IMG/VR virus record: IMGVR_UViG_2778261456_000009
Coordinates: 1 to 39,770 of that record
Length of the DNA stretch: 39,770 nucleotides
Direction: 5' to 3' (one strand)
DNA from: a virus
Taxonomy: Duplodnaviria > Heunggongvirae > Uroviricota > Caudoviricetes
Below, one piece after another: positions 1-39,770 of this stretch (positions within the stretch are counted from its first letter, which is position 1; each line of letters opens with the position of its first letter). Below the pieces are notes generated by a model. That model ran no database searches, had not been told where the DNA came from, and worked only from the letters and a program-made list of their open reading frames with translations. The position numbers and the translations under genes are program-made.

Positions 1-192
1 TTGGTTTCAGAAGTCAATACCTACATCAATACCCATCAGTGGCCTGGCAAAGCTGCTATTGGTCGTCTGAAAGGTGACGAGCTGGAACAATATAATTTAT
101 GGCTGGATTATCTGGACGCACTGGAACTGGTTGATACTTCCGGTGCGCCAGATATTGAATGGCCTACGCCTCCGGCAGTTCAGGCCAGATGA
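1..192 (+). CDS. Tail fibre assembly protein, C-terminal fragment (5' end outside window)
   Basis: C-terminus LWLDYLDALELVDTSGAPDIEWPTPP parallels the C-terminus of the convergent minus-strand Tfa (VLDYIDAVTATDTSTAPDVIWPELPEA); track start at nt 1 is an edge artefact. Confidence 0.55.
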   Translation: MVSEVNTYINTHQWPGKAAIGRLKGDELEQYNLWLDYLDALELVDTSGAPDIEWPTPPAVQAR

Positions 193-766
193 CGTCCGGC
201 GCGGTGCTGGTATCTGTTGCCGTCACCGCGTCAATGTAATCCAGCACAGCGTTAAGTCGGGTGTTTTCTGTCTGCGTCAGCTTCCGCCCGGCCTGCAATT
301 TCAGTTGAATCAGACTAATGGAAGCCATTGCAGTATCAATCAGTGACTGACGCTGTGCTTCTGCCGCGCCTACTGCGGCGCTATGCTGTGCTTCAGTATC
401 GGTCACCCATTTCTCACCATCCCATTCATCGTATGGCGTTAAAGGGGCGATAGTGGTTGTATTTTCAGGGTAATCACCCGGAGCTTTGATTTCTTTTGAT
501 TCTCCTGTTTCTGTGCTAAAGACGATTTCACCACGATGGTCTGGCACATATTCCCATGAGTTAAAATCTGCAGAACGGCAGATTGCATAACCAGTTTTGT
601 ATGCGCCTGGATCATCTAAACAGGAACATGCCGGAATGCCGACACCCACAGCAAGATATTCAGTTGATGTAAAAATATATTCCCGTGTTTCACCATCATA
701 GTTATAAACCGTAATATTTCCTGCTTGGGTAGCGATAAATTCGTTATTTAATACAGCGTAATCCAT
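164..766 (-). CDS. Tail fibre assembly protein (Tfa chaperone)
   Basis: 200 aa, Tfa-like conserved C-terminus; immediately downstream of the tail fibre gene; overlaps the convergent plus-strand tfa fragment by 29 nt. Confidence 0.75.
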   Translation of the reverse strand: MDYAVLNNEFIATQAGNITVYNYDGETREYIFTSTEYLAVGVGIPACSCLDDPGAYKTGYAICRSADFNSWEYVPDHRGEIVFSTETGESKEIKAPGDYPENTTTIAPLTPYDEWDGEKWVTDTEAQHSAAVGAAEAQRQSLIDTAMASISLIQLKLQAGRKLTQTENTRLNAVLDYIDAVTATDTSTAPDVIWPELPEA

Positions 767-1581
767 TATGCAGCCCTCACGATATAATTAAAGGCAATGT
801 TTCGAGGACGGTTTTCGTTTGCAGTTGGAACAACTCTGGAAGCATCAAATGTTACTCGCCTTGCATAACCACCTTTAATTGAATCAGATGAAGCATCTCC
901 GATGACGCTGGTTGTAAAAGCACCAGAATCAGAAGGATAGGAATTAAACCTGACATCCACTAATGCACCAATTATATTTCGAATGGCATCGCCCTGTGAT
1001 GAAAGCAAGCTACGGTTAGTATCAATTCCTCTTCCGTCATCCCAGCCGCGAATAAACTCACCACGTAAATCAGGCAATTTATTTGTCGGGTAAACTTTTG
1101 CCAGTTCCGGGTATTCTTCAGCAGAAAAAGCCGCACCATTGCATTTCAGCCAGCCTGTTGGCGGAGTGGCTGAAGGCCACGGAACAGGGACACCAACAGG
1201 TAATGCAGAGCCTTCTCCCAAACCAAGGTTTTCGAGAGCCGTTTTCACCGTGCCATCCGATTTGATATCACCAAACGGATTCTTGCGGCTCAGGTATTCA
1301 ACAGCAAACCCCGATCCCAGCAATTCAACAAAACCGGGCAGATCACCATTATCAAGCACATCCCGTTGCGTTTTATCACTTACAAACTGGGCCAGAGCTG
1401 CAGCAATAAAGCTGGCCTGCCGAATAACCTTATTGACTTGCGCACTGGAGGCTTTCCCTGCTGTAAATCCGGATAAAAGCGCGGGCAACGCTTCCCATTC
1501 CTCCTGCGATATAACATTGGCATTTCGATCCGTTGCAAACGCTTTAAAGTCATTTTTCGCCATCAGAGTAATACTCCCCAT
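766..1581 (-). CDS. Tail fibre protein (receptor-binding portion)
   Basis: 271 aa; N-terminal region ([15 protein letters not shown]...) typical of phage tail fibre proteins, Gly/Ser-rich distal part; position between gpI-like gene and tfa. Confidence 0.65.
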
Positions 1582-2243
1582 GCTCCTACATCAAAACCAC
1601 TGATGAATTCGTTATCCATATCAAAACCAAAAAATTTTGAGCCTTCCGATGGGGTTTCCACCGAAGGTGTTTCAATGCCACCCGCCCATACCCCGGCGGC
1701 TTTTACTGTGAGATACCCCTGTTTAATTGCCGCAATTAACTCACGCGATACATCTGAAATATCAGTATCAGGAAAGACCCAGACCGATATCGTCATGTCC
1801 TGGTTATCGACTATCTGCATTCGCAGCCCGGATCCTGCTGTTGCAGCGTCAAGAATTGCCGGAAGCGAATCATTCCGTCCGTCCCAGTTATTAATCGCAA
1901 TCTTCGCTTTAAGAATGACACGATAAGTTTCATCGCTGAGATACATGTATCCTGAATCAGGATCGTATGGTCCCTGCCATACCCCCTGATCATATCCAAG
2001 CCCGTCGGTATCCCAGCTGAAATAGACACCTGAGATAGGCTGGCTGACAACACGGCTACGTCCGATCCACAATCCAAGAATGTCAAGTTGCACACCAACC
2101 GCAGAGTCAATATCAAATGCAGTAATCAGCCCTCTGGTGGCAGCCGCAACATCAATAAGTGGCCGGGTCATCAGATCAACATGCGCAAGAAATTTAGGTT
2201 TGGTGGCGTGGTAGTTCGTGATTAGTTCGGTGTATTTGCTCAT
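1563..2243 (-). CDS. Tail protein, YmfQ/gpI-like
   Basis: 226 aa; recalled similarity to e14 YmfQ / P2 gpI-family tail proteins; follows baseplate J-like gene. Confidence 0.55.
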
Positions 2244-3439
2244 GACTCCACCGTTATAACGATATTTTCCGGGGTACAGGACGCAGATTCGTTGTATCTG
2301 ATATCAATGTTTGATGACGACAAAGCCCCCGGGGATTTCCCAATCGTCAGTTCCTGAATATCGTAATAGCGTGCATTCCCGCCACTCACCACGCCAAGAT
2401 TCGCCGGTGAGTAAATGCGACTTAAAAGGACCGAATCACCAATCGTCAGACTATTGATATAGTCGGAAATAGCCTGCTGGATCTGCTGCCCTATCTGTGA
2501 GGTATAACCCGTAAAAACTTTTAATTTAATCCGGGCATAAACAGGCACATCACTGGAACGCGAGAATTTGATTACATGGGGATTGCCGTATTTATCCGGA
2601 ACCGTAACGGATGTTGTACCGTGAGTGGCTGTCCCCTGGCCTTTATTCCCTCTGATAGCCTGAGCAATATCCGTCACATCACCGCCATCCACAATTACAG
2701 CAACAGAGTGTGGCGGTAACCCGTTACCGTCCTCCGAACCAGTATCGTTTTCATAGAGTTTGTGGCGGGTTACACCGGTAACATTAGAAACAGCACCATC
2801 CAGTGCTTCAAATGGGGTTATTGATGGCAACGCAACACTTTGCGACTGGCGGATACGTAACTCCGCGTCAGTTTCTGCCGGAGTGCCCACAGTAGCCGCA
2901 GCAGGATTAGTTACCGAAACCCAGCCACGGGTTGGCGTATTAATTTCAGTGATAGTTCCAGCCAGCGCCGCCACTGCACCACTGACGGAACATGTTGCGG
3001 TCACCATCACTGTACCATCCACGCCTACCACCACTGAAGCAGGCAAACGCCATATCACATTATTACTGTCTTTCACGCTGCCATTAATGATGGTTGTTCC
3101 GGCAGTTCCTGTAAGAAGCAAATCAACCGTAGAGTTCGTCGCGCCTTTACGTGAAATACCATTTATTTTCACGTTACTGGTCAGTGCAGCCCCATAGCCG
3201 GTTGCCGGTGAAAAACAGTTGTAGACAGTTATCGCCGTATTATTGGCATCATGAATCGCCAGCGCCATCAGAGCCACCATCTGGCCGTCTTTGCTGTCCG
3301 GTTCGAGGTAGGCATCACTGCCATAAATCTGCTGAAAATAGCTAATCAGGGTGCTGAGTATCGTCTGATAATCAGGCGCACTGATCCCCTCCGCGGTTAC
3401 CTTTGCAGATAAACCGAGAGAATCAAGGTTCAGAGCCAT
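2240..3439 (-). CDS. Baseplate J-like protein
   Basis: 399 aa; size, position and composition consistent with Mu gp47 / P2 gpJ family; 4-nt overlap with downstream gene. Confidence 0.75.
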   Translation of the reverse strand: MALNLDSLGLSAKVTAEGISAPDYQTILSTLISYFQQIYGSDAYLEPDSKDGQMVALMALAIHDANNTAITVYNCFSPATGYGAALTSNVKINGISRKGATNSTVDLLLTGTAGTTIINGSVKDSNNVIWRLPASVVVGVDGTVMVTATCSVSGAVAALAGTITEINTPTRGWVSVTNPAAATVGTPAETDAELRIRQSQSVALPSITPFEALDGAVSNVTGVTRHKLYENDTGSEDGNGLPPHSVAVIVDGGDVTDIAQAIRGNKGQGTATHGTTSVTVPDKYGNPHVIKFSRSSDVPVYARIKLKVFTGYTSQIGQQIQQAISDYINSLTIGDSVLLSRIYSPANLGVVSGGNARYYDIQELTIGKSPGALSSSNIDIRYNESASCTPENIVITVES

Positions 3440-3792
3440 TACGCCTCCGATGTAACAGTCGTTATTCCATAAAGAGTGTCGATTTCAGCGGAAAACATGA
3501 CACGTCGGGTCGTGGTATCCACCGTCGTATTGAAAGAGAGGATTGATTTAACGCCCCGCGTTTCGAGGATGCGCTTACGGATCGCCAGGTTGTAGGTTTC
3601 CGGCTTCTGCTTACCGAGTACGGACTGGATCCACGGAGTCCCCTCGGTGGTGTCGAGAAACCATTGCCCATACCACAATTCGAATCTCGTTTTTACCGCC
3701 TGCGCCACGGCCTCCGGTGAGTTAATCAGCCAGGTGTCATCACCGCTGCCAAAGGTATAATCGCCATCGGCGTCTTCACGTCTGTATCGCAT
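3439..3792 (-). CDS. Baseplate protein, GP46-like
   Basis: 117 aa between spike and J-like genes; start overlaps upstream stop. Confidence 0.6.
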   Translation of the reverse strand: MRYRREDADGDYTFGSGDDTWLINSPEAVAQAVKTRFELWYGQWFLDTTEGTPWIQSVLGKQKPETYNLAIRKRILETRGVKSILSFNTTVDTTTRRVMFSAEIDTLYGITTVTSEA

Positions 3793-4544
3793 CAGTTTAC
3801 CCCATCGGTATTGCTTCCACCGCGCTGAACACCGCCATGAGTGTGCGTATCATCGATTGGCTTGCCGTTAGCCTTCACGCTACCCAAAAACTCAACAGCA
3901 CCAGTGATTTTTGAAGCCACACCAGAAACAACAGACCCCACCATGCCCCCCATCCAGGTTAACAGGCCATGAATGGTTACTTTCTCAGAAAAATCAGCCA
4001 GAGGGGCAACCACATCAAGACCACCCGGAGCGACAATTTTAATTTTCCTGGTGTCAGGATTAAGCTCAAAATAGGTGCTGCCGTCGTCACTACGCAACTG
4101 TGTGGCACTGGTATTAATACCGCTAATCTTCCTCGCCTGCGACTGGGGACCGACAATACAAAACGCATCCGATAAATCATGCATTCTGTCATCGACCGGC
4201 TCCTGTATCCCGCCACTCTGCCACCAGAAATCAATACAACGATCGGCAAAAACGACAAGACACTCATCCCCGGCTTTTACCGGAAAAGTCAACGTACAGC
4301 CTCCGCCGCGCGGGAATACCACTGGTACATCCACCAGCAATGGGTAATTTTTGGTAATGCGCTTGCCGTCATTATCCTTTTCAACCGAACGGATAGCAGG
4401 CTGCACAACTGCCGTCACCGGATCAGGATCGAATGACTGAATAATGCCAGGCAAGGCGACACGGATCTGGTTCTTTGTTGTTTCCCGTTCAGATTTGAAT
4501 GTTTCGGCAAGGTCGCCGCTGCGGGTCTGGTCAGATACTGCCAT
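3792..4544 (-). CDS. Baseplate assembly protein V (central spike)
   Basis: 250 aa; position upstream of GP46/J genes; GGAG RBS upstream of ATG at 4544. Confidence 0.65.
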   Translation of the reverse strand: MAVSDQTRSGDLAETFKSERETTKNQIRVALPGIIQSFDPDPVTAVVQPAIRSVEKDNDGKRITKNYPLLVDVPVVFPRGGGCTLTFPVKAGDECLVVFADRCIDFWWQSGGIQEPVDDRMHDLSDAFCIVGPQSQARKISGINTSATQLRSDDGSTYFELNPDTRKIKIVAPGGLDVVAPLADFSEKVTIHGLLTWMGGMVGSVVSGVASKITGAVEFLGSVKANGKPIDDTHTHGGVQRGGSNTDGVN

Positions 4545-4562
4545 TTAGTAGGCTCCAGAAAG

Positions 4563-4590
4563 CAAAAAACCCGCCGGGTGGCGGGTTTTA
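4563..4590 (-). terminator. Intrinsic terminator downstream of lipoprotein moron
   Basis: Plus strand AAAAACCCGCCGGGTGGCGGGTTTTA; on minus strand a 6-bp GC stem (CCCGCC/GGCGGG, 4-nt loop) followed by TTTTTTGC; lies between lipoprotein stop (4610) and spike gene RBS. Confidence 0.6.
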
Positions 4591-4609
4591 TGTGACTAAT
4601 TTGATCTTT

Positions 4610-5335
4610 TCAGTTTATAAGCCCCATCTTACCGGCGCTTCGATAGTTAATTACATCGCCTGAAGAGCCGCAAGGCACAGCTACAGTCGACATTTTGACA
4701 AATCCTTTACCGCCCTGCTTTTGGCATAAAGTGGCATGCATTTTTGCTAAACGCGCAGCATGACCAAAATCAATTTTGGTTCCGTAAGTTGAATCTCGTA
4801 GAGCTGCTTTTTTTGCAATTCCGGTAATATTTTTGTCTTTAATTACAGATGCAAACAAACTCAAATCATTTCCAATTTGATTGAAGCAAGTACGATTAAT
4901 ATCAACATCGGCATACGCTGAAATGCGTTTGCAATCTGAGATCTGAGAAAGCACAGATGTGTTAACCAGTTGCAAATTTAATTTGTAGTCACCGACATAG
5001 GTATAAATTTTGTTAGGGTCCGTGGTTCCCGGATAACGAGTTACGAATGGAATGCTGTTGTACGCATCTCGCAAAGATTCTGCCCCCTTACTTGTAAGCT
5101 CGTTCCCAACACCAGCAACGATAACCTCTGGATGTGAAACTTCAAATTGAGACTTTTCTTCGCGCTGTATTTGAAGCCTGCTTTTCTGGCTCTCCTCAAC
5201 TTGCTTATCGTACGCTTGTTTTTCTTCATTTTTTTGGGATAGCCATTTTTCCTGCGCTTTAGCACCATTAGGATCCCAACTACATGAAGTTAAAAAAAGA
5301 GAAAATACGATTGTGGTTATCGCAAGCCTGCTCAC
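4610..5335 (-). CDS. Lipoprotein of unknown function (moron)
   Basis: 241 aa; N-terminal signal peptide with lipobox LTSC; charged coiled-coil-like segment then globular C-terminal domain; AT-rich relative to neighbours; GTG start 2 nt after upstream stop with GAGGTG RBS. Confidence 0.75.
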   Translation of the reverse strand: MSRLAITTIVFSLFLTSCSWDPNGAKAQEKWLSQKNEEKQAYDKQVEESQKSRLQIQREEKSQFEVSHPEVIVAGVGNELTSKGAESLRDAYNSIPFVTRYPGTTDPNKIYTYVGDYKLNLQLVNTSVLSQISDCKRISAYADVDINRTCFNQIGNDLSLFASVIKDKNITGIAKKAALRDSTYGTKIDFGHAARLAKMHATLCQKQGGKGFVKMSTVAVPCGSSGDVINYRSAGKMGLIN

Positions 5336-5337
5336 TA

Positions 5338-6402
5338 TTATGCACCTCGATTCATCGCTGACTGGCTAGGAATATCACTAGCACCTCGAGCAAAGCACAT
5401 CATATCCATGTACCACGCCTGGCCCCTTGTGTCGCCAGTGTACATAATCCCGCGCACAATATAAACGCCATCCGTTGCGATGCTGGCAGGCTGCGATGTG
5501 GTGCCGCTTAGCGTGATATTTCCATCCGAGTTCTGGTCGGTGATCTGACCACCAGCCATCGCAATATCGTTGTTCGACAACGCGGTGCGATATACGGAAG
5601 CCTGATCCAGTTGAATGAGCCCATTAACCCGGATGTTCGGATTAATAAGCGCGCGGACGTTTACGCCGTTGCCGATAGTCTGCTGCGGCATGCCGATAAG
5701 CCCGGTGGCGCTGTTGAGCACAATCGCTTCATGAACATATTCGTTATTCGCCACCATCTGGCGTTGACCGTCCACGAATTGCCATGTTGCGCCACATTGC
5801 CCGGCTACGTTATCCATAAGATGCCGCGTCATGCCAAAGAGCACCCGCCCCCGGGGGAATACAGTAGCAGGCATTTCAGGCGTCAGGCCTTCGGTCGCGC
5901 CTTTGGCTTCGAAGTCTTTCATCAGCGCACGGTTCACATCAGCGACCGTGTAACCGGCAGCCAGCGTCTGTGAGGTTATACTGGTGGCAAATGCCAGATC
6001 CGTATCTGCTGCCTGAATCAGGACATAGGAATCAATAGGGCTGTCTTTTCCTGTGACCGAGTAGCGAATTTCTCCGCTGAAAATCAGCCCGTAGTTGCGG
6101 CCATCTGTCTGGCCCACGTCCGCCGCGTCAACTTCCCGCACGGTCCCTACGTCGCTTGCTGACACCTCCGGCGCGATACCGTCGTAACCGGCAATCAGAC
6201 GCACTTTCGAAAATTCCTGCCCGGTGATTCGGTTCACAGTATCTGCCGAGAGGTTATAAATTTTGATAGTCCCTACCCGGGACGCGCTGCTGATGTTGAA
6301 CCAGTCGATCGTAAAGGTGACTTTGAAATCACTTAGCTCAATTCCCTGACCGTTCCCGTTCACAAGCTGCAGCTCGAAATGTCTCATCCAGTTCTGTGAC
6401 AT
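5338..6402 (-). CDS. Baseplate hub / tail protein (Mu P or P2 gpD-like)
   Basis: 354 aa, located between tape-measure-distal small tail genes and the spike; assignment by position and size only. Confidence 0.5.
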   Translation of the reverse strand: MSQNWMRHFELQLVNGNGQGIELSDFKVTFTIDWFNISSASRVGTIKIYNLSADTVNRITGQEFSKVRLIAGYDGIAPEVSASDVGTVREVDAADVGQTDGRNYGLIFSGEIRYSVTGKDSPIDSYVLIQAADTDLAFATSITSQTLAAGYTVADVNRALMKDFEAKGATEGLTPEMPATVFPRGRVLFGMTRHLMDNVAGQCGATWQFVDGQRQMVANNEYVHEAIVLNSATGLIGMPQQTIGNGVNVRALINPNIRVNGLIQLDQASVYRTALSNNDIAMAGGQITDQNSDGNITLSGTTSQPASIATDGVYIVRGIMYTGDTRGQAWYMDMMCFARGASDIPSQSAMNRGA

Positions 6403-6404
6403 GC

Positions 6405-6707
6405 TTACTCCGTTGATACCAGTAAATGACTGCGGCCGCCCAGATCAGTTTTTGTGGGGTAATCCTGTGTGTTGTCATCGCAGACCACCACCAGCTTAAA
6501 ACCAAGTCCCATACAGGCGTACTGCGCCAGCAGATCAGCGCCAGTGACGAGAGGAATACCGGAAATTACCGGCTCCCCTCTGTCGTTCTGCAGGTCCATA
6601 ATCCAGTAAAGATCGCGCCATATGATGCTAATCTGCCAAGTGACACCACCCAGGACGATGCTGAACTGCTGGTTGTCCGCTGTCAGCGGAATTTCCTGAA
6701 TTATCAT
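6405..6707 (-). CDS. Tail protein, unknown function
   Basis: 100-aa ORF tightly packed in the tail operon. Confidence 0.45.
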   Translation of the reverse strand: MIIQEIPLTADNQQFSIVLGGVTWQISIIWRDLYWIMDLQNDRGEPVISGIPLVTGADLLAQYACMGLGFKLVVVCDDNTQDYPTKTDLGGRSHLLVSTE

Positions 6708-7294
6708 TAGCCGCCTCCCAGTAATGACGCCACGTTACCAGTGATGCTTTTCAGCAGTGAAGTATCTGGAGGCTTTGTGGTTTTGTTGCCGCTGTTCTGT
6801 ACCGCCGACGTGCTGGCCCCTTCCTTCATGTTGGTTTTATCCGCGACGGTAATCTGCTGTGTCCGGGAGATAATGACCTCCCTCAGGGTGAGGACGGCGG
6901 ACAGGACGTTTTCGGTTGTCTTGTCCGTCGTCACTTCCAGCGCCCGGATCAACATGTTGCTGTACAGCCGTTTACCGGTTACCACATCGAAGGGGATACG
7001 GCTTTCCTGCAGATCCAGTAGCTCCTGATACGTCTGCTGAGGACTCAGGCCGAGCAGGCTGGTAGCCGTCAGGTTACTGGCAAAATCCAGCAATGCGCCG
7101 CCACCGGCGAAACCAACCTCCATCACCACTTCTGACGGTTTTTTATAGGCATGATCAGCGACAGCGGCCCCGACCTCTACCGGATGCTCTGTTATTTCAA
7201 GCATATCTGTATGCTTCTCTGAAATAACAACACTGGGAACAATCATTCCTATTTTTCTGCTCTGCTGATGAAAAAGTGTAGAGAGAATATCCAC
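6707..7294 (-). CDS. Tail protein (possibly DNA-circulation-like)
   Basis: 195 aa directly downstream of tape measure gene with start/stop overlap. Confidence 0.45.
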   Translation of the reverse strand: MDILSTLFHQQSRKIGMIVPSVVISEKHTDMLEITEHPVEVGAAVADHAYKKPSEVVMEVGFAGGGALLDFASNLTATSLLGLSPQQTYQELLDLQESRIPFDVVTGKRLYSNMLIRALEVTTDKTTENVLSAVLTLREVIISRTQQITVADKTNMKEGASTSAVQNSGNKTTKPPDTSLLKSITGNVASLLGGG

Positions 7295-9279
7295 TAACCC
7301 ACCCTCACCTGATTACTTCGCATGACCTGAGCATTTGCAGACTGTTGCCGACGTGCAACCTCATTACCGACAGCGTGCGGATCTCCGCCACCGTAAATGT
7401 GGTAGGTATTTTGCTGGTTAACCTCTGTCACTTTGCCACTAATTCCCGCCACGGCAGCCTTATTAATCAGCTCTCGAGAATAGATATTTCTTCCATTCTC
7501 ATGCTGGATAATGCTGCTCATCAATGCTGACATGGTTTGCGGATCGCTCATATTCAGGGCAGCCCGGGGATCCACTCCCAGTCGTTGCGATACAGCCCTG
7601 ATATACGCGGTTGTGTTGTTATTATCAGACGCAGGTGCCCAGGTAGAGATAATTTTCTCCACACTGTTTATTCCCCGTCCGGCGTACAGCATTAACTGAC
7701 GAGCAAGAGCCCGTAATCCATCAAAAGCAGTTTCAAATCTGGCAAATCGCCCGCCCGGTCGTTCAAGAGAAGCCCCCGCCTGACCAGCAAAATTAAGGTT
7801 TCCCGGATTGTTATTCCGTTCTCCTCGCTTCGTAGCCTGTGCATGTTGTTCCGGCTCAGCACCTGGAATATCTGACTGAATATTTGCGCCTTTTACGGTA
7901 TGAGGATTACGACCAAAATCGGTATCAATGCCAAGCCAGCGCAATGAATCTCCAATATTTTGTTTCGTGTAATCCCAGGATGACTTCGCACTGGCACCAA
8001 TATTTTCGCGATCGGAGTACAAATAAGCAGCATAAGCCATCCAGCCTTTTAACCATGGCGGTACCGGCAAACCAGATATTTTCCCGAAAGCCCCCAGAAC
8101 CCTGGATACCCAGACACCCGCGATGAATGTACCGAGGATTTCCAGTGCATTTTGCCAGCCGCCAACACCATCTTTTAGTTCCAGAAGGTGATCACGAAGC
8201 CAGGTGATCGCATCCTTCGCTTTATCTATTGCCGGTTGCCATTTTTCCCAGTCGATAAGACTGTTACCGCCTTCTTTCCATGTTTTGTAGTCTTCCCACA
8301 AGAGACCGAGAGCCACGATCAGACCGGTAATCAGCCCTATAGGTGACATCCAGAAAGTAGAGTTAAGTATCCGCATGGCGACAACCAGACCGCCGATAAC
8401 CTCTATCAGGGTTTTCGTTTCGGCATCCAGTTTCCCCCACCACTCGATGATATCTCCGACACCATCGACTATCCGAAATGCTACCCGCCCGACTATCTCA
8501 CCCAGCCAGAGGATCCCCTTTATGACCTTTGTGATGGTGACTTCAATTTTGGGAAAATTTTCAATTATCTTTTTGCGCAGGTTATCAATCTGCCCCGCCA
8601 GTCCGTCCGCAAGATTCGATCCGATTTTGTCCCGCGCCATCCCGGCCATTTCACCGAGCGATTTCAGCGAGGTCATAAACCGGTTTGACGATAAGGCAGC
8701 CTGATCGGCATTAAATCCGATCGCTTTCACCATTTCTGAATACTGAGCGCTGAACTGCCCCACTCCGCGACGCATAGCCATCAGGGTATTTTCGTCAATG
8801 CCCAGCATCTGCGCATACTGGTTAGCCCGGTAATACGGCATGCTGCTGAGTTTCTGTCCAACGCCCGTAAAGATAGCAGCCATGTCACGCATGTTACCGC
8901 TGGCATCACGGGTCTGTACGCCCAGGCGATTCAGAAAGCCTTCTGCTCCGGGATTGTTACGAATAAACCTGGAGAGGCTTTCCAGAGAAGATCGCGCAGC
9001 GTCCACACTGCCGCCAACCTGCGAAACCGCATAGCCAATAGACTGAATTCCCTGGACCGTCGCGCCGGTGCGCTGTGACGCCCAGTAAAGATTATCCAGG
9101 CCGGAGGCGATCTTAGCCGTGAAGGCCACCACGGACAGCGCAGCTCCTTCAACAGCCAGCCCCATTTTGATGACATTTGCAGTTGTACCGGCGAGGACAG
9201 AACCGAACTTTTTCGCTCCTGCATCATCCACACTGAAGCCAAGCGAGACGAGGAAATCTTTAATAGTTTCAGCGTTCAT
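7294..9279 (-). CDS. Tail tape measure protein
   Basis: About 660 aa, Ala/Gly-rich helical N-terminus, central hydrophobic segments, C-terminal globular domain; first ATG at 9279 preceded by GGAGAGAGG (track start at 9300 is TTG). Confidence 0.7.
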   Translation of the reverse strand: MNAETIKDFLVSLGFSVDDAGAKKFGSVLAGTTANVIKMGLAVEGAALSVVAFTAKIASGLDNLYWASQRTGATVQGIQSIGYAVSQVGGSVDAARSSLESLSRFIRNNPGAEGFLNRLGVQTRDASGNMRDMAAIFTGVGQKLSSMPYYRANQYAQMLGIDENTLMAMRRGVGQFSAQYSEMVKAIGFNADQAALSSNRFMTSLKSLGEMAGMARDKIGSNLADGLAGQIDNLRKKIIENFPKIEVTITKVIKGILWLGEIVGRVAFRIVDGVGDIIEWWGKLDAETKTLIEVIGGLVVAMRILNSTFWMSPIGLITGLIVALGLLWEDYKTWKEGGNSLIDWEKWQPAIDKAKDAITWLRDHLLELKDGVGGWQNALEILGTFIAGVWVSRVLGAFGKISGLPVPPWLKGWMAYAAYLYSDRENIGASAKSSWDYTKQNIGDSLRWLGIDTDFGRNPHTVKGANIQSDIPGAEPEQHAQATKRGERNNNPGNLNFAGQAGASLERPGGRFARFETAFDGLRALARQLMLYAGRGINSVEKIISTWAPASDNNNTTAYIRAVSQRLGVDPRAALNMSDPQTMSALMSSIIQHENGRNIYSRELINKAAVAGISGKVTEVNQQNTYHIYGGGDPHAVGNEVARRQQSANAQVMRSNQVRVG

Positions 9280-9909
9280 TATCCTCTCTCCATTTCTCAA
9301 TGCGCCGCTGGTTATCCGCTTTTACCGCCAGATGGTCATTCAAGAGAGCAATGTCATACAAATCGACAGAGCCATCTTTAAGTGCTGTATAGGGAATTAA
9401 CCCGGCGTCAACCGGATTGAGAAGGTAGGACAGCCCGTCCGGCAGGCTGTTAAACGTCAGCCCTGTTGCAGGCTCTGCGTCGTGCTGGTAAGGGGTGTAG
9501 GCAAAAAATTTCCCAGCGAATCGGCGACCACCCGCGCCACCAGATGAAGCATGACCAGCAAGTCAATATCATCAAACATCAGTTCGCCATGGGTAAATAC
9601 CGGCACCCATCCGTCCATATGACGCCGCGATACCACCGCAAGACAGGGATGAATAATCGCATCGGTGTCATCTTCGGTCAGGGAAGACAGTTCCTCAGCG
9701 ATACGCGGGAGCATGGTTTCAAACACCGGTTTTAACTGCTCGAATTTCACGGTGTCGATCTTGCCATCAGCAGGCAAACGGGAGCGAATGCTCCCGAAAT
9801 CTGACATCATTCCCGCCAGTACCGGCAGAAGTTTGCGGGTCACTTTCAGCTGGTCAAAAACGCTGAGTTTTGCCACGCGATATTTCACGCCTTTGATTTC
9901 GAATTCCAT
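9269..9909 (-). CDS. Tail assembly chaperone, predicted -1 frameshift-extended isoform (lambda G-T analogue)
   Basis: From slippery A-AAT-TTT-TTG near 9503-9512 the -1 frame is open for 74 codons (FAYTPYQHDAEPATGLTFNSLPDGLSYLLNPVDAGLIPYTALKDGSVDLYDIALLNDHLAVKADNQRRIEKWREDNER) to TGA at 9269-9271; hand-translated. Confidence 0.45.
9457..9909 (-). CDS. Tail assembly chaperone (zero-frame product)
   Basis: 150 aa between tail tube and tape measure genes, acidic; canonical position of chaperone. Confidence 0.6.
   Translation of the reverse strand: MEFEIKGVKYRVAKLSVFDQLKVTRKLLPVLAGMMSDFGSIRSRLPADGKIDTVKFEQLKPVFETMLPRIAEELSSLTEDDTDAIIHPCLAVVSRRHMDGWVPVFTHGELMFDDIDLLVMLHLVARVVADSLGNFLPTPLTSTTQSLQQG
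9500..9513 (-). promoter_or_regulatory. Candidate -1 ribosomal slippery site
   Basis: Coding strand GGA-AAT-TTT-TTG (plus strand GGCAAAAAATTTCC); fits X-XXY-YYZ heptamer A-AAT-TTT, about 17 codons before the zero-frame stop. Confidence 0.45.
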
Positions 9910-9912
9910 GTA

Positions 9913-10353
9913 TTAAAACTCCCCGAGAACCTGGTCAATCTTGCCGCAGTCAAACACCCACGGCATCGTATTACCGGTTTTAGCGTTGGCGTTATCCGGT
10001 TGTTTCTGGAACGCAACACTGCGTGCCGTGATGATGTCGCCGCTGACCTTGTTGCGGATCACGATAACGTTATTCCCCCATGTGGCAGAAGACTGGCTCT
10101 GTGCGTTATACGCCAGCGACAATTTTTTATTTGTCGGTGATGTCTTCAGAAGGTTAACGGTAATCGTCCCGCTTTTATCTGCATGGAGACTGTGCATCAC
10201 TTCACCATCAGCACCGATGGTCATGGTGTTTTTAGGACCGCCCATCGCAACCACAATCCCCTCTTCAGAACTTGCCGAACCGTACCCAAGGTCAATCGAA
10301 CCGGTCGGCCCGGTCAGCGTCGCAGTGACATCCATAAAAGAATAGGTAGACAT
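9913..10353 (-). CDS. Tail tube protein
   Basis: 146 aa immediately downstream of sheath gene; typical sheath-tube-chaperone-tape measure order. Confidence 0.65.
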   Translation of the reverse strand: MSTYSFMDVTATLTGPTGSIDLGYGSASSEEGIVVAMGGPKNTMTIGADGEVMHSLHADKSGTITVNLLKTSPTNKKLSLAYNAQSQSSATWGNNVIVIRNKVSGDIITARSVAFQKQPDNANAKTGNTMPWVFDCGKIDQVLGEF

Positions 10354-10363
10354 TCACTTCCCC

Positions 10364-11509
10364 TTAGCGAACAACGTTAATCTGTACGTCAGCGTAATGA
10401 ACCGCGCCTGCAAGTTTTATTGCAGCCTGAATCACCGGAGCCTTACGGGCTTCACGCTCTGATTGTGCCTGTTCATCCAGCGGCTGGGCGTATACGTAAT
10501 AACCTTTGGGCAGCGTGTCACCTGATGACAACTGGCCAAGGTCGCCACCGTTCCATACGCCCGGAGCAATCAGTCCATTCTGAACGGCCTGATCCAGTGA
10601 TTTTTCAACATTTGATAACAGTCGGGTAATACCGGCTTCAGTCTGGGGAACCTTCGTGGTGCTGGTATAAAGCAGGTTATAGAGGTTGGTCTGCACATAA
10701 TTCTGTAACCAGTCCAGGCCGTGGCGTTCATCAAAGAAATCGCCGTTAGCCATCACTCCCTGCTGGAGGATAGCTGTATCATTCTGGTAGTACACGAACA
10801 CATTGCAGTTTTTTGCATCAAGTGCCGATGCCTGACTGACTGTCAGTGTTTCATACCCGACACCCGGCTCCTGCTTAAACTTGAGCGTAATCGCGGTATT
10901 ACTGCCATTGAAATTAACCGTGAATGCCCGGCCAAATGCAGATAACGCAGCGTATTTATTACCCGATGAATACTGAATAAAACTGCGTGAATATCCGGCG
11001 GTTTTCAGTTTTGATGCCAAATCATCTCTGGATGCAGTCTGCAGGCATTTCTCATCGCTTGTCGTAATCGCCAGAATACGGCTTACAGAAGAGGATTCGA
11101 TCGCCGCAGCCACTTTCAGCCAGTCTGCATCCGGAATATCTGCATCGTCTGCAATCCCCAGCCCATACCATGAAGTATAATCAAGCATGGCATTCACAGC
11201 CTGCTCCAGCGTCTCAGGCGTGGCCTGTTCGCTGTCTCCCTTCGTTTTCACCCAACGACCAACAAAAACCTCCTGAGGTTTCGGTGATTGTGAGAAAAAC
11301 ACCTGCGCAGCTTTATATTCTGGTGATTCCACGCCAAAATCTTTTCCAATATCTTCCGCGGCAGAATAACGACGAATGCGCTCACTTACCGGAATGATTG
11401 TGGACGGGCCGAGAATGAGTAATGCACCAAAATTTCGCCCTGATGCTGCACGCGGCGACATGATCACATCAACATTAACAACGTTTGATACAGGCAAGCC
11501 CTGTGCCAT
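10364..11509 (-). CDS. Tail sheath protein
   Basis: 381 aa; position and size typical of contractile-tail sheath. Confidence 0.7.
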
Positions 11510-11512
11510 AGC

Positions 11513-12079
11513 TTAATCTCCGAAAAAGATGACTGGTGCTTCCACCAGCGATTTAATACCGTACTCGCGCACAACCTTCCGGCGCAGGCGCACCGTCATA
11601 TCGTAGCGGCGGACCCATTGCTGATTAATAAGTTCAGGGAAGGGAGTCAGACCTGTGTAATCGCCAAGAGACAGCCCCAGCGCATTCAGTGCTACATTGT
11701 TCTGCGGCACAGATATACCGTCACGAAACCGGGACGCATACACCATCCCCGCCGGTCCATAAAACGAAGCCATACACTCAATCGTTTCATGCCGCCAGAG
11801 CTGAGAGCCATCATCGGTCTGTCTGGTGAATGCCGGACTGTCATCACCTGACCATCCGATAACCCCAAACGCACACCAGTTCGTTTCAACCGGTAGCAGT
11901 GGCGGCTGCTCTTTCTGCCAGCGCGGGCGAACCATCCCGGCAGACAGACCGGAAACGTTACGCATCCACTGGCTTAACAGCCTGTCGAGCGCTTCGTCAT
12001 AATCCGGATCGCCACTGGTTGGTATTAACCATCCGCGCTCTGTACTGGTGTTATTGCTCAACCGGAGTTCCCCCATCAA
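11513..12079 (-). CDS. Virion protein (tail completion/neck candidate)
   Basis: 188 aa between head-tail joining genes and sheath; positional. Confidence 0.45.
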   Translation of the reverse strand: MMGELRLSNNTSTERGWLIPTSGDPDYDEALDRLLSQWMRNVSGLSAGMVRPRWQKEQPPLLPVETNWCAFGVIGWSGDDSPAFTRQTDDGSQLWRHETIECMASFYGPAGMVYASRFRDGISVPQNNVALNALGLSLGDYTGLTPFPELINQQWVRRYDMTVRLRRKVVREYGIKSLVEAPVIFFGD

Positions 12080-12440
12080 ACGGCATCAACTCACAATGCG
12101 CCTGAACGAATCCGGCCCCATAAGCTGTATACGGGTCGACGAAGGTCACACGATAATCACGGCCCTGATACGTCACGATATCGGCATCACGGCCAGTCTG
12201 TCCCTGCGTCAGTCGCTCAGTCGTCACAATCAGAATTGCACCGCTGATTACCTGCCCTGCCTGCATACGGCGGTTTTCCAGAGAGCGATCAACAGTTACG
12301 ACTCCGGCAAACTGCTTTTTAACTTCACTGTCGCTGCCGATCCCGTCCTCATCCACCGTTTGCACTCGGCGTGTTACCCACAAATTGAAGTCGCAAAAAT
12401 CGGGGTCAAAAAGCACATCTGTTACATCAAGAGTCGGCAT
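12051..12440 (-). CDS. Head-tail connector candidate
   Basis: 129 aa, overlapping neighbours in operon; positional. Confidence 0.4.
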   Translation of the reverse strand: MPTLDVTDVLFDPDFCDFNLWVTRRVQTVDEDGIGSDSEVKKQFAGVVTVDRSLENRRMQAGQVISGAILIVTTERLTQGQTGRDADIVTYQGRDYRVTFVDPYTAYGAGFVQAHCELMPFDGGTPVEQ

Positions 12441-12981
12441 CTTTATCCCTCACAACATGGGTAATCGCTCTGCGATATTGCCCGGTGTCAATTAATGGTT
12501 TCGCCAGTTCGGTTCCCGGGGATTCGCCAGCAGCACGCCGGGCAAGTTCCAGTGTTGCCCCCTTGCGCCCCCGACGAGCCCGGGCTTCAACAGTACTGTC
12601 AGCAAGCGGCGTAAAGCCGGTAATAGTCATGTAACGCCTGACGCCATTAGCGGCCAGCGTTCCGGCACGGTTGAGTGCGCGTTCTGCTCCCGCAGCATTA
12701 CCATCAAGAGCAGCCTGCGCCGCGGCTTTGAGCTGCGGCACCGTCTGCTCTTCTGCCGATTTAACGCCGGGGACCAGGTGAGGTCGTGGCGGGATGTTCT
12801 GCTCTGGTGAGCCGTATTCGTTGAGGTAACCGATGCCCGCATTACCAAACGGAACATCATCCCGCTCGCTGTCTTCCGAAGGGATGCCGACCAGCACATC
12901 TTTTTTGGTTAACGACCTGAGCGCATCCAGAATGGCCTTAGCGTTATCCACCCTCGTTGTTACACCGCTTTTGAAACTCAT
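12427..12981 (-). CDS. Head-tail joining protein candidate
   Basis: 184 aa; positional. Confidence 0.45.
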
Positions 12982-13385
12982 AGCTGGCGACCGCCTGCAC
13001 CGAACATCGTGATCAACTGATAAAATTCAGCGCCATATCGGGTGTTATTCCAGAAACCTGCATCAGGATTCAGCGTCGCACTGGTGTCATAGCTGACGCT
13101 TACCTTATCCACGGACTTTGAGGACTGAACGCCATTGGTTGAACCGCCAGAACCACCAGCCAGCATCGCCCGGCTGTCTGCCGCCCAGAGCGACATGTAG
13201 TGCGCAACGAACAACCCGGCAAAGTACGGAAACAACTTTTTGCCGGTGACGTTTTCGCTCAGCAGTTCATCGGCCAGATTCAGACGAAACTGGATTTGCG
13301 CTTCGGGATATTTGGCAGGGTCAGCAAACTGCGGGAAGTCGCGGCGAAAATCACTTACCGCTGGCAGACTTTGATTCTTTGGCAT
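12978..13385 (-). CDS. Head completion protein candidate
   Basis: 135 aa; ATGA overlap with downstream gene. Confidence 0.4.
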
Positions 13386-13572
13386 TTTTTACCTCGTTAC
13401 ACGCGTCTGTGGCTTTGCCAACGGATACTTCCGCGTGCGCACGAGTGAACCAGTGCGTGGCAACGTCTTCCTCCACAGCATGACGGCCTTTAACAAACTC
13501 GCGCCGAGAACCGTCGGGAAGCGTGAGCACAAACGGGGTATGTACGTGTATTACTGCATCATTTTTTGCCAT
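13351..13572 (-). CDS. Small phage structural-module protein
   Basis: 73 aa; ATG with AAGGA RBS. Confidence 0.4.
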
Positions 13573-13585
13573 CGGGTCATCCTTA

Positions 13586-13607
13586 ATGGCCCCGCCAGGG
13601 GGGCCAT
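13586..13607 (-). other. GC-rich stem-loop in 3' UTR of major capsid gene
   Basis: ATGGCCCC-GCCAGG-GGGGCCAT, 8-bp stem; 8 nt downstream of capsid stop; no U-run. Confidence 0.4.
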
Positions 13608-13614
13608 GTGGCTG

Positions 13615-14556
13615 TTAAATGCCATCAACGTACGAAATGGTTTCTTTGTACACTGGCTCGACTGCACCCAGCTTGCCGTAGTAAGTGACGATCTGATACA
13701 GACCGCGATACTGCACCGGCACGCTCTGAAGCGGAACCAGCGGGTAGCGGACGTATTTTTTATCGTTGGTGTACGCAACCATGCGATCCTTTTTCCCCAC
13801 ACCACGGCCTTTCAGCCATTTAACCGCGCGGATATTCAGCGGAACACCGTTCTGGTGATAGCTGATGGTGTTGGTCTGAAGATACGTCAACAGGGACTGG
13901 TTACCCGCAGATGAAACGATGATGCTGGACAACAGAGCAAACTGCTCAGGCGGGATCAGCAAATCACGCGGAACCACAGAGTAACCGGAAGCGGCCCACG
14001 CATCAGACAGTACCTGGTTAATGCTTGCGCGGATTTCGTCCGGTGTTGAGGTTGCCCACGTTTTGGCAGCGTTGTTGACAGGCACGCCGTCCAGGGTAAC
14101 AAGGCCTTTCAGGTTTAATGCGGAATCGCCAACATATACCTGTTCATCGTTATCCATCTGCCATTTCAGTTGCATACCGTCATACTTCTGCGTATCAATC
14201 GGGCGGCCGACCTGCTGAGCAGCCTGCAATTCTATGACCGTCCAGCCAAGTTCCATCCCCCACAGGTTCAGCGGGTTACCAGATTTGCCGATATCCACGT
14301 TCACGCCAGCAATAGCGGTTGAGTCTTTGCCTACCCAGTTTTTGCCATTCGGATTTGCACCAGTACCCGCAGCGGCGAAGCTGGTATTCGTCCAGCTGGA
14401 AATGTCATCTGCGATGGAGACATCTTCACGCAGTTGGATATCGCGGGTCCAGGTGTACCCCACCAGTGGCAGGTTCAGCGTCTGGTCGAGTCGCTCCAGC
14501 TCCCCGATGAGAAAGGCACCAGAGCTGTCAACGGTTGCCTGATCAAAAGTAATCAT
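13615..14556 (-). CDS. Major capsid protein
   Basis: 313 aa; position after decoration/scaffold genes; followed by stem-loop. Confidence 0.7.
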   Translation of the reverse strand: MITFDQATVDSSGAFLIGELERLDQTLNLPLVGYTWTRDIQLREDVSIADDISSWTNTSFAAAGTGANPNGKNWVGKDSTAIAGVNVDIGKSGNPLNLWGMELGWTVIELQAAQQVGRPIDTQKYDGMQLKWQMDNDEQVYVGDSALNLKGLVTLDGVPVNNAAKTWATSTPDEIRASINQVLSDAWAASGYSVVPRDLLIPPEQFALLSSIIVSSAGNQSLLTYLQTNTISYHQNGVPLNIRAVKWLKGRGVGKKDRMVAYTNDKKYVRYPLVPLQSVPVQYRGLYQIVTYYGKLGAVEPVYKETISYVDGI

Positions 14557-14567
14557 TCGTCTGTTCC

Positions 14568-15074
14568 TTAAATCTTCCAGGAAATTTCTGCATTGCCGTT
14601 AGCATCACCGGCACCTGTGAATTCAGCGTTGGTCAGCACCACGTTTTTGCCACTGACTGACGTGGCCATGAATCCACCCAGCGGCACTTTGATGGATTCA
14701 TCAGTGGAGACGACAACGTATACCGGGTCGCCTTTTTTGATGGTGCTGGCATCAAAATCAGAACCGAGATTAACGGTCACGTAGCCACGCTTCATTGCGT
14801 CGCCCGGGAAGTTCTTGCCTGTTCCCACCTGGCGAACCATGTCCGGCTGCGACGTGGTCGGATAAGGGCGCACGTAGATCCCCTTCACCTTGTCTGCGGT
14901 ATCACCATCTGCCAGCGGCACGAAAAAACCGTCATCATCGTATTTACCAGCCAGGCCATAGGCAGCGAAGGCGTTATCGGATTTAAGGACCACCGGTTCG
15001 ACGGTTAAGTCCTGCGGGCGAGAGACAGCCCCGGCAATGCCAACAGGCATCCGGTACAGAAATACATTATTCAT
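14568..15074 (-). CDS. Head decoration / structural protein
   Basis: 168 aa immediately upstream of capsid gene. Confidence 0.45.
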   Translation of the reverse strand: MNNVFLYRMPVGIAGAVSRPQDLTVEPVVLKSDNAFAAYGLAGKYDDDGFFVPLADGDTADKVKGIYVRPYPTTSQPDMVRQVGTGKNFPGDAMKRGYVTVNLGSDFDASTIKKGDPVYVVVSTDESIKVPLGGFMATSVSGKNVVLTNAEFTGAGDANGNAEISWKI

Positions 15075-15077
15075 TTT

Positions 15078-16298
15078 TTACCCTTTACGGTTTGCCCAGA
15101 ATTCAGCGTTTTGTTTGTTCAGGGAAGCGATACTGGTCATGCCCATGTTTAGGCGCTGTGCATCGCCGGTGGTGGCGCGGGTGTTTCGCCCTTTGGCAAT
15201 CTCAGACACGGCATTAAACGCCATGTCGACCGATTGTTTCGGCAATTTGCGGATATCCGCATCACCGACTATCTGGCGAACCAGCGTTTTGTCAGCAGAA
15301 GCCAGAACCTCACGTTTGAACGCGGTCGGTTTCATCTTACGGCTCAGATCAATACCCGGAACGATAACTTCGGCACGCCAGGCTGAGTCACCAGTAATCG
15401 TGGTTTCCTCTTCATCGTCCTCGCCGTCACCGGTCGGATTATCGTCAGGCTTATTGTCGTTATCGCCCGTCGCATTTCCTTCCAGCTTAGCCAGCAGGGC
15501 TTTCAGTAATGTTTTGAGGTCATCATCACTGTCGCCCGTTGGACCTCCGCCCATCTCTGGTGCTTTGTCCGGTAGCGGTTGCTGCGGGGACAGGTTGATG
15601 TTGAGATTAACGCCCTGCGGCAAATCCCCCTCATCTCCTGTAACCGATGCGGGAGCCGACTCCACCAGTTCGTTCATGGTGTCAGCGTCACCCGTTTTGA
15701 TGGCCGTGCGCATGCGGGTCCACCAGCTTTTCTTTTGATTTGCCATTGTGTCTCTGTCTCCAATTGCACAACGATTTCCGGCTCTGCCTTTAGGGACAAG
15801 AGCCACATGGTTACCTGTAATTTCTACCTGTTCGGCTTTACCTGGCTCGGTCTGTTCGTACTCCGCGTCGTAACCACACGACACCTGTCGGAGGCCGTCT
15901 TCGACCATCTGAATGGCGTATTCGTCTTTGATAATGATGTCGGCAATCATCAGATCGGACTGATCACCAGTCCCGCGACGAACATTCTGCAGGTGGCCCA
16001 CCGCAAGCTCTTTCCAGTTAGCAGGGTTGACCAGCTGCACATTGCCGTTTTCGTCCTCCGGGTGGAGAACGGTGATACTCATGCCCTCGAAAGACGCCAG
16101 CGTTGCCGGGTCGAAGACATGCTCTGGCGAGCGACTGACAACAATCTCGCCAAAGGCATCAGGAATAAGGTTGGGTAGGTCGGCTGCGCCGTAGAGTTGC
16201 TTTCCGGTTCGCGCTACGGGCACGTCTTTGCAAAGCAATGAGCCATCCGCCAGGCGGTATCGGGTTTCCCCGAGCCTGGTCTCAAAAAAGTATTTCAT
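15078..16298 (-). CDS. Prohead protease / scaffold-like protein
   Basis: 406 aa; globular N-terminal half, highly acidic low-complexity C-terminal half typical of scaffold domains. Confidence 0.5.
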   Translation of the reverse strand: MKYFFETRLGETRYRLADGSLLCKDVPVARTGKQLYGAADLPNLIPDAFGEIVVSRSPEHVFDPATLASFEGMSITVLHPEDENGNVQLVNPANWKELAVGHLQNVRRGTGDQSDLMIADIIIKDEYAIQMVEDGLRQVSCGYDAEYEQTEPGKAEQVEITGNHVALVPKGRAGNRCAIGDRDTMANQKKSWWTRMRTAIKTGDADTMNELVESAPASVTGDEGDLPQGVNLNINLSPQQPLPDKAPEMGGGPTGDSDDDLKTLLKALLAKLEGNATGDNDNKPDDNPTGDGEDDEEETTITGDSAWRAEVIVPGIDLSRKMKPTAFKREVLASADKTLVRQIVGDADIRKLPKQSVDMAFNAVSEIAKGRNTRATTGDAQRLNMGMTSIASLNKQNAEFWANRKG

Positions 16299-16301
16299 GG
16301 G

Positions 16302-17045
16302 TTATGCTGCCCTTTTCATTGCGAATGGAACGCGAGCAAACACGATCTCTTTATAGCAGCGGCAGTTTGGCAGCTCGCCCGCGTGGCCGGTCATGCCGTC
16401 CAAAGTTGGAGGTGAATCCCAGCGGACGAATTTACCTTTCATGTGATCGTGGGAATCTCGGACATCGCCATCATCGGCTGTACGCCAAATATAACCATCC
16501 GAGCCAATAGCTATCGCTCGGGTCATATCCAGCGCGCCCGTTGCTCTTCCCAGTTCCGTTCGGGCAATCAGATCGGCCCTGGACTTAGCAACATCGCCGG
16601 TAGATGCAATCTCTTTAGCAAAGTGCTCCGCCCGACCACCGGTGACAACAGCCTCTATCGCTTTGTTCTGGATGTCGTACACCCTGTCTGCGGCCTCGAG
16701 AGGCAGAGATTTGATGTATTTCACCTGCTCCGCGATGATGGACTGCATCACCTGACCAACCGGGGCGCTTTCCACCAGATTGCGGAGCTCGCGACTGATG
16801 CTCTTGCTATGTTGCCGCCACACTTTGTCGTTCTGCCGGGTTAGATCCGCAGTAAAGTTTTCCGCGACCTTTGTCGCCCAGGGGGTTATGATTTCACTGT
16901 AGCGCTCCAGCGCCGCAATAATTTCCGTGATACTGTCATTTGAACCATCGTAGCGACCATTTACGATGTCCCCGACCGCCCGCGCTATCCTGCGTAGACT
17001 GGTTCGATACCGGATTTCCGCCTGACGGTTCCTGCGGTTCGTCAT
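16302..17045 (-). CDS. Head morphogenesis protein (SPP1 gp7 / Mu F-like)
   Basis: C-terminal region (DVRDSHDHMKGKFVRWDSPP...NCRCY) resembles gp7-family motif; start set at first internal ATG; still overlaps portal 3' end. Confidence 0.6.
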   Translation of the reverse strand: MTNRRNRQAEIRYRTSLRRIARAVGDIVNGRYDGSNDSITEIIAALERYSEIITPWATKVAENFTADLTRQNDKVWRQHSKSISRELRNLVESAPVGQVMQSIIAEQVKYIKSLPLEAADRVYDIQNKAIEAVVTGGRAEHFAKEIASTGDVAKSRADLIARTELGRATGALDMTRAIAIGSDGYIWRTADDGDVRDSHDHMKGKFVRWDSPPTLDGMTGHAGELPNCRCYKEIVFARVPFAMKRAA

Positions 17046-18402
17046 CAGGTTCGCCGATGCCGGGCGGCGCTTCGTCTTCGGCATTCTCTATGTCCTCGTC
17101 GGTAATGGATGCCCCGATGCCGGTTACGTCAGAATTTTCGCGCAAATCAGTCATAGCGGCTTTCAGTGTCATCAGACCATCACCCAGCGCTGTACTGATT
17201 GCGTTGGTGGTATTTAACGCCACCGTTGAACGATCGACATCAGACATTTGCCAGAGCGGGTTAAACTCAAACGTGAAATCATCCGGGAGCGGCTTGCCAA
17301 GTTCCGAACGATGCATGATGTCCAGTATCCGCCGCACCGGAAGACGTAAACGCCTCTCCTGCAACGAGCTTACCCGGTCGTAATAGTTGGCAAGGTCTGC
17401 ATCGCCGGTAGAAAATCCCTTCGGGGACTGTCCGAACAACCGCACCAGTGGGATACCAACAGCGCCACTAATCTGTTCTGCAAACTGTGAAAGGATGTCA
17501 TCCAGACCACTGAAGCTGTACTGATGGGTTTCAAACTTATCCCGCGAGTCCATGAGCGTCATGCCTTCATTGCTCTGGAACTGTCGAATCAGGTCAATAT
17601 TCTTCAGCAACGCTTCATACGCAGGACCACCAAGTGCGATAAGCTCGCGTAGCTTCTCCACGCTGTAGGTGCGCAGATGCGCTTTGTAGACCAGCTGCGC
17701 CGCGCCGACAGTAGCGCTGTCGAACGCGGTAAGACGATCCCAGATACGCTCCACAACCGACATTCCCCATTCGTTCTCGGTCATCTTCTGCTGAAATGGC
17801 AGCGTGACGCCATCAAAGCGAATCAGTCGACTGTGATGAATGCGCCAGGCAGGAATTCCCGTTGCGGTGGTCACCACATCGTAAAACTCAGGTTTACCCA
17901 GGTCCGGCCCCATATCTTTAATGCGGCGGGTCAGTACCGGGTCAATCATCCAGCGGTCGAGCGGGAGAATCCCCTTAAACTTGCCCTTACCGATGGTTTC
18001 GGGTCGCAGCGGGGTCATTGGTGCCTGCCCCTCAATCATGATGAAACCCACCGCGCCGCCGTAGAGGCGCGACCATTTCAGCACGTCATTCAGCGCATCC
18101 CAGATTTGCAACTCATCCAGTTGTGATTCGAGAATGCCACGATCTTTTGCATCAATTTCCGAAGTGATGCGAATGCCTTTGCGGGTCATATCATCCGGGA
18201 TAGCATCGACCGCTTCGCCGATGATCCAAGATGAACGATAGGACCATTCCACCAGCATGCGGTTACGACTGGTGAAATTAGCCCGGTAGGTGGATGCTGA
18301 GTGCTGGTTAGGTGCCTGCATCCCTACGCGGGCAATAAAATTCTCATAACCATCAGCTGTGGCCTGCGCAGTTCGCCGCAGGGCTTGTTTGTTTCGTGCC
18401 AT
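16936..18402 (-). CDS. Portal protein
   Basis: 488 aa, immediately downstream of terminase large subunit with TGATG overlap; acidic C-terminus. Confidence 0.75.
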   Translation of the reverse strand: MARNKQALRRTAQATADGYENFIARVGMQAPNQHSASTYRANFTSRNRMLVEWSYRSSWIIGEAVDAIPDDMTRKGIRITSEIDAKDRGILESQLDELQIWDALNDVLKWSRLYGGAVGFIMIEGQAPMTPLRPETIGKGKFKGILPLDRWMIDPVLTRRIKDMGPDLGKPEFYDVVTTATGIPAWRIHHSRLIRFDGVTLPFQQKMTENEWGMSVVERIWDRLTAFDSATVGAAQLVYKAHLRTYSVEKLRELIALGGPAYEALLKNIDLIRQFQSNEGMTLMDSRDKFETHQYSFSGLDDILSQFAEQISGAVGIPLVRLFGQSPKGFSTGDADLANYYDRVSSLQERRLRLPVRRILDIMHRSELGKPLPDDFTFEFNPLWQMSDVDRSTVALNTTNAISTALGDGLMTLKAAMTDLRENSDVTGIGASITDEDIENAEDEAPPGIGEPDDEPQEPSGGNPVSNQSTQDSAGGRGHRKWSLRWFK

Positions 18403-19805
18403 CAGGCCTGTCTCCCCAGCTGTTCCCAGATATCCAGCGATGTATCAATTGGCGCGAAGGCCATAATGAATGCGTCAGCAACGTTTGGTGACGGTATCTC
18501 GCGTTTTGCGAGGTCTTTTTTACTTTCGACCATCACACGTCCGTTACGGTCAAAATCGCGATGAGGTGTTGTCAGTTCCAGTTTCAGCTTTTCAAGCAAC
18601 GGACAACGAGAATCTATGCTGATCAGCTCATCCACAGGATACTGTTCTCCGTTGTTAATGGCGTTAAACGTATTTCTGAAACGGTCAGCCACCAGCCACC
18701 ATGCCTGAGCCTTAAGATTTGCGAAAAAGTCTTTGTTGGGGATGCCGTTGTATTCGTCATCTGGTTCATGCACACCAGCACCAGCGTTAAACCTCTGGTA
18801 ATTCACACGTCGCGCGTATGCATTCTCGCTCTTCCGGTCAGCGTTAATTTCAGAGAATTTAGCACCGGCAGACGCACCAACACCGATAGAGTCGTAAACA
18901 ATATCTGCTTCACGCTCCAGCGCCGCCTGATAAGTACGCTGGCAGCTCTTCAGTAATTCATCTTCTTTGGCCTTCCATTCGTCGGCCCAGAAAACAACGG
19001 ATCCGTGACGGTAAACGTTAGCGCACTTATCTGTACCACTGTCAGCCACGTCAAAGCCAATACGCTTTCTTCCACTGGGTTCGAAATTTAACGTTTTGTG
19101 CGCATCCACTGCGGCTTCTATCCAGGACAGTTTGATGATTGCCGCATCATCATCAGACTCCGGAACGCCCTCATACACATGTTTAAAACCATCCGGATCA
19201 CGGCGTCGCGCCGCGTCGATAACCTTAAGCATGGTGTCAGACAGAAACGGATTTTCGTCATAGTTAATTTTGCGGATGAGAGTGCCTTCGGGCGGATCAA
19301 CAACGAAGTTGCGCCAGACGAAATCAGTAACAAGTCCGGGGTTGAATATGAACCAGCATTCCGAACCCTCTTTACGGATCGTTGGCTCCAGAATTTTCCA
19401 CTGGTATTCCGTCAGTGCGTGGGCTTCTTCCAGCCACAACACATCGATCCCCTCCAGTGATTTAATTTCTTCGATGTTGCGCCATAATCCATAAAAAACA
19501 AATTCCGAGCCAGTAACCCGGTTAATGATTTTGTTGTTCAGAATCCGGAAACGGTGCCGCAGGCCAAACCTGTCTATCTGAATTTTGAGCAGGGTATAAA
19601 CCGACTCTTCGATTTTATTCTGGATCTGACGGGCACAACAAAAACGCAGGGTGTATTTATTCGACAGAAATATGGCAATGCCAGCGGCATCCCATGATTT
19701 TGACGATGACCGGCCACCATAAAGCACTTTGTTACGTGCCCGCGTAGTCCAGAAACTACGTAAAGCCGGATTAAGCGTCGCTTTGGATGTCAGAGTAGAA
19801 GTCAT
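18402..19805 (-). CDS. Terminase large subunit
   Basis: ATPase and nuclease regions recognisable by eye; track start (19913) is TTG and overlaps terS by 143 nt, so start moved to internal ATG (19805 or 19823). Confidence 0.85.
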   Translation of the reverse strand: MTSTLTSKATLNPALRSFWTTRARNKVLYGGRSSSKSWDAAGIAIFLSNKYTLRFCCARQIQNKIEESVYTLLKIQIDRFGLRHRFRILNNKIINRVTGSEFVFYGLWRNIEEIKSLEGIDVLWLEEAHALTEYQWKILEPTIRKEGSECWFIFNPGLVTDFVWRNFVVDPPEGTLIRKINYDENPFLSDTMLKVIDAARRRDPDGFKHVYEGVPESDDDAAIIKLSWIEAAVDAHKTLNFEPSGRKRIGFDVADSGTDKCANVYRHGSVVFWADEWKAKEDELLKSCQRTYQAALEREADIVYDSIGVGASAGAKFSEINADRKSENAYARRVNYQRFNAGAGVHEPDDEYNGIPNKDFFANLKAQAWWLVADRFRNTFNAINNGEQYPVDELISIDSRCPLLEKLKLELTTPHRDFDRNGRVMVESKKDLAKREIPSPNVADAFIMAFAPIDTSLDIWEQLGRQA

Positions 19806-20520
19806 TGAGGTCACGCTCTCCATTGCCATCATCAATACCTGCATCACGGCGAAGACGATCAGCCTCCAGAGACACCTTATCAGTGGCGGCCTTGCGGTAG
19901 GCTGTATCAGCAAATATTTTTCCTACCGTCGCAAGCGTGCCAACGATGGACTCAATACGAACTGTATTGCGCATCATTGCTTTCTCGGCGGCGCTGATAT
20001 TTTCCATCAGCATCTTCCTTTCCTGGTCCCCATTAGCATCTTCCAGCGACACCAGCCACCGACCAATATTCTCTGCAGCGACAAGGTTGTTAGCACGAAG
20101 GCGAAATAATTCGTCCTCGAGCGTCAACGCTTTAGCGTCCTCTATCACCTCATCTTTGAGCAGAAGGCGACGGGCATAACCACCGTGTTTTAATGCCTGC
20201 TGGTTACCGGGTTGGAATGGGTTAGTCGGGGGATCGGTACGCATTCCGCGTATCGGTTTCGTATCCAGTGTAGGTTCTGTTTTTGGTTGCGTACCTTTTT
20301 GTGTAAGGCCAGTAATGGCAGGCTTTCTGCTGGTACGCACTTTTCTTTTTTGCGTACCATTTTTGCAAACCTGCGTACCGCCACTGCGTACCCAACCAAG
20401 CTTTTTGGCCCTCTTCCTGATAGCCCCTTCTGTAACGCCGTATTTCTCGCCTATATCACGGAGGCTAAGGACTCCGGCCCGGTATGCCGATTCGATGGCC
20501 TCCCAGTCCGGTTTTGCCAT
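19771..20520 (-). CDS. Terminase small subunit
   Basis: 249 aa, N-terminal HTH-like segment (LSLRDIGEKYGVTEGAIRKRAKK); AAGAGGA RBS before ATG at 20520. Confidence 0.7.
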   Translation of the reverse strand: MAKPDWEAIESAYRAGVLSLRDIGEKYGVTEGAIRKRAKKLGWVRSGGTQVCKNGTQKRKVRTSRKPAITGLTQKGTQPKTEPTLDTKPIRGMRTDPPTNPFQPGNQQALKHGGYARRLLLKDEVIEDAKALTLEDELFRLRANNLVAAENIGRWLVSLEDANGDQERKMLMENISAAEKAMMRNTVRIESIVGTLATVGKIFADTAYRKAATDKVSLEADRLRRDAGIDDGNGERDLNDFYSDIQSDA

Positions 20521-20577
20521 GAATTTTTCCTCTTAGTGACATTATCGAAGCCCCTTATCAAAGGAGCTTCTGTAATG

Positions 20578-20763
20578 TCAGTCCCGAACAAACGTAACCT
20601 TCGTGTTTGTCACTCGCCTTACAAGGCGCGCCGCTTCGCGTTGCATTTCATCGATAACTTTTGGCGTCATCGGCTGATGCGCATATTTACGTTCAATCTC
20701 TGCAAAAATCTCGTTCATCGTTTCGCTGTCTGGTGGGATAACTTCAACGTTTAATCGTGCCAT
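20578..20763 (-). CDS. Hypothetical small protein
   Basis: 61 aa from first ATG; weak RBS; overlaps Rz1 3' end. Confidence 0.3.
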   Translation of the reverse strand: MARLNVEVIPPDSETMNEIFAEIERKYAHQPMTPKVIDEMQREAARLVRRVTNTKVTFVRD

Positions 20764-21022
20764 TGGTTTGTGCTGCCCTGTTTTTCTCAAAAGTCCTGAT
20801 ATCAGCCTTATCCCTGTTGCACTGTGCTAACGCTGACAACAACGCAACATTCAGGTTAAGGCTGGCTCCCCACGTAAACGGGTCGGGTAAATCTGGCTGG
20901 GGTGTTTCAGCCGTCAGACTTGCTGGTAACGGAATGACCGGCACCGACACGTATACCGTTCGCGTATTCGTGCAACCGCTTAACTGCACCAGAAGGAACA
21001 ACACGAACAGCGCAATCATCAT
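20744..21022 (-). CDS. Rz1: o-spanin (Rz1-like lipoprotein)
   Basis: Starts MMIALFVLFLLVQLSGC (lipobox LSGC), Pro-rich; overlaps 3' part of Rz in another frame. Confidence 0.55.
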   Translation of the reverse strand: MMIALFVLFLLVQLSGCTNTRTVYVSVPVIPLPASLTAETPQPDLPDPFTWGASLNLNVALLSALAQCNRDKADIRTFEKNRAAQTNGTIKR

Positions 21023-21299
21023 CCGCAACAGCCACTTTGATATCTTCCTGGGTTCTCTGTGACTCCAGTGCGCTCTGCTGTTTTGCATGCTGGTTAGCCT
21101 CTATAACTGTATTGATGATTTGCAGTGATTGCAGGACGTTACTGGTAATGGCTGTTGCAGATTCAGCATTTCGTACAGCCTCATCAGCGCGCTCCTTTTC
21201 GTGCTGATATTTGCTGTAGTAATGCCCGGCAGACCAGATAAAAGAACCGATGACGGTAACAAAGAAGGCAACAATAACCAGCTTATATCTCAGCTTCAT
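20907..21299 (-). CDS. Rz: i-spanin (Rz-like)
   Basis: 130 aa; N-terminal TM helix, coiled-coil-like periplasmic domain; directly after endolysin. Confidence 0.65.
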   Translation of the reverse strand: MKLRYKLVIVAFFVTVIGSFIWSAGHYYSKYQHEKERADEAVRNAESATAITSNVLQSLQIINTVIEANQHAKQQSALESQRTQEDIKVAVADDDCAVRVVPSGAVKRLHEYANGIRVGAGHSVTSKSDG

Positions 21300-21759
21300 T
21301 TACCCCCCCACCAGCTTCTTTAAATCGGGCAATCAGGTCACCGATTCTATGTTCATACTGACCGTAACCAGCGCCCGGCAACGAAGCCCAGATATTGCTG
21401 CAACGGTCGATTGCCTGACGAATATCGCCGCGGTCAATCATCGGTAAAGCGCCACGCTCTTTAATCTGCTGCAGCGCTACAGCATCCTGGCTTTCTGGAG
21501 AAAAATCTTTCAGACCAAGTTGCTTGCGGTAGGCATCCCACCAGCGTGAAAGAAGCTGGTAACGTCCGGCGGCTGTTGATTTGAGTTTCGGATTTAGCGT
21601 GACAAGTTTGCGGGGGTGATCGGAGTAATCAGTGAACAGTTCGCCACCGACAATAACATCATAACCGTGATTTCTGGTTTTCTGCCGTCCGTTATCTGTT
21701 CCTTCTGACCATGCCACCATATCAAGGAAAGCTTTACGCTGGGAATTAAGTGCCTGCAT
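21283..21759 (-). CDS. R: Endolysin, lambda R-type lytic transglycosylase
   Basis: Near-identical over most of its length to recalled lambda R (NSQRKAFLDMVAWSEGTDNGRQKTRNHGYDVIVGG...); AGGAG RBS. Confidence 0.9.
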   Translation of the reverse strand: MQALNSQRKAFLDMVAWSEGTDNGRQKTRNHGYDVIVGGELFTDYSDHPRKLVTLNPKLKSTAAGRYQLLSRWWDAYRKQLGLKDFSPESQDAVALQQIKERGALPMIDRGDIRQAIDRCSNIWASLPGAGYGQYEHRIGDLIARFKEAGGGVNEAEI

Positions 21760-21762
21760 TAA

Positions 21763-22098
21763 TTACTCCTTATGGGCACCGAACTTGTTACCGATGACCC
21801 TCATTGCCGCACCACGAATAGCATCAACACCAATCAGCCCCACCCCACCACCAATGGCAACAGAAAGTGATTTAGGCCATCCGACATACTCAAGCGCGGA
21901 TGCAAAGGTCAGCGTCAGGGCACCACAGAGCAAAATCTCAAGCGTTTTTCGTTTCCAGCCCCCACCACCGCCAAAATAGGCGATGCGCAAACCAGCCATA
22001 ACGATCGACATAATCACTGCGCCCAGCGGAGTGTCTCCACGCCACCAGCTCTGAAACAACTCCAGCCAGTCCGGCCAGGTATTTGGGTTATGAGGCAT
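21763..22098 (-). CDS. Holin
   Basis: Small protein with two hydrophobic helices and charged C-terminus directly upstream of endolysin; ATG at 22098 has GAGGTGA RBS, upstream in-frame ATG at 22122 has none. Confidence 0.65.
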   Translation of the reverse strand: MPHNPNTWPDWLELFQSWWRGDTPLGAVIMSIVMAGLRIAYFGGGGGWKRKTLEILLCGALTLTFASALEYVGWPKSLSVAIGGGVGLIGVDAIRGAAMRVIGNKFGAHKE

Positions 22099-22221
22099 TT
22101 CATCATCTCTCACCTCGCACATATCGCGGGTGCAAATTGAGGGAATAAAAAATCCCCGAATATTCCAGGAGCGGAAACGGGGAAAGGCGTTGCACTAAAT
22201 GGGTCTGTCTGCGGCCTTAAA

Positions 22222-22248
22222 TAAAAAACCCCGGCAAATGCCGAGGTC
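22222..22248 (-). terminator. Intrinsic terminator in late leader (proximal to holin)
   Basis: Minus strand CCTCGGC-ATTT-GCCGGGG followed by TTTTTTATTT. Confidence 0.5.
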
Positions 22249-22470
22249 AGTTAATCGTTGCCGCTGTGAGTGCCGCAGCGCACTATCTCTTTATCAGGCC
22301 ACTTACGCGTTAAACCAGGTGCCAACCGTAACTCAGTGATGCTTTACGCTTCCTCTCCCTCACTACGTCGCCATGGGAGCCCGACCAGATTAACGCTGTC
22401 GTCACGTTGCCAATATATGGCATCCAATGCATTCTTTTTATTTAGCTATTTCATTTTTTCTATCCGTCAG

Positions 22471-22498
22471 AAACAACAAAACCCGCTCAATGGCGGGT
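22471..22498 (-). terminator. Intrinsic terminator in late leader (tR'-like, proximal to Q-like gene)
   Basis: Minus strand ACCCGC-CATTGA-GCGGGT followed by TTTTGTTGTTT. Confidence 0.5.
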
Positions 22499-22582
22499 TC
22501 TGGTAAAGTTCATGCGCTTGGTTCGCCTCGCGATACAGCTTTGCGAAGCATACCGAAATTGAAGCAGTTTATGCGTAAAAAA

Positions 22583-23125
22583 TCAAGCTATTTTTTGAGC
22601 AAATGATTCTCGCATGGGAATATATAGGACATACTCAGCAACTGCCAACCAATTAGCAATTCGCTTTTCGCATGTGCTAAAACACCACTCAGGATGTGCA
22701 TCATTCAGCAATTCAGCCATTTTGCGCTTAGTCATCCCCCGCCCTTCATACCGTTGCCGGAGGACACTAATCAATCCAGGATGCTCTGCCAGCACCTCAC
22801 TTATGACTCGATCAATACATAACGCCTCTGCATCAGTACAATGCGCCAGCCAGGTCTTTTGCTTGCCATTGATCATCTCTCGCAAAAACGCTTCCAGCTC
22901 AATTTTATCCATTCCCGCTTTTTTCATTCTGCGCAGGGCTTCATTGATGGCTGTTTTCGTCAATTTTTTGGATGCCAGCAACTGGTTAAACATATTCCCC
23001 GTCTTACCGCCGCCAATATACGACCAGCGCCCCCACATGCGCAGTTTTCCCTGAATCCAGACACTTTCCAGCGTGGTGAGACGAAGGTGTTCCCCGCTTT
23101 TGCCTGTATTTGTTGGGTAAATCAT
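22583..23125 (-). CDS. Putative late-gene antiterminator (Q-like) by position
   Basis: 180 aa from ATG at 23125 (ATGA overlap with upstream gene); occupies Q position between nin-like genes and late leader; family not confirmed. Confidence 0.45.
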   Translation of the reverse strand: MIYPTNTGKSGEHLRLTTLESVWIQGKLRMWGRWSYIGGGKTGNMFNQLLASKKLTKTAINEALRRMKKAGMDKIELEAFLREMINGKQKTWLAHCTDAEALCIDRVISEVLAEHPGLISVLRQRYEGRGMTKRKMAELLNDAHPEWCFSTCEKRIANWLAVAEYVLYIPMRESFAQKIA

Positions 23126-23412
23126 AAATAACCTTCCTTTCTCCAGATTTCTTGCGTACGAAAAACACCTTCTGCGTGCATCAGGCGTAATTCTTCTTTG
23201 GTGTAATCGCTGGTTTTTACCCGCCCGTCGATTAAATCGTGGCACGAGCTACAGGCAATCGCTGCCTGCATATCGTGTGGCTTTATCGCTGTTCCGCACG
23301 TTCCCGCCAGTCGGTAATGCGCCAGCACAGACGTTTCGGGATTGTGATTGCAGTAGCCAGGGATTCTGACCTGGCACATCTGGCCCCGCGCTGCTTTACG
23401 TAAATCCACCAT
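23122..23412 (-). CDS. ybcO: YbcO-like Cys-rich DUF1364 protein
   Basis: 96 aa, matches recalled DLP12 YbcO pattern (DLRKAARG..CQVRIPG.CN.NPETSVLAH...IACSSCHD). Confidence 0.7.
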   Translation of the reverse strand: MVDLRKAARGQMCQVRIPGYCNHNPETSVLAHYRLAGTCGTAIKPHDMQAAIACSSCHDLIDGRVKTSDYTKEELRLMHAEGVFRTQEIWRKEGYL

Positions 23413-24011
23413 TACGCAAACTCCAGCAGCTGCGCGGCCACATTTTCGACTTCCTCCAGAGAGGAGAATTTACGGAACAGGATCCAGTTCCACAGCACAT
23501 TCAGTACAGATTTATAAACCTGCTGAAACACGGTTTCGTCCATATTCGCAAACGCGATAGATTTCGCCCGACGCCCACGACTACCATCAGGATAAAGATG
23601 CTCGGTGTAAAATCCGGCCTGAATGGTTACCCACTCGCGGAAAGCCTCAAACGACTTTAGCAATGCCGTATCTCGGGTTCTGCGTGTCGCAACTGTATTC
23701 AGATATTGCTCTGCGGCTTCGCTCAGAGCTGGCGTATGTTCCCGGCCTACTGATTCGCACAGATAATCAACGAAACCGGACACCAGTTTTCGTTCGCGAG
23801 GAGTGATCGCCCCACCGACCGGAGTCCAGTAATCGAATCCGAGTTGCAGAAGTTTGAAAAAACGCTTATGGAATGCGTAGTTACGAACGCGCTTAAAATC
23901 AGCGTGTATCCACTCGCCTATTTTGATTTGATGCAGAAAATCACAACTCTCCGGCGTCGCCGGGAGAAGTAATCCGGAAGAGGTTTGTTTGACCAGTTGT
24001 ATATGCGCCAT
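23412..24011 (-). CDS. DUF1367-type (YbcN-like) nin-region protein
   Basis: 199 aa upstream of ybcO-like gene; assignment from memory of DLP12 ybcN-ybcO arrangement. Confidence 0.55.
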   Translation of the reverse strand: MAHIQLVKQTSSGLLLPATPESCDFLHQIKIGEWIHADFKRVRNYAFHKRFFKLLQLGFDYWTPVGGAITPRERKLVSGFVDYLCESVGREHTPALSEAAEQYLNTVATRRTRDTALLKSFEAFREWVTIQAGFYTEHLYPDGSRGRRAKSIAFANMDETVFQQVYKSVLNVLWNWILFRKFSSLEEVENVAAQLLEFA

Positions 24012-24082
24012 CGTAGTTCTCCGCTGGCGCAGTAGAATGGGTGTTCAGCCCGTTATGTAGTATACCAGAATTAATGCCAATA

Positions 24083-24334
24083 CTAACAGGATGCTCTGAC
24101 TCGCAATTCATCCAGCAGTTTATCATTTCCCATAATGTCACTTACCCTCATCGGTAAAAAGATTGCCTTTCGACCATTACGGTACATCATTGATTTTGGG
24201 GTTTCAGGGAAGTAATCCATTTCGACTATAACTGACAGGTCATCACGACGTATGACTGCGTATTTGCTACTAAATAGTTTCTTTATTTTTTCCACGATGC
24301 CTCCAGGTTTATAAGGACAAACGGTTATATCCAC
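24083..24334 (-). CDS. Hypothetical protein (weak call)
   Basis: 83-aa ORF with GTG start and no RBS; adjacent to AT-rich island. Confidence 0.25.
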   Translation of the reverse strand: MDITVCPYKPGGIVEKIKKLFSSKYAVIRRDDLSVIVEMDYFPETPKSMMYRNGRKAIFLPMRVSDIMGNDKLLDELRVRASC

Positions 24335-24470
24335 ATAGAGACAAAAATATTAATCTGAAAAATATTTATTTCACGTCGTATATTTGATTATTTAATGTGC
24401 AGGTACAATGACTTTTATTTTTTGTTGTGTATATAATCAAATATATGGTTATTTTTCACCCTGCGCATTC
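24335..24470. other. AT-rich island (about 135 bp)
   Basis: Markedly AT-rich stretch with several TATAAT-like hexamers between hok terminator and the 83-aa ORF. Confidence 0.4.
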
Positions 24471-24479
24471 AGCACGCAA

Positions 24480-24501
24480 CAAAAAACCCGCCGAAGCGGG
24501 T
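24480..24501 (-). terminator. Intrinsic terminator downstream of hok
   Basis: Minus strand CCCGC-TTCG-GCGGG followed by TTTTTTG. Confidence 0.55.
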
Positions 24502-24570
24502 TTAGTGCGGGTGCGTTGAGGATGCCTGACACATGAGAGGTGGCGAGGGATTTCTCCCCCGCCGGGTCTC

Positions 24571-24726
24571 TTACTCCTCAGATTCGTAAGCTGTGAAGAC
24601 AGCGACCTCCGTCTGGCCGGTTCGGATTCGTACCTCGCAGAGGTCTTTCCTCGTTACCAGTGCCGTCACTATGACGGTTAAACAGATGACGATCAGGGCG
24701 ATTAACATCGCCTTTTGCTGCTTCAT
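24571..24726 (-). CDS. hok: Hok/Gef-family type I toxin
   Basis: 51 aa MKQQKAMLIALIVICLTVIVTALVTRKDLCEVRIRTGQTEVAVFTAYESEE, near-identical to recalled HokD/RelF and Gef; AAGGAG RBS. Confidence 0.85.
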   Translation of the reverse strand: MKQQKAMLIALIVICLTVIVTALVTRKDLCEVRIRTGQTEVAVFTAYESEE

Positions 24727-24783
24727 AGCCTGCTTCTCCTTGCCTTTCGGCGCGTAAGAGGCTAACCTACATGTGCAAGTCAT
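24571..24783 (-). CDS. mok: Mok-like in-frame leader ORF of hok
   Basis: In-frame 19-codon extension from ATG at 24783 (MTCTCRLASYAPKGKEKQA-), analogous to mokC/hokC in-frame arrangement. Confidence 0.4.
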   Translation of the reverse strand: MTCTCRLASYAPKGKEKQAMKQQKAMLIALIVICLTVIVTALVTRKDLCEVRIRTGQTEVAVFTAYESEE

Positions 24784-24972
24784 AGATATGGCCTCAGATT
24801 AATGTTAAGCGTCTTGCCGGACGCGTAATGTTAACTGGGGCTTTTCTCTATCTGCCTTTTGGTGTTCATGCCTGAGACAGATAGCCTCAAGCACCCGCAG
24901 CAATTCTACTTAACTCTCGCTTTACCGCAAACCGTTTTTACCCGATATGGGAATTCCCATATCGTAATGAAT

Positions 24973-25077
24973 TCAGTTCCCTAGTCGATCCATCAAAAAC
25001 ACAACCAGGCAGTAAACGCCCACAACAGCAATAACAGCCAGCGCACCTTCCATTGCCAGTGAAATATCATCCGACAT
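24973..25077 (-). CDS. Unlisted 34-aa hydrophobic peptide (putative small membrane protein)
   Basis: MSDDISLAMEGALAVIAVVGVYCLVVFLMDRLGN; ATG preceded by AAGGAGG at ideal spacing; one predicted TM helix; below track size cut-off. Confidence 0.35.
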   Translation of the reverse strand: MSDDISLAMEGALAVIAVVGVYCLVVFLMDRLGN

Positions 25078-25192
25078 ATTCCCTCCTTTGGTGTGAATCC
25101 CGGCGAACGTTTTTACCCCCACCGACAAATAACATATACTAAAAAATCAATAGCTATAGCAACGCCTGTAATTGCAAAGGCTTCAGGCCAGA

Positions 25193-26023
25193 TCATTGGC
25201 GCACCTCCTGCGGCGGTTCTGGTAGCGGCATCCAGTGGGTTACTCCGTCAATTGGTTCATCGTCGTCGTACTCCAATGCGGCTATATAGAACCCGTCACG
25301 ACGAGAATAAGAAATCCCGGACATTACAATGCCATCCGAAACAACAATAATGTCACCCGTTTCTTCCGGCATTCGCTCACTACAGCTTATCCAACCATCC
25401 GGAGTTACCGGAAGCGAGAACGGCAGCACATCTCTGTGAACAAGTTTTTGCTGTGACAGGTTATCCAGAACTTTCTGTACTGCTGCATCACCGAATACAC
25501 CAAGCGCATCTGCCATAACTCCTACAACCTGATAAGCCTCAGCGCATACCGTGGATAAACCATCCGGAATTACCGGAGAGTTGGTTGACGTTTCCGAGGT
25601 TTCCCGAAAATTATTGGTTGACGAATCCTTATTTTCCCGAAAGTTTCCAGCCTGAAGCATTGCGGCGCGGCAGGCGTTCCAGCCTCTCACCTCTGCAATA
25701 GCGGCAACAGCATCAACCGCGTACATGCTAAGAGGATTAGGCATTGGTTTTTCTTCCGGTACTACTGGAACGGGTGGAGCGGCGTAGACTTCAATAATCC
25801 CATTATCAATAGGCCATTCTCCATCCTTGAGGTAGTCACTTGTGCCGTCAACTTTCTGTTCTGCAATGTGGAATGCACCTATTGGTTTTGCTTCCAGCGA
25901 TACCAGTGCAATTCGTGCCAGTTCCTCCGCTTCTTCTGCTGGCAGTACAACGTTGCTACCCGGTCCGTATGTTTCGCGCCACTGCTTGATTGTCAGCAGT
26001 CGCTCTTTGGTTATAGTGGTCAT
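25193..26023 (-). CDS. DUF551-type C-terminal domain protein
   Basis: 276 aa; C-terminus (GFYIA...THWMPLPEPP) matches recalled DUF551 signature; internal NFRE..STN tandem repeat; AAGGA RBS. Confidence 0.6.
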   Translation of the reverse strand: MTTITKERLLTIKQWRETYGPGSNVVLPAEEAEELARIALVSLEAKPIGAFHIAEQKVDGTSDYLKDGEWPIDNGIIEVYAAPPVPVVPEEKPMPNPLSMYAVDAVAAIAEVRGWNACRAAMLQAGNFRENKDSSTNNFRETSETSTNSPVIPDGLSTVCAEAYQVVGVMADALGVFGDAAVQKVLDNLSQQKLVHRDVLPFSLPVTPDGWISCSERMPEETGDIIVVSDGIVMSGISYSRRDGFYIAALEYDDDEPIDGVTHWMPLPEPPQEVRQ

Positions 26024-26033
26024 TTGTTAGTCC

Positions 26034-26789
26034 TTAAACTGCCAGTTGCAATTGCATTTCAAAGCGGTCGCGTTGTTCACAATACGCAAGAGAACCAGGG
26101 CTATTGTGTGCCTCAATCCGTTCTACCATTAATGCTGCGCGTGTCTCTTTACTTGCAGGTGCATAAGCCCCAGACCAGGCTTTATCAATACCGATGTTTC
26201 GAGCGACGTTCGTACTATCTGCGCTGGCTAAGGGTAATTTTGTGAATATCAGCGGATTTAACATGCGCAATCCATGTAGTTTCGTAACCGGCTGACCATG
26301 CTCATCAACAATGTGACGAATCAGGTCTTTCATTCTGGCTACCGCAAGAGTTGGGCGCTTTACGTCATAGTCTCCACAACTACCGATAGCCACTCGCGGA
26401 AACTCATTGCACAAATGAATAAACCGCTCGTCACTTTCATTCATGTGCCACACTGGAACGCCAGATAGTTTTCCGTGAGGCCACTCATTCAGAAGCGCAT
26501 CATTTTCCTCCTCTCCGCCATCAATAACATCCGGGATAATGGCAAAATCGAATCCTGGGTGATTCTTCCAGCGAGCGACAAACTCGTAGTAATCGCTCCA
26601 GTCGATTTTGTTTTTGCCAGCTGCTTTCCAGGCGGTGAATGCACCGTTGTCCAGCGCGAACGACTGACAGTATTCAGCCGCGAGATTGATCTGTCCTGAA
26701 TGCGCAAAACTGATAAACGCATGCCGCCCTTTCCATGCTCTCATTGCGCACGTATCAGGAGTAATAGGCCCACCGTGATAGTGAATCAT
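26034..26789 (-). CDS. Conserved phage protein of unknown function
   Basis: 251 aa from ATG at 26789 with AGGAG RBS (track start 26822 is TTG); globular enzyme-like composition. Confidence 0.55.
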   Translation of the reverse strand: MIHYHGGPITPDTCAMRAWKGRHAFISFAHSGQINLAAEYCQSFALDNGAFTAWKAAGKNKIDWSDYYEFVARWKNHPGFDFAIIPDVIDGGEEENDALLNEWPHGKLSGVPVWHMNESDERFIHLCNEFPRVAIGSCGDYDVKRPTLAVARMKDLIRHIVDEHGQPVTKLHGLRMLNPLIFTKLPLASADSTNVARNIGIDKAWSGAYAPASKETRAALMVERIEAHNSPGSLAYCEQRDRFEMQLQLAV

Positions 26790-26790
26790 C

Positions 26791-27339
26791 TCACTCTCCT
26801 TTGATGCGAATGCCTGTTGCAATGCTGTTTATGATGCTGTCAGTGCATGGGGTAGAAAGCTGGGCATCTCCAGCAATTTTCATGACCTCAACATCTGCAT
26901 ATCGAATACCGAGGTGTATCAGACCGGCTATACCTGACTTAAGCCGAGCATTTTCCATAAACAGATCCTTTGCCCGCTGTTTTTCTGCCTCAAGCTCAAC
27001 GCGCAGCTTCCCTACCGTTAGCGCAATATCCTCGTTCTCCTGGTCGCGTGATTTGATGTATTGCTGGTTTCTTTCCCGTTCATCCAGTAGTGCCAGCACG
27101 GTAGCTGGGTTAACCTCTGCTATGAATTCAGCGTTTGCATAAGCCTGAGCATCTGTTTCAACCAGGCAGTTAACGTGACATTCTGCAATTACGCCACCGG
27201 GTTCTCCTTTCCATTTTTGACAAACAAAAACTCCTGTTATATTCCCATGCTGATTGACCGATGTATGCCCTACGATGTAGCTCCCTTTCGTTGCCTTTTC
27301 TGCCGCTTCACGCAGTGCCTGATAGTTAATTTTGCTCAC
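26791..27339 (-). CDS. Ead/Ea22-like protein
   Basis: 182 aa, GTG start with AGGAGG RBS; N-terminus [16 protein letters not shown] shared with neighbour paralog; coiled-coil middle. Confidence 0.55.
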   Translation of the reverse strand: MSKINYQALREAAEKATKGSYIVGHTSVNQHGNITGVFVCQKWKGEPGGVIAECHVNCLVETDAQAYANAEFIAEVNPATVLALLDERERNQQYIKSRDQENEDIALTVGKLRVELEAEKQRAKDLFMENARLKSGIAGLIHLGIRYADVEVMKIAGDAQLSTPCTDSIINSIATGIRIKGE

Positions 27340-27923
27340 TGGTTGCCTCCTTTGCGAAGCTGTTCAGCAATACTTACGCATATCTCTGCGCCTCTAATCA
27401 GCCCCGGAACGTTCTTGTTTGGCCCAACTTCACCATCAACAAAATCAATCATCGCGTTACGAGCCATATCCACCCCCTGCGCACGTACTTCAGCCAGGAG
27501 AGCGTCGGTAGCTGGGGTTTCCGTGAAGTTGTCCTCCCAACCGTAGTACTCCTGACGACAGAAGTTATTAAATTCCTTCTCCGACTGTTTAAGCGCCGCA
27601 TTCTCCACTGCCAGCGCCGCGCACTTGGCCTCAAGAGCTGCAACCACTTCCTGATGGTCTTTGTACTTAACGTATGAGCCGGAGATGTCATCACCTTCGG
27701 TGTTTAGCCATGCGTCATTGCAATTCACTGCGTAGGTTCTGATGCTGATGCTCTCCCGCCCCTGACAGACGCCAGGCCAGTCAATAAAGTATCCGCAATG
27801 CCTACCCTCAGACGTGCGCGCAGGATAAATGCCGTTATGACCCGGCAAAATATATGCTACCCATTCATCTTGCGTTGCCTGTTCCGCCGCCTCGCGCAGT
27901 TCTTGATAGTCAATCTTGCTCAC
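27336..27923 (-). CDS. Ead/Ea22-like protein (tandem paralog)
   Basis: N-terminus [17 protein letters not shown]; start set at GTG 27923 preceded by AGGAGGCAACCA, identical to neighbour. Confidence 0.55.
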
Positions 27924-28662
27924 TGGTTGCCTCCTGGCAAAGCTGGGCGACAATATCGCGATATTTATTCAGCTCCCGCAGCGCGACACAGACTCGCTCC
28001 CATTTCCGGATATCACTTTTCGCCCGACGCAGTTCGCGGTTTGCCTGTCGCAGCGATGGCAGAACCAGATTATCCACTCGCTTCTCAAGCGGCTGCACAA
28101 TGTCTGCCACAGTTTCTGTTTTAATATCTTCCTGTGTTGCAGCTTCCTGTCCCGGTAACGCAACACCTGCTGGTTGAGGAAAGGCCTTACCATCACTTTC
28201 CGTTACCAGCGCGGCTTTCGGCTCTGCTGGTAAATTATCGCCCGGCATGCAGTAACGAAATTTACCGTTCTGATTAACGCGTGCCAGCCGCCCCGTTGCG
28301 GTTACCACCGCCAGCGTGGAAGCAACCTTGCGAGTACTGACACCGAACTTACCCGCCAGTTCCTCACACGTTTTAGCCCCATCCTGACCGATAAACTCAA
28401 TCATCATGTCTGCGGTAACTTTTTGTTCGACCTCCCCGGTCAGCATATCCTGTGCTTCAGATTTTACTGGCCGCTCTTCGGTTACCCGGGATTCACCTTC
28501 GCCAGCCAGAGACCAGGTGTGACCAGTTTTATCAACAACGCCATTTCTTTTGAGTTCCCACAGCTCGTTGACAGCCTCTTCACGACTGATATCAAGTCGC
28601 GCAGCCAGTTCTACCGACGTGGCTTTTCCCATTGCTTTCAGTGCGTCAAATACAGTTTCCAT
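27910..28662 (-). CDS. Replication-module protein with N-terminal winged-helix-like domain (DUF1627-like)
   Basis: Start set at ATG 28662 with GGGAGG RBS; sits between DnaC-like gene and ead-like genes. Confidence 0.5.
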
Positions 28663-28684
28663 TAAAATTTCCTCCCGGTAAAAA

Positions 28685-29431
28685 TCACTTCGCAATTCCT
28701 GGCTGGACGACATTCGGACGCCAGCTCTCCCAGTTAAAATTCACCCATCGCCCGCCGTTCATGGTCATGCGATCCATAATCCGCTCGCCGAGCAATGTTT
28801 TCATGGCCTCATAGTTCAGGTTTGTCAGCATCCCCACGCTGCGCATCGACGCTGTCCGGCGATCAACAATCTGGTGCAGCACCACCTGCTCGTTTTTTGT
28901 CTCGCGCTGAATGCCAATTTCATCAAGAACCAGCAGATCCACTTGGCACAGTTCCCGCAAAAATTTTTCGCCTGATTGCCCGTCGTCATAGCTGGCGTGT
29001 AGAGCACTCATGACATCAGCCACGGTAACCACAATCACTGTCTGGCCATCTTTCAGCAGGCGATTCCCGATAGCCGCCGCCAGATGGTTTTTTCCGGTAC
29101 CAGGTTTTCCGCTGAACGCAAAATTTGTACACCCGGTCATCAGTTCATCAGCGATAGATTTCGCCTGGTTCAACGCGTATCGCTGACCGTCGTTCTGCAC
29201 CTGGTAATTCGCAAACGAGCATTTGCGGTGCAATGGCTGGATGCCAGAGCGATTCAGAATTTTTTCCACCCGCAACTGACGATTCTGACGGTTGATCTCC
29301 TCACAACGTTTCTGGCCTTCGGAAAGTTGCCACTCGCGCCACTCCGCTACCGTTTTGAATGGGGCGGTTACATGTGGCGGGGCCAGTCTGCGGATACGTT
29401 CAAGAATGCCTCCTGCCGCAATATTTTTCAT
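28685..29431 (-). CDS. DnaC-like helicase loader
   Basis: Walker [16 protein letters not shown] and Walker [10 protein letters not shown]; directly downstream of initiator gene. Confidence 0.85.
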
Positions 29432-29437
29432 GGTCAG

Positions 29438-30568
29438 TTACCCCCTGAAGCCTGGCGGGATCGCACTATCCGGTAACGAGACGGTGTTAACCTGTCGGAG
29501 TAACGTCTCAGGTCGAACACCTTTTGGCGCGAACAAGCCCTGGTATTCATTGGCGATGCTGTGTCGAATCACCTGCTCAGGTGAAAAACCCTGCTGGCGG
29601 AATTTTTCCAGCTCCCGTATCGCCCCGTTAGCGCCCTGCTCCGTTCGAATTGGTTTTCGCAATGCCTGCCTGAACTGGACCCACTCATGCCAGAGTGTTT
29701 CCGGCAACCAATCGGGCAGAGCAACTGACAACGGGTCGAATTTTTTCTGGCGAACCGCCCCACCGATAACCAGAATTCCCTGCTCGGTGTGCCTTGCGAT
29801 ATCACTGCGCCGCAAGACACATATCCCGGTTTCAACAGCACCGATTTTGAGCAATGATTTTTGTCGTGGAGAATTTCGGTCAAGTTCGATCCCACACCGG
29901 ACACCGTTCCTGTCAGTCACGACGATATCAATCCGCCCTCCGCAGCCGTCTCCACGCTCTGGTACCGGATACTCACGACAGACATCCAGGCCAGCAGCCT
30001 GCAACGCCGCCACCGCAGAATTACAAAATTCTGCTGCAGTACCGCCAGACAATCTCCCCTCAAGCACTCCAGCCACAAAATCCCGAAACTCCCTTCCGGA
30101 AGGGAAGGGTTTGGGATGGGTTAGATCAGTATTTATATCTTCCTCTTCCTCTTCCTCTGGTAACGCTTTTTGATCCGTTTGTGTAACGCTGCCAGCGTTA
30201 CCTTTTCGTTTCAGTTCGCGTATTTTTGTTACTCGCTCGTTTGTAACCGCCCGTTTTTTAGAGCTTTTCCCGTTATGACGTTCAAAGTTAGGTAGAGAAA
30301 GCCCACCGTCATTTTCGACCAGCCATCCAACCTGAATTAACGCATCAGCAAAACCAGCCATAAAAGTGATGCGATCTATTGCACTTTTTGTAACGCCGCG
30401 AGCGTTACAATCTGCATTACCGTCTATCATTTGTTGATCCGCCCATGCCCAGAAGCGAATAACCTTCCCTAATGCGGCATCTGGATCAATATTCAGAATC
30501 TCAGCAAGCCTGAATATTTCCGGCTTATCCGGCGTAATAACCTCGAGCTTTATCCAGTTTGAAGCCAT
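29438..30568 (-). CDS. Replication initiation protein (replisome organizer N-terminus, DnaT-like C-terminus)
   Basis: 376 aa; acidic linker (EEEEEED); C-terminal region resembles DnaT-like domain of lambdoid O-type proteins; followed by DnaC-like gene. Confidence 0.7.
   Translation of the reverse strand: MASNWIKLEVITPDKPEIFRLAEILNIDPDAALGKVIRFWAWADQQMIDGNADCNARGVTKSAIDRITFMAGFADALIQVGWLVENDGGLSLPNFERHNGKSSKKRAVTNERVTKIRELKRKGNAGSVTQTDQKALPEEEEEEDINTDLTHPKPFPSGREFRDFVAGVLEGRLSGGTAAEFCNSAVAALQAAGLDVCREYPVPERGDGCGGRIDIVVTDRNGVRCGIELDRNSPRQKSLLKIGAVETGICVLRRSDIARHTEQGILVIGGAVRQKKFDPLSVALPDWLPETLWHEWVQFRQALRKPIRTEQGANGAIRELEKFRQQGFSPEQVIRHSIANEYQGLFAPKGVRPETLLRQVNTVSLPDSAIPPGFRG
30183..30201. repeat. 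19-bp perfect palindrome GTAACGCTG-C-CAGCGTTAC (copy 1 of 3)
   Basis: Read directly; inside initiator gene about 125 codons from its start; a related GTTAC-N10-GTAAC element lies at 30228-30247. Confidence 0.5.
30389..30409. repeat. Palindrome TGTAACGC-CGCGA-GCGTTACA (copy 2 of 3)
   Basis: Read directly; inside initiator gene about 55 codons from its start. Confidence 0.5.
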
Positions 30569-30580
30569 TTGTTTTCACCT

Positions 30581-30601
30581 TGTAACGCTCGCAGCGTTAC
30601 A
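30581..30601. repeat. Palindrome TGTAACGC-TCGCA-GCGTTACA (copy 3 of 3)
   Basis: Read directly; 13-33 nt upstream of initiator ATG (30568). Confidence 0.5.
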
Positions 30602-30645
30602 TTTAACTGATACCGAACAAAACAATCCGGCACGATTAATTTCAA

Positions 30646-31068
30646 TCAATGCACTACGACAGAATCGCCGGGCGACCCACCACCGCTGAAATGTGCTTTC
30701 CGGTAAACGGCCTGTACTGCATCATCATGCGCATCAATTGCCGTACTCAACGCTTCCTGCGCCGCCAGTAATGCACGGCGTTCCAGGGTATCGAAGATGC
30801 AGAGTCGGTGACGCAGCTCGCGCGGAAGAATTGCCAGAACCGCAGGGATGAGTTTCTGAATTTTTTCCCTTTGCGCTTTCGTTTCACCTTTCAACCAACG
30901 GTGATAGATATTCTGCTGATTGTTCCAGTCCTTGCCTGGTACAAGGGGCAATTCGCCGCCCCCCTGGCGCAGATATTCTTCAGTAATTGCGTTAGCGACC
31001 CACGCCTGCCCTTTTTCGGCTGCCAGGGCTAACAACACTGATTCGATGTGCTCATGCCTGATTTTCAT
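30646..31068 (-). CDS. ydaT: YdaT-like (CII-position) protein
   Basis: 140 aa, near-identical to recalled Rac YdaT (MKI.HEHIESVL.ALAAEKGQAWVANAITEEYLRQGGGELPLVPGKDW...); ATGA overlap with upstream cro-like gene. Confidence 0.65.
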   Translation of the reverse strand: MKIRHEHIESVLLALAAEKGQAWVANAITEEYLRQGGGELPLVPGKDWNNQQNIYHRWLKGETKAQREKIQKLIPAVLAILPRELRHRLCIFDTLERRALLAAQEALSTAIDAHDDAVQAVYRKAHFSGGGSPGDSVVVH

Positions 31069-31310
31069 GAATCAACCGCTCCTATGCTGTTTTCGCTATG
31101 CTTACCGTCTGGGGGGAATACATCGTCAAGTCCACAATGAGCACCAAGCCGATTAAGGGTAGAAACAATTTTTCTGCACTCCTCTAGCCCAGGGGTACGA
31201 AAATTTGCTTCGTAATTTGCCAGTCGGCTTTGTATCCACCCTAACTGAACAGCAAGTTGTCTTTGAGACAGCCCAAGCTGTTTTCGATATGTTGAAATTT
31301 TGTTCATCAT
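31065..31310 (-). CDS. Cro-like HTH regulator
   Basis: 81 aa with HTH (LGLSQRQLAVQLGWIQSRLANYE); AGGAGG RBS; divergent from repressor gene. Confidence 0.65.
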   Translation of the reverse strand: MMNKISTYRKQLGLSQRQLAVQLGWIQSRLANYEANFRTPGLEECRKIVSTLNRLGAHCGLDDVFPPDGKHSENSIGAVDS

Positions 31311-31329
31311 TACCTCCTGTTTCTATTAT

Positions 31330-31391
31330 TCACATTTCGTGAGTGAGATCAACTACAGATACGTGAGTACCGCCAATTTCACACATCGTGA
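31330..31391. promoter_or_regulatory. OR-like operator cluster with divergent promoters
   Basis: TCACATTTCGTGA (31330-31342), TACAGATACGTGA (31354-31366), TCACACATCGTGA (31379-31391), centres 24-25 bp apart; minus-strand -35 TTGATC / -10 ATAATA flank site 1; TAAAAT (31392-31397) 7 nt before repressor ATG implies leaderless mRNA. Confidence 0.5.
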
Positions 31392-31404
31392 TAAAATCGG
31401 AACT

Positions 31405-31794
31405 ATGAAAACGATTGCAGAACAAATAGGCGAGCGCCTAAAAGCCACTCGCCTAAATCGAGGATTAAGTATGGGAAACCTGGCAAAACTATGTGGTTGG
31501 TCAGGTTCTTCTCGTATTGCTAACTACGAAGCTGGCACCAGGAGTGTGGGGGCTGAGGATGCGATCATCCTCGGCCAAGTACTAGGCATTTCCCCCGCAG
31601 AATTAATGTTCGGTGAACAGGAAAACACGTACTCATGGTTAAATGATAACCAGAAAAAAATGCTAGAGCTGTTTAATCAGCTCCCGGGATCAGAACAAGC
31701 ACGCATGATTGATCTGTTCGAAATCCGTCTTCAAGAGCTTGATGAGTATGTGGAAAAATATCTAAGAAGCAGGCAACAGAAAAAATCCTCCTAA
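31405..31794 (+). CDS. CI-like prophage repressor
   Basis: 130 aa from first ATG; N-terminal HTH (RGLSMGNLAKLCGWSGSSRIANYEAG); divergent to cro-like gene; followed by strong terminator. Confidence 0.7.
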   Translation: MKTIAEQIGERLKATRLNRGLSMGNLAKLCGWSGSSRIANYEAGTRSVGAEDAIILGQVLGISPAELMFGEQENTYSWLNDNQKKMLELFNQLPGSEQARMIDLFEIRLQELDEYVEKYLRSRQQKKSS

Positions 31795-31825
31795 ACCTTT
31801 AATCTCCCTCGATTCCAATCAAAAA

Positions 31826-31853
31826 GCTCTCGCTATTAGCGAGGGCTTTTTTT
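31826..31853 (+). terminator. Intrinsic terminator of repressor gene
   Basis: GCTCTCGCT-ATT-AGCGAGGGC followed by TTTTTTTG. Confidence 0.65.
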
Positions 31854-31882
31854 GTCCATCAAAAATCCAAAAACAACATTGC

Positions 31883-31919
31883 TCACATATTGAGTTGACA
31901 AATCACTCACGATATGTGA
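31883..31919. promoter_or_regulatory. OL-like operator pair with -35 hexamer (candidate early-left promoter)
   Basis: TCACATATTGAGT (31883-31895) and TCACGATATGTGA (31907-31919) flank TTGACA (31895-31900); outer 10-bp arms GCTCACATAT / ATATGTGAGC are exact reverse complements; -10 not convincing. Confidence 0.4.
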
Positions 31920-32098
31920 GCATTTGTCATATCCAAACAACGCCCCACCAGAGAACGGCAGGACAATACCTCGAGTTATCCAGCCACTGAACAGGGCTAA
32001 GTAGCCAGCCTGAGGCATACGAACATGACGGCAGTTGTTGATTGATACAAAGCGCAGTAGATAAAACGTTCCGCCACCCGGCGTTAAGGGGAAAAAAG

Positions 32099-32317
32099 AT
32101 GGTTGGTGAAGATCTGGTTGTTATTAACGGTCAATTGTGCAGCAAAGATGTGGCAGCCATGCTTATTAGCAAGGTTCTTCCAACTGTGCTGGAGGTCATT
32201 GCAGAAAAAGTAAAGGCTGGTCGTCCAGACAAGGAAGTTGAAGAGGCGGCAAAAACAGTTGTTCATGCCGCTACAGAAGCAATTATTTTGAAGAGCCTAG
32301 TTTCGCCCAAGCCTTAA
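32099..32317 (+). CDS. Hypothetical early-left protein
   Basis: 72 aa from ATG at 32099 preceded by AAGGGG; first ORF after OL-like region. Confidence 0.4.
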   Translation: MVGEDLVVINGQLCSKDVAAMLISKVLPTVLEVIAEKVKAGRPDKEVEEAAKTVVHAATEAIILKSLVSPKP

Positions 32318-32477
32318 GTGAATCGGCGCTTTTTTTAGCATCACGTTCATTGAGTAGTGACAAAAACTCATTCTCAGCATTCTCGATTTCCGAGAAAAAT
32401 TCTTGATGAGTTGTTTCTCGCTGCGATCTGATGCTGAAAGCTAAAGCAAGTAGCCAGGCTTTGTCTTTATTATCCAT
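32283..32477 (-). CDS. Hypothetical protein (weak call)
   Basis: 64-aa antisense-oriented ORF in early-left region; no strong RBS checked. Confidence 0.2.
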   Translation of the reverse strand: MDNKDKAWLLALAFSIRSQRETTHQEFFSEIENAENEFLSLLNERDAKKSADSLKAWAKLGSSK

Positions 32478-32872
32478 AGGAATACCTTATTACTGGTTGT
32501 GTGAGAACTCCAGTATACCACCGAGCCTGAAGTGGTAAAAAGACAGGCGCACAACACGAAGGCGCATTTCCGGTATTCATAAAGAGTCGGTCTTGTCTGT
32601 TAAATTTAAATGGTGGGAGTGCGCCTCCGGTTGTAAATAACGACATTGCTATGTGTAGTCTTTGGCGGCATCAGTTCTACTCCGTGGCTGCCCTGCCGCC
32701 CCTTTTTAAAGTGAATTTTGTGATTCGGTGAATGCGGCTAAGCGCACGCGGCACAGTTAAAAGCATCAGTGTTATGGGTGGATTATCCGGCGTTAATTGT
32801 TAACTGGTTAACGTCACCTGGAGGCACCAGGCACCGCATCGACAAAATTCATTTGTAAAAATGGAGATAATT

Positions 32873-33094
32873 ATGATTGCTCATCACTTCGGAACTGATG
32901 AAATACCACGTCAGTGTGTGACCCCTGGCGATTATGTTCTTCATGAAGGTCGGACATATATCGCCTCGGCAAACAATATTAAAAAGCGAAAACTTTATAT
33001 TCGTAGCCTGACTACAAAAACATGCATTTCTGACTGCATGATTAGAGTCTTCCTCGGTCGTGATGGTTTACCTGTAAAGGCGGAGTCATGGTAA
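32873..33094 (+). CDS. kilR: KilR, FtsZ-inhibiting killing protein
   Basis: [73 protein letters not shown] matches recalled Rac KilR; GGAG RBS. Confidence 0.9.
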
Positions 33095-33264
33095 TGACTA
33101 AGAAAATAAAATGTGCTTATCACCTTTGCAATAAAGAAATTGAAGAAAGCAAAATCATTACAAGACCACTTCATTTCATGCGTGGAGTTATACCAACGAC
33201 GGAAATGAAAAAATATTGTAGTGAAATCTGTGCCGAAAAAGACCAGATGGCACACGAACTTTAA
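33094..33264 (+). CDS. ydaE: YdaE-like zinc-binding protein
   Basis: 56 aa [12 protein letters not shown]...KYCSEICAEKDQMAHEL; found by hand (below track cut-off); ATG overlaps kilR stop. Confidence 0.8.
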   Translation: MTKKIKCAYHLCNKEIEESKIITRPLHFMRGVIPTTEMKKYCSEICAEKDQMAHEL

Positions 33265-33338
33265 TTAACTGACTATCCGAAACTGAATTTATGCCAGCAA
33301 TGGCAGGGATTCGCTCAACCTTAATTAAGGAGAAAAAC

Positions 33339-33608
33339 ATGATTACCAGTTATGAAGCCACTGTTGTTACTACTGATGACATTGTTCACGAAGTTACCCT
33401 GGAAGGAAAGCGTATTGGCTACGTGATTAAGACAGAAAATAAAGAAACCCCATTCACTGTGGTTGATATCGACGGTCCATCAGGCAACGTTAAAACACTT
33501 AACGATGGTGTTAAAAAAATGTGTCTGGTGCACATAGGAAAGAATCTGCCCGCAGAAAAAAAAAGCCGAATTTCTGGCAACTCTGATTGCAATGAAATTA
33601 AAAGGTGA
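33339..33608 (+). CDS. racC: RacC, with C-terminus altered by poly-A length
   Basis: MITSYEATVVTTDDIVHEVTLEGKRIGYVIKTENKETPFTVVDIDGPSGNVKT... matches recalled RacC to AEKK; A9 run (33556-33564) gives SRISGNSDCNEIKR instead of AEFLATLIAMKLKGEI; AAGGAG RBS. Confidence 0.7.
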   Translation: MITSYEATVVTTDDIVHEVTLEGKRIGYVIKTENKETPFTVVDIDGPSGNVKTLNDGVKKMCLVHIGKNLPAEKKSRISGNSDCNEIKR

Positions 33609-33613
33609 AATCT

Positions 33614-33644
33614 GAAAAAAAGAAAGCCTGCACACTGTGCAGGC
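33614..33644 (-). terminator. Antisense-oriented intrinsic terminator upstream of recE
   Basis: Stem GCCTGCAC/GTGCAGGC (8 bp, 3-nt loop) followed on the minus strand by TTTCTTTTTTTC; no U-run on plus strand. Confidence 0.4.
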
Positions 33645-33714
33645 CTGAGTGAAGAACCTGGGACATTTATTCATCACTCGCATTAATTTTAATCTGAGTT
33701 GAGGTTAAAAAACA

Positions 33715-36372
33715 ATGAGCACCGATAAACAAGTTTACCCACTGTATTACGAAGCAAAAAATGACAAAGTAAGAAAACGTCTCGGTATTAAAGGCGGTTT
33801 CTACTGGGCTGAAGCGAAAAAATTATCCATTGCCATCTCCCGTGGTGCTGTTGCGATTGACGATGCTGGCTACGATGAAGATGACTTTAAAAAACCTGTT
33901 CGCGTCAATTTGCCCGTTGTTGATGACCTTCCACCAGAAGGCGTATTTGATACGGAATTCTGCAACCGTTACGAAAAAGGCGGGGAAGATGGCATCACAA
34001 TGGTATTTATCGCGCCCTCATCCTCTGCGCAGGACAAACCAGCCAGCACTGACAATACCAATGTTAATGGCGAAGACATGACGGAGATTGAGGAGAATAT
34101 GCTACTCCCGATTTCCGGTCAGGAGCTGCCCATTCGCTGGCTTGCTCAACACGGCAGCGAAAAACCGGTAACGCACGTTTCACGCGACGAACTACAGGCA
34201 TTACACATTGCACGAGCTGAAGAACTACCAGCTGTTACTGCCCTGGCTGTTTCCCACAAAACCAGCCTGCTCGACCCGCTGGAAATTCGCGATCTCCACA
34301 AACTGGTGCGTGATACTGACAGAGTTTTCCCTAATCCAGGCAATTCAAGCCTGGGGCTGATGACTGCTTTTTTCGAAGCATACCTGGACGCAGACTACAC
34401 CGATCGCGGTCTGCTGACAAAAGAGTGGATGAAAGGAAATCGTGTTTCACGCATCACGCGCACGGCTTCCGGCGCTAATGCTGGCGGCGGGAACCTCACC
34501 GATCGCGGCGAAGGTTTCGTTCACGATCTGACGTCACTGGCGCGCGACGTAGCCACTGGCGTACTGGCTCGTTCAATGGACGTGGACATTTATAACCTTC
34601 ATCCGGCACACGCTAAACGTGTCGAGGAAATTATCGCTGAAAATAAACCGCCCTTTTCTGTTTTCCGCGACAAATTCATCACCATGCCTGGCGGGCTGGA
34701 TTATTCCCGCGCCATCGTGGTTGCGTCCGTAAAAGAAGCACCAATTGGGATCGAGGTTATCCCCGCACACGTCACTGAATATCTTAACAAAGTACTGACT
34801 GAAACTGATCATGCCAACCCTGATCCAGAAATCGTGGATATTGCCTGCGGTCGTTCCTCTGCCCCGATGCCGCAGCGTGTAACAGAAGAAGAAAAACAGG
34901 ATGATGAAGAAAAACTGCAACCATCTTGCGCAATGGCAGATGAACAGGCAACGGCTGAAACAGTGGAACCGGATGCAACTGAACATCATCAGGACACGCA
35001 GCCGCTGGATGCTCAGTCACAGGTAAATTCTGTTGATGCGAAATATCAGAAACTGCGGGCAGAACTCTATGAAGCCCGGAAAAACATTCCGCCCCAAAAT
35101 CCTGTCGATGCAGACAAATTACTGGCTGCCTCTCGCGGAGAATTTGTTGAAGGGATTAGCGACCCGAATGATCCGAAATGGGTTAAGGGGATCCAGACCC
35201 GCGATTCTGTGTACCAGAATCAGCCAGAAACGGAACAGAACGACCCAAATACGCAACAAAACGAGCCAGAAACGAAACAGCCTGAGCCAGTAGTGCAACA
35301 ACAGGAAACGGAGAAAGTTTGCACCGCCTGCGGTAAGGCTGGCGGCGGCAACTGTCCTGACTGTGGCGCGGTGATGGGCGACGCAACGTATCAGAAAACC
35401 TTTAATGAAGAAAATCAGAATGAATATCAGGAAAAAGGTCTGGAGGAAATGGAAGGTGCTGAACATCCGCACAATGAGAATGCTGGCAGCGATCCGCATC
35501 GCGATTGCAGTGATGAAACTGGCGAAGTCGCAGATACCGTAATCGTAGAAGACATAGAGCCAGGTATTTATTACGGAATTTCGAATGAGAATTACCACGC
35601 GGGTCCCGGTGTCAGTAAGTCTCAGCTCGATGACATTGCTGATACTCCGGCACTGTATTTGTGGCGTAAAAATGCCCCCGTGGACACTACAAAGACAAAA
35701 ACGCTCGATTTAGGAACCGCTTTCCACTGTCGGGTACTTGAACCGGAAGAATTCAGTAACCGCTTTATCGTAGCACCTGAATTTAACCGCCGTACAAACG
35801 CCGGAAAAGAAGAAGAGAAAGCGTTTCTGATGGAATGCGCAAGCACAGGAAAAACGGTTATCACTGCGGAAGAAGGCCGGAAAATTGAACTCATGTATCA
35901 AAGCGTTATGGCTTTGCCGCTGGGGCAATGGCTTGTTGAAAGCGCCGGACACGCTGAATCATCAATTTACTGGGAAGATCCGGAAACAGGAATTTTGTGT
36001 CGGTGCCGTCCGGACAAAATTATTCCTGAATTTCACTGGATCATGGACGTGAAAACCACAGCGGATATTCAACGATTCAAAACGGCTTATTACGACTACC
36101 GCTATCACGTTCAGGATGCATTCTACAGTGACGGTTATGAAGCACAGTTTGGCGTGCTGCCAACTTTCGTTTTTCTGGTTGCCAGCACAACTGTTGAATG
36201 CGGACGTTACCCGGTTGAGATTTTCATGATGGGCGAAGAAGCAAAACTGGCAGGCCAGCAGGAATATCACCGCAATCTGAGGACCCTGGCTGACTGCCTG
36301 AATACCGATGAATGGCCAGCTATTAAAACGTTATCACTGCCCCGCTGGGCTAAGGAGTATGCAAATGACTAA
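33715..36372 (+). CDS. recE: RecE, exonuclease VIII
   Basis: 885 aa; from about residue 110 near-identical to recalled K-12 RecE, including C-terminal nuclease domain; first about 100 aa diverge from recalled sequence. Confidence 0.95.
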
Positions 36373-37174
36373 GCAACCACCTATCGCAAAAGCCGATCTG
36401 CAAAAAACCCAGGGAAACCGTGCACCAGCAGCAGTAAAAAATAACGACGTGATCAGCTTTATTAATCAGCCATCAATGAAAGAGCAACTGGCAGCAGCTC
36501 TCCCACGCCATATGACGGCTGAACGAATGATACGTATCGCCACCACAGAAATTCGTAAGGTTCCGGCGCTAGGAAACTGTGACACCATGAGTTTTGTCAG
36601 TGCGATCGTTCAGTGTTCACAGCTCGGCCTTGAGCCAGGTAGCGCCCTCGGCCACGCATATTTACTGCCTTTTGGTAATAAAAACGAAAAGAGCGGTAAA
36701 AAGAACGTTCAGCTAATCATTGGTTATCGCGGCATGATTGATCTGGCTCGCCGTTCTGGTCAAATCGCCAGCCTGTCAGCCCGTGTTGTCCGTGAAGGTG
36801 ACGAGTTTAGTTTTGAATTTGGCCTTGATGAAAAGTTAATACACCGCCCGGGAGAAAACGAAGATGCACCAGTGACCCACGTCTATGCTGTCGCAAGACT
36901 GAAAGACGGAGGGACTCAGTTTGAAGTTATGACGCGCAAACAGATTGAACTGGTGCGCAGCCAGAGTAAGGCTGGTAATAACGGGCCATGGGTAACTCAC
37001 TGGGAAGAAATGGCAAAAAAAACGGCTATTCGTCGCCTGTTTAAATACCTGCCCGTATCAATTGAGATCCAGCGCGCGGTATCAATGGATGAAAAGGAAC
37101 CACTGACAATCGATCCGGCAGATTCCTCTGTATTAACCGGGGAATACAGTGTAATCGATAATTCAGAGGAATAA
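36365..37174 (+). CDS. recT: RecT, single-strand annealing protein
   Basis: 269 aa starting [24 protein letters not shown]..., matching recalled RecT; ATG overlaps recE stop; track start is over-extended. Confidence 0.95.
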
Positions 37175-37230
37175 TTCAGCTAGGCGGTGTAATGCACCGC
37201 CAACGTGAAATATTTTTTATGAGAACAATT

Positions 37231-37425
37231 ATGAGATATGACGATGTTAAACCATGTCCGTTTTGTGGTTGTCCATCAGTAACGGTGAAAGCCATTTCAG
37301 GATATTACCGCGCGAAGTGTAACGGATGCGAATCCCGAACCGGCTATGGTGGAAGTGAAAAAGAAGCACTCGAACGATGGAATAAACGAACCACTGGAAA
37401 TAATAATGGAGGTGTTCATGTATAA
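37231..37425 (+). CDS. ralR: RalR (Lar), restriction alleviation protein
   Basis: 64 aa MRYDDVKPCPFCGCPSVTVKAISGYYRAKCNGCESRTGYGGSEKEALERWNKRTTGNNNGGVHV matching recalled RalR. Confidence 0.9.
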   Translation: MRYDDVKPCPFCGCPSVTVKAISGYYRAKCNGCESRTGYGGSEKEALERWNKRTTGNNNGGVHV

Positions 37426-37606
37426 AATTACCGCCACTATTGAAAAAGAAGGTGGCACTCCTACTAACTGGATAAGATATTCAAAATCTAAATTAACGAA
37501 ATCAGAATGCGAAAAAATGCTCTCAGGGAAAAAAGAAGCAGGCGTTTCCAGAGAGCAGAAAGTAAAACTGATAAATTTTAATTGCGAGAAACTTCTGTCC
37601 TCGTGA
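37418..37606 (+). CDS. ydaC: YdaC-like protein
   Basis: 62 aa MYKITATIEKEGGTPTNW...; overlaps ralR stop by 8 nt; gene order as recalled for Rac. Confidence 0.7.
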   Translation: MYKITATIEKEGGTPTNWIRYSKSKLTKSECEKMLSGKKEAGVSREQKVKLINFNCEKLLSS

Positions 37607-37661
37607 GTTGCATTGTATTCAAATTAAAACTTCATAGCTGATTATTAAAAATCAACCACAC

Positions 37662-37690
37662 CCGCCAGTATTCTGTATATTTACTGGCGG
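37662..37690 (+). other. Stem-loop upstream of xis
   Basis: CCGCCAGTA-TTCTGTATATT-TACTGGCGG, 9-bp stem, no U-run; 17 nt before xis RBS. Confidence 0.35.
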
Positions 37691-37706
37691 TCATATCGTA
37701 AGAGGT

Positions 37707-37994
37707 ATGGCAATGAATCTTGTGACACTCAAAACGTGGGGGAAACTCAGATATCCGGATAACCCACCATCAATATCAACGCTGAGACGATGGGCAAGGA
37801 ATGGAAACATTTATCCTGCACCTGAACTACACGGGAGGAGTTACAGGGTGGTTCCGGAAGCTTTCTATATCAACCCAAATAAGGTTGATACCGATATAAC
37901 ACACCATCAACCTAATGGGCGACAAGGGAGAGACGGTCCGTTACTGGAGAAGTTAAAACATGCAGCGGAAAAAATACGATCCCAATTTGCCTAA
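37707..37994 (+). CDS. xis: Excisionase (Xis-like)
   Basis: N-terminus (TLKTWGKLRYPDNPPSISTLRRWARNGNIYPAPELHGRSYRVV) parallels lambda Xis; AAGAGG RBS; 3' end overlaps int start as in lambda. Confidence 0.6.
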   Translation: MAMNLVTLKTWGKLRYPDNPPSISTLRRWARNGNIYPAPELHGRSYRVVPEAFYINPNKVDTDITHHQPNGRQGRDGPLLEKLKHAAEKIRSQFA

Positions 37995-39036
37995 AAACTT
38001 AACATATCGAAGGAGGGACAAAGCATATTACTGGCGCAACCCTCTGACGAAAGAAGAATTTACACTAGGTAAAATTTCAAGAAGAGATGCAGTAGCGCAG
38101 GCAATTGAAGCAAATCATTATATATACAAAAACTACTCTCCTGCTGCCTTAATTGAAAAACTTAAAGGGTTCGACTCATTTACTATGGCAGACTGGATTG
38201 AACGTTACAAAACGATTCTTATAAGGAGAAAAGTGTCCAGAAATACTTATAAAATTCGGGTAAATCAACTGGAGACAATAAAAGAAAAATTAGGAGGGAT
38301 TTTACTGACAGAAATAACCACTCGCCATATTGCCGAGTTTCTTGATTTGTGGATTGAAGGAGGGAAAAACACGATGGCAGGATCAATGCGTTCTGTGTTA
38401 TCTGATATGTTCCGCGAGGCCATTGTTGAAGGACGTATATCTCAAAATCCAGTAACGCCAACAAGAGCACCGAAAATAGTAGTTACAAGAGAACGGCTGA
38501 AACTAAAGACATACAACTGCATCAGGGAGGCAGCAGATCAACTTCCGGCATGGTTCCCATTAGCTATGGATTTAGCCCTTGTAACAGGACAACGTCGCGA
38601 AGACATAACGAATATGCGGTTCAGTGATATTTATGATGACCGTCTCCACATCAGGCAAATTAAGACAGGAATGATGATTGCTATCCCTCTGTCACTCAGC
38701 CTTCCTGTCGCTGGTCTACGGCTTGGTACAGTAGTTGAACGATGCCGCCTGGTAAGCCGGGGAGATTATCTAATCAGTGCCGGGATTAGAAAAAACAGCC
38801 CTGACGGCAGCATTCACCCGGATGGCCTGACAAAAAAATTTGTCGCAGCCAGAAAATTAACAGGTATCCAGTTCAGTGAAAACCCACCAACTTTTCACGA
38901 GATCAGAAGTCTGGCTGGACGATTGTACAAAGAAACATGTGGAGAAGAATTTGCCCAGCGCCTACTTGGTCACACATCGGAGAAGACAACAAAAATGTAT
39001 CTTGATGAGCGAGAAAAAACGTACTTACTGCTCTGA
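37960..39036 (+). CDS. int: Tyrosine integrase, lambda Int family
   Basis: 358 aa; alignable by eye to lambda Int (PPNL, FGLG, catalytic region with [11 protein letters not shown] and [13 protein letters not shown]). Confidence 0.9.
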
Positions 39037-39113
39037 TTTTAACGTAAATGGATTGTTAAATGTATATTGGTTGTGATATAACCAAAAAAGACCGGAATAC
39101 AGAAATTCGAGTA

Positions 39114-39133
39114 AATTTCGGGGAATTTCGGGG
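39114..39133. repeat. Perfect tandem 10-bp repeat AATTTCGGGG x2 in int-proximal att arm
   Basis: Read directly, about 80 bp downstream of int stop. Confidence 0.5.
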
Positions 39134-39174
39134 AGACGCTTGCAACTAATTGATTTTAAATACAATTAAAAAGA

Positions 39175-39201
39175 GACCGAATACGATTCCTGTATTCGGT
39201 C
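39175..39201. repeat. Hairpin GACCGAATAC-GATTCCT-GTATTCGGTC, with a direct copy of the arm at 39090-39100
   Basis: 10-bp perfect stem; AAAAAGACCGGAATAC at 39085-39100 repeats the left arm context. Confidence 0.4.
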
Positions 39202-39360
39202 CAGGGAAATGGCTCTTGGGAGAGAGCCGTGCGCTAAAAGTTGGCATTAATGCAGGCTTAGTTGCCTTGCCTTTTAAGAATAGATGACGACGCCAGGTTT
39301 TCCAGTTTGCGTGCAAAATGGTCAATAAAAAGCGTGGTGGTCATCAGCTGAAATGTTAAA

Positions 39361-39399
39361 AACCGCCCGTTCTGGTGAAAGAACTGAGGCGGTTTTTTT
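39361..39399. terminator. Bidirectional intrinsic terminator between prophage end and host gene
   Basis: AACCGCC...GGCGGTT stem with inner GTTCT/AGAAC pairing, then TTTTTTT on plus strand; on minus strand it follows the host gene stop (39429). Confidence 0.6.
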
Positions 39400-39428
39400 A
39401 TTGGAAATCAAAAGGCTATTTTAGGTAA

Positions 39429-39770
39429 TTAACAGAGTTTTTCAGCTCGTTCTATAAACGGTGCCAGACTCATTTTTTCGCCGGGATTGTTAGGATCATC
39501 AATCTGAATCACCGAAATGGGTTGGGCTTTAGTCTTCCCACTGGCAACTTCCTTTTGTGCGATATCGTTTAAAGGATACTGCACGAGGGTACTTGGGTTA
39601 ATGACATACAAAGCATTACCCGGTCTGCAAGTCAGCATCACCTCTTCGCGATTAAACGCCCATTTGTCTTTACCCACTTCAAAACGACTGACGGTAATCA
39701 CCTGCGGTGCAGCCAGCGCCGCTGCAGAACTGGTGAGTAACAGAAACGTCAGAATACTTTTTTTCATCAT
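39429..39770 (-). CDS. Small exported protein (host-like, signal peptide)
   Basis: 113 aa, cleavable signal peptide [20 protein letters not shown]; ATG at window edge; tentatively resembles enterobacterial YebY-type protein (from memory, unconfirmed). Confidence 0.65.

Follow-up and report, generated by a model that had tools for sequence, protein, structure and literature searches.

A predicted lambda-like operator arrangement and a probably leaderless repressor mRNA in the immunity region of a Rac-backbone prophage

Genes and signals of the region

The locus described here lies in a 39,770-nucleotide stretch of phage DNA, the whole of which we call the window, and is organized around two divergent helix-turn-helix genes whose start codons, at 31310 on the minus strand and 31405 on the plus strand, are separated by 94 bp (table 1). 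The plus-strand gene encodes a protein of the DicA family that aligns with K-12 DicA over residues 1–125 (BLASTP, 29% identity, E 6e-15). Its link to PaaR2, for which the sequence was obtained by locating a published primer in an O157:H7 genome, comes from profile comparison only (hhalign, 92% probability), as direct BLASTP against that protein returned nothing. A Pfam search with the repressor found helix-turn-helix families only (HTH_3/HTH_31, which the divergent protein also matches) and no S24 peptidase (PF00717). The relatives that share its DNA-binding domain and carry PF00717 are 214 aa long, and these S24-type CIs align with the N-terminal 57% of the repressor only. In an AF2 model (mean pLDDT 89.5), the N-terminal domain matches the fold of the P22 c2 and 434 repressor N-terminal domains; a PDB sequence search and a fold search gave helix-turn-helix matches only and no solved relative of the C-terminal helical module, in which a LELFxxLPExEQ motif is conserved across the family.

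Judged by its sequence, the repressor belongs with the short, non-cleavable prophage repressors of the DicA/Gifsy (GfoR, GtgR)/PaaR2 class, with whose members it shares a length of about 125–140 aa, an N-terminal XRE domain, a C-terminal helical module, and the lack of an S24 domain or Ala-Gly cleavage site, and it is a remote homolog of PaaR2. Assignment to the LexA/S24-type CI repressors (lambda, P22, mEpX1) was rejected because the C-terminal S24 autopeptidase domain is absent, and RecA-stimulated cleavage would for this reason not be expected. Other repressors of the DicA/Gifsy/PaaR2 class are inactivated by a small antirepressor whose gene lies outside the immunity region and which is LexA-controlled in Gifsy and is Rem in Qin. 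No antirepressor PHROG was found among ten early/nin-region open reading frames between 21283 and 28713, and a search for the LexA box CTGT-N8-ACAG found none, its one-mismatch matches being at chance level.

The divergent gene, preceded by an AGGAGG Shine-Dalgarno sequence at 31313–31318, encodes a Cro-like protein that is 42% identical to the repressor in the recognition-helix region (GW..SR[IL]ANYEA). It is homologous to the cro products of mEpX1 and a Proteus prophage and shows no similarity to YdaS, CP-933P YdaS, or DicC. Across related loci, the operators and the repressor DNA-binding domain swap together and Cro stays identical. Beyond cro lies ydaT, at whose start codon there is a predicted site for the CII-like YdaT protein. 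This YdaT-box matches the footprinted boxes of K-12 Rac (ATGATT-N6-AATCAA; PMC11879457) and CP-933P (TTGATT-N6-AATCAA; PMC9986795), and the region is 94% identical to that of CP-933P over 32 nt. By analogy, a PRE-type route to the repressor via YdaT would be expected. On the other side, the repressor gene ends at an intrinsic terminator (predicted fold −19.8 kcal/mol, z −5.3), which may act in both directions, given the A-run on its other side.

Table 1. Predicted genes, promoters and operator sites of the locus, in window coordinates
Feature	Position	Strand	Description
YdaT-box	31058-31075	-	TTGATT-CATGAA-AATCAG; spans the ydaT start codon; predicted site for CII-like YdaT
cro-like gene	31065-31310	-	81 aa; XRE helix-turn-helix (Pfam HTH_3, E 6.9e-10); first gene of the PR operon
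PR-like promoter	31325-31352	-	TTGATC (31352-31347), 16 nt, AATAAT (31330-31325); reads into cro; O1 fills the spacer
O1 (OR1-like operator)	31330-31342		TCACATTTCGTGA; exact match; inside the PR spacer; center 69 bp 5' of the repressor ATG
O2 (OR2-like site)	31354-31366		TACAGATACGTGA; consensus matched by the right half (CGTGA) alone; center at -45 from the repressor ATG; adjoins the PR -35
O3 (OR3-like operator)	31379-31391		TCACACATCGTGA; exact match; center at -20 from the repressor ATG
PRM-like extended -10	31389-31397	+	TGaTAAAAT; TAAAAT at 31392-97
-10-to-ATG gap	31398-31404	+	CGGAACT; 7 nt
Repressor gene	31405-31794	+	129 aa; DicA family; XRE helix-turn-helix (1-69), linker, C-terminal helices 81-91 and 95-128
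Intrinsic terminator of the repressor gene	31821-31858		Inverted repeat; hairpin and U7/T7 tail; A-run on the other side
OL2-like site	31883-31895		TCACATATTGAGT; only the left half (GCTCAC) fits and is conserved; overlaps the first base of the PL -35
PL-like promoter	31895-31923	+	TTGACA (31895-900), 17 nt, TGtGAGCAT (31915-23); toward DicF-kil-recET-xis-int
OL1-like operator	31907-31919		TCACGATATGTGA; exact match; between the PL -35 and -10

Operator sites between the repressor and cro genes

The initial annotation had described three TCAC-N5-GTGA palindromes spaced 24–25 bp apart between the divergent genes and had proposed a scan of the whole window with this 13-mer. That scan finds 3 exact copies in 39.8 kb, all within the immunity region, against 0.61 expected from dinucleotide shuffles. 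Only two of them, O1 and O3, lie between the divergent genes, whereas the middle site, O2, is half-fitting; the spacing itself holds, at 24 bp for O1–O2 and 25 bp for O2–O3, measured start to start. When one mismatch was allowed, 19 matches in the whole window compared with 14.5 expected, which is the chance level and gives no further sites, and a match of this kind at 32341–53 was set aside as no different from chance. In a look-elsewhere control, in which the two regulatory stretches (173 nt) were simulated and all 4-Nx-4 palindromes (x = 2–8) were considered, any such motif reached three copies in only 1 of 3000 simulations.

Comparison with related loci separates the functional positions from their surroundings. 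In an alignment of nine loci from seven genera, the CAC/GTG cores of O1 and O3 are invariant, and the other invariant columns are the GT of the O2 right half, the A of the PR −35, and the TA.AA of the repressor −10. Around its GT, O2 keeps ACGT(G/T), and its left half is not conserved. In all loci, O3 is centered at −19/−20 and O1 at −65 to −69 from the repressor ATG, and phage mEpX1 repeats the pattern of cores, −10, and 6–7 nt gap to the ATG. Furthermore, between the window and a Salmonella orthologue, all 24 half-site positions of this region are kept compared with 42 of the 62 other positions (p 5e-4); the O1 half-sites are identical and its spacer differs, and both the spacers and the stretch before the ATG have diverged. 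The PR −35 block (GTCAA) is likewise conserved across loci, and PR was the sole match in a sigma-70 consensus scan of 30900–32400, in which neither PRM nor PL was called. O2 and OL2 are conserved in one half only and may therefore not be genuine sites for a dimer.

Another question is which protein reads these sites. They could be mainly Cro sites or be divided between the two proteins, O3 being dedicated to Cro and the repressor recognizing determinants other than TCAC/GTGA. The observation that favors this reading is that an identical Cro adjoins two different sets of operators and repressor DNA-binding domains. In the second set, as seen in locus L022, O1 and the OL sites read AACAC-N5-GTGTT, but O3 reads ATCAC-N5-GTGAT, like the O3 of the window. 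The same cro is accompanied by this second set in 153 complete E. coli genomes and by the window-type set in 10. In both the TCAC-type and the AACAC-type sets, O3, the site nearest the repressor gene, keeps TCAC-N5-GTGAT. However, all the full sites in the window and in Salmonella (O1, O3, and OL1) have the same sequence type, and this type is found together with the repressor helix SGSSRIANYE; operator type tracks the repressor DNA-binding domain across loci. In addition, the CAC-N5-GTG core is common to all operator types and could be tolerated by a single Cro. We consider it quite improbable that the palindromes are mainly Cro sites or are divided in this way. That operator specificity in the family is split between the two regulators, with O3 serving Cro while O1 and the OL sites follow the repressor, seems to us unlikely, although it would have consequences. 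If so, immunity specificity could be exchanged through about 190 bp (OR plus some 35 codons) together with the OL sites, leaving cro untouched, and the immunity module would be finer-grained and more asymmetric than the classical lambdoid cI-OR-cro unit.

The repressor promoter and the PL-like region

As the initial annotation had pointed out, a TAAAAT hexamer stands 7 nt before the repressor ATG, upstream of which no Shine-Dalgarno sequence is present. The hexamer belongs to an extended −10 element whose TG is supplied by the right half of O3, and no −35 is recognizable (ACCGCC occupies 31369–74). The −10 sits 6–7 nt 5' of the ATG in every CAC-type locus, and the same gap is found in five loci with a different DNA-binding domain; it is the length of the gap that is conserved and not its sequence (CGGAACT in the window vs. 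TCCAAAC in Salmonella). Homologs have in-frame stop codons 3–9 nt 5' of the repressor ATG, and in the predicted fold of the repressor mRNA the first 7 nt, including the 5' AUG, are unpaired. The paaR2 gene of CP-933P has the same geometry (GATAAT, 6 nt, ATG), and its leaderless expression has been demonstrated experimentally (PMC8630535). The strongest racR transcript in K-12 Rac is leaderless as well (PMC9638921). We predict that repressor transcription starts with the A of the ATG or with a neighboring nucleotide. The proposal of a leaderless repressor mRNA is thus probably correct, being well supported by the conserved −10-to-ATG geometry, that is, by comparative evidence. A 1-nt leader is equally possible because the gap is 7 nt in the window and 6 nt in most relatives.

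Additional upstream promoters that give leadered transcripts are possible by analogy with racR. It is a different matter to suppose that the repressor mRNA is itself leadered and the TAAAAT incidental, with transcription coming from a more distant upstream promoter or from one of PRE type that depends on YdaT. Precedents exist, as three racR promoters have been mapped in K-12, two of which give leaders (PMC9638921), and CP-933P has a YdaT-stimulated promoter, PRE933P (PMC8630535, PMC9986795); moreover, the window contains a YdaT-box, and the consensus scan did not call PRM. Yet the TG-n-TA.AA element is invariant at 6–7 nt from the ATG in the nine loci and mEpX1, whereas the sequence between drifts and never contains a well-spaced Shine-Dalgarno sequence, and a leadered repressor mRNA without such a sequence would be poorly translated. 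In lambda, the PRE transcript adds to the leaderless maintenance transcript and does not replace it, and a PRE transcript here would supplement a leaderless maintenance transcript in the same way. This alternative to a leaderless mRNA therefore strikes us as very improbable.

Just past the repressor terminator, two related sites had been described at a TTGACA oriented toward a kilR-recET-xis-int operon. The position and the orientation are borne out, as the promoter lies 100 nt past the repressor stop codon and is followed by kil, ydaE, recE, recT, ralR, xis, and int. The sites fare unequally: OL1 is perfect, whereas OL2, 24 bp away, matches in its left half only. The core of OL1 extends to a 15-bp palindrome, CTCACGATATGTGAG (31906–20), and OL2 repeats the right arm of OL1 perfectly, in inverted orientation, over 11 nt. 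The PL −10 (GAGCAT) is weak and relies on its TG extension. The −35, the −10, and OL1 are fully conserved in Salmonella, where OL2 keeps its left half and not its right, and functional positions are retained in 22 of 22 cases compared with 36 of 61 for the others (p 8e-5). More widely, in 12 of 13 loci a TTGAC(A/T) flanked by operator-like sites occurs 85–150 nt past the stop codon of the repressor gene. Two of these cases, PL933P and Qin dicBp, have been validated, and the window shares their layout; an operator occupies the position equivalent to OL2 in 12 of the 13. DicF is located in the PL operon. The PL leader is conserved; it gave no Rfam match even at E <= 1 and no covariation.

We regard as practically untenable the reading in which the inverted repeats arose by chance or act in RNA, as hairpins or terminators, and not as sites of protein binding. 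OL1 in particular was rejected as a hairpin or terminator: a terminator scan did flag CTCACGATATGTGAG as a hairpin followed by a T-rich stretch, but its 6-bp stem, 3-nt loop, and poor T tract make a weak terminator that lies upstream of the predicted PL start, the preservation of half-sites with variable spacers is the reverse of what is expected if the loop of a stem-loop alone were selected, and the sites cluster far beyond chance.

A probable immunity switch and its relatives

The locus has the features of lambdoid CI/Cro-type switches, namely divergent helix-turn-helix genes, three related sites over both promoters, and a second cluster at PL. It is most probably the lysis/lysogeny (immunity) switch of a lambdoid prophage with a Rac backbone and an immunity cassette of the DicA family. 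The lambda-like OR/OL structure that the initial annotation read from the region appears well supported by the comparative evidence, that is, by the aligned loci, mEpX1, and Salmonella. From the sites, their geometry and conservation, and the protein homologies, we infer the following scheme. A repressor dimer would bind the 13-bp (T)CAC-N5-GTG(A) operators, with the two-helix C-terminal module serving for oligomerization. By occupying O1 within the PR spacer together with the weak O2 beside the PR −35, it would block cro, ydaT, and the replication genes. With its center at −45, O2 would be in a position to help the repressor promoter, which has an extended −10 and lacks a −35, and O3, which overlaps that extended −10, would allow high levels of repressor to shut the repressor promoter. 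The repressor mRNA would start at the AUG or within 1–2 nt of it. At OL, the perfect site between −35 and −10 and the upstream half-site would repress the DicF-kil-recET-xis-int operon. The 24–25 bp spacing and the PaaR2-like C-terminal module together suggest cooperative binding and, possibly, looping between OR and OL, which are 577 bp apart. Cro, with its similar recognition helix, would be expected to use these sites too, preferring them in the opposite order, and YdaT at its box would supply a CII-like establishment input. The lambda-like role of Cro may not carry over, because YdaS does not repress racR (PMC9638921).

This reading provides a testable operator and promoter map for an uncharacterized immunity specificity that E. 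coli and Salmonella prophages with a Rac backbone share with a deposited phage genome. It can guide annotation in the choice of start codon, in the placing of regulatory sites, and on the question of how kil and DicF, both toxic, are controlled. The locus reveals no new regulatory principle and illustrates how lambdoid immunity evolves via the exchange of small modules. A literature search on the repressor accession, phage vB_Apl-pPE4, and the mEpX1 operators found nothing relevant.

The resemblance to lambda itself is close. In both, the divergent repressor and cro genes are separated by a region with three operators at intervals of about 24 bp, the middle site being the weakest, and the site centers in the window are within 1–3 bp of those of lambda relative to the two starts. 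The consensus operator of lambda also contains TCAC-N5-GTGA. The cI mRNA is leaderless, as the repressor mRNA in the window is predicted to be, and a second operator set is found at PL past the repressor gene. However, lambda has three OL operators, whereas one full and one half site are visible in the window, and YdaT takes the place of CII. The cI/cro/OR modules of mEpX1, VT1-Sakai, and Proteus prophages have DNA-binding domains that are 58–63% identical to that of the window repressor, and their cro genes are homologous. Their OR also has xCAC-N5-GTGx at O1 and O3 and a half-site O2, and their −10 lies six nt before the ATG. In these repressors, however, a C-terminal S24 peptidase (214–215 aa proteins, presumably SOS-cleavable) replaces the DicA/PaaR2-type helices.

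K-12 Rac and the window share a common backbone, with YdaT 95% identical to the K-12 protein and kil, ydaE, recE, recT, and ralR present. The logic is common to both as well: the divergent genes are separated by three operators that are inverted repeats, the repressor transcript is leaderless (by prediction in the window), and a YdaT-box covers the ydaT ATG. In contrast, positions 31075–31940, comprising cro, OR, the repressor gene, and OL/PL, are nonhomologous to K-12 Rac. Orthology with RacR and YdaS was rejected, as BLASTP gave no alignment at E <= 100 for the repressor or for Cro. The RacR operators, (T/A)TAGGC-n3-GCCTA(T/A), are unlike TCAC-N5-GTGA; TAGGC-N3-GCCTA occurs nowhere in the window, and one N4 version, at 31427–40 inside the repressor reading frame, is not conserved in orthologues.

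The Qin dicA-dicC-dicBp region of K-12, described as a lambda-like, CI/Cro-like bistable switch (PMC10448788), encodes the full-length homolog DicA. Qin dicBp, like PL in the window, has one operator just 5' of TTGAC and another between −35 and −10, and DicF lies in the repressed operon of both. The differences are that DicC is unrelated to Cro, that the Qin operators are GTTAG-type, and that the repressed operon carries dicB in Qin and Rac-type kil-recET-xis-int in the window. In addition, Qin has an antirepressor, Rem, that inactivates DicA, whereas the screened open reading frames of the window included nothing Rem-like.

CP-933P (Sp12) of E. coli O157:H7 offers a close parallel in layout. 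It too encodes a short repressor that lacks an S24 domain, in which a helix-turn-helix at the N terminus is joined to a helical module at the C terminus, and its cro-like gene is likewise divergent, the intergenic region measuring 94–97 bp in the two. Both promoters carry repeated operators, and a PL analogue, also provided with operators, comes directly after the repressor operon. YdaT, its box, the PL leader, and the downstream DicF are conserved. Nonetheless, neither the repressors nor the Cro proteins have BLASTP-detectable similarity, the operators are unrelated (GTTTAGTAA-type repeats vs. TCAC-N5-GTGA), and paaA2-parE2 follows the CP-933P repressor gene, whereas that of the window is monocistronic and ends at its terminator. 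The supposition that this organization was undefined for Rac-type immunity regions was mistaken, since RacR operators O1–O3 and the leaderless PracR3 transcript have been mapped in K-12 Rac (PMC9638921), and the leaderless paaR2 transcript, OR1–3, and PL933P with OL1–3 have been mapped in CP-933P by 5' RACE, N-terminal sequencing, footprinting, and reporter fusions (Jurenas et al. 2021, PMC8630535). Because OR regions with three operators are thus known from the RacR and PaaR2 systems, and PL-type promoters under repressor control from those of PaaR2 and DicA, the organization is not novel, and the locus represents a new immunity specificity of known design.

Predicted operator sites and their conservation

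The 39,770-bp window has exactly three copies of the palindrome TCAC-N5-GTGA, whereas dinucleotide shuffles give an expectation of 0.61, and all three copies lie inside two short regulatory stretches: O1 and O3 in the intergenic region (31311-31404) between the divergent cro-like and repressor genes, and OL1 beyond the repressor terminator. When one mismatch is allowed, additional matches elsewhere in the window are at chance level only. In a look-elsewhere control that covered all 4-Nx-4 palindromes (x = 2-8) and simulated both stretches (173 nt) with local composition, at least one motif in three copies appeared in 1 of 3000 simulations. The initial annotation had described three intergenic palindromes and two related sites flanking TTGACA. 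The exact sites and the spacing in OR (24 and 25 bp) hold, and the OL spacing is 24 bp, but the third intergenic site, O2, is degenerate, and each of O2 and OL2 is intact in one half only.

Features of the immunity region and other elements in the window
Feature	Position	Strand	Remarks
sok antitoxin	24721-24896	-	Rfam
Replication-initiator-like ORF	29438-30568	-	376 aa
YdaT-box	31058-31075	-	TTGATT-CATGAA-AATCAG, across ydaT start codon
cro-like gene	31310-31065	-	81 aa, XRE-type helix-turn-helix
PR-like promoter into cro		-	TTGATC, 16 nt, AATAAT; O1 fills spacer
O1	31330-31342		TCAC-N5-GTGA
O2	31354-31366		TACAGATACGTGA; right half alone intact
O3	31379-31391		TCAC-N5-GTGA
PRM-like extended -10	31392-31397	+	TAAAAT, TGa ahead
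Stretch from TAAAAT to repressor ATG (31405)		+	7 nt, without Shine-Dalgarno
Repressor gene	31405-31794	+	129 aa, XRE-type helix-turn-helix
Strong terminator	31821-31858		-19.8 kcal/mol, z -5.3
OL2	31883-31895		TCACATATTGAGT; left half alone intact; upstream of TTGACA
PL-like promoter	31895-31900 (TTGACA)	+	TTGACA, 17 nt, TGtGAGCAT
OL1	31907-31919		TCAC-N5-GTGA
DicF sRNA (RF00039)	32650-32701	+	Rfam 60.9 bits; ~720 nt downstream of PL-like promoter
RalA antitoxin sRNA	37424-37602	-	Rfam
SraC/RyeA with SdsR/RyeB	39164-39308	+/-	Rfam

Related loci were gathered from genomes, exact-protein look-ups, and annotated records, and for nine of them, which represent seven genera, the stretch between cro and the repressor gene was aligned. 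The columns without variation are those for CAC and GTG in the cores of both O1 and O3, for GT in the O2 right half, for the A in the PR -35 block (GTCAA), for T-A-x-A-A in the -10 element beside O3, and for the ATG. Every locus has O3 centered at -19/-20 and O1 at -65 to -69 from the ATG, and phage mEpX1 has the same layout. Between the window and a Salmonella orthologue (84% repressor identity), 24/24 half-site positions are kept, as against 42/62 for the rest of the intergenic region (p = 5e-4), whereas the operator spacers have diverged (ACATC versus GTAGC in O3), as have the 7 nt that precede the ATG (CGGAACT in the window, TCCAAAC in Salmonella). This is the pattern that would be expected of dimer-binding sites and of a start region that lacks a ribosome-binding site. 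At the other promoter, the OL2 left half, the whole of OL1, and the PL -35 and -10 are kept at 22/22 positions in the same comparison, versus 36/61 elsewhere (p = 8e-5). In 12 of 13 loci, including the experimentally validated PL933P, a TTGAC(A/T) lies 85-150 nt past the repressor stop; its upstream edge bears an operator-like site, and a second such site lies between -35 and -10. The dicBp promoter of Qin has this layout as well. Operator sequence goes with the repressor DNA-binding domain across loci: the recognition region SGSSRIANYE is paired with TCAC…GTGA, A(T)QSRIGNYE with AACAC…GTGTT, and PQ(S/A)VN(N/G)WF with TAAAC…GTTTA.

Repressor class and the exchanged specificity unit

The backbone is that of a Rac-type lambdoid prophage. 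Its YdaT shares 95% identity with that of K-12. E. coli Z1323CEC0011 has the region in identical form, and the genes that come after it there are kil, ydaE, recE, recT, ralR, xis, and int; this bears out the earlier proposal that the promoter faces a kilR-recET-xis-int operon. Next to the integrase gene come yebY and copD in Z1323CEC0011 and ryeA/ryeB in the window, which hints at a prophage neighborhood unlike that of K-12 Rac. The replication-initiator-like ORF is intact in the window and has no Pfam match; Z1323CEC0011 has two annotated pseudogene fragments in the corresponding region, and the stretch from 29695 to 30648 lacks homology to K-12 ydaU.

Homology to K-12 Rac DNA stops at 31075, where the YdaT-box marks the edge, and returns at 31941; the non-homologous block thus covers cro, OR, the repressor, and OL/PL. 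Orthology of the two regulators with RacR and YdaS was rejected, as BLASTP gave no alignment in either comparison. Instead, the repressor is a full-length homolog of Qin-prophage DicA (29% identity, E 6e-15) and, by profile comparison, a remote homolog of PaaR2 of CP-933P (92% probability, 101 columns). Its AF2 model (mean pLDDT 89.5) consists of a five-helix DNA-binding domain (residues 1-69) that superimposes on those of P22 c2, 434, and C-proteins, a flexible linker, and helices 81-91 and 95-128. The C-terminal module (LELFxQLPExEQxRMIDLFQxRLKExDEYVEKYLRGR) is strongly conserved in the family, where it is joined to at least three helix-turn-helix types; PDB sequence and fold searches found no solved structure matching it, and Pfam found no S24 peptidase domain. 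In its DNA-binding domain the repressor shares 58-63% identity with the S24-type CI proteins of mEpX1, VT1-Sakai, and Proteus prophages, and the Proteus mirabilis and mEpX1 loci combine such a CI with a cro homolog and the same three-site OR. Because DNA-binding domain, cro, and OR are common to both, the C-terminal domain alone has been swapped between cleavable and non-cleavable repressor classes.

E. coli Z1323CEC0006 (L022, NZ_CP148466.1) encodes a Cro protein identical to that of the window, and its flanks are 99.6% identical up to 31317, but 31318-31509 (OR and the first ~35 repressor codons) is replaced by a different set and its OL sites also differ (31880-31927). Judging from these sequences, cro lies outside the exchanged specificity unit, given that an identical Cro accompanies two sets of OR, DNA-binding domain, and OL. 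In L022, O1 and the OL sites read AACAC-N5-GTGTT whereas O3 is still ATCAC-N5-GTGAT; either Cro would tolerate both operator types through the CAC-N5-GTG core, or O3 would be its dedicated site. This cro is present in 162 complete E. coli genomes; 153 genomes join it to the L022-type set and 10 to the window type. The window cassette is rare in E. coli (10 of 5,426 complete genomes). An identical repressor, annotated as DicA, is encoded by PP818812.1 ("Actinobacillus phage vB_Apl-pPE4", 47.5 kb), a deposited phage genome that matches the window at 96.5% identity across 30641-32092 and carries recE, recT, kil, and ydaT genes of the Rac type. Attribution of this enterobacterial Rac-like phage to Actinobacillus pleuropneumoniae looks doubtful; if the record derives from virions, the window immunity type belongs to an active phage.

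Predicted transcription start of the repressor and predicted PL transcript

The TAAAAT hexamer 7 nt ahead of the repressor ATG, without a ribosome-binding site, was recognized in the initial annotation and is present as described. All CAC-type loci, and five loci with another DNA-binding domain, have a hexamer of the TG-n-TA.AA. type at a distance of 6-7 nt from the ATG. Homologs have an in-frame stop 3-9 nt 5' of the ATG, which excludes longer N-termini, and the fold predicted for the mRNA leaves the 5' AUGAAAA unpaired. The paaR2 mRNA of CP-933P, with a like geometry (GATAAT, 6 nt, ATG), is leaderless by 5' RACE, N-terminal sequencing, and mass spectrometry (PMC8630535), and the strongest racR promoter also gives a leaderless transcript (PMC9638921). 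Given the conserved -10/ATG geometry and these precedents, we infer a transcription start at the ATG and strongly favor a leaderless repressor mRNA, although a one-nucleotide leader is possible because the gap here is 7 nt and not 6.

Inside the repressor 5' coding region, TAGGC-GAGC-GCCTA and a further GCCTA (31427-31455, +) have RacR-type half-sites, with a spacer of 4 nt versus 3 nt for RacR. The palindrome occurs nowhere else in the window and may allow cross-talk with RacR in strains that also bear a K-12-type Rac; it is not conserved in the Salmonella, Pectobacterium, and Enterobacter orthologues or in mEpX1, and is probably a coding coincidence.

Over its first ~170 nt (31933-32104, +), the predicted PL transcript is 75% conserved with K-12 Rac and CP-933P. 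Blocks GGCAGGA..AAGTAGC..GGCATACGAA..GCGCAG..AACGTTCCGCC..GGCG..AAGGG are common to PL leaders of heteroimmune prophages in at least seven genera. This leader has no Rfam match and no covariation support, and may serve as a nut/put-like or processing signal. A DicF with 89-90% identity to those of Qin and CP-933P lies between the PL-like promoter and kil, and thus the Rac-type early-left operon here bears a Qin-like DicF.

Proposed switch and known systems

We propose that repressor dimers on O1 and O2 would occlude PR, and that O2, at -45, would be placed to aid the repressor promoter, which has no -35. The position of O2 resembles that of lambda OR2. Occupancy of O3, which overlaps the extended -10 because the TG belongs to its right half-site, would cause negative autoregulation, and OL1, between the PL -35 and -10, would block the operon with DicF, kil, and recET. 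The PaaR2-related C-terminal helices would probably give cooperativity and perhaps OR-OL looping; PaaR2 is reported to form octamers (PMC8630535). A CII-like input would come from YdaT at its conserved box, which matches footprinted YdaT sites of K-12 Rac (PMC11879457) and CP-933P (PMC9986795). This repressor class is known to be antirepressor-controlled (PMC3121763, PMC10448788); no LexA box was found in the window, and no antirepressor among ten screened ORFs between 21283 and 28713.

The searchable literature yielded no description of the window DNA-binding domain with TCAC-N5-GTGA operators, and this specificity is what is new here. The initial annotation considered the operator organization undefined for Rac-type immunity regions, but the switch design has already been worked out experimentally for PaaR2/YdaS/YdaT of CP-933P, RacR/YdaS/YdaT of K-12 Rac, and DicA/DicC of Qin.

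Follow-up and report, generated by a model that had tools for sequence, protein, structure and literature searches.

Does a prophage that carries the recombination genes of Rac from E. coli K-12, next to seemingly intact virion genes, represent Rac itself in undecayed form, and could it still be induced? We analysed a 39,770-nucleotide stretch of viral DNA (IMG/VR record IMGVR_UViG_2778261456_000009; hereafter the window) in which such genes lie at 31405–39036. An earlier note had described this interval as a complete Rac-type recombination/exclusion module. What held of that description is a Rac-type recombination block of ~5 kb. The exclusion part fell away with the absence of sieB, xis and int turned out to be lambda-type, and the repressor whose start codon begins the interval at 31405 does not belong to the block either.

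Judged by its sequence, the element is a mosaic phage of the ordinary kind and not a revived Rac: its recombination genes are of the Rac family, and its integration, immunity and virion genes come from other phage families. More specifically, the interval is very probably the leftward early (PL-type) operon plus the integration module of a ~40-kb mosaic temperate E. coli prophage, which by its gene content joins lambdoid regulation to SEN34-like contractile-tail virion genes (Table 1). Coding density in the window is 92.5%, and the majority of the non-coding gaps contain RNA genes or regulatory sites.

Table 1. Positions of genes, RNAs and sites in the window
Feature	Position	Strand	Evidence or content
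Second tail-fibre assembly gene, C-terminal fragment	1–192	+	87% identical to residues 84–146 of 611R5 GpG-type assembly protein
Virion and packaging module	164–20520	-	Tail-fibre assembly, tail fibre, baseplate, tape-measure, tube, sheath, head, portal, terminases
Lysis cassette	20744–22122	-	Holin, endolysin, two spanins
Rz1/LysC-like spanin	within 20744–21088	-	Pfam LysC 3–68/69
Rz-like spanin	20907–21299	-	DUF2570 match below cut-off
Endolysin	21283–21759	-	95% identical over full length
Lambda-S-type holin	21763–22122	-	Pfam Phage_holin_3_1 2–99/99
Q-like late antiterminator (DUF1133)	22583–23137	-	Pfam DUF1133 1–175/176, E 3e-107
hok/sok type I toxin-antitoxin	24571–24896	-	Pfam HOK_GEF; Rfam sok 113.7 bits
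Replication genes: 376-aa initiator and DnaC-like YdaV	28685–30568	-	Comparison to K-12 Rac
ydaT (cII analogue) and cro-like HTH gene	30646–31310	-	YdaT 95% identical to K-12
Operator-like palindrome TCAC-N5-GTGAG	31330–31343		Between cro-like and repressor genes
DicA-like repressor, 129 aa	31405–31794	+	Pfam HTH_31; weak NCBIfam DicA match
Matching operator-like palindrome	31906–31920		At putative early-left promoter
Two small ORFs, function unassigned	32099–32477	72 aa +, 64 aa -	phrog_23495, phrog_22868
DicF-family sRNA	32650–32701	+	Upstream of kilR; Rfam RF00039, 60.9 bits vs cut-off 48, model positions 1–52/52
kilR, FtsZ inhibitor	32873–33094	+	93% identical to K-12; NCBIfam 1–73/73
ydaE	33094–33264	+	73% identical to K-12; NCBIfam match
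racC	33339–33608	+	Frameshifted; A9 run at 33556–33564
recE, 885 aa, full length	33715–36372	+	NCBIfam equivalog 1857 bits vs cut-off 1269; Pfam Exonuc_VIII and DUF3799
recT	36365–37174	+	99% identical to K-12; NCBIfam 467 bits vs cut-off 296
ralR, DNase toxin, also alleviates restriction	37231–37425	+	98% identical to K-12; NCBIfam equivalog 166 bits vs 113
rcbA/ydaC (DUF1187)	37418–37606	+	97% identical to K-12
RalA antitoxin sRNA, antisense to rcbA	37424–37602	-	Rfam RF02694, 222 bits vs 170, full length
xis, lambda-type excisionase	37713–37994	+	Pfam Exc
int, lambda-type tyrosine integrase	37960–39036	+	Lambda Int structures match, E 3.6e-72, residues 8–353
RyeA, host sRNA	39164–39308	+	Rfam match (RyeA/SdsR pair: 178 and 116 bits)
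attR core	39168–39193		Inside sdsR 3' end and inside ryeA; alignment to K-12; host sequence from here on
SdsR/RyeB, host sRNA	39168–39267	-	Rfam match (RyeA/SdsR pair: 178 and 116 bits)
yebY, host gene	39429–39770	-	Alignment to K-12

Content and limits of the Rac-type block

Alignment to K-12 places the start of Rac homology at ~32555 and its end at the C-terminus of rcbA (37606). The block holds a DicF-like sRNA, kilR, ydaE, racC, recE, recT, ralR with its antisense RNA RalA, and rcbA/ydaC; gene order is that of K-12 Rac from upstream of kilR to rcbA, and ydaT and ydaV, which lie elsewhere in the window, are conserved as well. Its proteins are 87–99% identical to those of K-12 Rac, with the exception of ydaE. 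Everything from the DicF sRNA through int is on one strand, with RalA antisense. The nine genes that had been named in this region (kilR, ydaE, racC, recE, recT, ralR, ydaC, xis and int) are indeed intact ORFs at the positions in Table 1.

RecE, RecT and RalR match NCBIfam models at equivalog level. The RecET pair is recognizable from a RecE with a C-terminal PD-(D/E)XK domain and a RecT encoded by an overlapping downstream gene (the recT start overlaps the recE end by 8 nt, as in K-12), and its activity is predicted. RalR and RalA likewise have the arrangement of a type I toxin-antitoxin system, in which RalA, placed as in K-12, abuts the 3' end of ralR. In K-12 Rac the sRNA upstream of kilR falls below the Rfam DicF threshold, whereas the window's copy scores above it. 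Where K-12 has sieB, ydaF and ydaG, the alignment places the two small unassigned ORFs; tblastn found no match to sieB, ydaF or ydaG in the window, which carries no exclusion gene.

Two genes of the block depart from K-12 in ways that had been noticed earlier. The homopolymer change in racC is real: the run comprises nine A residues, as against eight in K-12 and strain 300709. The extra A puts everything beyond residue 76 into another frame, so that the final 15 residues are new, and RacC fits its family models at positions 1–77 of 91 only. The suspicion that the first ~100 residues of RecE are unlike K-12 and point to mosaicism was borne out by alignment, in which residues 1–107 (33715–34035) show no convincing similarity to K-12 RecE, whereas residues 108–885 are ~90% identical and the PD-(D/E)XK nuclease domain is nearly identical.

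The same N-terminal residues match the "exonuclease" of dicB/Qin-type lambdoid prophages, and we regard the mosaicism of RecE, as read from these alignments, as real. That exonuclease (for example WP_000102136, encoded next to potC) has a ~610-residue N-terminal RecE region in common with the window's protein at 68% identity, including the first 107 residues missing from K-12 RecE, and it too is placed before xis-int. At its C-terminus, however, it carries a nuclease domain with no relation to the PD-(D/E)XK domain of RecE, and its gene is not followed by recT.

Integration, immunity and virion genes from other families

The assignment of xis and int to Rac did not survive comparison. Int carries the Pfam domains Arm-DNA-bind_1, Phage_int_M and Phage_integrase, its residues 8–353 align to lambda Int 10–348 with the catalytic tyrosine included, and it shows no similarity to K-12 IntR; Xis reaches only 28% alignment identity to K-12 XisR. 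The prophage is inserted at sdsR/ryeA next to yebY, whereas the site of K-12 Rac is ttcA. The window holds the attR core alone, and in a complete relative, E. coli P4, both prophage ends carry the same core. The ryeA/ryeB locus has been described as a hot spot for prophages, and its 23-bp att site lies at the end of ryeB (PMC7380047). In Salmonella, a PhiW104-type prophage is likewise inserted in the last ~23 bp of ryeB/sdsR inside ryeA, with the sdsR 3' end likewise regenerated by the phage, although both host and phage are different. Insertion at sdsR/ryeA may alter expression of the host sRNA pair, as reported for the Salmonella phage.

Immunity genes tell a similar story. The repressor consists of an HTH domain only, without a peptidase (self-cleavage) domain; it does not align to RacR, nor does the cro-like HTH protein align to YdaS, and the DicA-like repressor is, on this comparison, considered heteroimmune to Rac. 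The second operator-like palindrome comes directly after TTGACA (31895–31900), downstream of the repressor terminator (31829–31843). The promoter is putative, assigned from consensus-like sequence only, and a scan returned fewer promoter-like sites than in shuffled sequence. Among the replication genes, the Rac-like (ydaU) part of the initiator comprises the C-terminal 102 residues only, and the N-terminal part differs from K-12.

The late genes belong to the SEN34-like lambdoid-myovirus (Brunovirus-related) group and not to Rac. Across window positions 1–20000, 70% matches SEN34 at 79.7% nucleotide identity. The head/sheath/tube/baseplate module is common to the window, SEN34 of Salmonella (Brunovirus; ~80% nucleotide identity) and vB_EcoM-611R5 (97%), and vB_EcoM-683R1 is among the best matches to the structural module. 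These phages also have a lambda-like early region together with the morphology of a myovirus; for the window this design is read from its genes: portal, capsid, sheath, tube and baseplate genes of SEN34 type joined to lambda-like early genes. The megablast matches of the recET interval did not include SEN34, and vB_EcoM-611R5 has another terminase and another early region. In the window, 24 virion-module proteins are full length and 85–100% identical to those of prophage vB_EcoM-611R5, while TerL, which is of PBSX type, and TerS are full length and 99% identical to E. coli P4. A variable 241-aa cargo ORF lies within the module (4610–5335). The head, tail, terminase and lysis genes had been called complete-looking, and they are full length relative to relatives, but the window's left edge cuts the virion module in a tail-fibre assembly gene. 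Contig NNVU01000008.1 stops there too, inside this oppositely oriented gene.

Could the element nevertheless be the orthologue of K-12 Rac, the same lineage in undecayed form? The ~5-kb early-left operon, ydaT and ydaV, with their protein identities and kept order, would suit such a descent, yet the integrase and excisionase are others, the att site is a different one, neither the repressor nor the cro-like gene is related to its K-12 counterpart, sieB, ydaF and ydaG are absent, and the initiator differs in its N-terminal part. Moreover, K-12 Rac keeps lambda-like late genes (tape-measure ynaA, lomR and the side-tail-fibre gene stfR), whereas no late-region gene of K-12 Rac is carried by the window and its virion genes are of myovirus type. 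We consider orthology highly improbable, and for the element taken whole it is refuted by the int/xis, att site, immunity and virion comparisons. Recent ancestry with K-12 Rac appears limited to 32555–37606, ydaT, ydaV and the ydaU C-terminus, and the remaining modules were presumably gained by the swapping of modules for which lambdoid phages are known.

A chimeric assembly, in which a draft genome joins Rac-like early genes to SEN34-like virion genes, would produce the same picture, and the window matches the start of a draft contig broken in a repeat-prone tail-fibre region. The arrangement is, however, contiguous over 24.8 kb in at least 13 complete E. coli genomes, and in strain P4 it spans yebY to pphA. 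A chimera is thus extremely improbable, refuted by these complete-genome relatives. Complete E. coli genomes show the same architecture between pphA and yebY, and many E. coli genomes carry near-identical prophages.

Full-size Rac-like prophages, with a Rac-type early region and a full late-gene set, have already been published, and those of O157 were reported able to replicate and transfer (PMC5917428, PMC4632033). Sp10 and CP-933R are integrated at ttcA, unlike the prophage in the window. Rac-SA53 has only 36% of the 7.6-kb interval in common with it, at 93% identity.

Inducibility and a proposed lytic course

The gene content makes inducibility plausible. As the earlier note held, apparently intact morphogenesis and lysis genes adjoin the Rac-type recombination block, unlike in decayed K-12 Rac. 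It had also named inactivating lesions elsewhere in the prophage as what would overturn an inducible element; none was detected in the window apart from the racC frameshift (missense defects may be present), and the prophage left end lies beyond the window. We tentatively entertain, at somewhat less than an even chance, a currently active, plaque-forming SEN34-like myovirus with the whole Rac early-left operon and a full-length RecE with a Qin-type N-terminus.

That the element is a cryptic remnant of the K-12 Rac kind and cannot be induced, with genes that look intact while excision or particle production is lost, is a serious possibility though short of probable. The racC frameshift would fit decay, although we know of no essential role for racC. 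The window yielded neither an SOS-cleavable repressor nor a LexA box or antirepressor gene, and the ORF6N gene that relatives carry between Q and holin is absent from this prophage. Both the window and its source contig stop inside the tail-fibre region, with attL, the remaining tail-fibre segment and a probable invertase outside. The family also decays: one close relative's integrase is split by an IS3 element, and another's tail protein is truncated. Against loss of function here, all late genes that look essential have their full length and are 93–100% identical to relatives, and Int, Xis and the attR core are likewise undamaged. Induction is on record for related phages as well, namely SEN34, a myovirus induced by mitomycin whose early genes are lambda-like (PMC5261728), and a urinary coliphage closest to vB_EcoM-683R1 (PMC12945033).

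If the prophage is active, its course can be sketched from the known biology of these families, with gene order, palindromes and the attR core taken directly from the DNA. A bound repressor would keep the operon silent; by the same reasoning from known families, recET would be cryptic in K-12 because its operon is silent under a repressor. Derepression would yield one leftward transcript acting in four ways. Host division would be blocked twice, by DicF pairing with ftsZ mRNA and by KilR inhibiting FtsZ protein; the RecE 5'-3' exonuclease and the RecT annealing protein would be supplied for phage recombination; RalR would be expressed under RalA control; and Xis and Int would be made and excise the phage by attL x attR core recombination. 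The rightward operon (the cro-like gene, ydaT, the initiator, ydaV, accessory genes, the Q-like antiterminator, and the lysis, terminase, head and tail genes) would then complete the lytic cycle.

The finding has little importance beyond correct annotation. The K-12 Rac genes form one exchangeable module that in wild E. coli is joined to integration, immunity and virion modules of other kinds, and a prophage is therefore not shown to be Rac by a gene that bears the label "Rac". If the source strain can be obtained, an active phage of this kind would be a convenient natural setting for RecET biology, giving RecET, KilR with DicF, and RalR/RalA, so far known mainly from dead K-12 Rac, a live-phage background. 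Recombineering could also serve to compare the alternative RecE N-terminus with the K-12 protein.

A Rac recombination operon and its RecE

This element is a mosaic lambdoid prophage bearing the recombination operon of Rac, the cryptic prophage of E. coli K-12, and its kind is already known. The earlier note had proposed an inducible relative of Rac; its observations were largely right, whereas its interpretation stood only in part. The recombination operon is that of Rac, but the integrase, excisionase, att site and immunity genes are not, and no exclusion gene was identified.

We compared the early genes one by one with the annotated K-12 Rac prophage. The ORF list contains all nine genes named in the earlier note, kilR, ydaE, racC, recE, recT, ralR, rcbA (ydaC), xis and int, on a single strand, and the first seven resemble their K-12 counterparts. 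The RalA antitoxin RNA is full length and placed exactly as in K-12. Some 170 nt before kilR there is a full-length small RNA of the DicF family; at the corresponding site K-12 Rac instead has an RNA annotated as kilS, which falls below the Rfam DicF threshold. The DicF-family RNA and kilR place two inhibitors of FtsZ side by side.

Features of the window, with protein identity to K-12 Rac where compared
Feature	Position (strand)	Remark
Tail-fibre assembly gene	1-192 (+)
Tail-fibre assembly gene	164-1581 (-)
Baseplate wedge to portal genes	1563-18402
241-aa ORF	4610-5335 (-)
Non-coding stretch	22123-22582	460 bases
hok/sok	24571-24896 (-)	type I toxin-antitoxin
262-aa ORF	26034-26822 (-)	TTG start
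Palindrome	31330-31343
Repressor start codon	31405	start of the 7.6-kb interval
Second palindrome set	31906-31920
Rac DNA homology	~32555 to end of rcbA
DicF-family RNA	32650-32701 (+)	Rfam
Nine early genes, kilR to int	32873-39036 (+)
kilR		93%
ydaE		73%
racC		91% over 76 residues
recE		~90% from residue 108 to end, nuclease domain included
recT		99%
ralR		98%
rcbA/ydaC		97%, C-terminal end then different
racC A9 run	33556-33564
RalA RNA	37424-37602	Rfam; antisense to rcbA
sdsR and ryeA	39164-39308	Rfam
Prophage-host junction	~39168

Alignment upheld the suspicion that the RecE N-terminus differs from that of K-12: residues 1-107 lack a convincing K-12 counterpart, and the protein is mosaic. 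Of 5426 complete E. coli genomes, 829 contain the opening 391 nt of the recE region at a coverage of at least 80%, with many of these matches ~82% identical and lying in genes annotated "exonuclease". One such gene belongs to a dicB/Qin-type prophage, dicB-ydfD-exonuclease-xis-int, beside potC (4028-6469 of the E. coli ECOL-18-VL-LA-PA-Ryan-0026 locus). The first ~610 residues of its 813-aa product are 68% identical to the window RecE, residues 1-107 included, whereas its C-terminal domain is unrelated. Because the two proteins share this stretch and end in different domains, the long N-terminal region is itself a shared module, one that behaves as a partner for different nuclease domains. The window RecE carries the common N-terminal variant, with K-12 departing at the extreme N-terminus. 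At least 24 public contigs encode the exact 885-aa RecE, and the six contexts displayed all have the recT-ralR-rcbA-xis-int-yebY neighbours of the window.

The one visible blemish, a homopolymer change in racC, was confirmed by DNA alignment: the run is A9 here and A8 in K-12 and strain 300709, which causes RacC to diverge after 76 residues. The protein matches its PHROG and NCBIfam models at positions 1-77 of 91 only, just below the NCBIfam cut-off. A 126-nt racC segment with A9 has exact matches in two complete genomes, so A9 is not confined to the window, and sibling contigs with identical RecE have A8 in otherwise identical sequence. The A9 run is therefore either a slip of recent date or an error of sequencing, and not an old lesion.

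Integration site and immunity region

The xis and int genes, which had been counted as Rac genes, have another origin: the excisionase belongs to the lambda Exc family rather than to that of XisR, and the integrase has no similarity to IntR. With lambda arm-binding, core-binding and catalytic domains, the integrase can be aligned over its whole length with structures of lambda integrase (E 3.6e-72), catalytic tyrosine included. When the window is aligned with K-12, prophage gives way to host sequence within the 3' end of sdsR (ryeB), a point that also falls within ryeA and adjoins yebY, and both small RNAs are detected there; K-12 Rac, in contrast, is located in ttcA (PMC4632033). The ryeB/sdsR locus is a known hot spot of insertion, and its 23-bp att site lies at the end of ryeB (PMC7380047). 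E. coli P4, a complete relative, carries the core AAAAAGAGACCGAAyACGATTCC at each end of a prophage of ~41 kb that is flanked by yebY and pphA. The phage end regenerates full-length sdsR, and the upstream part of ryeA should fall at the left junction, outside the window. Insertion may alter expression of the sdsR/ryeA pair.

The 129-aa HTH repressor has a weak DicA-family match and no similarity to RacR, and the divergently oriented cro-like gene bears no relation to YdaS. YdaT and YdaV are 95% and 97% identical to K-12, and the replication initiator shares only its C-terminal 102 residues. The word "exclusion" in the earlier title was baseless, as sieB, ydaF and ydaG gave no tblastn match. 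A TCAC-N4/5-GTGAG palindrome lies between the cro-like and repressor genes, and a second set adjoins a TTGACA hexamer that directly follows the repressor terminator. Right and left operators would be arranged in this way, which lends modest support to reading the sites as putative operators; three matches were found against 0.9 expected, and a promoter scan gave no support above shuffled sequence.

Virion, lysis and accessory genes

Head, tail, terminase and lysis genes, described from the first as complete-looking, are full length within the window by comparison with relatives and models. The baseplate wedge to portal genes mostly show 93-100% protein identity to the E. coli prophage vB_EcoM-611R5 and are ~80% identical in DNA to Salmonella phage SEN34, while TerL (PBSX type) and TerS are full length and 99% identical to E. 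coli P4. For the holin, the endolysin, both spanins and the Q-like antiterminator, the match spans the whole family model. Coding density is 92.5%, and most non-coding gaps correspond to sok, DicF, a putative PL region and the late regulatory region that runs from Q to the holin. In relatives, the slot between the Q-like and holin genes contains a gene with an ORF6N domain, which may encode an antirepressor; here that gene is absent and the slot is non-coding.

The window starts partway through a tail-fibre assembly gene of opposite orientation. Exact protein matches to the assembly protein and RecE led to draft contig NNVU01000008.1 (GCA_002485865.1), whereas the tail-fibre ORF read from its first ATG had no exact match. 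This contig appears to be the source of the window: it has the same gene set, A9 too, with recE 2 nt further along, and ends at the window start. Because both stop at one point, attL and what remains of the tail-fibre region lie outside view. By analogy with 611R5, the missing region probably includes an invertase. The two tail-fibre assembly genes at this edge point toward one another, an arrangement suggestive of an invertible segment for host range.

The 241-aa ORF within the baseplate module matches nothing in Pfam, PHROG, NCBIfam or PADLOC. Relatives have different, unrelated genes in its slot, which therefore looks like a variable cargo site among tail genes. The hok/sok pair is part of the accessory region, which has the replication genes on one side and the Q-like gene on the other. 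The 262-aa ORF has no Pfam or NCBIfam match; its one match, to a PHROG of 509 positions, stops after the first half of that family, whose label, queuine tRNA-ribosyltransferase, is doubtful for this protein. A split gene at 25193-26822 was considered and rejected, since the downstream ORF matches different families. PADLOC found no defence system among 10 small or unknown proteins, and a tRNA scan found none.

Activity and distribution

We put the chances that the prophage is active at about even. Three observations count in favor. SEN34, a temperate myovirus whose early genes are lambda-like, was induced with mitomycin (PMC5261728); a urinary coliphage that arose by spontaneous induction most closely resembles the E. 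coli prophage vB_EcoM-683R1 (PMC12945033), whose record is among the best matches to the structural module; and no lesion other than racC was found in the window. Counting against activity, or leaving it uncertain, are a repressor with no peptidase domain, the absence of any LexA box (CTGT-N8-ACAG) within the window, the missing ORF6N gene and decay in relatives, such as strain Z1323CEC0004, where an IS3 element interrupts the integrase. The ON470xxx "phage" records were rejected as induced phages: their paper describes PHASTER-predicted prophages, so they support gene integrity rather than viability.

Full-sized Rac-like prophages have already been published (PMC5917428), and those of O157 are reported to be able to replicate and transfer (PMC4632033). 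The exact architecture of the window is contiguous over 24.8 kb in at least 13 complete genomes, and the 7.6-kb interval from repressor to integrase is covered in at least 40.

Follow-up and report, generated by a model that had tools for sequence, protein, structure and literature searches.

A probable replication-slippage frameshift allele of racC at an apparent homopolymer hot spot in a Rac-type prophage

RacC of Escherichia coli K-12 (b1351, RACC_ECOLI; NF007306, phrog_4778) is a protein of 91 residues encoded in the gene order kilR-ydaE-racC-recE-recT. In a study of retron toxins no other protein blocked RcaT, the toxin of retron-Sen2, as strongly as this 91-aa RacC, which was also active against the toxin of retron-Eco9; RecE was found to trigger these retrons through degradation of msDNA, and the authors termed racC-recE a linked blocker-trigger pair (bioRxiv 10.1101/2020.06.22.160242). 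Pfam contains no family for RacC. In a fold search with a confident model of the canonical protein, even the best PDB match (E 0.24) was not significant, and BFVD gave weak matches only, to uncharacterised phage proteins. A search of the literature for a report of a racC frameshift found nothing relevant.

Genes interrupted by poly(A) runs in Buchnera and Blochmannia are partly rescued by transcriptional slippage. The racC gene described here differs from such slippage-rescued genes in two ways: it needs a -1 or +2 correction rather than the favoured +1, and its interrupted form is rare rather than fixed. Sense-strand runs of at least nine A followed by an open downstream frame, as in this racC, are also known from tssM of C. 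rodentium (PMC4256274) and from other ORFs disrupted at 9A runs (Baranov et al. 2005, PMC1088944), which likewise count among the genes partly rescued by transcriptional slippage. A run of nine is also found at programmed slippage sites, namely Thermus dnaX (A9), Shigella mxiE (T9) and the A-runs of IS elements, but in those cases the run length and a two-ORF layout are conserved among homologues, whereas the conserved state of racC is A8 within a single ORF. Phase-variation contingency loci resemble racC in having a homopolymer inside an ORF that varies among close relatives; the racC tract, however, is a short poly(A), and its OFF alleles are a small minority.

The window, by which we mean the whole stretch of 39,770 nt that was analysed (positions 1-39770), is by its gene content a complete-looking Rac-type lambdoid prophage. 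Terminase and structural genes lie on the minus strand (large terminase, 18402-19913), and the window also encodes an HTH repressor, a YdaT-like protein and a replication protein resembling DnaC. The plus-strand genes then run in the order kilR, ydaE, racC, recE, recT and integrase (37960-39036), so that racC occupies the same position as in K-12, with ydaE/kilR on one side and recE-recT on the other, in an early-left operon of the Rac type. The recE gene (33715-36372, plus strand; exonuclease VIII, 885 aa; PF06630 and PF12684) is intact. The best match to the window in a complete RefSeq E. coli genome is 97.9% identical over the right-hand 9.8 kb, and none is identical. Among the loci compared, the search for an A8 counterpart in the same prophage background gave nothing closer than 97-98.8%. 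The window is a mosaic whose right arm is matched by no complete RefSeq E. coli genome above about 98%.

As it stands, racC extends on the plus strand from the ATG at 33339 to the TGA at 33606-33608 and encodes 89 aa. A Shine-Dalgarno sequence, AAGGAG (33327-33332), is located 6 nt ahead of this ATG. An in-frame ATG further upstream, at 33291, would give an ORF of 105 aa (107 aa in A8 alleles), but we prefer the start at 33339 because of the strong Shine-Dalgarno sequence and because the K-12 annotation has the same start. Several gene callers and older annotations, e.g., those of E. coli 042 and APEC O1, use the longer form. The product from 33339 is MITSYEATVVTTDDIVHEVTLEGKRIGYVIKTENKETPFTVVDIDGPSGNVKTLNDGVKKMCLVHIGKNLPAEKK-SRISGNSDCNEIKR, i.e., MITSYE...LPAEKKSRISGNSDCNEIKR, and it ends in ...AEKK-SRISGNSDCNEIKR.

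The sequence-only reading had reported nine consecutive A inside racC at 33556-33564, and direct reading of the plus strand bears this out: the tract reads ...CTGCCCGCAG AAAAAAAAA GCCGAATTTCTGG..., in the immediate context GCAG-AAAAAAAAA-GCCGAA, and is one nucleotide longer than the A8 of canonical racC. Its nine bases supply the last two positions of the codon for Glu73, the codons for Lys74 and Lys75, and the base that opens the shifted codon AGC. No homopolymer in the window is longer, and no other reaches nine. In a first-order Markov simulation of 40 kb, nine-A/T runs arise by chance at a mean of 0.9 per window; the length by itself is not improbable, and the significance of the tract lies in the comparison of its frame with that of homologues.

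Residues 1-75 are canonical (95% identical to the first 75 residues of K-12 RacC), and the final 14, SRISGNSDCNEIKR, are out of frame, replacing the last 16 residues of the K-12 protein with an unrelated sequence. Deleting one A in silico changes the end to ...AEKKAEFLATLIAMKLKGEI, with the tail AEKK-AEFLATLIAMKLKGEI, a total length of 91 aa and a stop at 33613-33615. The earlier reading had taken this form to match the 91-aa RacC, and K-12 racC (NP_415867.1) indeed has A8, 91 aa and exactly the same tail. The canonical C-terminal coding remnant, AEFLATLIAMKLKGEI plus TGA, is still intact in the other frame of the window (33565-33615, plus strand), one base out of register.

Two RefSeq pseudogenes, ACAZ81_RS09735 (CEA601S) and JMX41_RS14615 (MSB1_4I), are identical to the window over 341 nt, the A9 included. 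They differ from it in the flanking prophage, and their recE and recT are 97.4% identical to those of the window. In these two complete genomes the A9 loci are one SNP apart in 6.3 kb.

Several comparisons bear on which C-terminus is functional. In full-length homologues down to 67% identity the length of the canonical tail and its amphipathic pattern are both kept, as in DRIMATLIEMELKGEI, DRFFAAMIAMKSKGEL and YEFLATQIAMKLAGEIRR, and the conserved pattern can be written x-x-[FIV]-[LMF]-A-x-[LM]-I-x-M-[KE]-L-x-G-E-[IL]. Within the 45 nt 3' of the run, where close relatives have few variable sites, the most frequent polymorphism, CTG/CTA/CTT, is silent in the canonical frame and causes D/N/Y changes in the A9 frame. 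The NCBIfam model NF007306 and phrog_4778 match the A9 product at profile positions 1-77 of 91 only; the NF007306 score is 167.9, below the cut-off of 171, against 202.3 over positions 1-91 for the A8 form. The A9 product therefore falls short of a full-length RacC on that family model (91 positions, 171 bits), although the gene itself is an allele of racC. From this pattern of conservation, the canonical A8 frame appears to be the selected one.

An AlphaFold (AF2) model of canonical RacC (pLDDT 85.6, pTM 0.74) has five predicted strands in residues 5-51 followed by helices at 54-69 and 72-88. In this model a shift after Lys75 would swap nearly the entire second helix for a tail rich in Gly, Ser and Asn. 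The model of the A9 product has a pLDDT of 40, a value obtained from an alignment far less diverse than the canonical one and therefore given no weight as evidence on the frameshift. Most likely, judging by tail conservation and the predicted fold, A9 inactivates or strongly impairs RacC, although the part up to residue 75, with its sheet and first helix, might still be active to some extent.

We determined how often the tract departs from A8 in E. coli genomes with probes of 81-87 nt. Among 1575 complete genomes matched by the K-12-type probe, A9 occurs in 34 exactly and in six more with one SNP (the latter inferred from the span of the match), A10 in 15 (one of them verified) and A7 in 15; the rest have A8. 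The window-type probe matched 321 complete genomes, of which two have A9, about two have A7 (again inferred from span) and nearly all the rest have A8. Three IMG/VR contigs have A9 and at least 120 have A8. In complete genomes A8 thus makes up about 95% of racC copies, the other lengths roughly 4-5%, and A9 about 2-3%. At the protein level, the two canonical (A8) forms are each on at least 1000 contigs, compared with 232 for the K-12-type A9 protein (P0121), 616 for K-12-type A7, 87 for window-type A7 and 112 for K-12-type A10. PGAP marks the A7, A9 and A10 alleles alike as "frameshifted". The comparison with other Rac-type prophages that had been proposed as a check on the earlier reading thus gives A8 as the dominant form and A7, A9 and A10 as minority alleles.

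The change in length is recurrent. At least three DNA haplotypes of racC, 15-20 SNPs apart in 262 nt, carry A9, and proteins with an A9-type tail have 12 or more different N-terminal backgrounds. On the K-12 haplotype alone, with identical flanks, A7, A8, A9 and A10 are all found. Two pairs of loci differ in the tract with next to nothing else changed: an A9 locus and an A8 locus (L001 and L132) are 99.82% identical over 5.1 kb, a second such pair (L014 and L030) is 99.94% identical over 6.3 kb, and in both pairs the tract is the sole gap. Several lengths therefore coexist among close relatives, and on these alignments the A8 tract of racC is evidently a recurrent mutational hot spot. Homologues with the SRISGNS-type terminus, which the sequence-only reading had named, along with unambiguous A9 reads, as grounds against its proposal, do exist in a formal sense, but all of them are tract-length variants of near-identical genes; they show that the mutation recurs, not that RacC has a second working C-terminus.

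Many of the names of K-12-type genomes with A9 or A10 (H141-H189) point to one clone (ST361 or "361"; the series 98193/98202 and 2024CK/2023CK). In these ST361-like genomes racC is at similar chromosomal positions, and both A9 and A10 occur inside the group. Such a mixture could result from rapid drift in an already broken gene or from long-read homopolymer miscalls.

Taken together, we consider it likely that the window carries an ordinary frameshift allele of racC, produced by replication slippage at a recurrent homopolymer hot spot and probably inactivating RacC: a one-base change in the length of the run breaks a frame that homologues conserve. Replication slippage would have lengthened the A8 of the codons GAA-AAA-AAA to A9. 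The ribosome would then leave the conserved frame after Lys75, add 14 unrelated polar residues and stop 7 nt short of the usual position. Since this would remove almost all of the amphipathic helix predicted at the C-terminus (72-88), RacC is most probably non-functional or weakened; recE and recT next to it are unaffected. Like A7 and A10, the A9 change has arisen repeatedly in Rac-type prophages, and the persistence of these lengths at a few per cent is probably due to weak selection on a gene that is silent in the lysogen. Events of this kind are routine, RefSeq already marks this very allele as frameshifted, and no new mechanism is needed.

The added value of the locus is limited to the link between RacC and retrons and to the natural series of tract lengths from A7 to A10. 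A prophage with an intact recE and a broken racC is predicted to be exposed to RcaT-type retron defence on induction or on infection of a new host. The A7-A10 alleles, at a few per cent of E. coli, form a natural set for testing this prediction, and the series is also suited to measuring how well E. coli RNA polymerase and ribosomes rescue +1 versus -1 homopolymer frameshifts. For annotation, the racC of the window is better called a frameshifted allele or pseudogene than an 89- or 105-aa "hypothetical protein", with the 91-aa protein as the functional reference.

The least unlikely alternative attributes the additional A of the window to faulty sequencing or assembly, with A8 and a complete 91-aa RacC in the organism itself. 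Runs of 8-10 identical bases are well known for such errors, several public A9 assemblies also carry a fragmented recE, clonal-looking complete genomes have A9 in some members and A10 in others, which may be partly technical, and the exact window-type A9 stretch is found in only two of 5426 complete genomes. Yet the identical 270-nt racC with A9 is present in NZ_CP166713 (France) and NZ_LR898874 (Australia), in both of which PGAP labels it "frameshifted", and also in a SPAdes-style contig sequenced at about 307x (L013, NODE_12_length_228846_cov_307), in the drafts GCA_001361455 (with 17 further similar places) and GCA_001359635, and in one IMG/VR contig. The exact 89-aa protein of the window (P0122) occurs on 61 contigs (125 index blocks), and the K-12-type A9 protein is more abundant still, as given above. 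The identical A9 copies lie in at least three flanking backgrounds, with recE 97.4-98.8% identical to that of the window.

As far as the sequence records go, A9 is certainly a real, heritable allele that exists in nature, since the same haplotype has been obtained in unrelated projects, among them metagenome assemblies and a set of about 18 drafts, and in different prophage backgrounds, and the A9 of the window can be explained without any error. Of the options that the sequence-only reading had left side by side, a real slippage-prone allele has accordingly gained support, from independent assemblies, several haplotypes and the A7, A9 and A10 alleles in hundreds of contigs. An assembly error is now the less likely of the two, and we regard it as improbable for the window given the same A9 racC DNA in independent assemblies, even if some A9 entries in databases may be technical.

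Beside A9 racC, recE is split into two or three ORFs in three loci (L007, GCA_053109875; L008, GCA_053109975; L012, GCA_053109935). The splits suggest homopolymer errors there and call for caution with tract counts from public assemblies. Some records of the window's 89-aa protein (CES71868.1, CFX81871.1 and others) were deposited as "Salmonella enterica serovar Typhi" in draft assemblies of the series GCA_0013xxxxx; they may be mislabelled or contaminated, as the locus is a Rac-type E. coli prophage.

A further alternative accepts the allele as real and sees in the A8 tract, perhaps with an A7 run upstream of it, a selected contingency switch that toggles RacC independently of RecE, which would stay expressed. 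If so, populations of Rac-type prophages, or their hosts, would hedge between disarming and triggering retron abortive infection. The pairing of racC as blocker, and RacC as the strongest blocker of RcaT, with recE as trigger (bioRxiv 10.1101/2020.06.22.160242) would give such a switch a rationale, the lengths from A7 to A10 occur among near-identical backgrounds, the A8 run is kept although Glu-Lys-Lys can be encoded without a homopolymer, and the A7 run, 36 nt upstream, varies as well. Against this, only about 4-5% of copies have an OFF length, a poly(A) of 8-9 is short beside classical contingency tracts, and in decaying Rac prophages the tract drifts further, with A9 or A10 beside a truncated recE, which has the look of neutral decay. 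A run in recT for which no such rationale exists also has a frameshifted relative (one of 14), as expected from plain mutational bias. We therefore think a selected switch very unlikely and keep to the reading of a plain mutational hot spot under weak selection.

The A7 run (33513-33519, plus strand; codons V-K-K-M) has its normal length in the window. In the O157:H7 lineage and other strains it gains one A, giving ...GVKKNVSGAHRKESARRKKSRISGNS..., i.e., ...GVKKNVSGAHRKESARRKKSRISGNSDCNEI[KR]R. Three such A7-run variants (P0023, P0169 and P0170) are found on 44, 30 and 17 contigs, respectively. Some proteins (P0175, P0073 and P0076) leave the frame at the first run and regain the canonical tail at the second. 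By sequence comparison the A7 run is a second frameshift hot spot in other strains. The run in recT is an in-frame A8 (37015-37022, plus strand; codons A-K-K-T). In most related prophages it is interrupted as AAAGAAAA; where it is uninterrupted, one of the 14 loci has A9 and a recT frameshift (L041, IMGVR_UViG_2718218305_000005).

The last possibility, also raised by the sequence-only reading, is that A9 is used for recoding, i.e., that slippage by RNA polymerase or a +1 shift by the ribosome brings enough of the product back into frame for the gene to work, as in tssM of C. rodentium or the poly(A)-interrupted genes of endosymbionts. In many bacteria slippage becomes noticeable once an A or T run reaches nine, and ORFs broken at 9A runs may regain their frame in the mRNA (PMC1088944). 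The racC tract is a sense-strand run of this length, its last Lys codon still pairs fully after a move of one base forward (AAA-A), and the canonical tail is intact in the other frame. However, restoring the frame requires a transcript that has lost one A or gained two (-1 or +2), or a +1 ribosomal shift. Across the E. coli transcriptome, slippage at A/T runs consists mainly of single insertions, and deletions inside homopolymers are rare (PMC5574713); in a reporter study of E. coli RNA polymerase, restoration of the deletion type was not seen at the poly(A) runs tested (PMC6260861). The commonest slip, +1, would lead to a dead-end product of 82 aa. At the ribosome, a -1 slip would give ...KKKPNFWQL and then a stop, and only +1 would restore RacC.

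Nor does the surrounding sequence have the features of a programmed site. We found no stimulatory structure 3' of the run, where 61 nt fold no better than shuffled sequences (z -0.24), and no pause codon or internal Shine-Dalgarno sequence at the tract, the next codon being AGC. Both marks of programmed ribosomal frameshifting, a stimulatory element and a conserved trans-frame product, are absent from racC, as is the conserved run length with a split-ORF layout that marks programmed slippage; A9 is instead scattered across backgrounds alongside A7 and A10. With A9 unconserved, no structure beside it and a disfavoured -1 or +2 correction, the proposal of a programmed transcriptional or translational slippage site is unsupported and can be set aside as highly improbable. 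A small fraction of corrected RacC from A9 is possible, and the A7 allele, which needs +1, should by the same reasoning be rescued better than A9.

The one clear hairpin nearby is in the racC-recE spacer (33626-33644; -14.5 kcal/mol, z -3.0). It is GC-rich and lies about 60 nt from the run, too remote to stimulate frameshifting. Read on the minus strand, where the terminator-like site spans 33646-33624, the hairpin is followed by a T-rich tail, TCTTTTTTTC, and it looks like a candidate intrinsic terminator for antisense transcription. The K-12 spacer has a different inverted repeat in the same place (AGCCTGCGTATGGCGCAGGCT), so that in the racC-recE spacer the structure, but not the sequence, appears to be conserved.

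Follow-up and report, generated by a model that had tools for sequence, protein, structure and literature searches.

A probable int-proximal attR of a Rac-like lambdoid prophage in the terminator of the small RNA gene sdsR

The DNA that follows the integrase gene at the right end of the 39,770-nucleotide viral sequence analysed here (the window) is very likely attR, the int-proximal junction of a lambdoid prophage lying in the Rho-independent terminator of the small RNA gene sdsR, between pphA and yebY. The int reading frame ends at 39036, the attR junction is at 39167, and from there host homology runs rightwards in all 5426 complete E. coli genomes, which bears out an initial reading of the letters alone (the sequence-only reading) in which this was an int-proximal attachment region. 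The same int adjoins yebY in 228 of the 5426 genomes (~4%), and an uninterrupted pphA-sdsR-yebY attB is found in 5191. The features discussed below are collected in Table 1.

Table 1. Phage and host features at the int-proximal end of the window (positions are those of the window).
Feature	Position	Strand	Sequence or support
Excisionase gene (xis), overlapping the start of int	37707-37994	plus	Pfam PF07825 Exc, E = 6.8e-14
Lambda-family tyrosine integrase gene (int), 358 aa	37960-39036	plus	PF00589 (61.7 bits), PF22022, PF09003
Promoter-like block directed towards RyeA (hypothetical)	39053-39082	plus	TTGTTA-18 nt-TATAAC, TG upstream of the -10
Second copy of the left core arm, with A-run	39085-39100	plus	AAAAAGACCGGAATAC; in every relative as GACCG(G)AATAC
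Three putative arm-type Int sites	39103-39133	plus	AAATTCGAGT 39103-39112 (degenerate), AATTTCGGGG 39114-39123, AATTTCGGGG 39124-39133
IHF consensus site, analogue of lambda H'	39143-39155	minus	AATCAATTAGTTG, consensus WATCAANNNNTTR
Segment homologous to SraC/RyeA, antisense to SdsR	39164-39308	plus	Rfam RF00101, 178.1 bits, full-length model match
att identity block common to attP and attB	39167-39198		32 bp, TAAAAAGAGACCGAATACGATTCCTGTATTCG
Host sRNA gene sdsR/ryeB	39168-39267	minus	Rfam RF00111, 116.4 bits against a gathering score of 38, model positions 1-100 of 100
Inverted 10-bp arms with 7-bp spacer (putative core-type sites)	39175-39201		Left arm C 39175-39184, phage; right arm B' 39192-39201, host
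Strand-exchange interval	39183-39193		7-nt loop GATTCCT (39185-39191) and two bases on each side; natural markers
Host bidirectional intrinsic terminator	39358-39397	RyeA on plus, yebY on minus	Arms AAAAACCGCC 39358-39367 and GGCGGTTTTT 39388-39397
Host gene yebY	39429-39770	minus	Pfam DUF2511, E = 4.8e-45; annotated yebY in all matching genomes

The junction and strand exchange

Attachment sites from other genomes place the boundary. The empty site attB reads TAAAAAGAGACCGAACAC-gattcct-GTATTCGGTC, in strain C600 within the context ...ACAGA/attB/CAGGG, and attP reads TAAAAAAAGACCGAATAC-gattcct-GTTTTCGTCA, within the context ...ACAAT/TAAAAAAAGACCGAATAC-gattcct-GTTTTCG/TCAACAAAC. The latter was obtained from two independent sources, the phage record PP818812.1 (Int 98% identical) and the junction between tandem prophages in strain 12089, in both of which attP homology stops at 39198. 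All six attL sequences examined, each beside pphA in a different strain, join the host left arm GACCGAACAC through gattcct to the phage right arm GTTTTCGTCA; the attR of the window, of strain R1 and of strain 12089 joins the phage left arm GACCGAATAC through gattcct to the host right arm GTATTCGGTC. In this comparison of attB, attP, six attL and three attR, attL and attR are reciprocal hybrids of attP and attB. The attL sequences are those of related lysogens, the other end of this prophage lying outside the window. The sequence-only reading had held that the core junction could not be fixed without that other end, but attB, attP and attL of other genomes were sufficient to fix it. Everything to the right of 39198 is host DNA, namely the rest of sdsR and ryeA, the terminator of RyeA and yebY, and yebY itself.

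A location of the other prophage end within the window was considered and rejected: the core occurs once, a second copy being absent from the window even when three mismatches are allowed, and the window begins inside tail genes.

Two natural markers delimit the crossover. At 39182, attP and attR share T, and attB (4/4 sampled) and attL (6/6) have C; at 39194, A is common to attB and attR, and T to attP and attL. Since the two markers segregate reciprocally, strand exchange is confined to the interval between them, 39183-39193. The four empty sites and six attL also rule out that the C at 39182 is a peculiarity of K-12, and the common one-mismatch variant of attB falls outside the core. There are exceptions, in that the attR of locus L068 has the phage allele T at the equivalent of 39194, an indel-rich assembly (L012) has C at the equivalent of 39182, and the window itself has a host-like G at 39173, where both attP sequences have A. 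The identity of the parts, the junction and the crossover interval are thus read directly from the compared sites; the exact cleavage positions are predicted. By analogy with lambda, the 10-bp arms of the terminator would serve as inverted core-type Int sites, in the layout of a lambda-type core, and the loop GATTCCT would be the overlap region within which strands are exchanged.

The phage genes next to this junction do not belong to the Rac integration system. Intact phage genes in the window end with xis and int; strain R1, in its near-identical region, has the former annotated as 'excisionase'. Int has a tyrosine-recombinase catalytic domain, a central domain and a lambda-type arm-DNA-binding domain, the last at the N-terminus (PF09003, Arm-DNA-bind_1, 28.1 bits with a cut-off of 22). 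It shares 41% identity with HK022 Int and 39% with HK97 Int, and BLASTP found no similarity to IntR of K-12 Rac (E = 1.4). K-12 Rac has the order kilR-ydaE-racC-recE-recT-ralR-rcbA-xisR-intR beside ttcA. Starting at recT and running over ralR/ralA and rcbA to ~37696, the window matches it with ~97% identity; beyond this sharp mosaic boundary the two are unrelated, with xis and int showing no relation to xisR and intR. A swapped xis-int-att cassette is therefore joined to the Rac-like early region, and it is because of this swap that the chromosomal site differs from ttcA. The sequence-only reading had noted that the gene on the right flank is not ttcA and had supposed that a Rac-type early module sits here at a different site; both points hold, the flank being yebY and the integration site sdsR. 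The IntR-at-ttcA module of K-12 Rac was accordingly rejected as a classification, on the Int comparison and the yebY/sdsR flank. The prophage boundary itself is fixed to the base, and a 'Rac-like' prophage away from ttcA is explained. Three further small RNAs are called at gathering level by Rfam in the window: the RalA antitoxin sRNA (37424-37602, minus strand, 222 bits), sok (24721-24896, minus strand, 114 bits, beside a hok-type gene) and DicF (32650-32701, plus strand, 61 bits).

Some related prophages deserve mention in their own right. Strain 12089 (L003, NZ_CP159875.1 3405000-3454900) carries two tandem prophages at sdsR with the same frameshifted int in both, and the attP-like junction between them lies at L003 6520-6982. 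PP818812.1 is deposited as 'Actinobacillus phage vB_Apl-pPE4', although it combines E. coli Rac-like kil, recE, recT, dicA, ydaT and hok with an sdsR-type attP, and its host label looks doubtful. The attL flanks of strains 95JB1 and Z1323CEC0010 (L009 and L010) hold effector-type cargo, with nleG7, a peptidase M85 fragment and IS1203; prophages with such cargo beside attL occur in some pathogenic strains.

The hairpin and the host small RNA locus

The hairpin that contains the core, formed by GACCGAATAC (39175-39184) and GTATTCGGTC (39192-39201) around a 7-nt loop, is one of two perfect 10-bp hairpins in the window, and Markov-shuffled sequences contain 0.38 on average. It had been singled out in the sequence-only reading, and its presence is indeed beyond chance. 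As minus-strand RNA it has a folding energy of -15.8 kcal/mol (z = -3.9). Rfam identifies what it is: the SdsR_RyeB covariance model matches above its gathering score with the terminal Rho-independent terminator included, and that terminator is the hairpin at 39175-39201 followed by a U-run, the sole terminator reported here by a consensus scan. The energy of the SdsR terminator is the same in the window and in K-12, a stem pair that is G-U in K-12 being A-U in the lysogen with equal stability. The hairpin is a chimera, with its left arm from the phage and its right arm from the host, and the last ~16 nt of sdsR (39168-39183) are the phage copy of the core. In attP, which does not contain the hairpin, the corresponding RNA folds with -4.2 kcal/mol only (z = +0.57), and a terminator scan of the attP region of PP818812.1 found no intrinsic terminator.

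These results bear on the suggestion, also made from the letters alone, that the hairpin is an RNase III retroregulation element. It would then be a phage counterpart of lambda sib, an intramolecular RNase III site in the 3' untranslated region of int that destabilises int mRNA. Lambda carries sib near att, linked to int in the unintegrated state. In favour of such a role are the strength of the hairpin, which follows int by ~140 bp in the same DNA, and the comparable position of the lambda element. Against it, the hairpin is the terminator of a host small RNA; every one of the 5426 complete E. coli genomes contains its right arm, which is host DNA; a stem of 10-11 bp is short for RNase III; and linkage to int exists here in the integrated state, the opposite of the situation in lambda. 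Moreover, attP is the phage configuration and does not fold, which rules out a phage-encoded sib-like element. The hairpin exists only in the host-joined attR and half of it is host DNA, so that membership of the sib type was rejected and a retroregulatory role of this kind is extremely unlikely.

The hairpin is instead the terminator of SdsR. The phage brings a duplicate of the final ~18-32 bp of sdsR, and because it supplies this terminal copy, SdsR keeps a full terminator after integration, made of the phage left arm and the host right arm. The antisense partner fares differently. The -10 element of K-12 ryeA, TGTTATGGT, and the start site ~42-45 nt left of the core lie beside pphA at attL; in the window, the K-12 promoter and the first ~42 nt of RyeA, to the left of the core, are replaced by phage DNA. 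As the -10 element and start site stay with pphA, RyeA in lysogens would lack its native promoter and 5' end, these having moved, together with pphA, to the far end of the prophage.

RyeA has been described as a 272-nt RNA whose 3' end results from Rho-independent termination (PMC6610125). That end is made by the terminator at 39358-39397, which on the minus strand also ends yebY. It has energies of -20.6 kcal/mol on the plus and -19.8 kcal/mol on the minus strand (z = -4.1 and -6.4) and T-runs on both strands. Its sequence is identical in K-12 and is present in all 5426 complete E. coli genomes. The bidirectional terminator of the sequence-only reading is therefore real, but it is conserved host DNA and no part of a single phage device. 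That reading had also allowed for the core mapping elsewhere and the repeats belonging to conserved host sequence. In the event the core lies inside the hairpin, and it is the right arm of the hairpin and all DNA rightwards that is conserved host sequence. One further host position differs: 39272, which adjoins the 5' end and promoter of SdsR, is T in the window and C in K-12 and strain R1, probably a neutral host polymorphism.

The predicted effects on expression extend to pphA, a gene whose transcripts come mainly from the sdsR promoter, by read-through of the leaky sdsR terminator (PMC6610125). The prophage would separate pphA from that promoter. Lysogens would thus have SdsR intact, the RyeA promoter lost and pphA uncoupled, and stress and porin regulation that depends on SdsR could change.

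The phage arm between int and the core

To the left of 39167 lies the phage arm, which would be the equivalent of lambda P', with an IHF bend ~39 bp and arm sites ~60, 70 and 80 bp from the overlap centre. It includes the perfect tandem repeat AATTTCGGGG at 39114-39123 and 39124-39133, the only perfect 10-mer tandem in the 39.8-kb window (mean of 0.13 in Markov-shuffled sequences), so that this structure, also picked out initially, likewise exceeds chance. The motif WTTCGRG occurs three times in this 130-bp arm against 0.53 per kb over the whole window. The IHF consensus WATCAANNNNTTR has two matches only in the whole window.

We compared the arm with those of relatives of Int, comprising 80 IMG/VR loci (70-100% identical), Salmonella phage ZC-S1_prp (74%) and a siphovirus from bat faeces (50%); a scan of genome contigs with Int found two close relatives only, both indel-rich assemblies. 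All relatives of Int keep the core and have, to its left, a GACCG(G)AATA copy of the core arm and then three A(A)TTTCG repeats spaced by 10-11 bp, with a spacer between repeats and core that diverges among them. The TTCG cores of the three repeats are invariant across 13 diverged relatives, and the IHF consensus is found at equal offset and orientation in 37 of 45 distinct spacers of relatives, its four N positions varying freely. Seven attP-type sequences show the far arm of attP as well, with an IHF-like site and, oriented like those near int, two or three more TTCG repeats at 108-147 bp from the centre. The spacing on the near arm is that of lambda. Measured on the real lambda sequence, with the sites int-proximal in both, the IHF site is 39 bp from the overlap centre (38 bp for H'), the arm site nearest the core 59.5 bp (58 bp for P'1), the middle site 69.5 bp (67.5 bp for P'2) and the site nearest int 80 bp (78.5 bp for P'3). 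The repeats behave like arm-type sites in that they are conserved, recur on the other arm and are spaced as in lambda, and they are very probably arm-type Int sites, to which the N-terminal arm-binding domain of Int presumably binds to form an intasome. While conservation and geometry of the sites are observed, protein binding is predicted from them. The sequence-only reading had likened the layout of the tandem repeats and the hairpin to integrase arm-type sites; for the repeats this stands, and for the hairpin, which is the SdsR terminator with the core inside it, it does not.

Further support comes from the bases that follow TTCG. Two or three of these differ between phages and are equal in all three repeats of one phage, and the resulting repeat tails (GGG/AGT, AGG, GAC, GAA) track the variable residues 17-24 of Int in a comparison of loci L015-L094, L014 and the window, with L091 as an exception. 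This covariation is suggestive of co-evolution of the repeats with the arm-binding domain, although shared ancestry confounds it and L091 departs from it. The diverged attP arms are in any case a natural dataset on site recognition by the arm-binding domain of the lambda family.

Beyond the third repeat, the arm holds the additional copy of the left core arm listed in Table 1. The sequence-only reading had described a direct copy of the hairpin arm, and such a copy of GACCGGAATAC is present at 39090-39100; it is not exact in the window, where it has one extra G, but is exact in several relatives, and in the phage whose Int is 50% identical it reads GACCGAATAT. By folding, the copy has no significant RNA structure on either strand, and plus-strand RNA structure over the repeats is not significant either (z = -0.9). 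A back-up terminator on the minus strand, formed by the GACCGGAATAC copy and the first repeat and shielding int from SdsR read-through, was tried as a candidate and rejected, with z of +0.1 to -1.3 in the window and two relatives.

Could the short repeats be a chance likeness, or functionless relics of past insertions? The GACCGGAATAC copy, inexact in the window, lacking significant RNA structure and having no counterpart in lambda, would fit such a view. The tandem is, however, the only perfect one of its length in the window, and the elements hold their positions even in a phage with 50% Int identity, with the bases of the spacer diverging, which makes this explanation very unlikely. In one relative, L020 (IMGVR_UViG_2728369554_000022), a deletion ~70 nt past the int stop fuses the arm copy AAAAAAGACCG... 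directly with the core copy, so that the IHF site and all three repeats are lost; this could be a locked-in prophage or an assembly artefact.

Closer to int, two further blocks, ATGTTAAA and TGTGRTATAA, are conserved in relatives whose Int is 70-100% identical, with neighbouring bases varying. They suggest the promoter-like arrangement of Table 1, which might replace the ryeA promoter. A promoter scan did not call this block at 39053-39082, because the last base of its -10 hexamer is C. The block also invites a reading of the repeats themselves, together with the conserved blocks, as operators or promoter elements, for instance Xis or Fis sites or a phage promoter in place of that of ryeA. The position of the block just upstream would agree with this, as would the reported finding (PMC7380047) that lysogeny by a Salmonella relative alters the 5' portion and the expression of ryeA, with RyeA still made. 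Yet the arm-binding domain of Int needs arm sites, the far arm of attP has the motif again, in a place where a role as ryeA promoter would be senseless, the spacing fits lambda P'1-P'3 within 1-2 bp, and the repeats vary together and track the Int N-terminus. We therefore regard operators or promoter elements as an unlikely identity for the repeats, and prefer arm-type Int sites.

The placement of int immediately upstream of the antisense strand of sdsR also allows a regulatory scheme, which we consider improbable: Int might be controlled by the host sRNA in the integrated state only, in place of the intramolecular sib of lambda, coupling excision to growth phase. In the lysogen, any transcript that continues past int would acquire a 3' tail with full complementarity to the RpoS-dependent SdsR, read-through of the sdsR terminator would run antisense into int, and the promoter-like block and extra core-arm copy would be part of the rewiring. 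A simple scan found no plus-strand terminator between int and the RyeA terminator. In stationary-phase E. coli, RyeA-SdsR duplexes are the most abundant double-stranded RNA cut by RNase III (PMC7373196).

A perfect 14-bp hairpin was also noted outside the window, in PP818812.1 (L004 ~45967-46010, region of CAGCUGCGGCACGU...ACGUGCCGCAGCUU), ~290 nt beyond the core. It adjoins the stop codon of a tail-fibre-assembly or pinE gene, and strain 12089 and the Salmonella phage have similar sequence.

Comparison with lambda and other integration systems

At the level of sequence, the region has the parts of a lambda-type attachment site: an Int with catalytic and arm-binding domains, Xis, a 32-bp identity segment, two inverted core sites round a 7-bp spacer, and repeats and IHF sites on both arms. 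As in lambda attP, the int-proximal arm holds an IHF site and three tandem sites, ordered alike with respect to int, and the far arm has two or three further sites along with an IHF-like one. The differences are as follows. The site sequences are unrelated, A(A)TTTCGRR here and C/AAGTCACTAT in lambda, and Int is ~39-41% identical to its HK97 and HK022 counterparts in the lambda group. The distance between int stop and overlap centre is 152 bp instead of 80 bp, the order of the far-arm sites differs, and the target is the terminator of an sRNA where lambda uses an intergenic site between gal and bio. The conserved core-arm copy beyond the third repeat is additional to, and unexplained by, the lambda model.

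The closest precedent is the Salmonella phage PhiW104, which attaches at the terminal 23 bp of ryeB; this bidirectional small-RNA locus has been described as a hot spot for insertion (Balbontin et al. 2008, J Bacteriol 190:4075, as cited in PMC7380047, PMC3333887 and PMC3603311). PhiW104 lysogeny is reported to lower ryeA expression and raise that of ryeB (PMC7380047), and a prophage catalogue lists "RyeB" by name among integration targets (PMC10111431). The window shares this target, the 3'-terminal terminator segment of ryeB, internal to ryeA, and in both cases phage DNA replaces the 5' part of ryeA. Salmonella phage ZC-S1_prp, with its 74% identical Int, has the same core and arm layout. 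The window differs from PhiW104 in its host, E. coli, and in an Int that is ~70-75% identical to the Salmonella-type relatives found; its identity block is 32 bp with three polymorphic positions, as compared with the reported 23 bp. We found no dissection of the arms of this Int in the searchable literature.

Integration into the 3' ends of tRNA and tmRNA genes offers a broader parallel. There, as here, the hairpin-forming 3' end of a conserved RNA gene is the target and the phage brings a replacement copy that leaves the gene intact. The target in the window is an Hfq-dependent sRNA with an antisense partner, and RyeA loses its native 5' end and promoter. The attachment site is one already known, and the window is an E. 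coli case of it with a lambda-like attP architecture, in which only the extra core-arm copy departs from the lambda paradigm.
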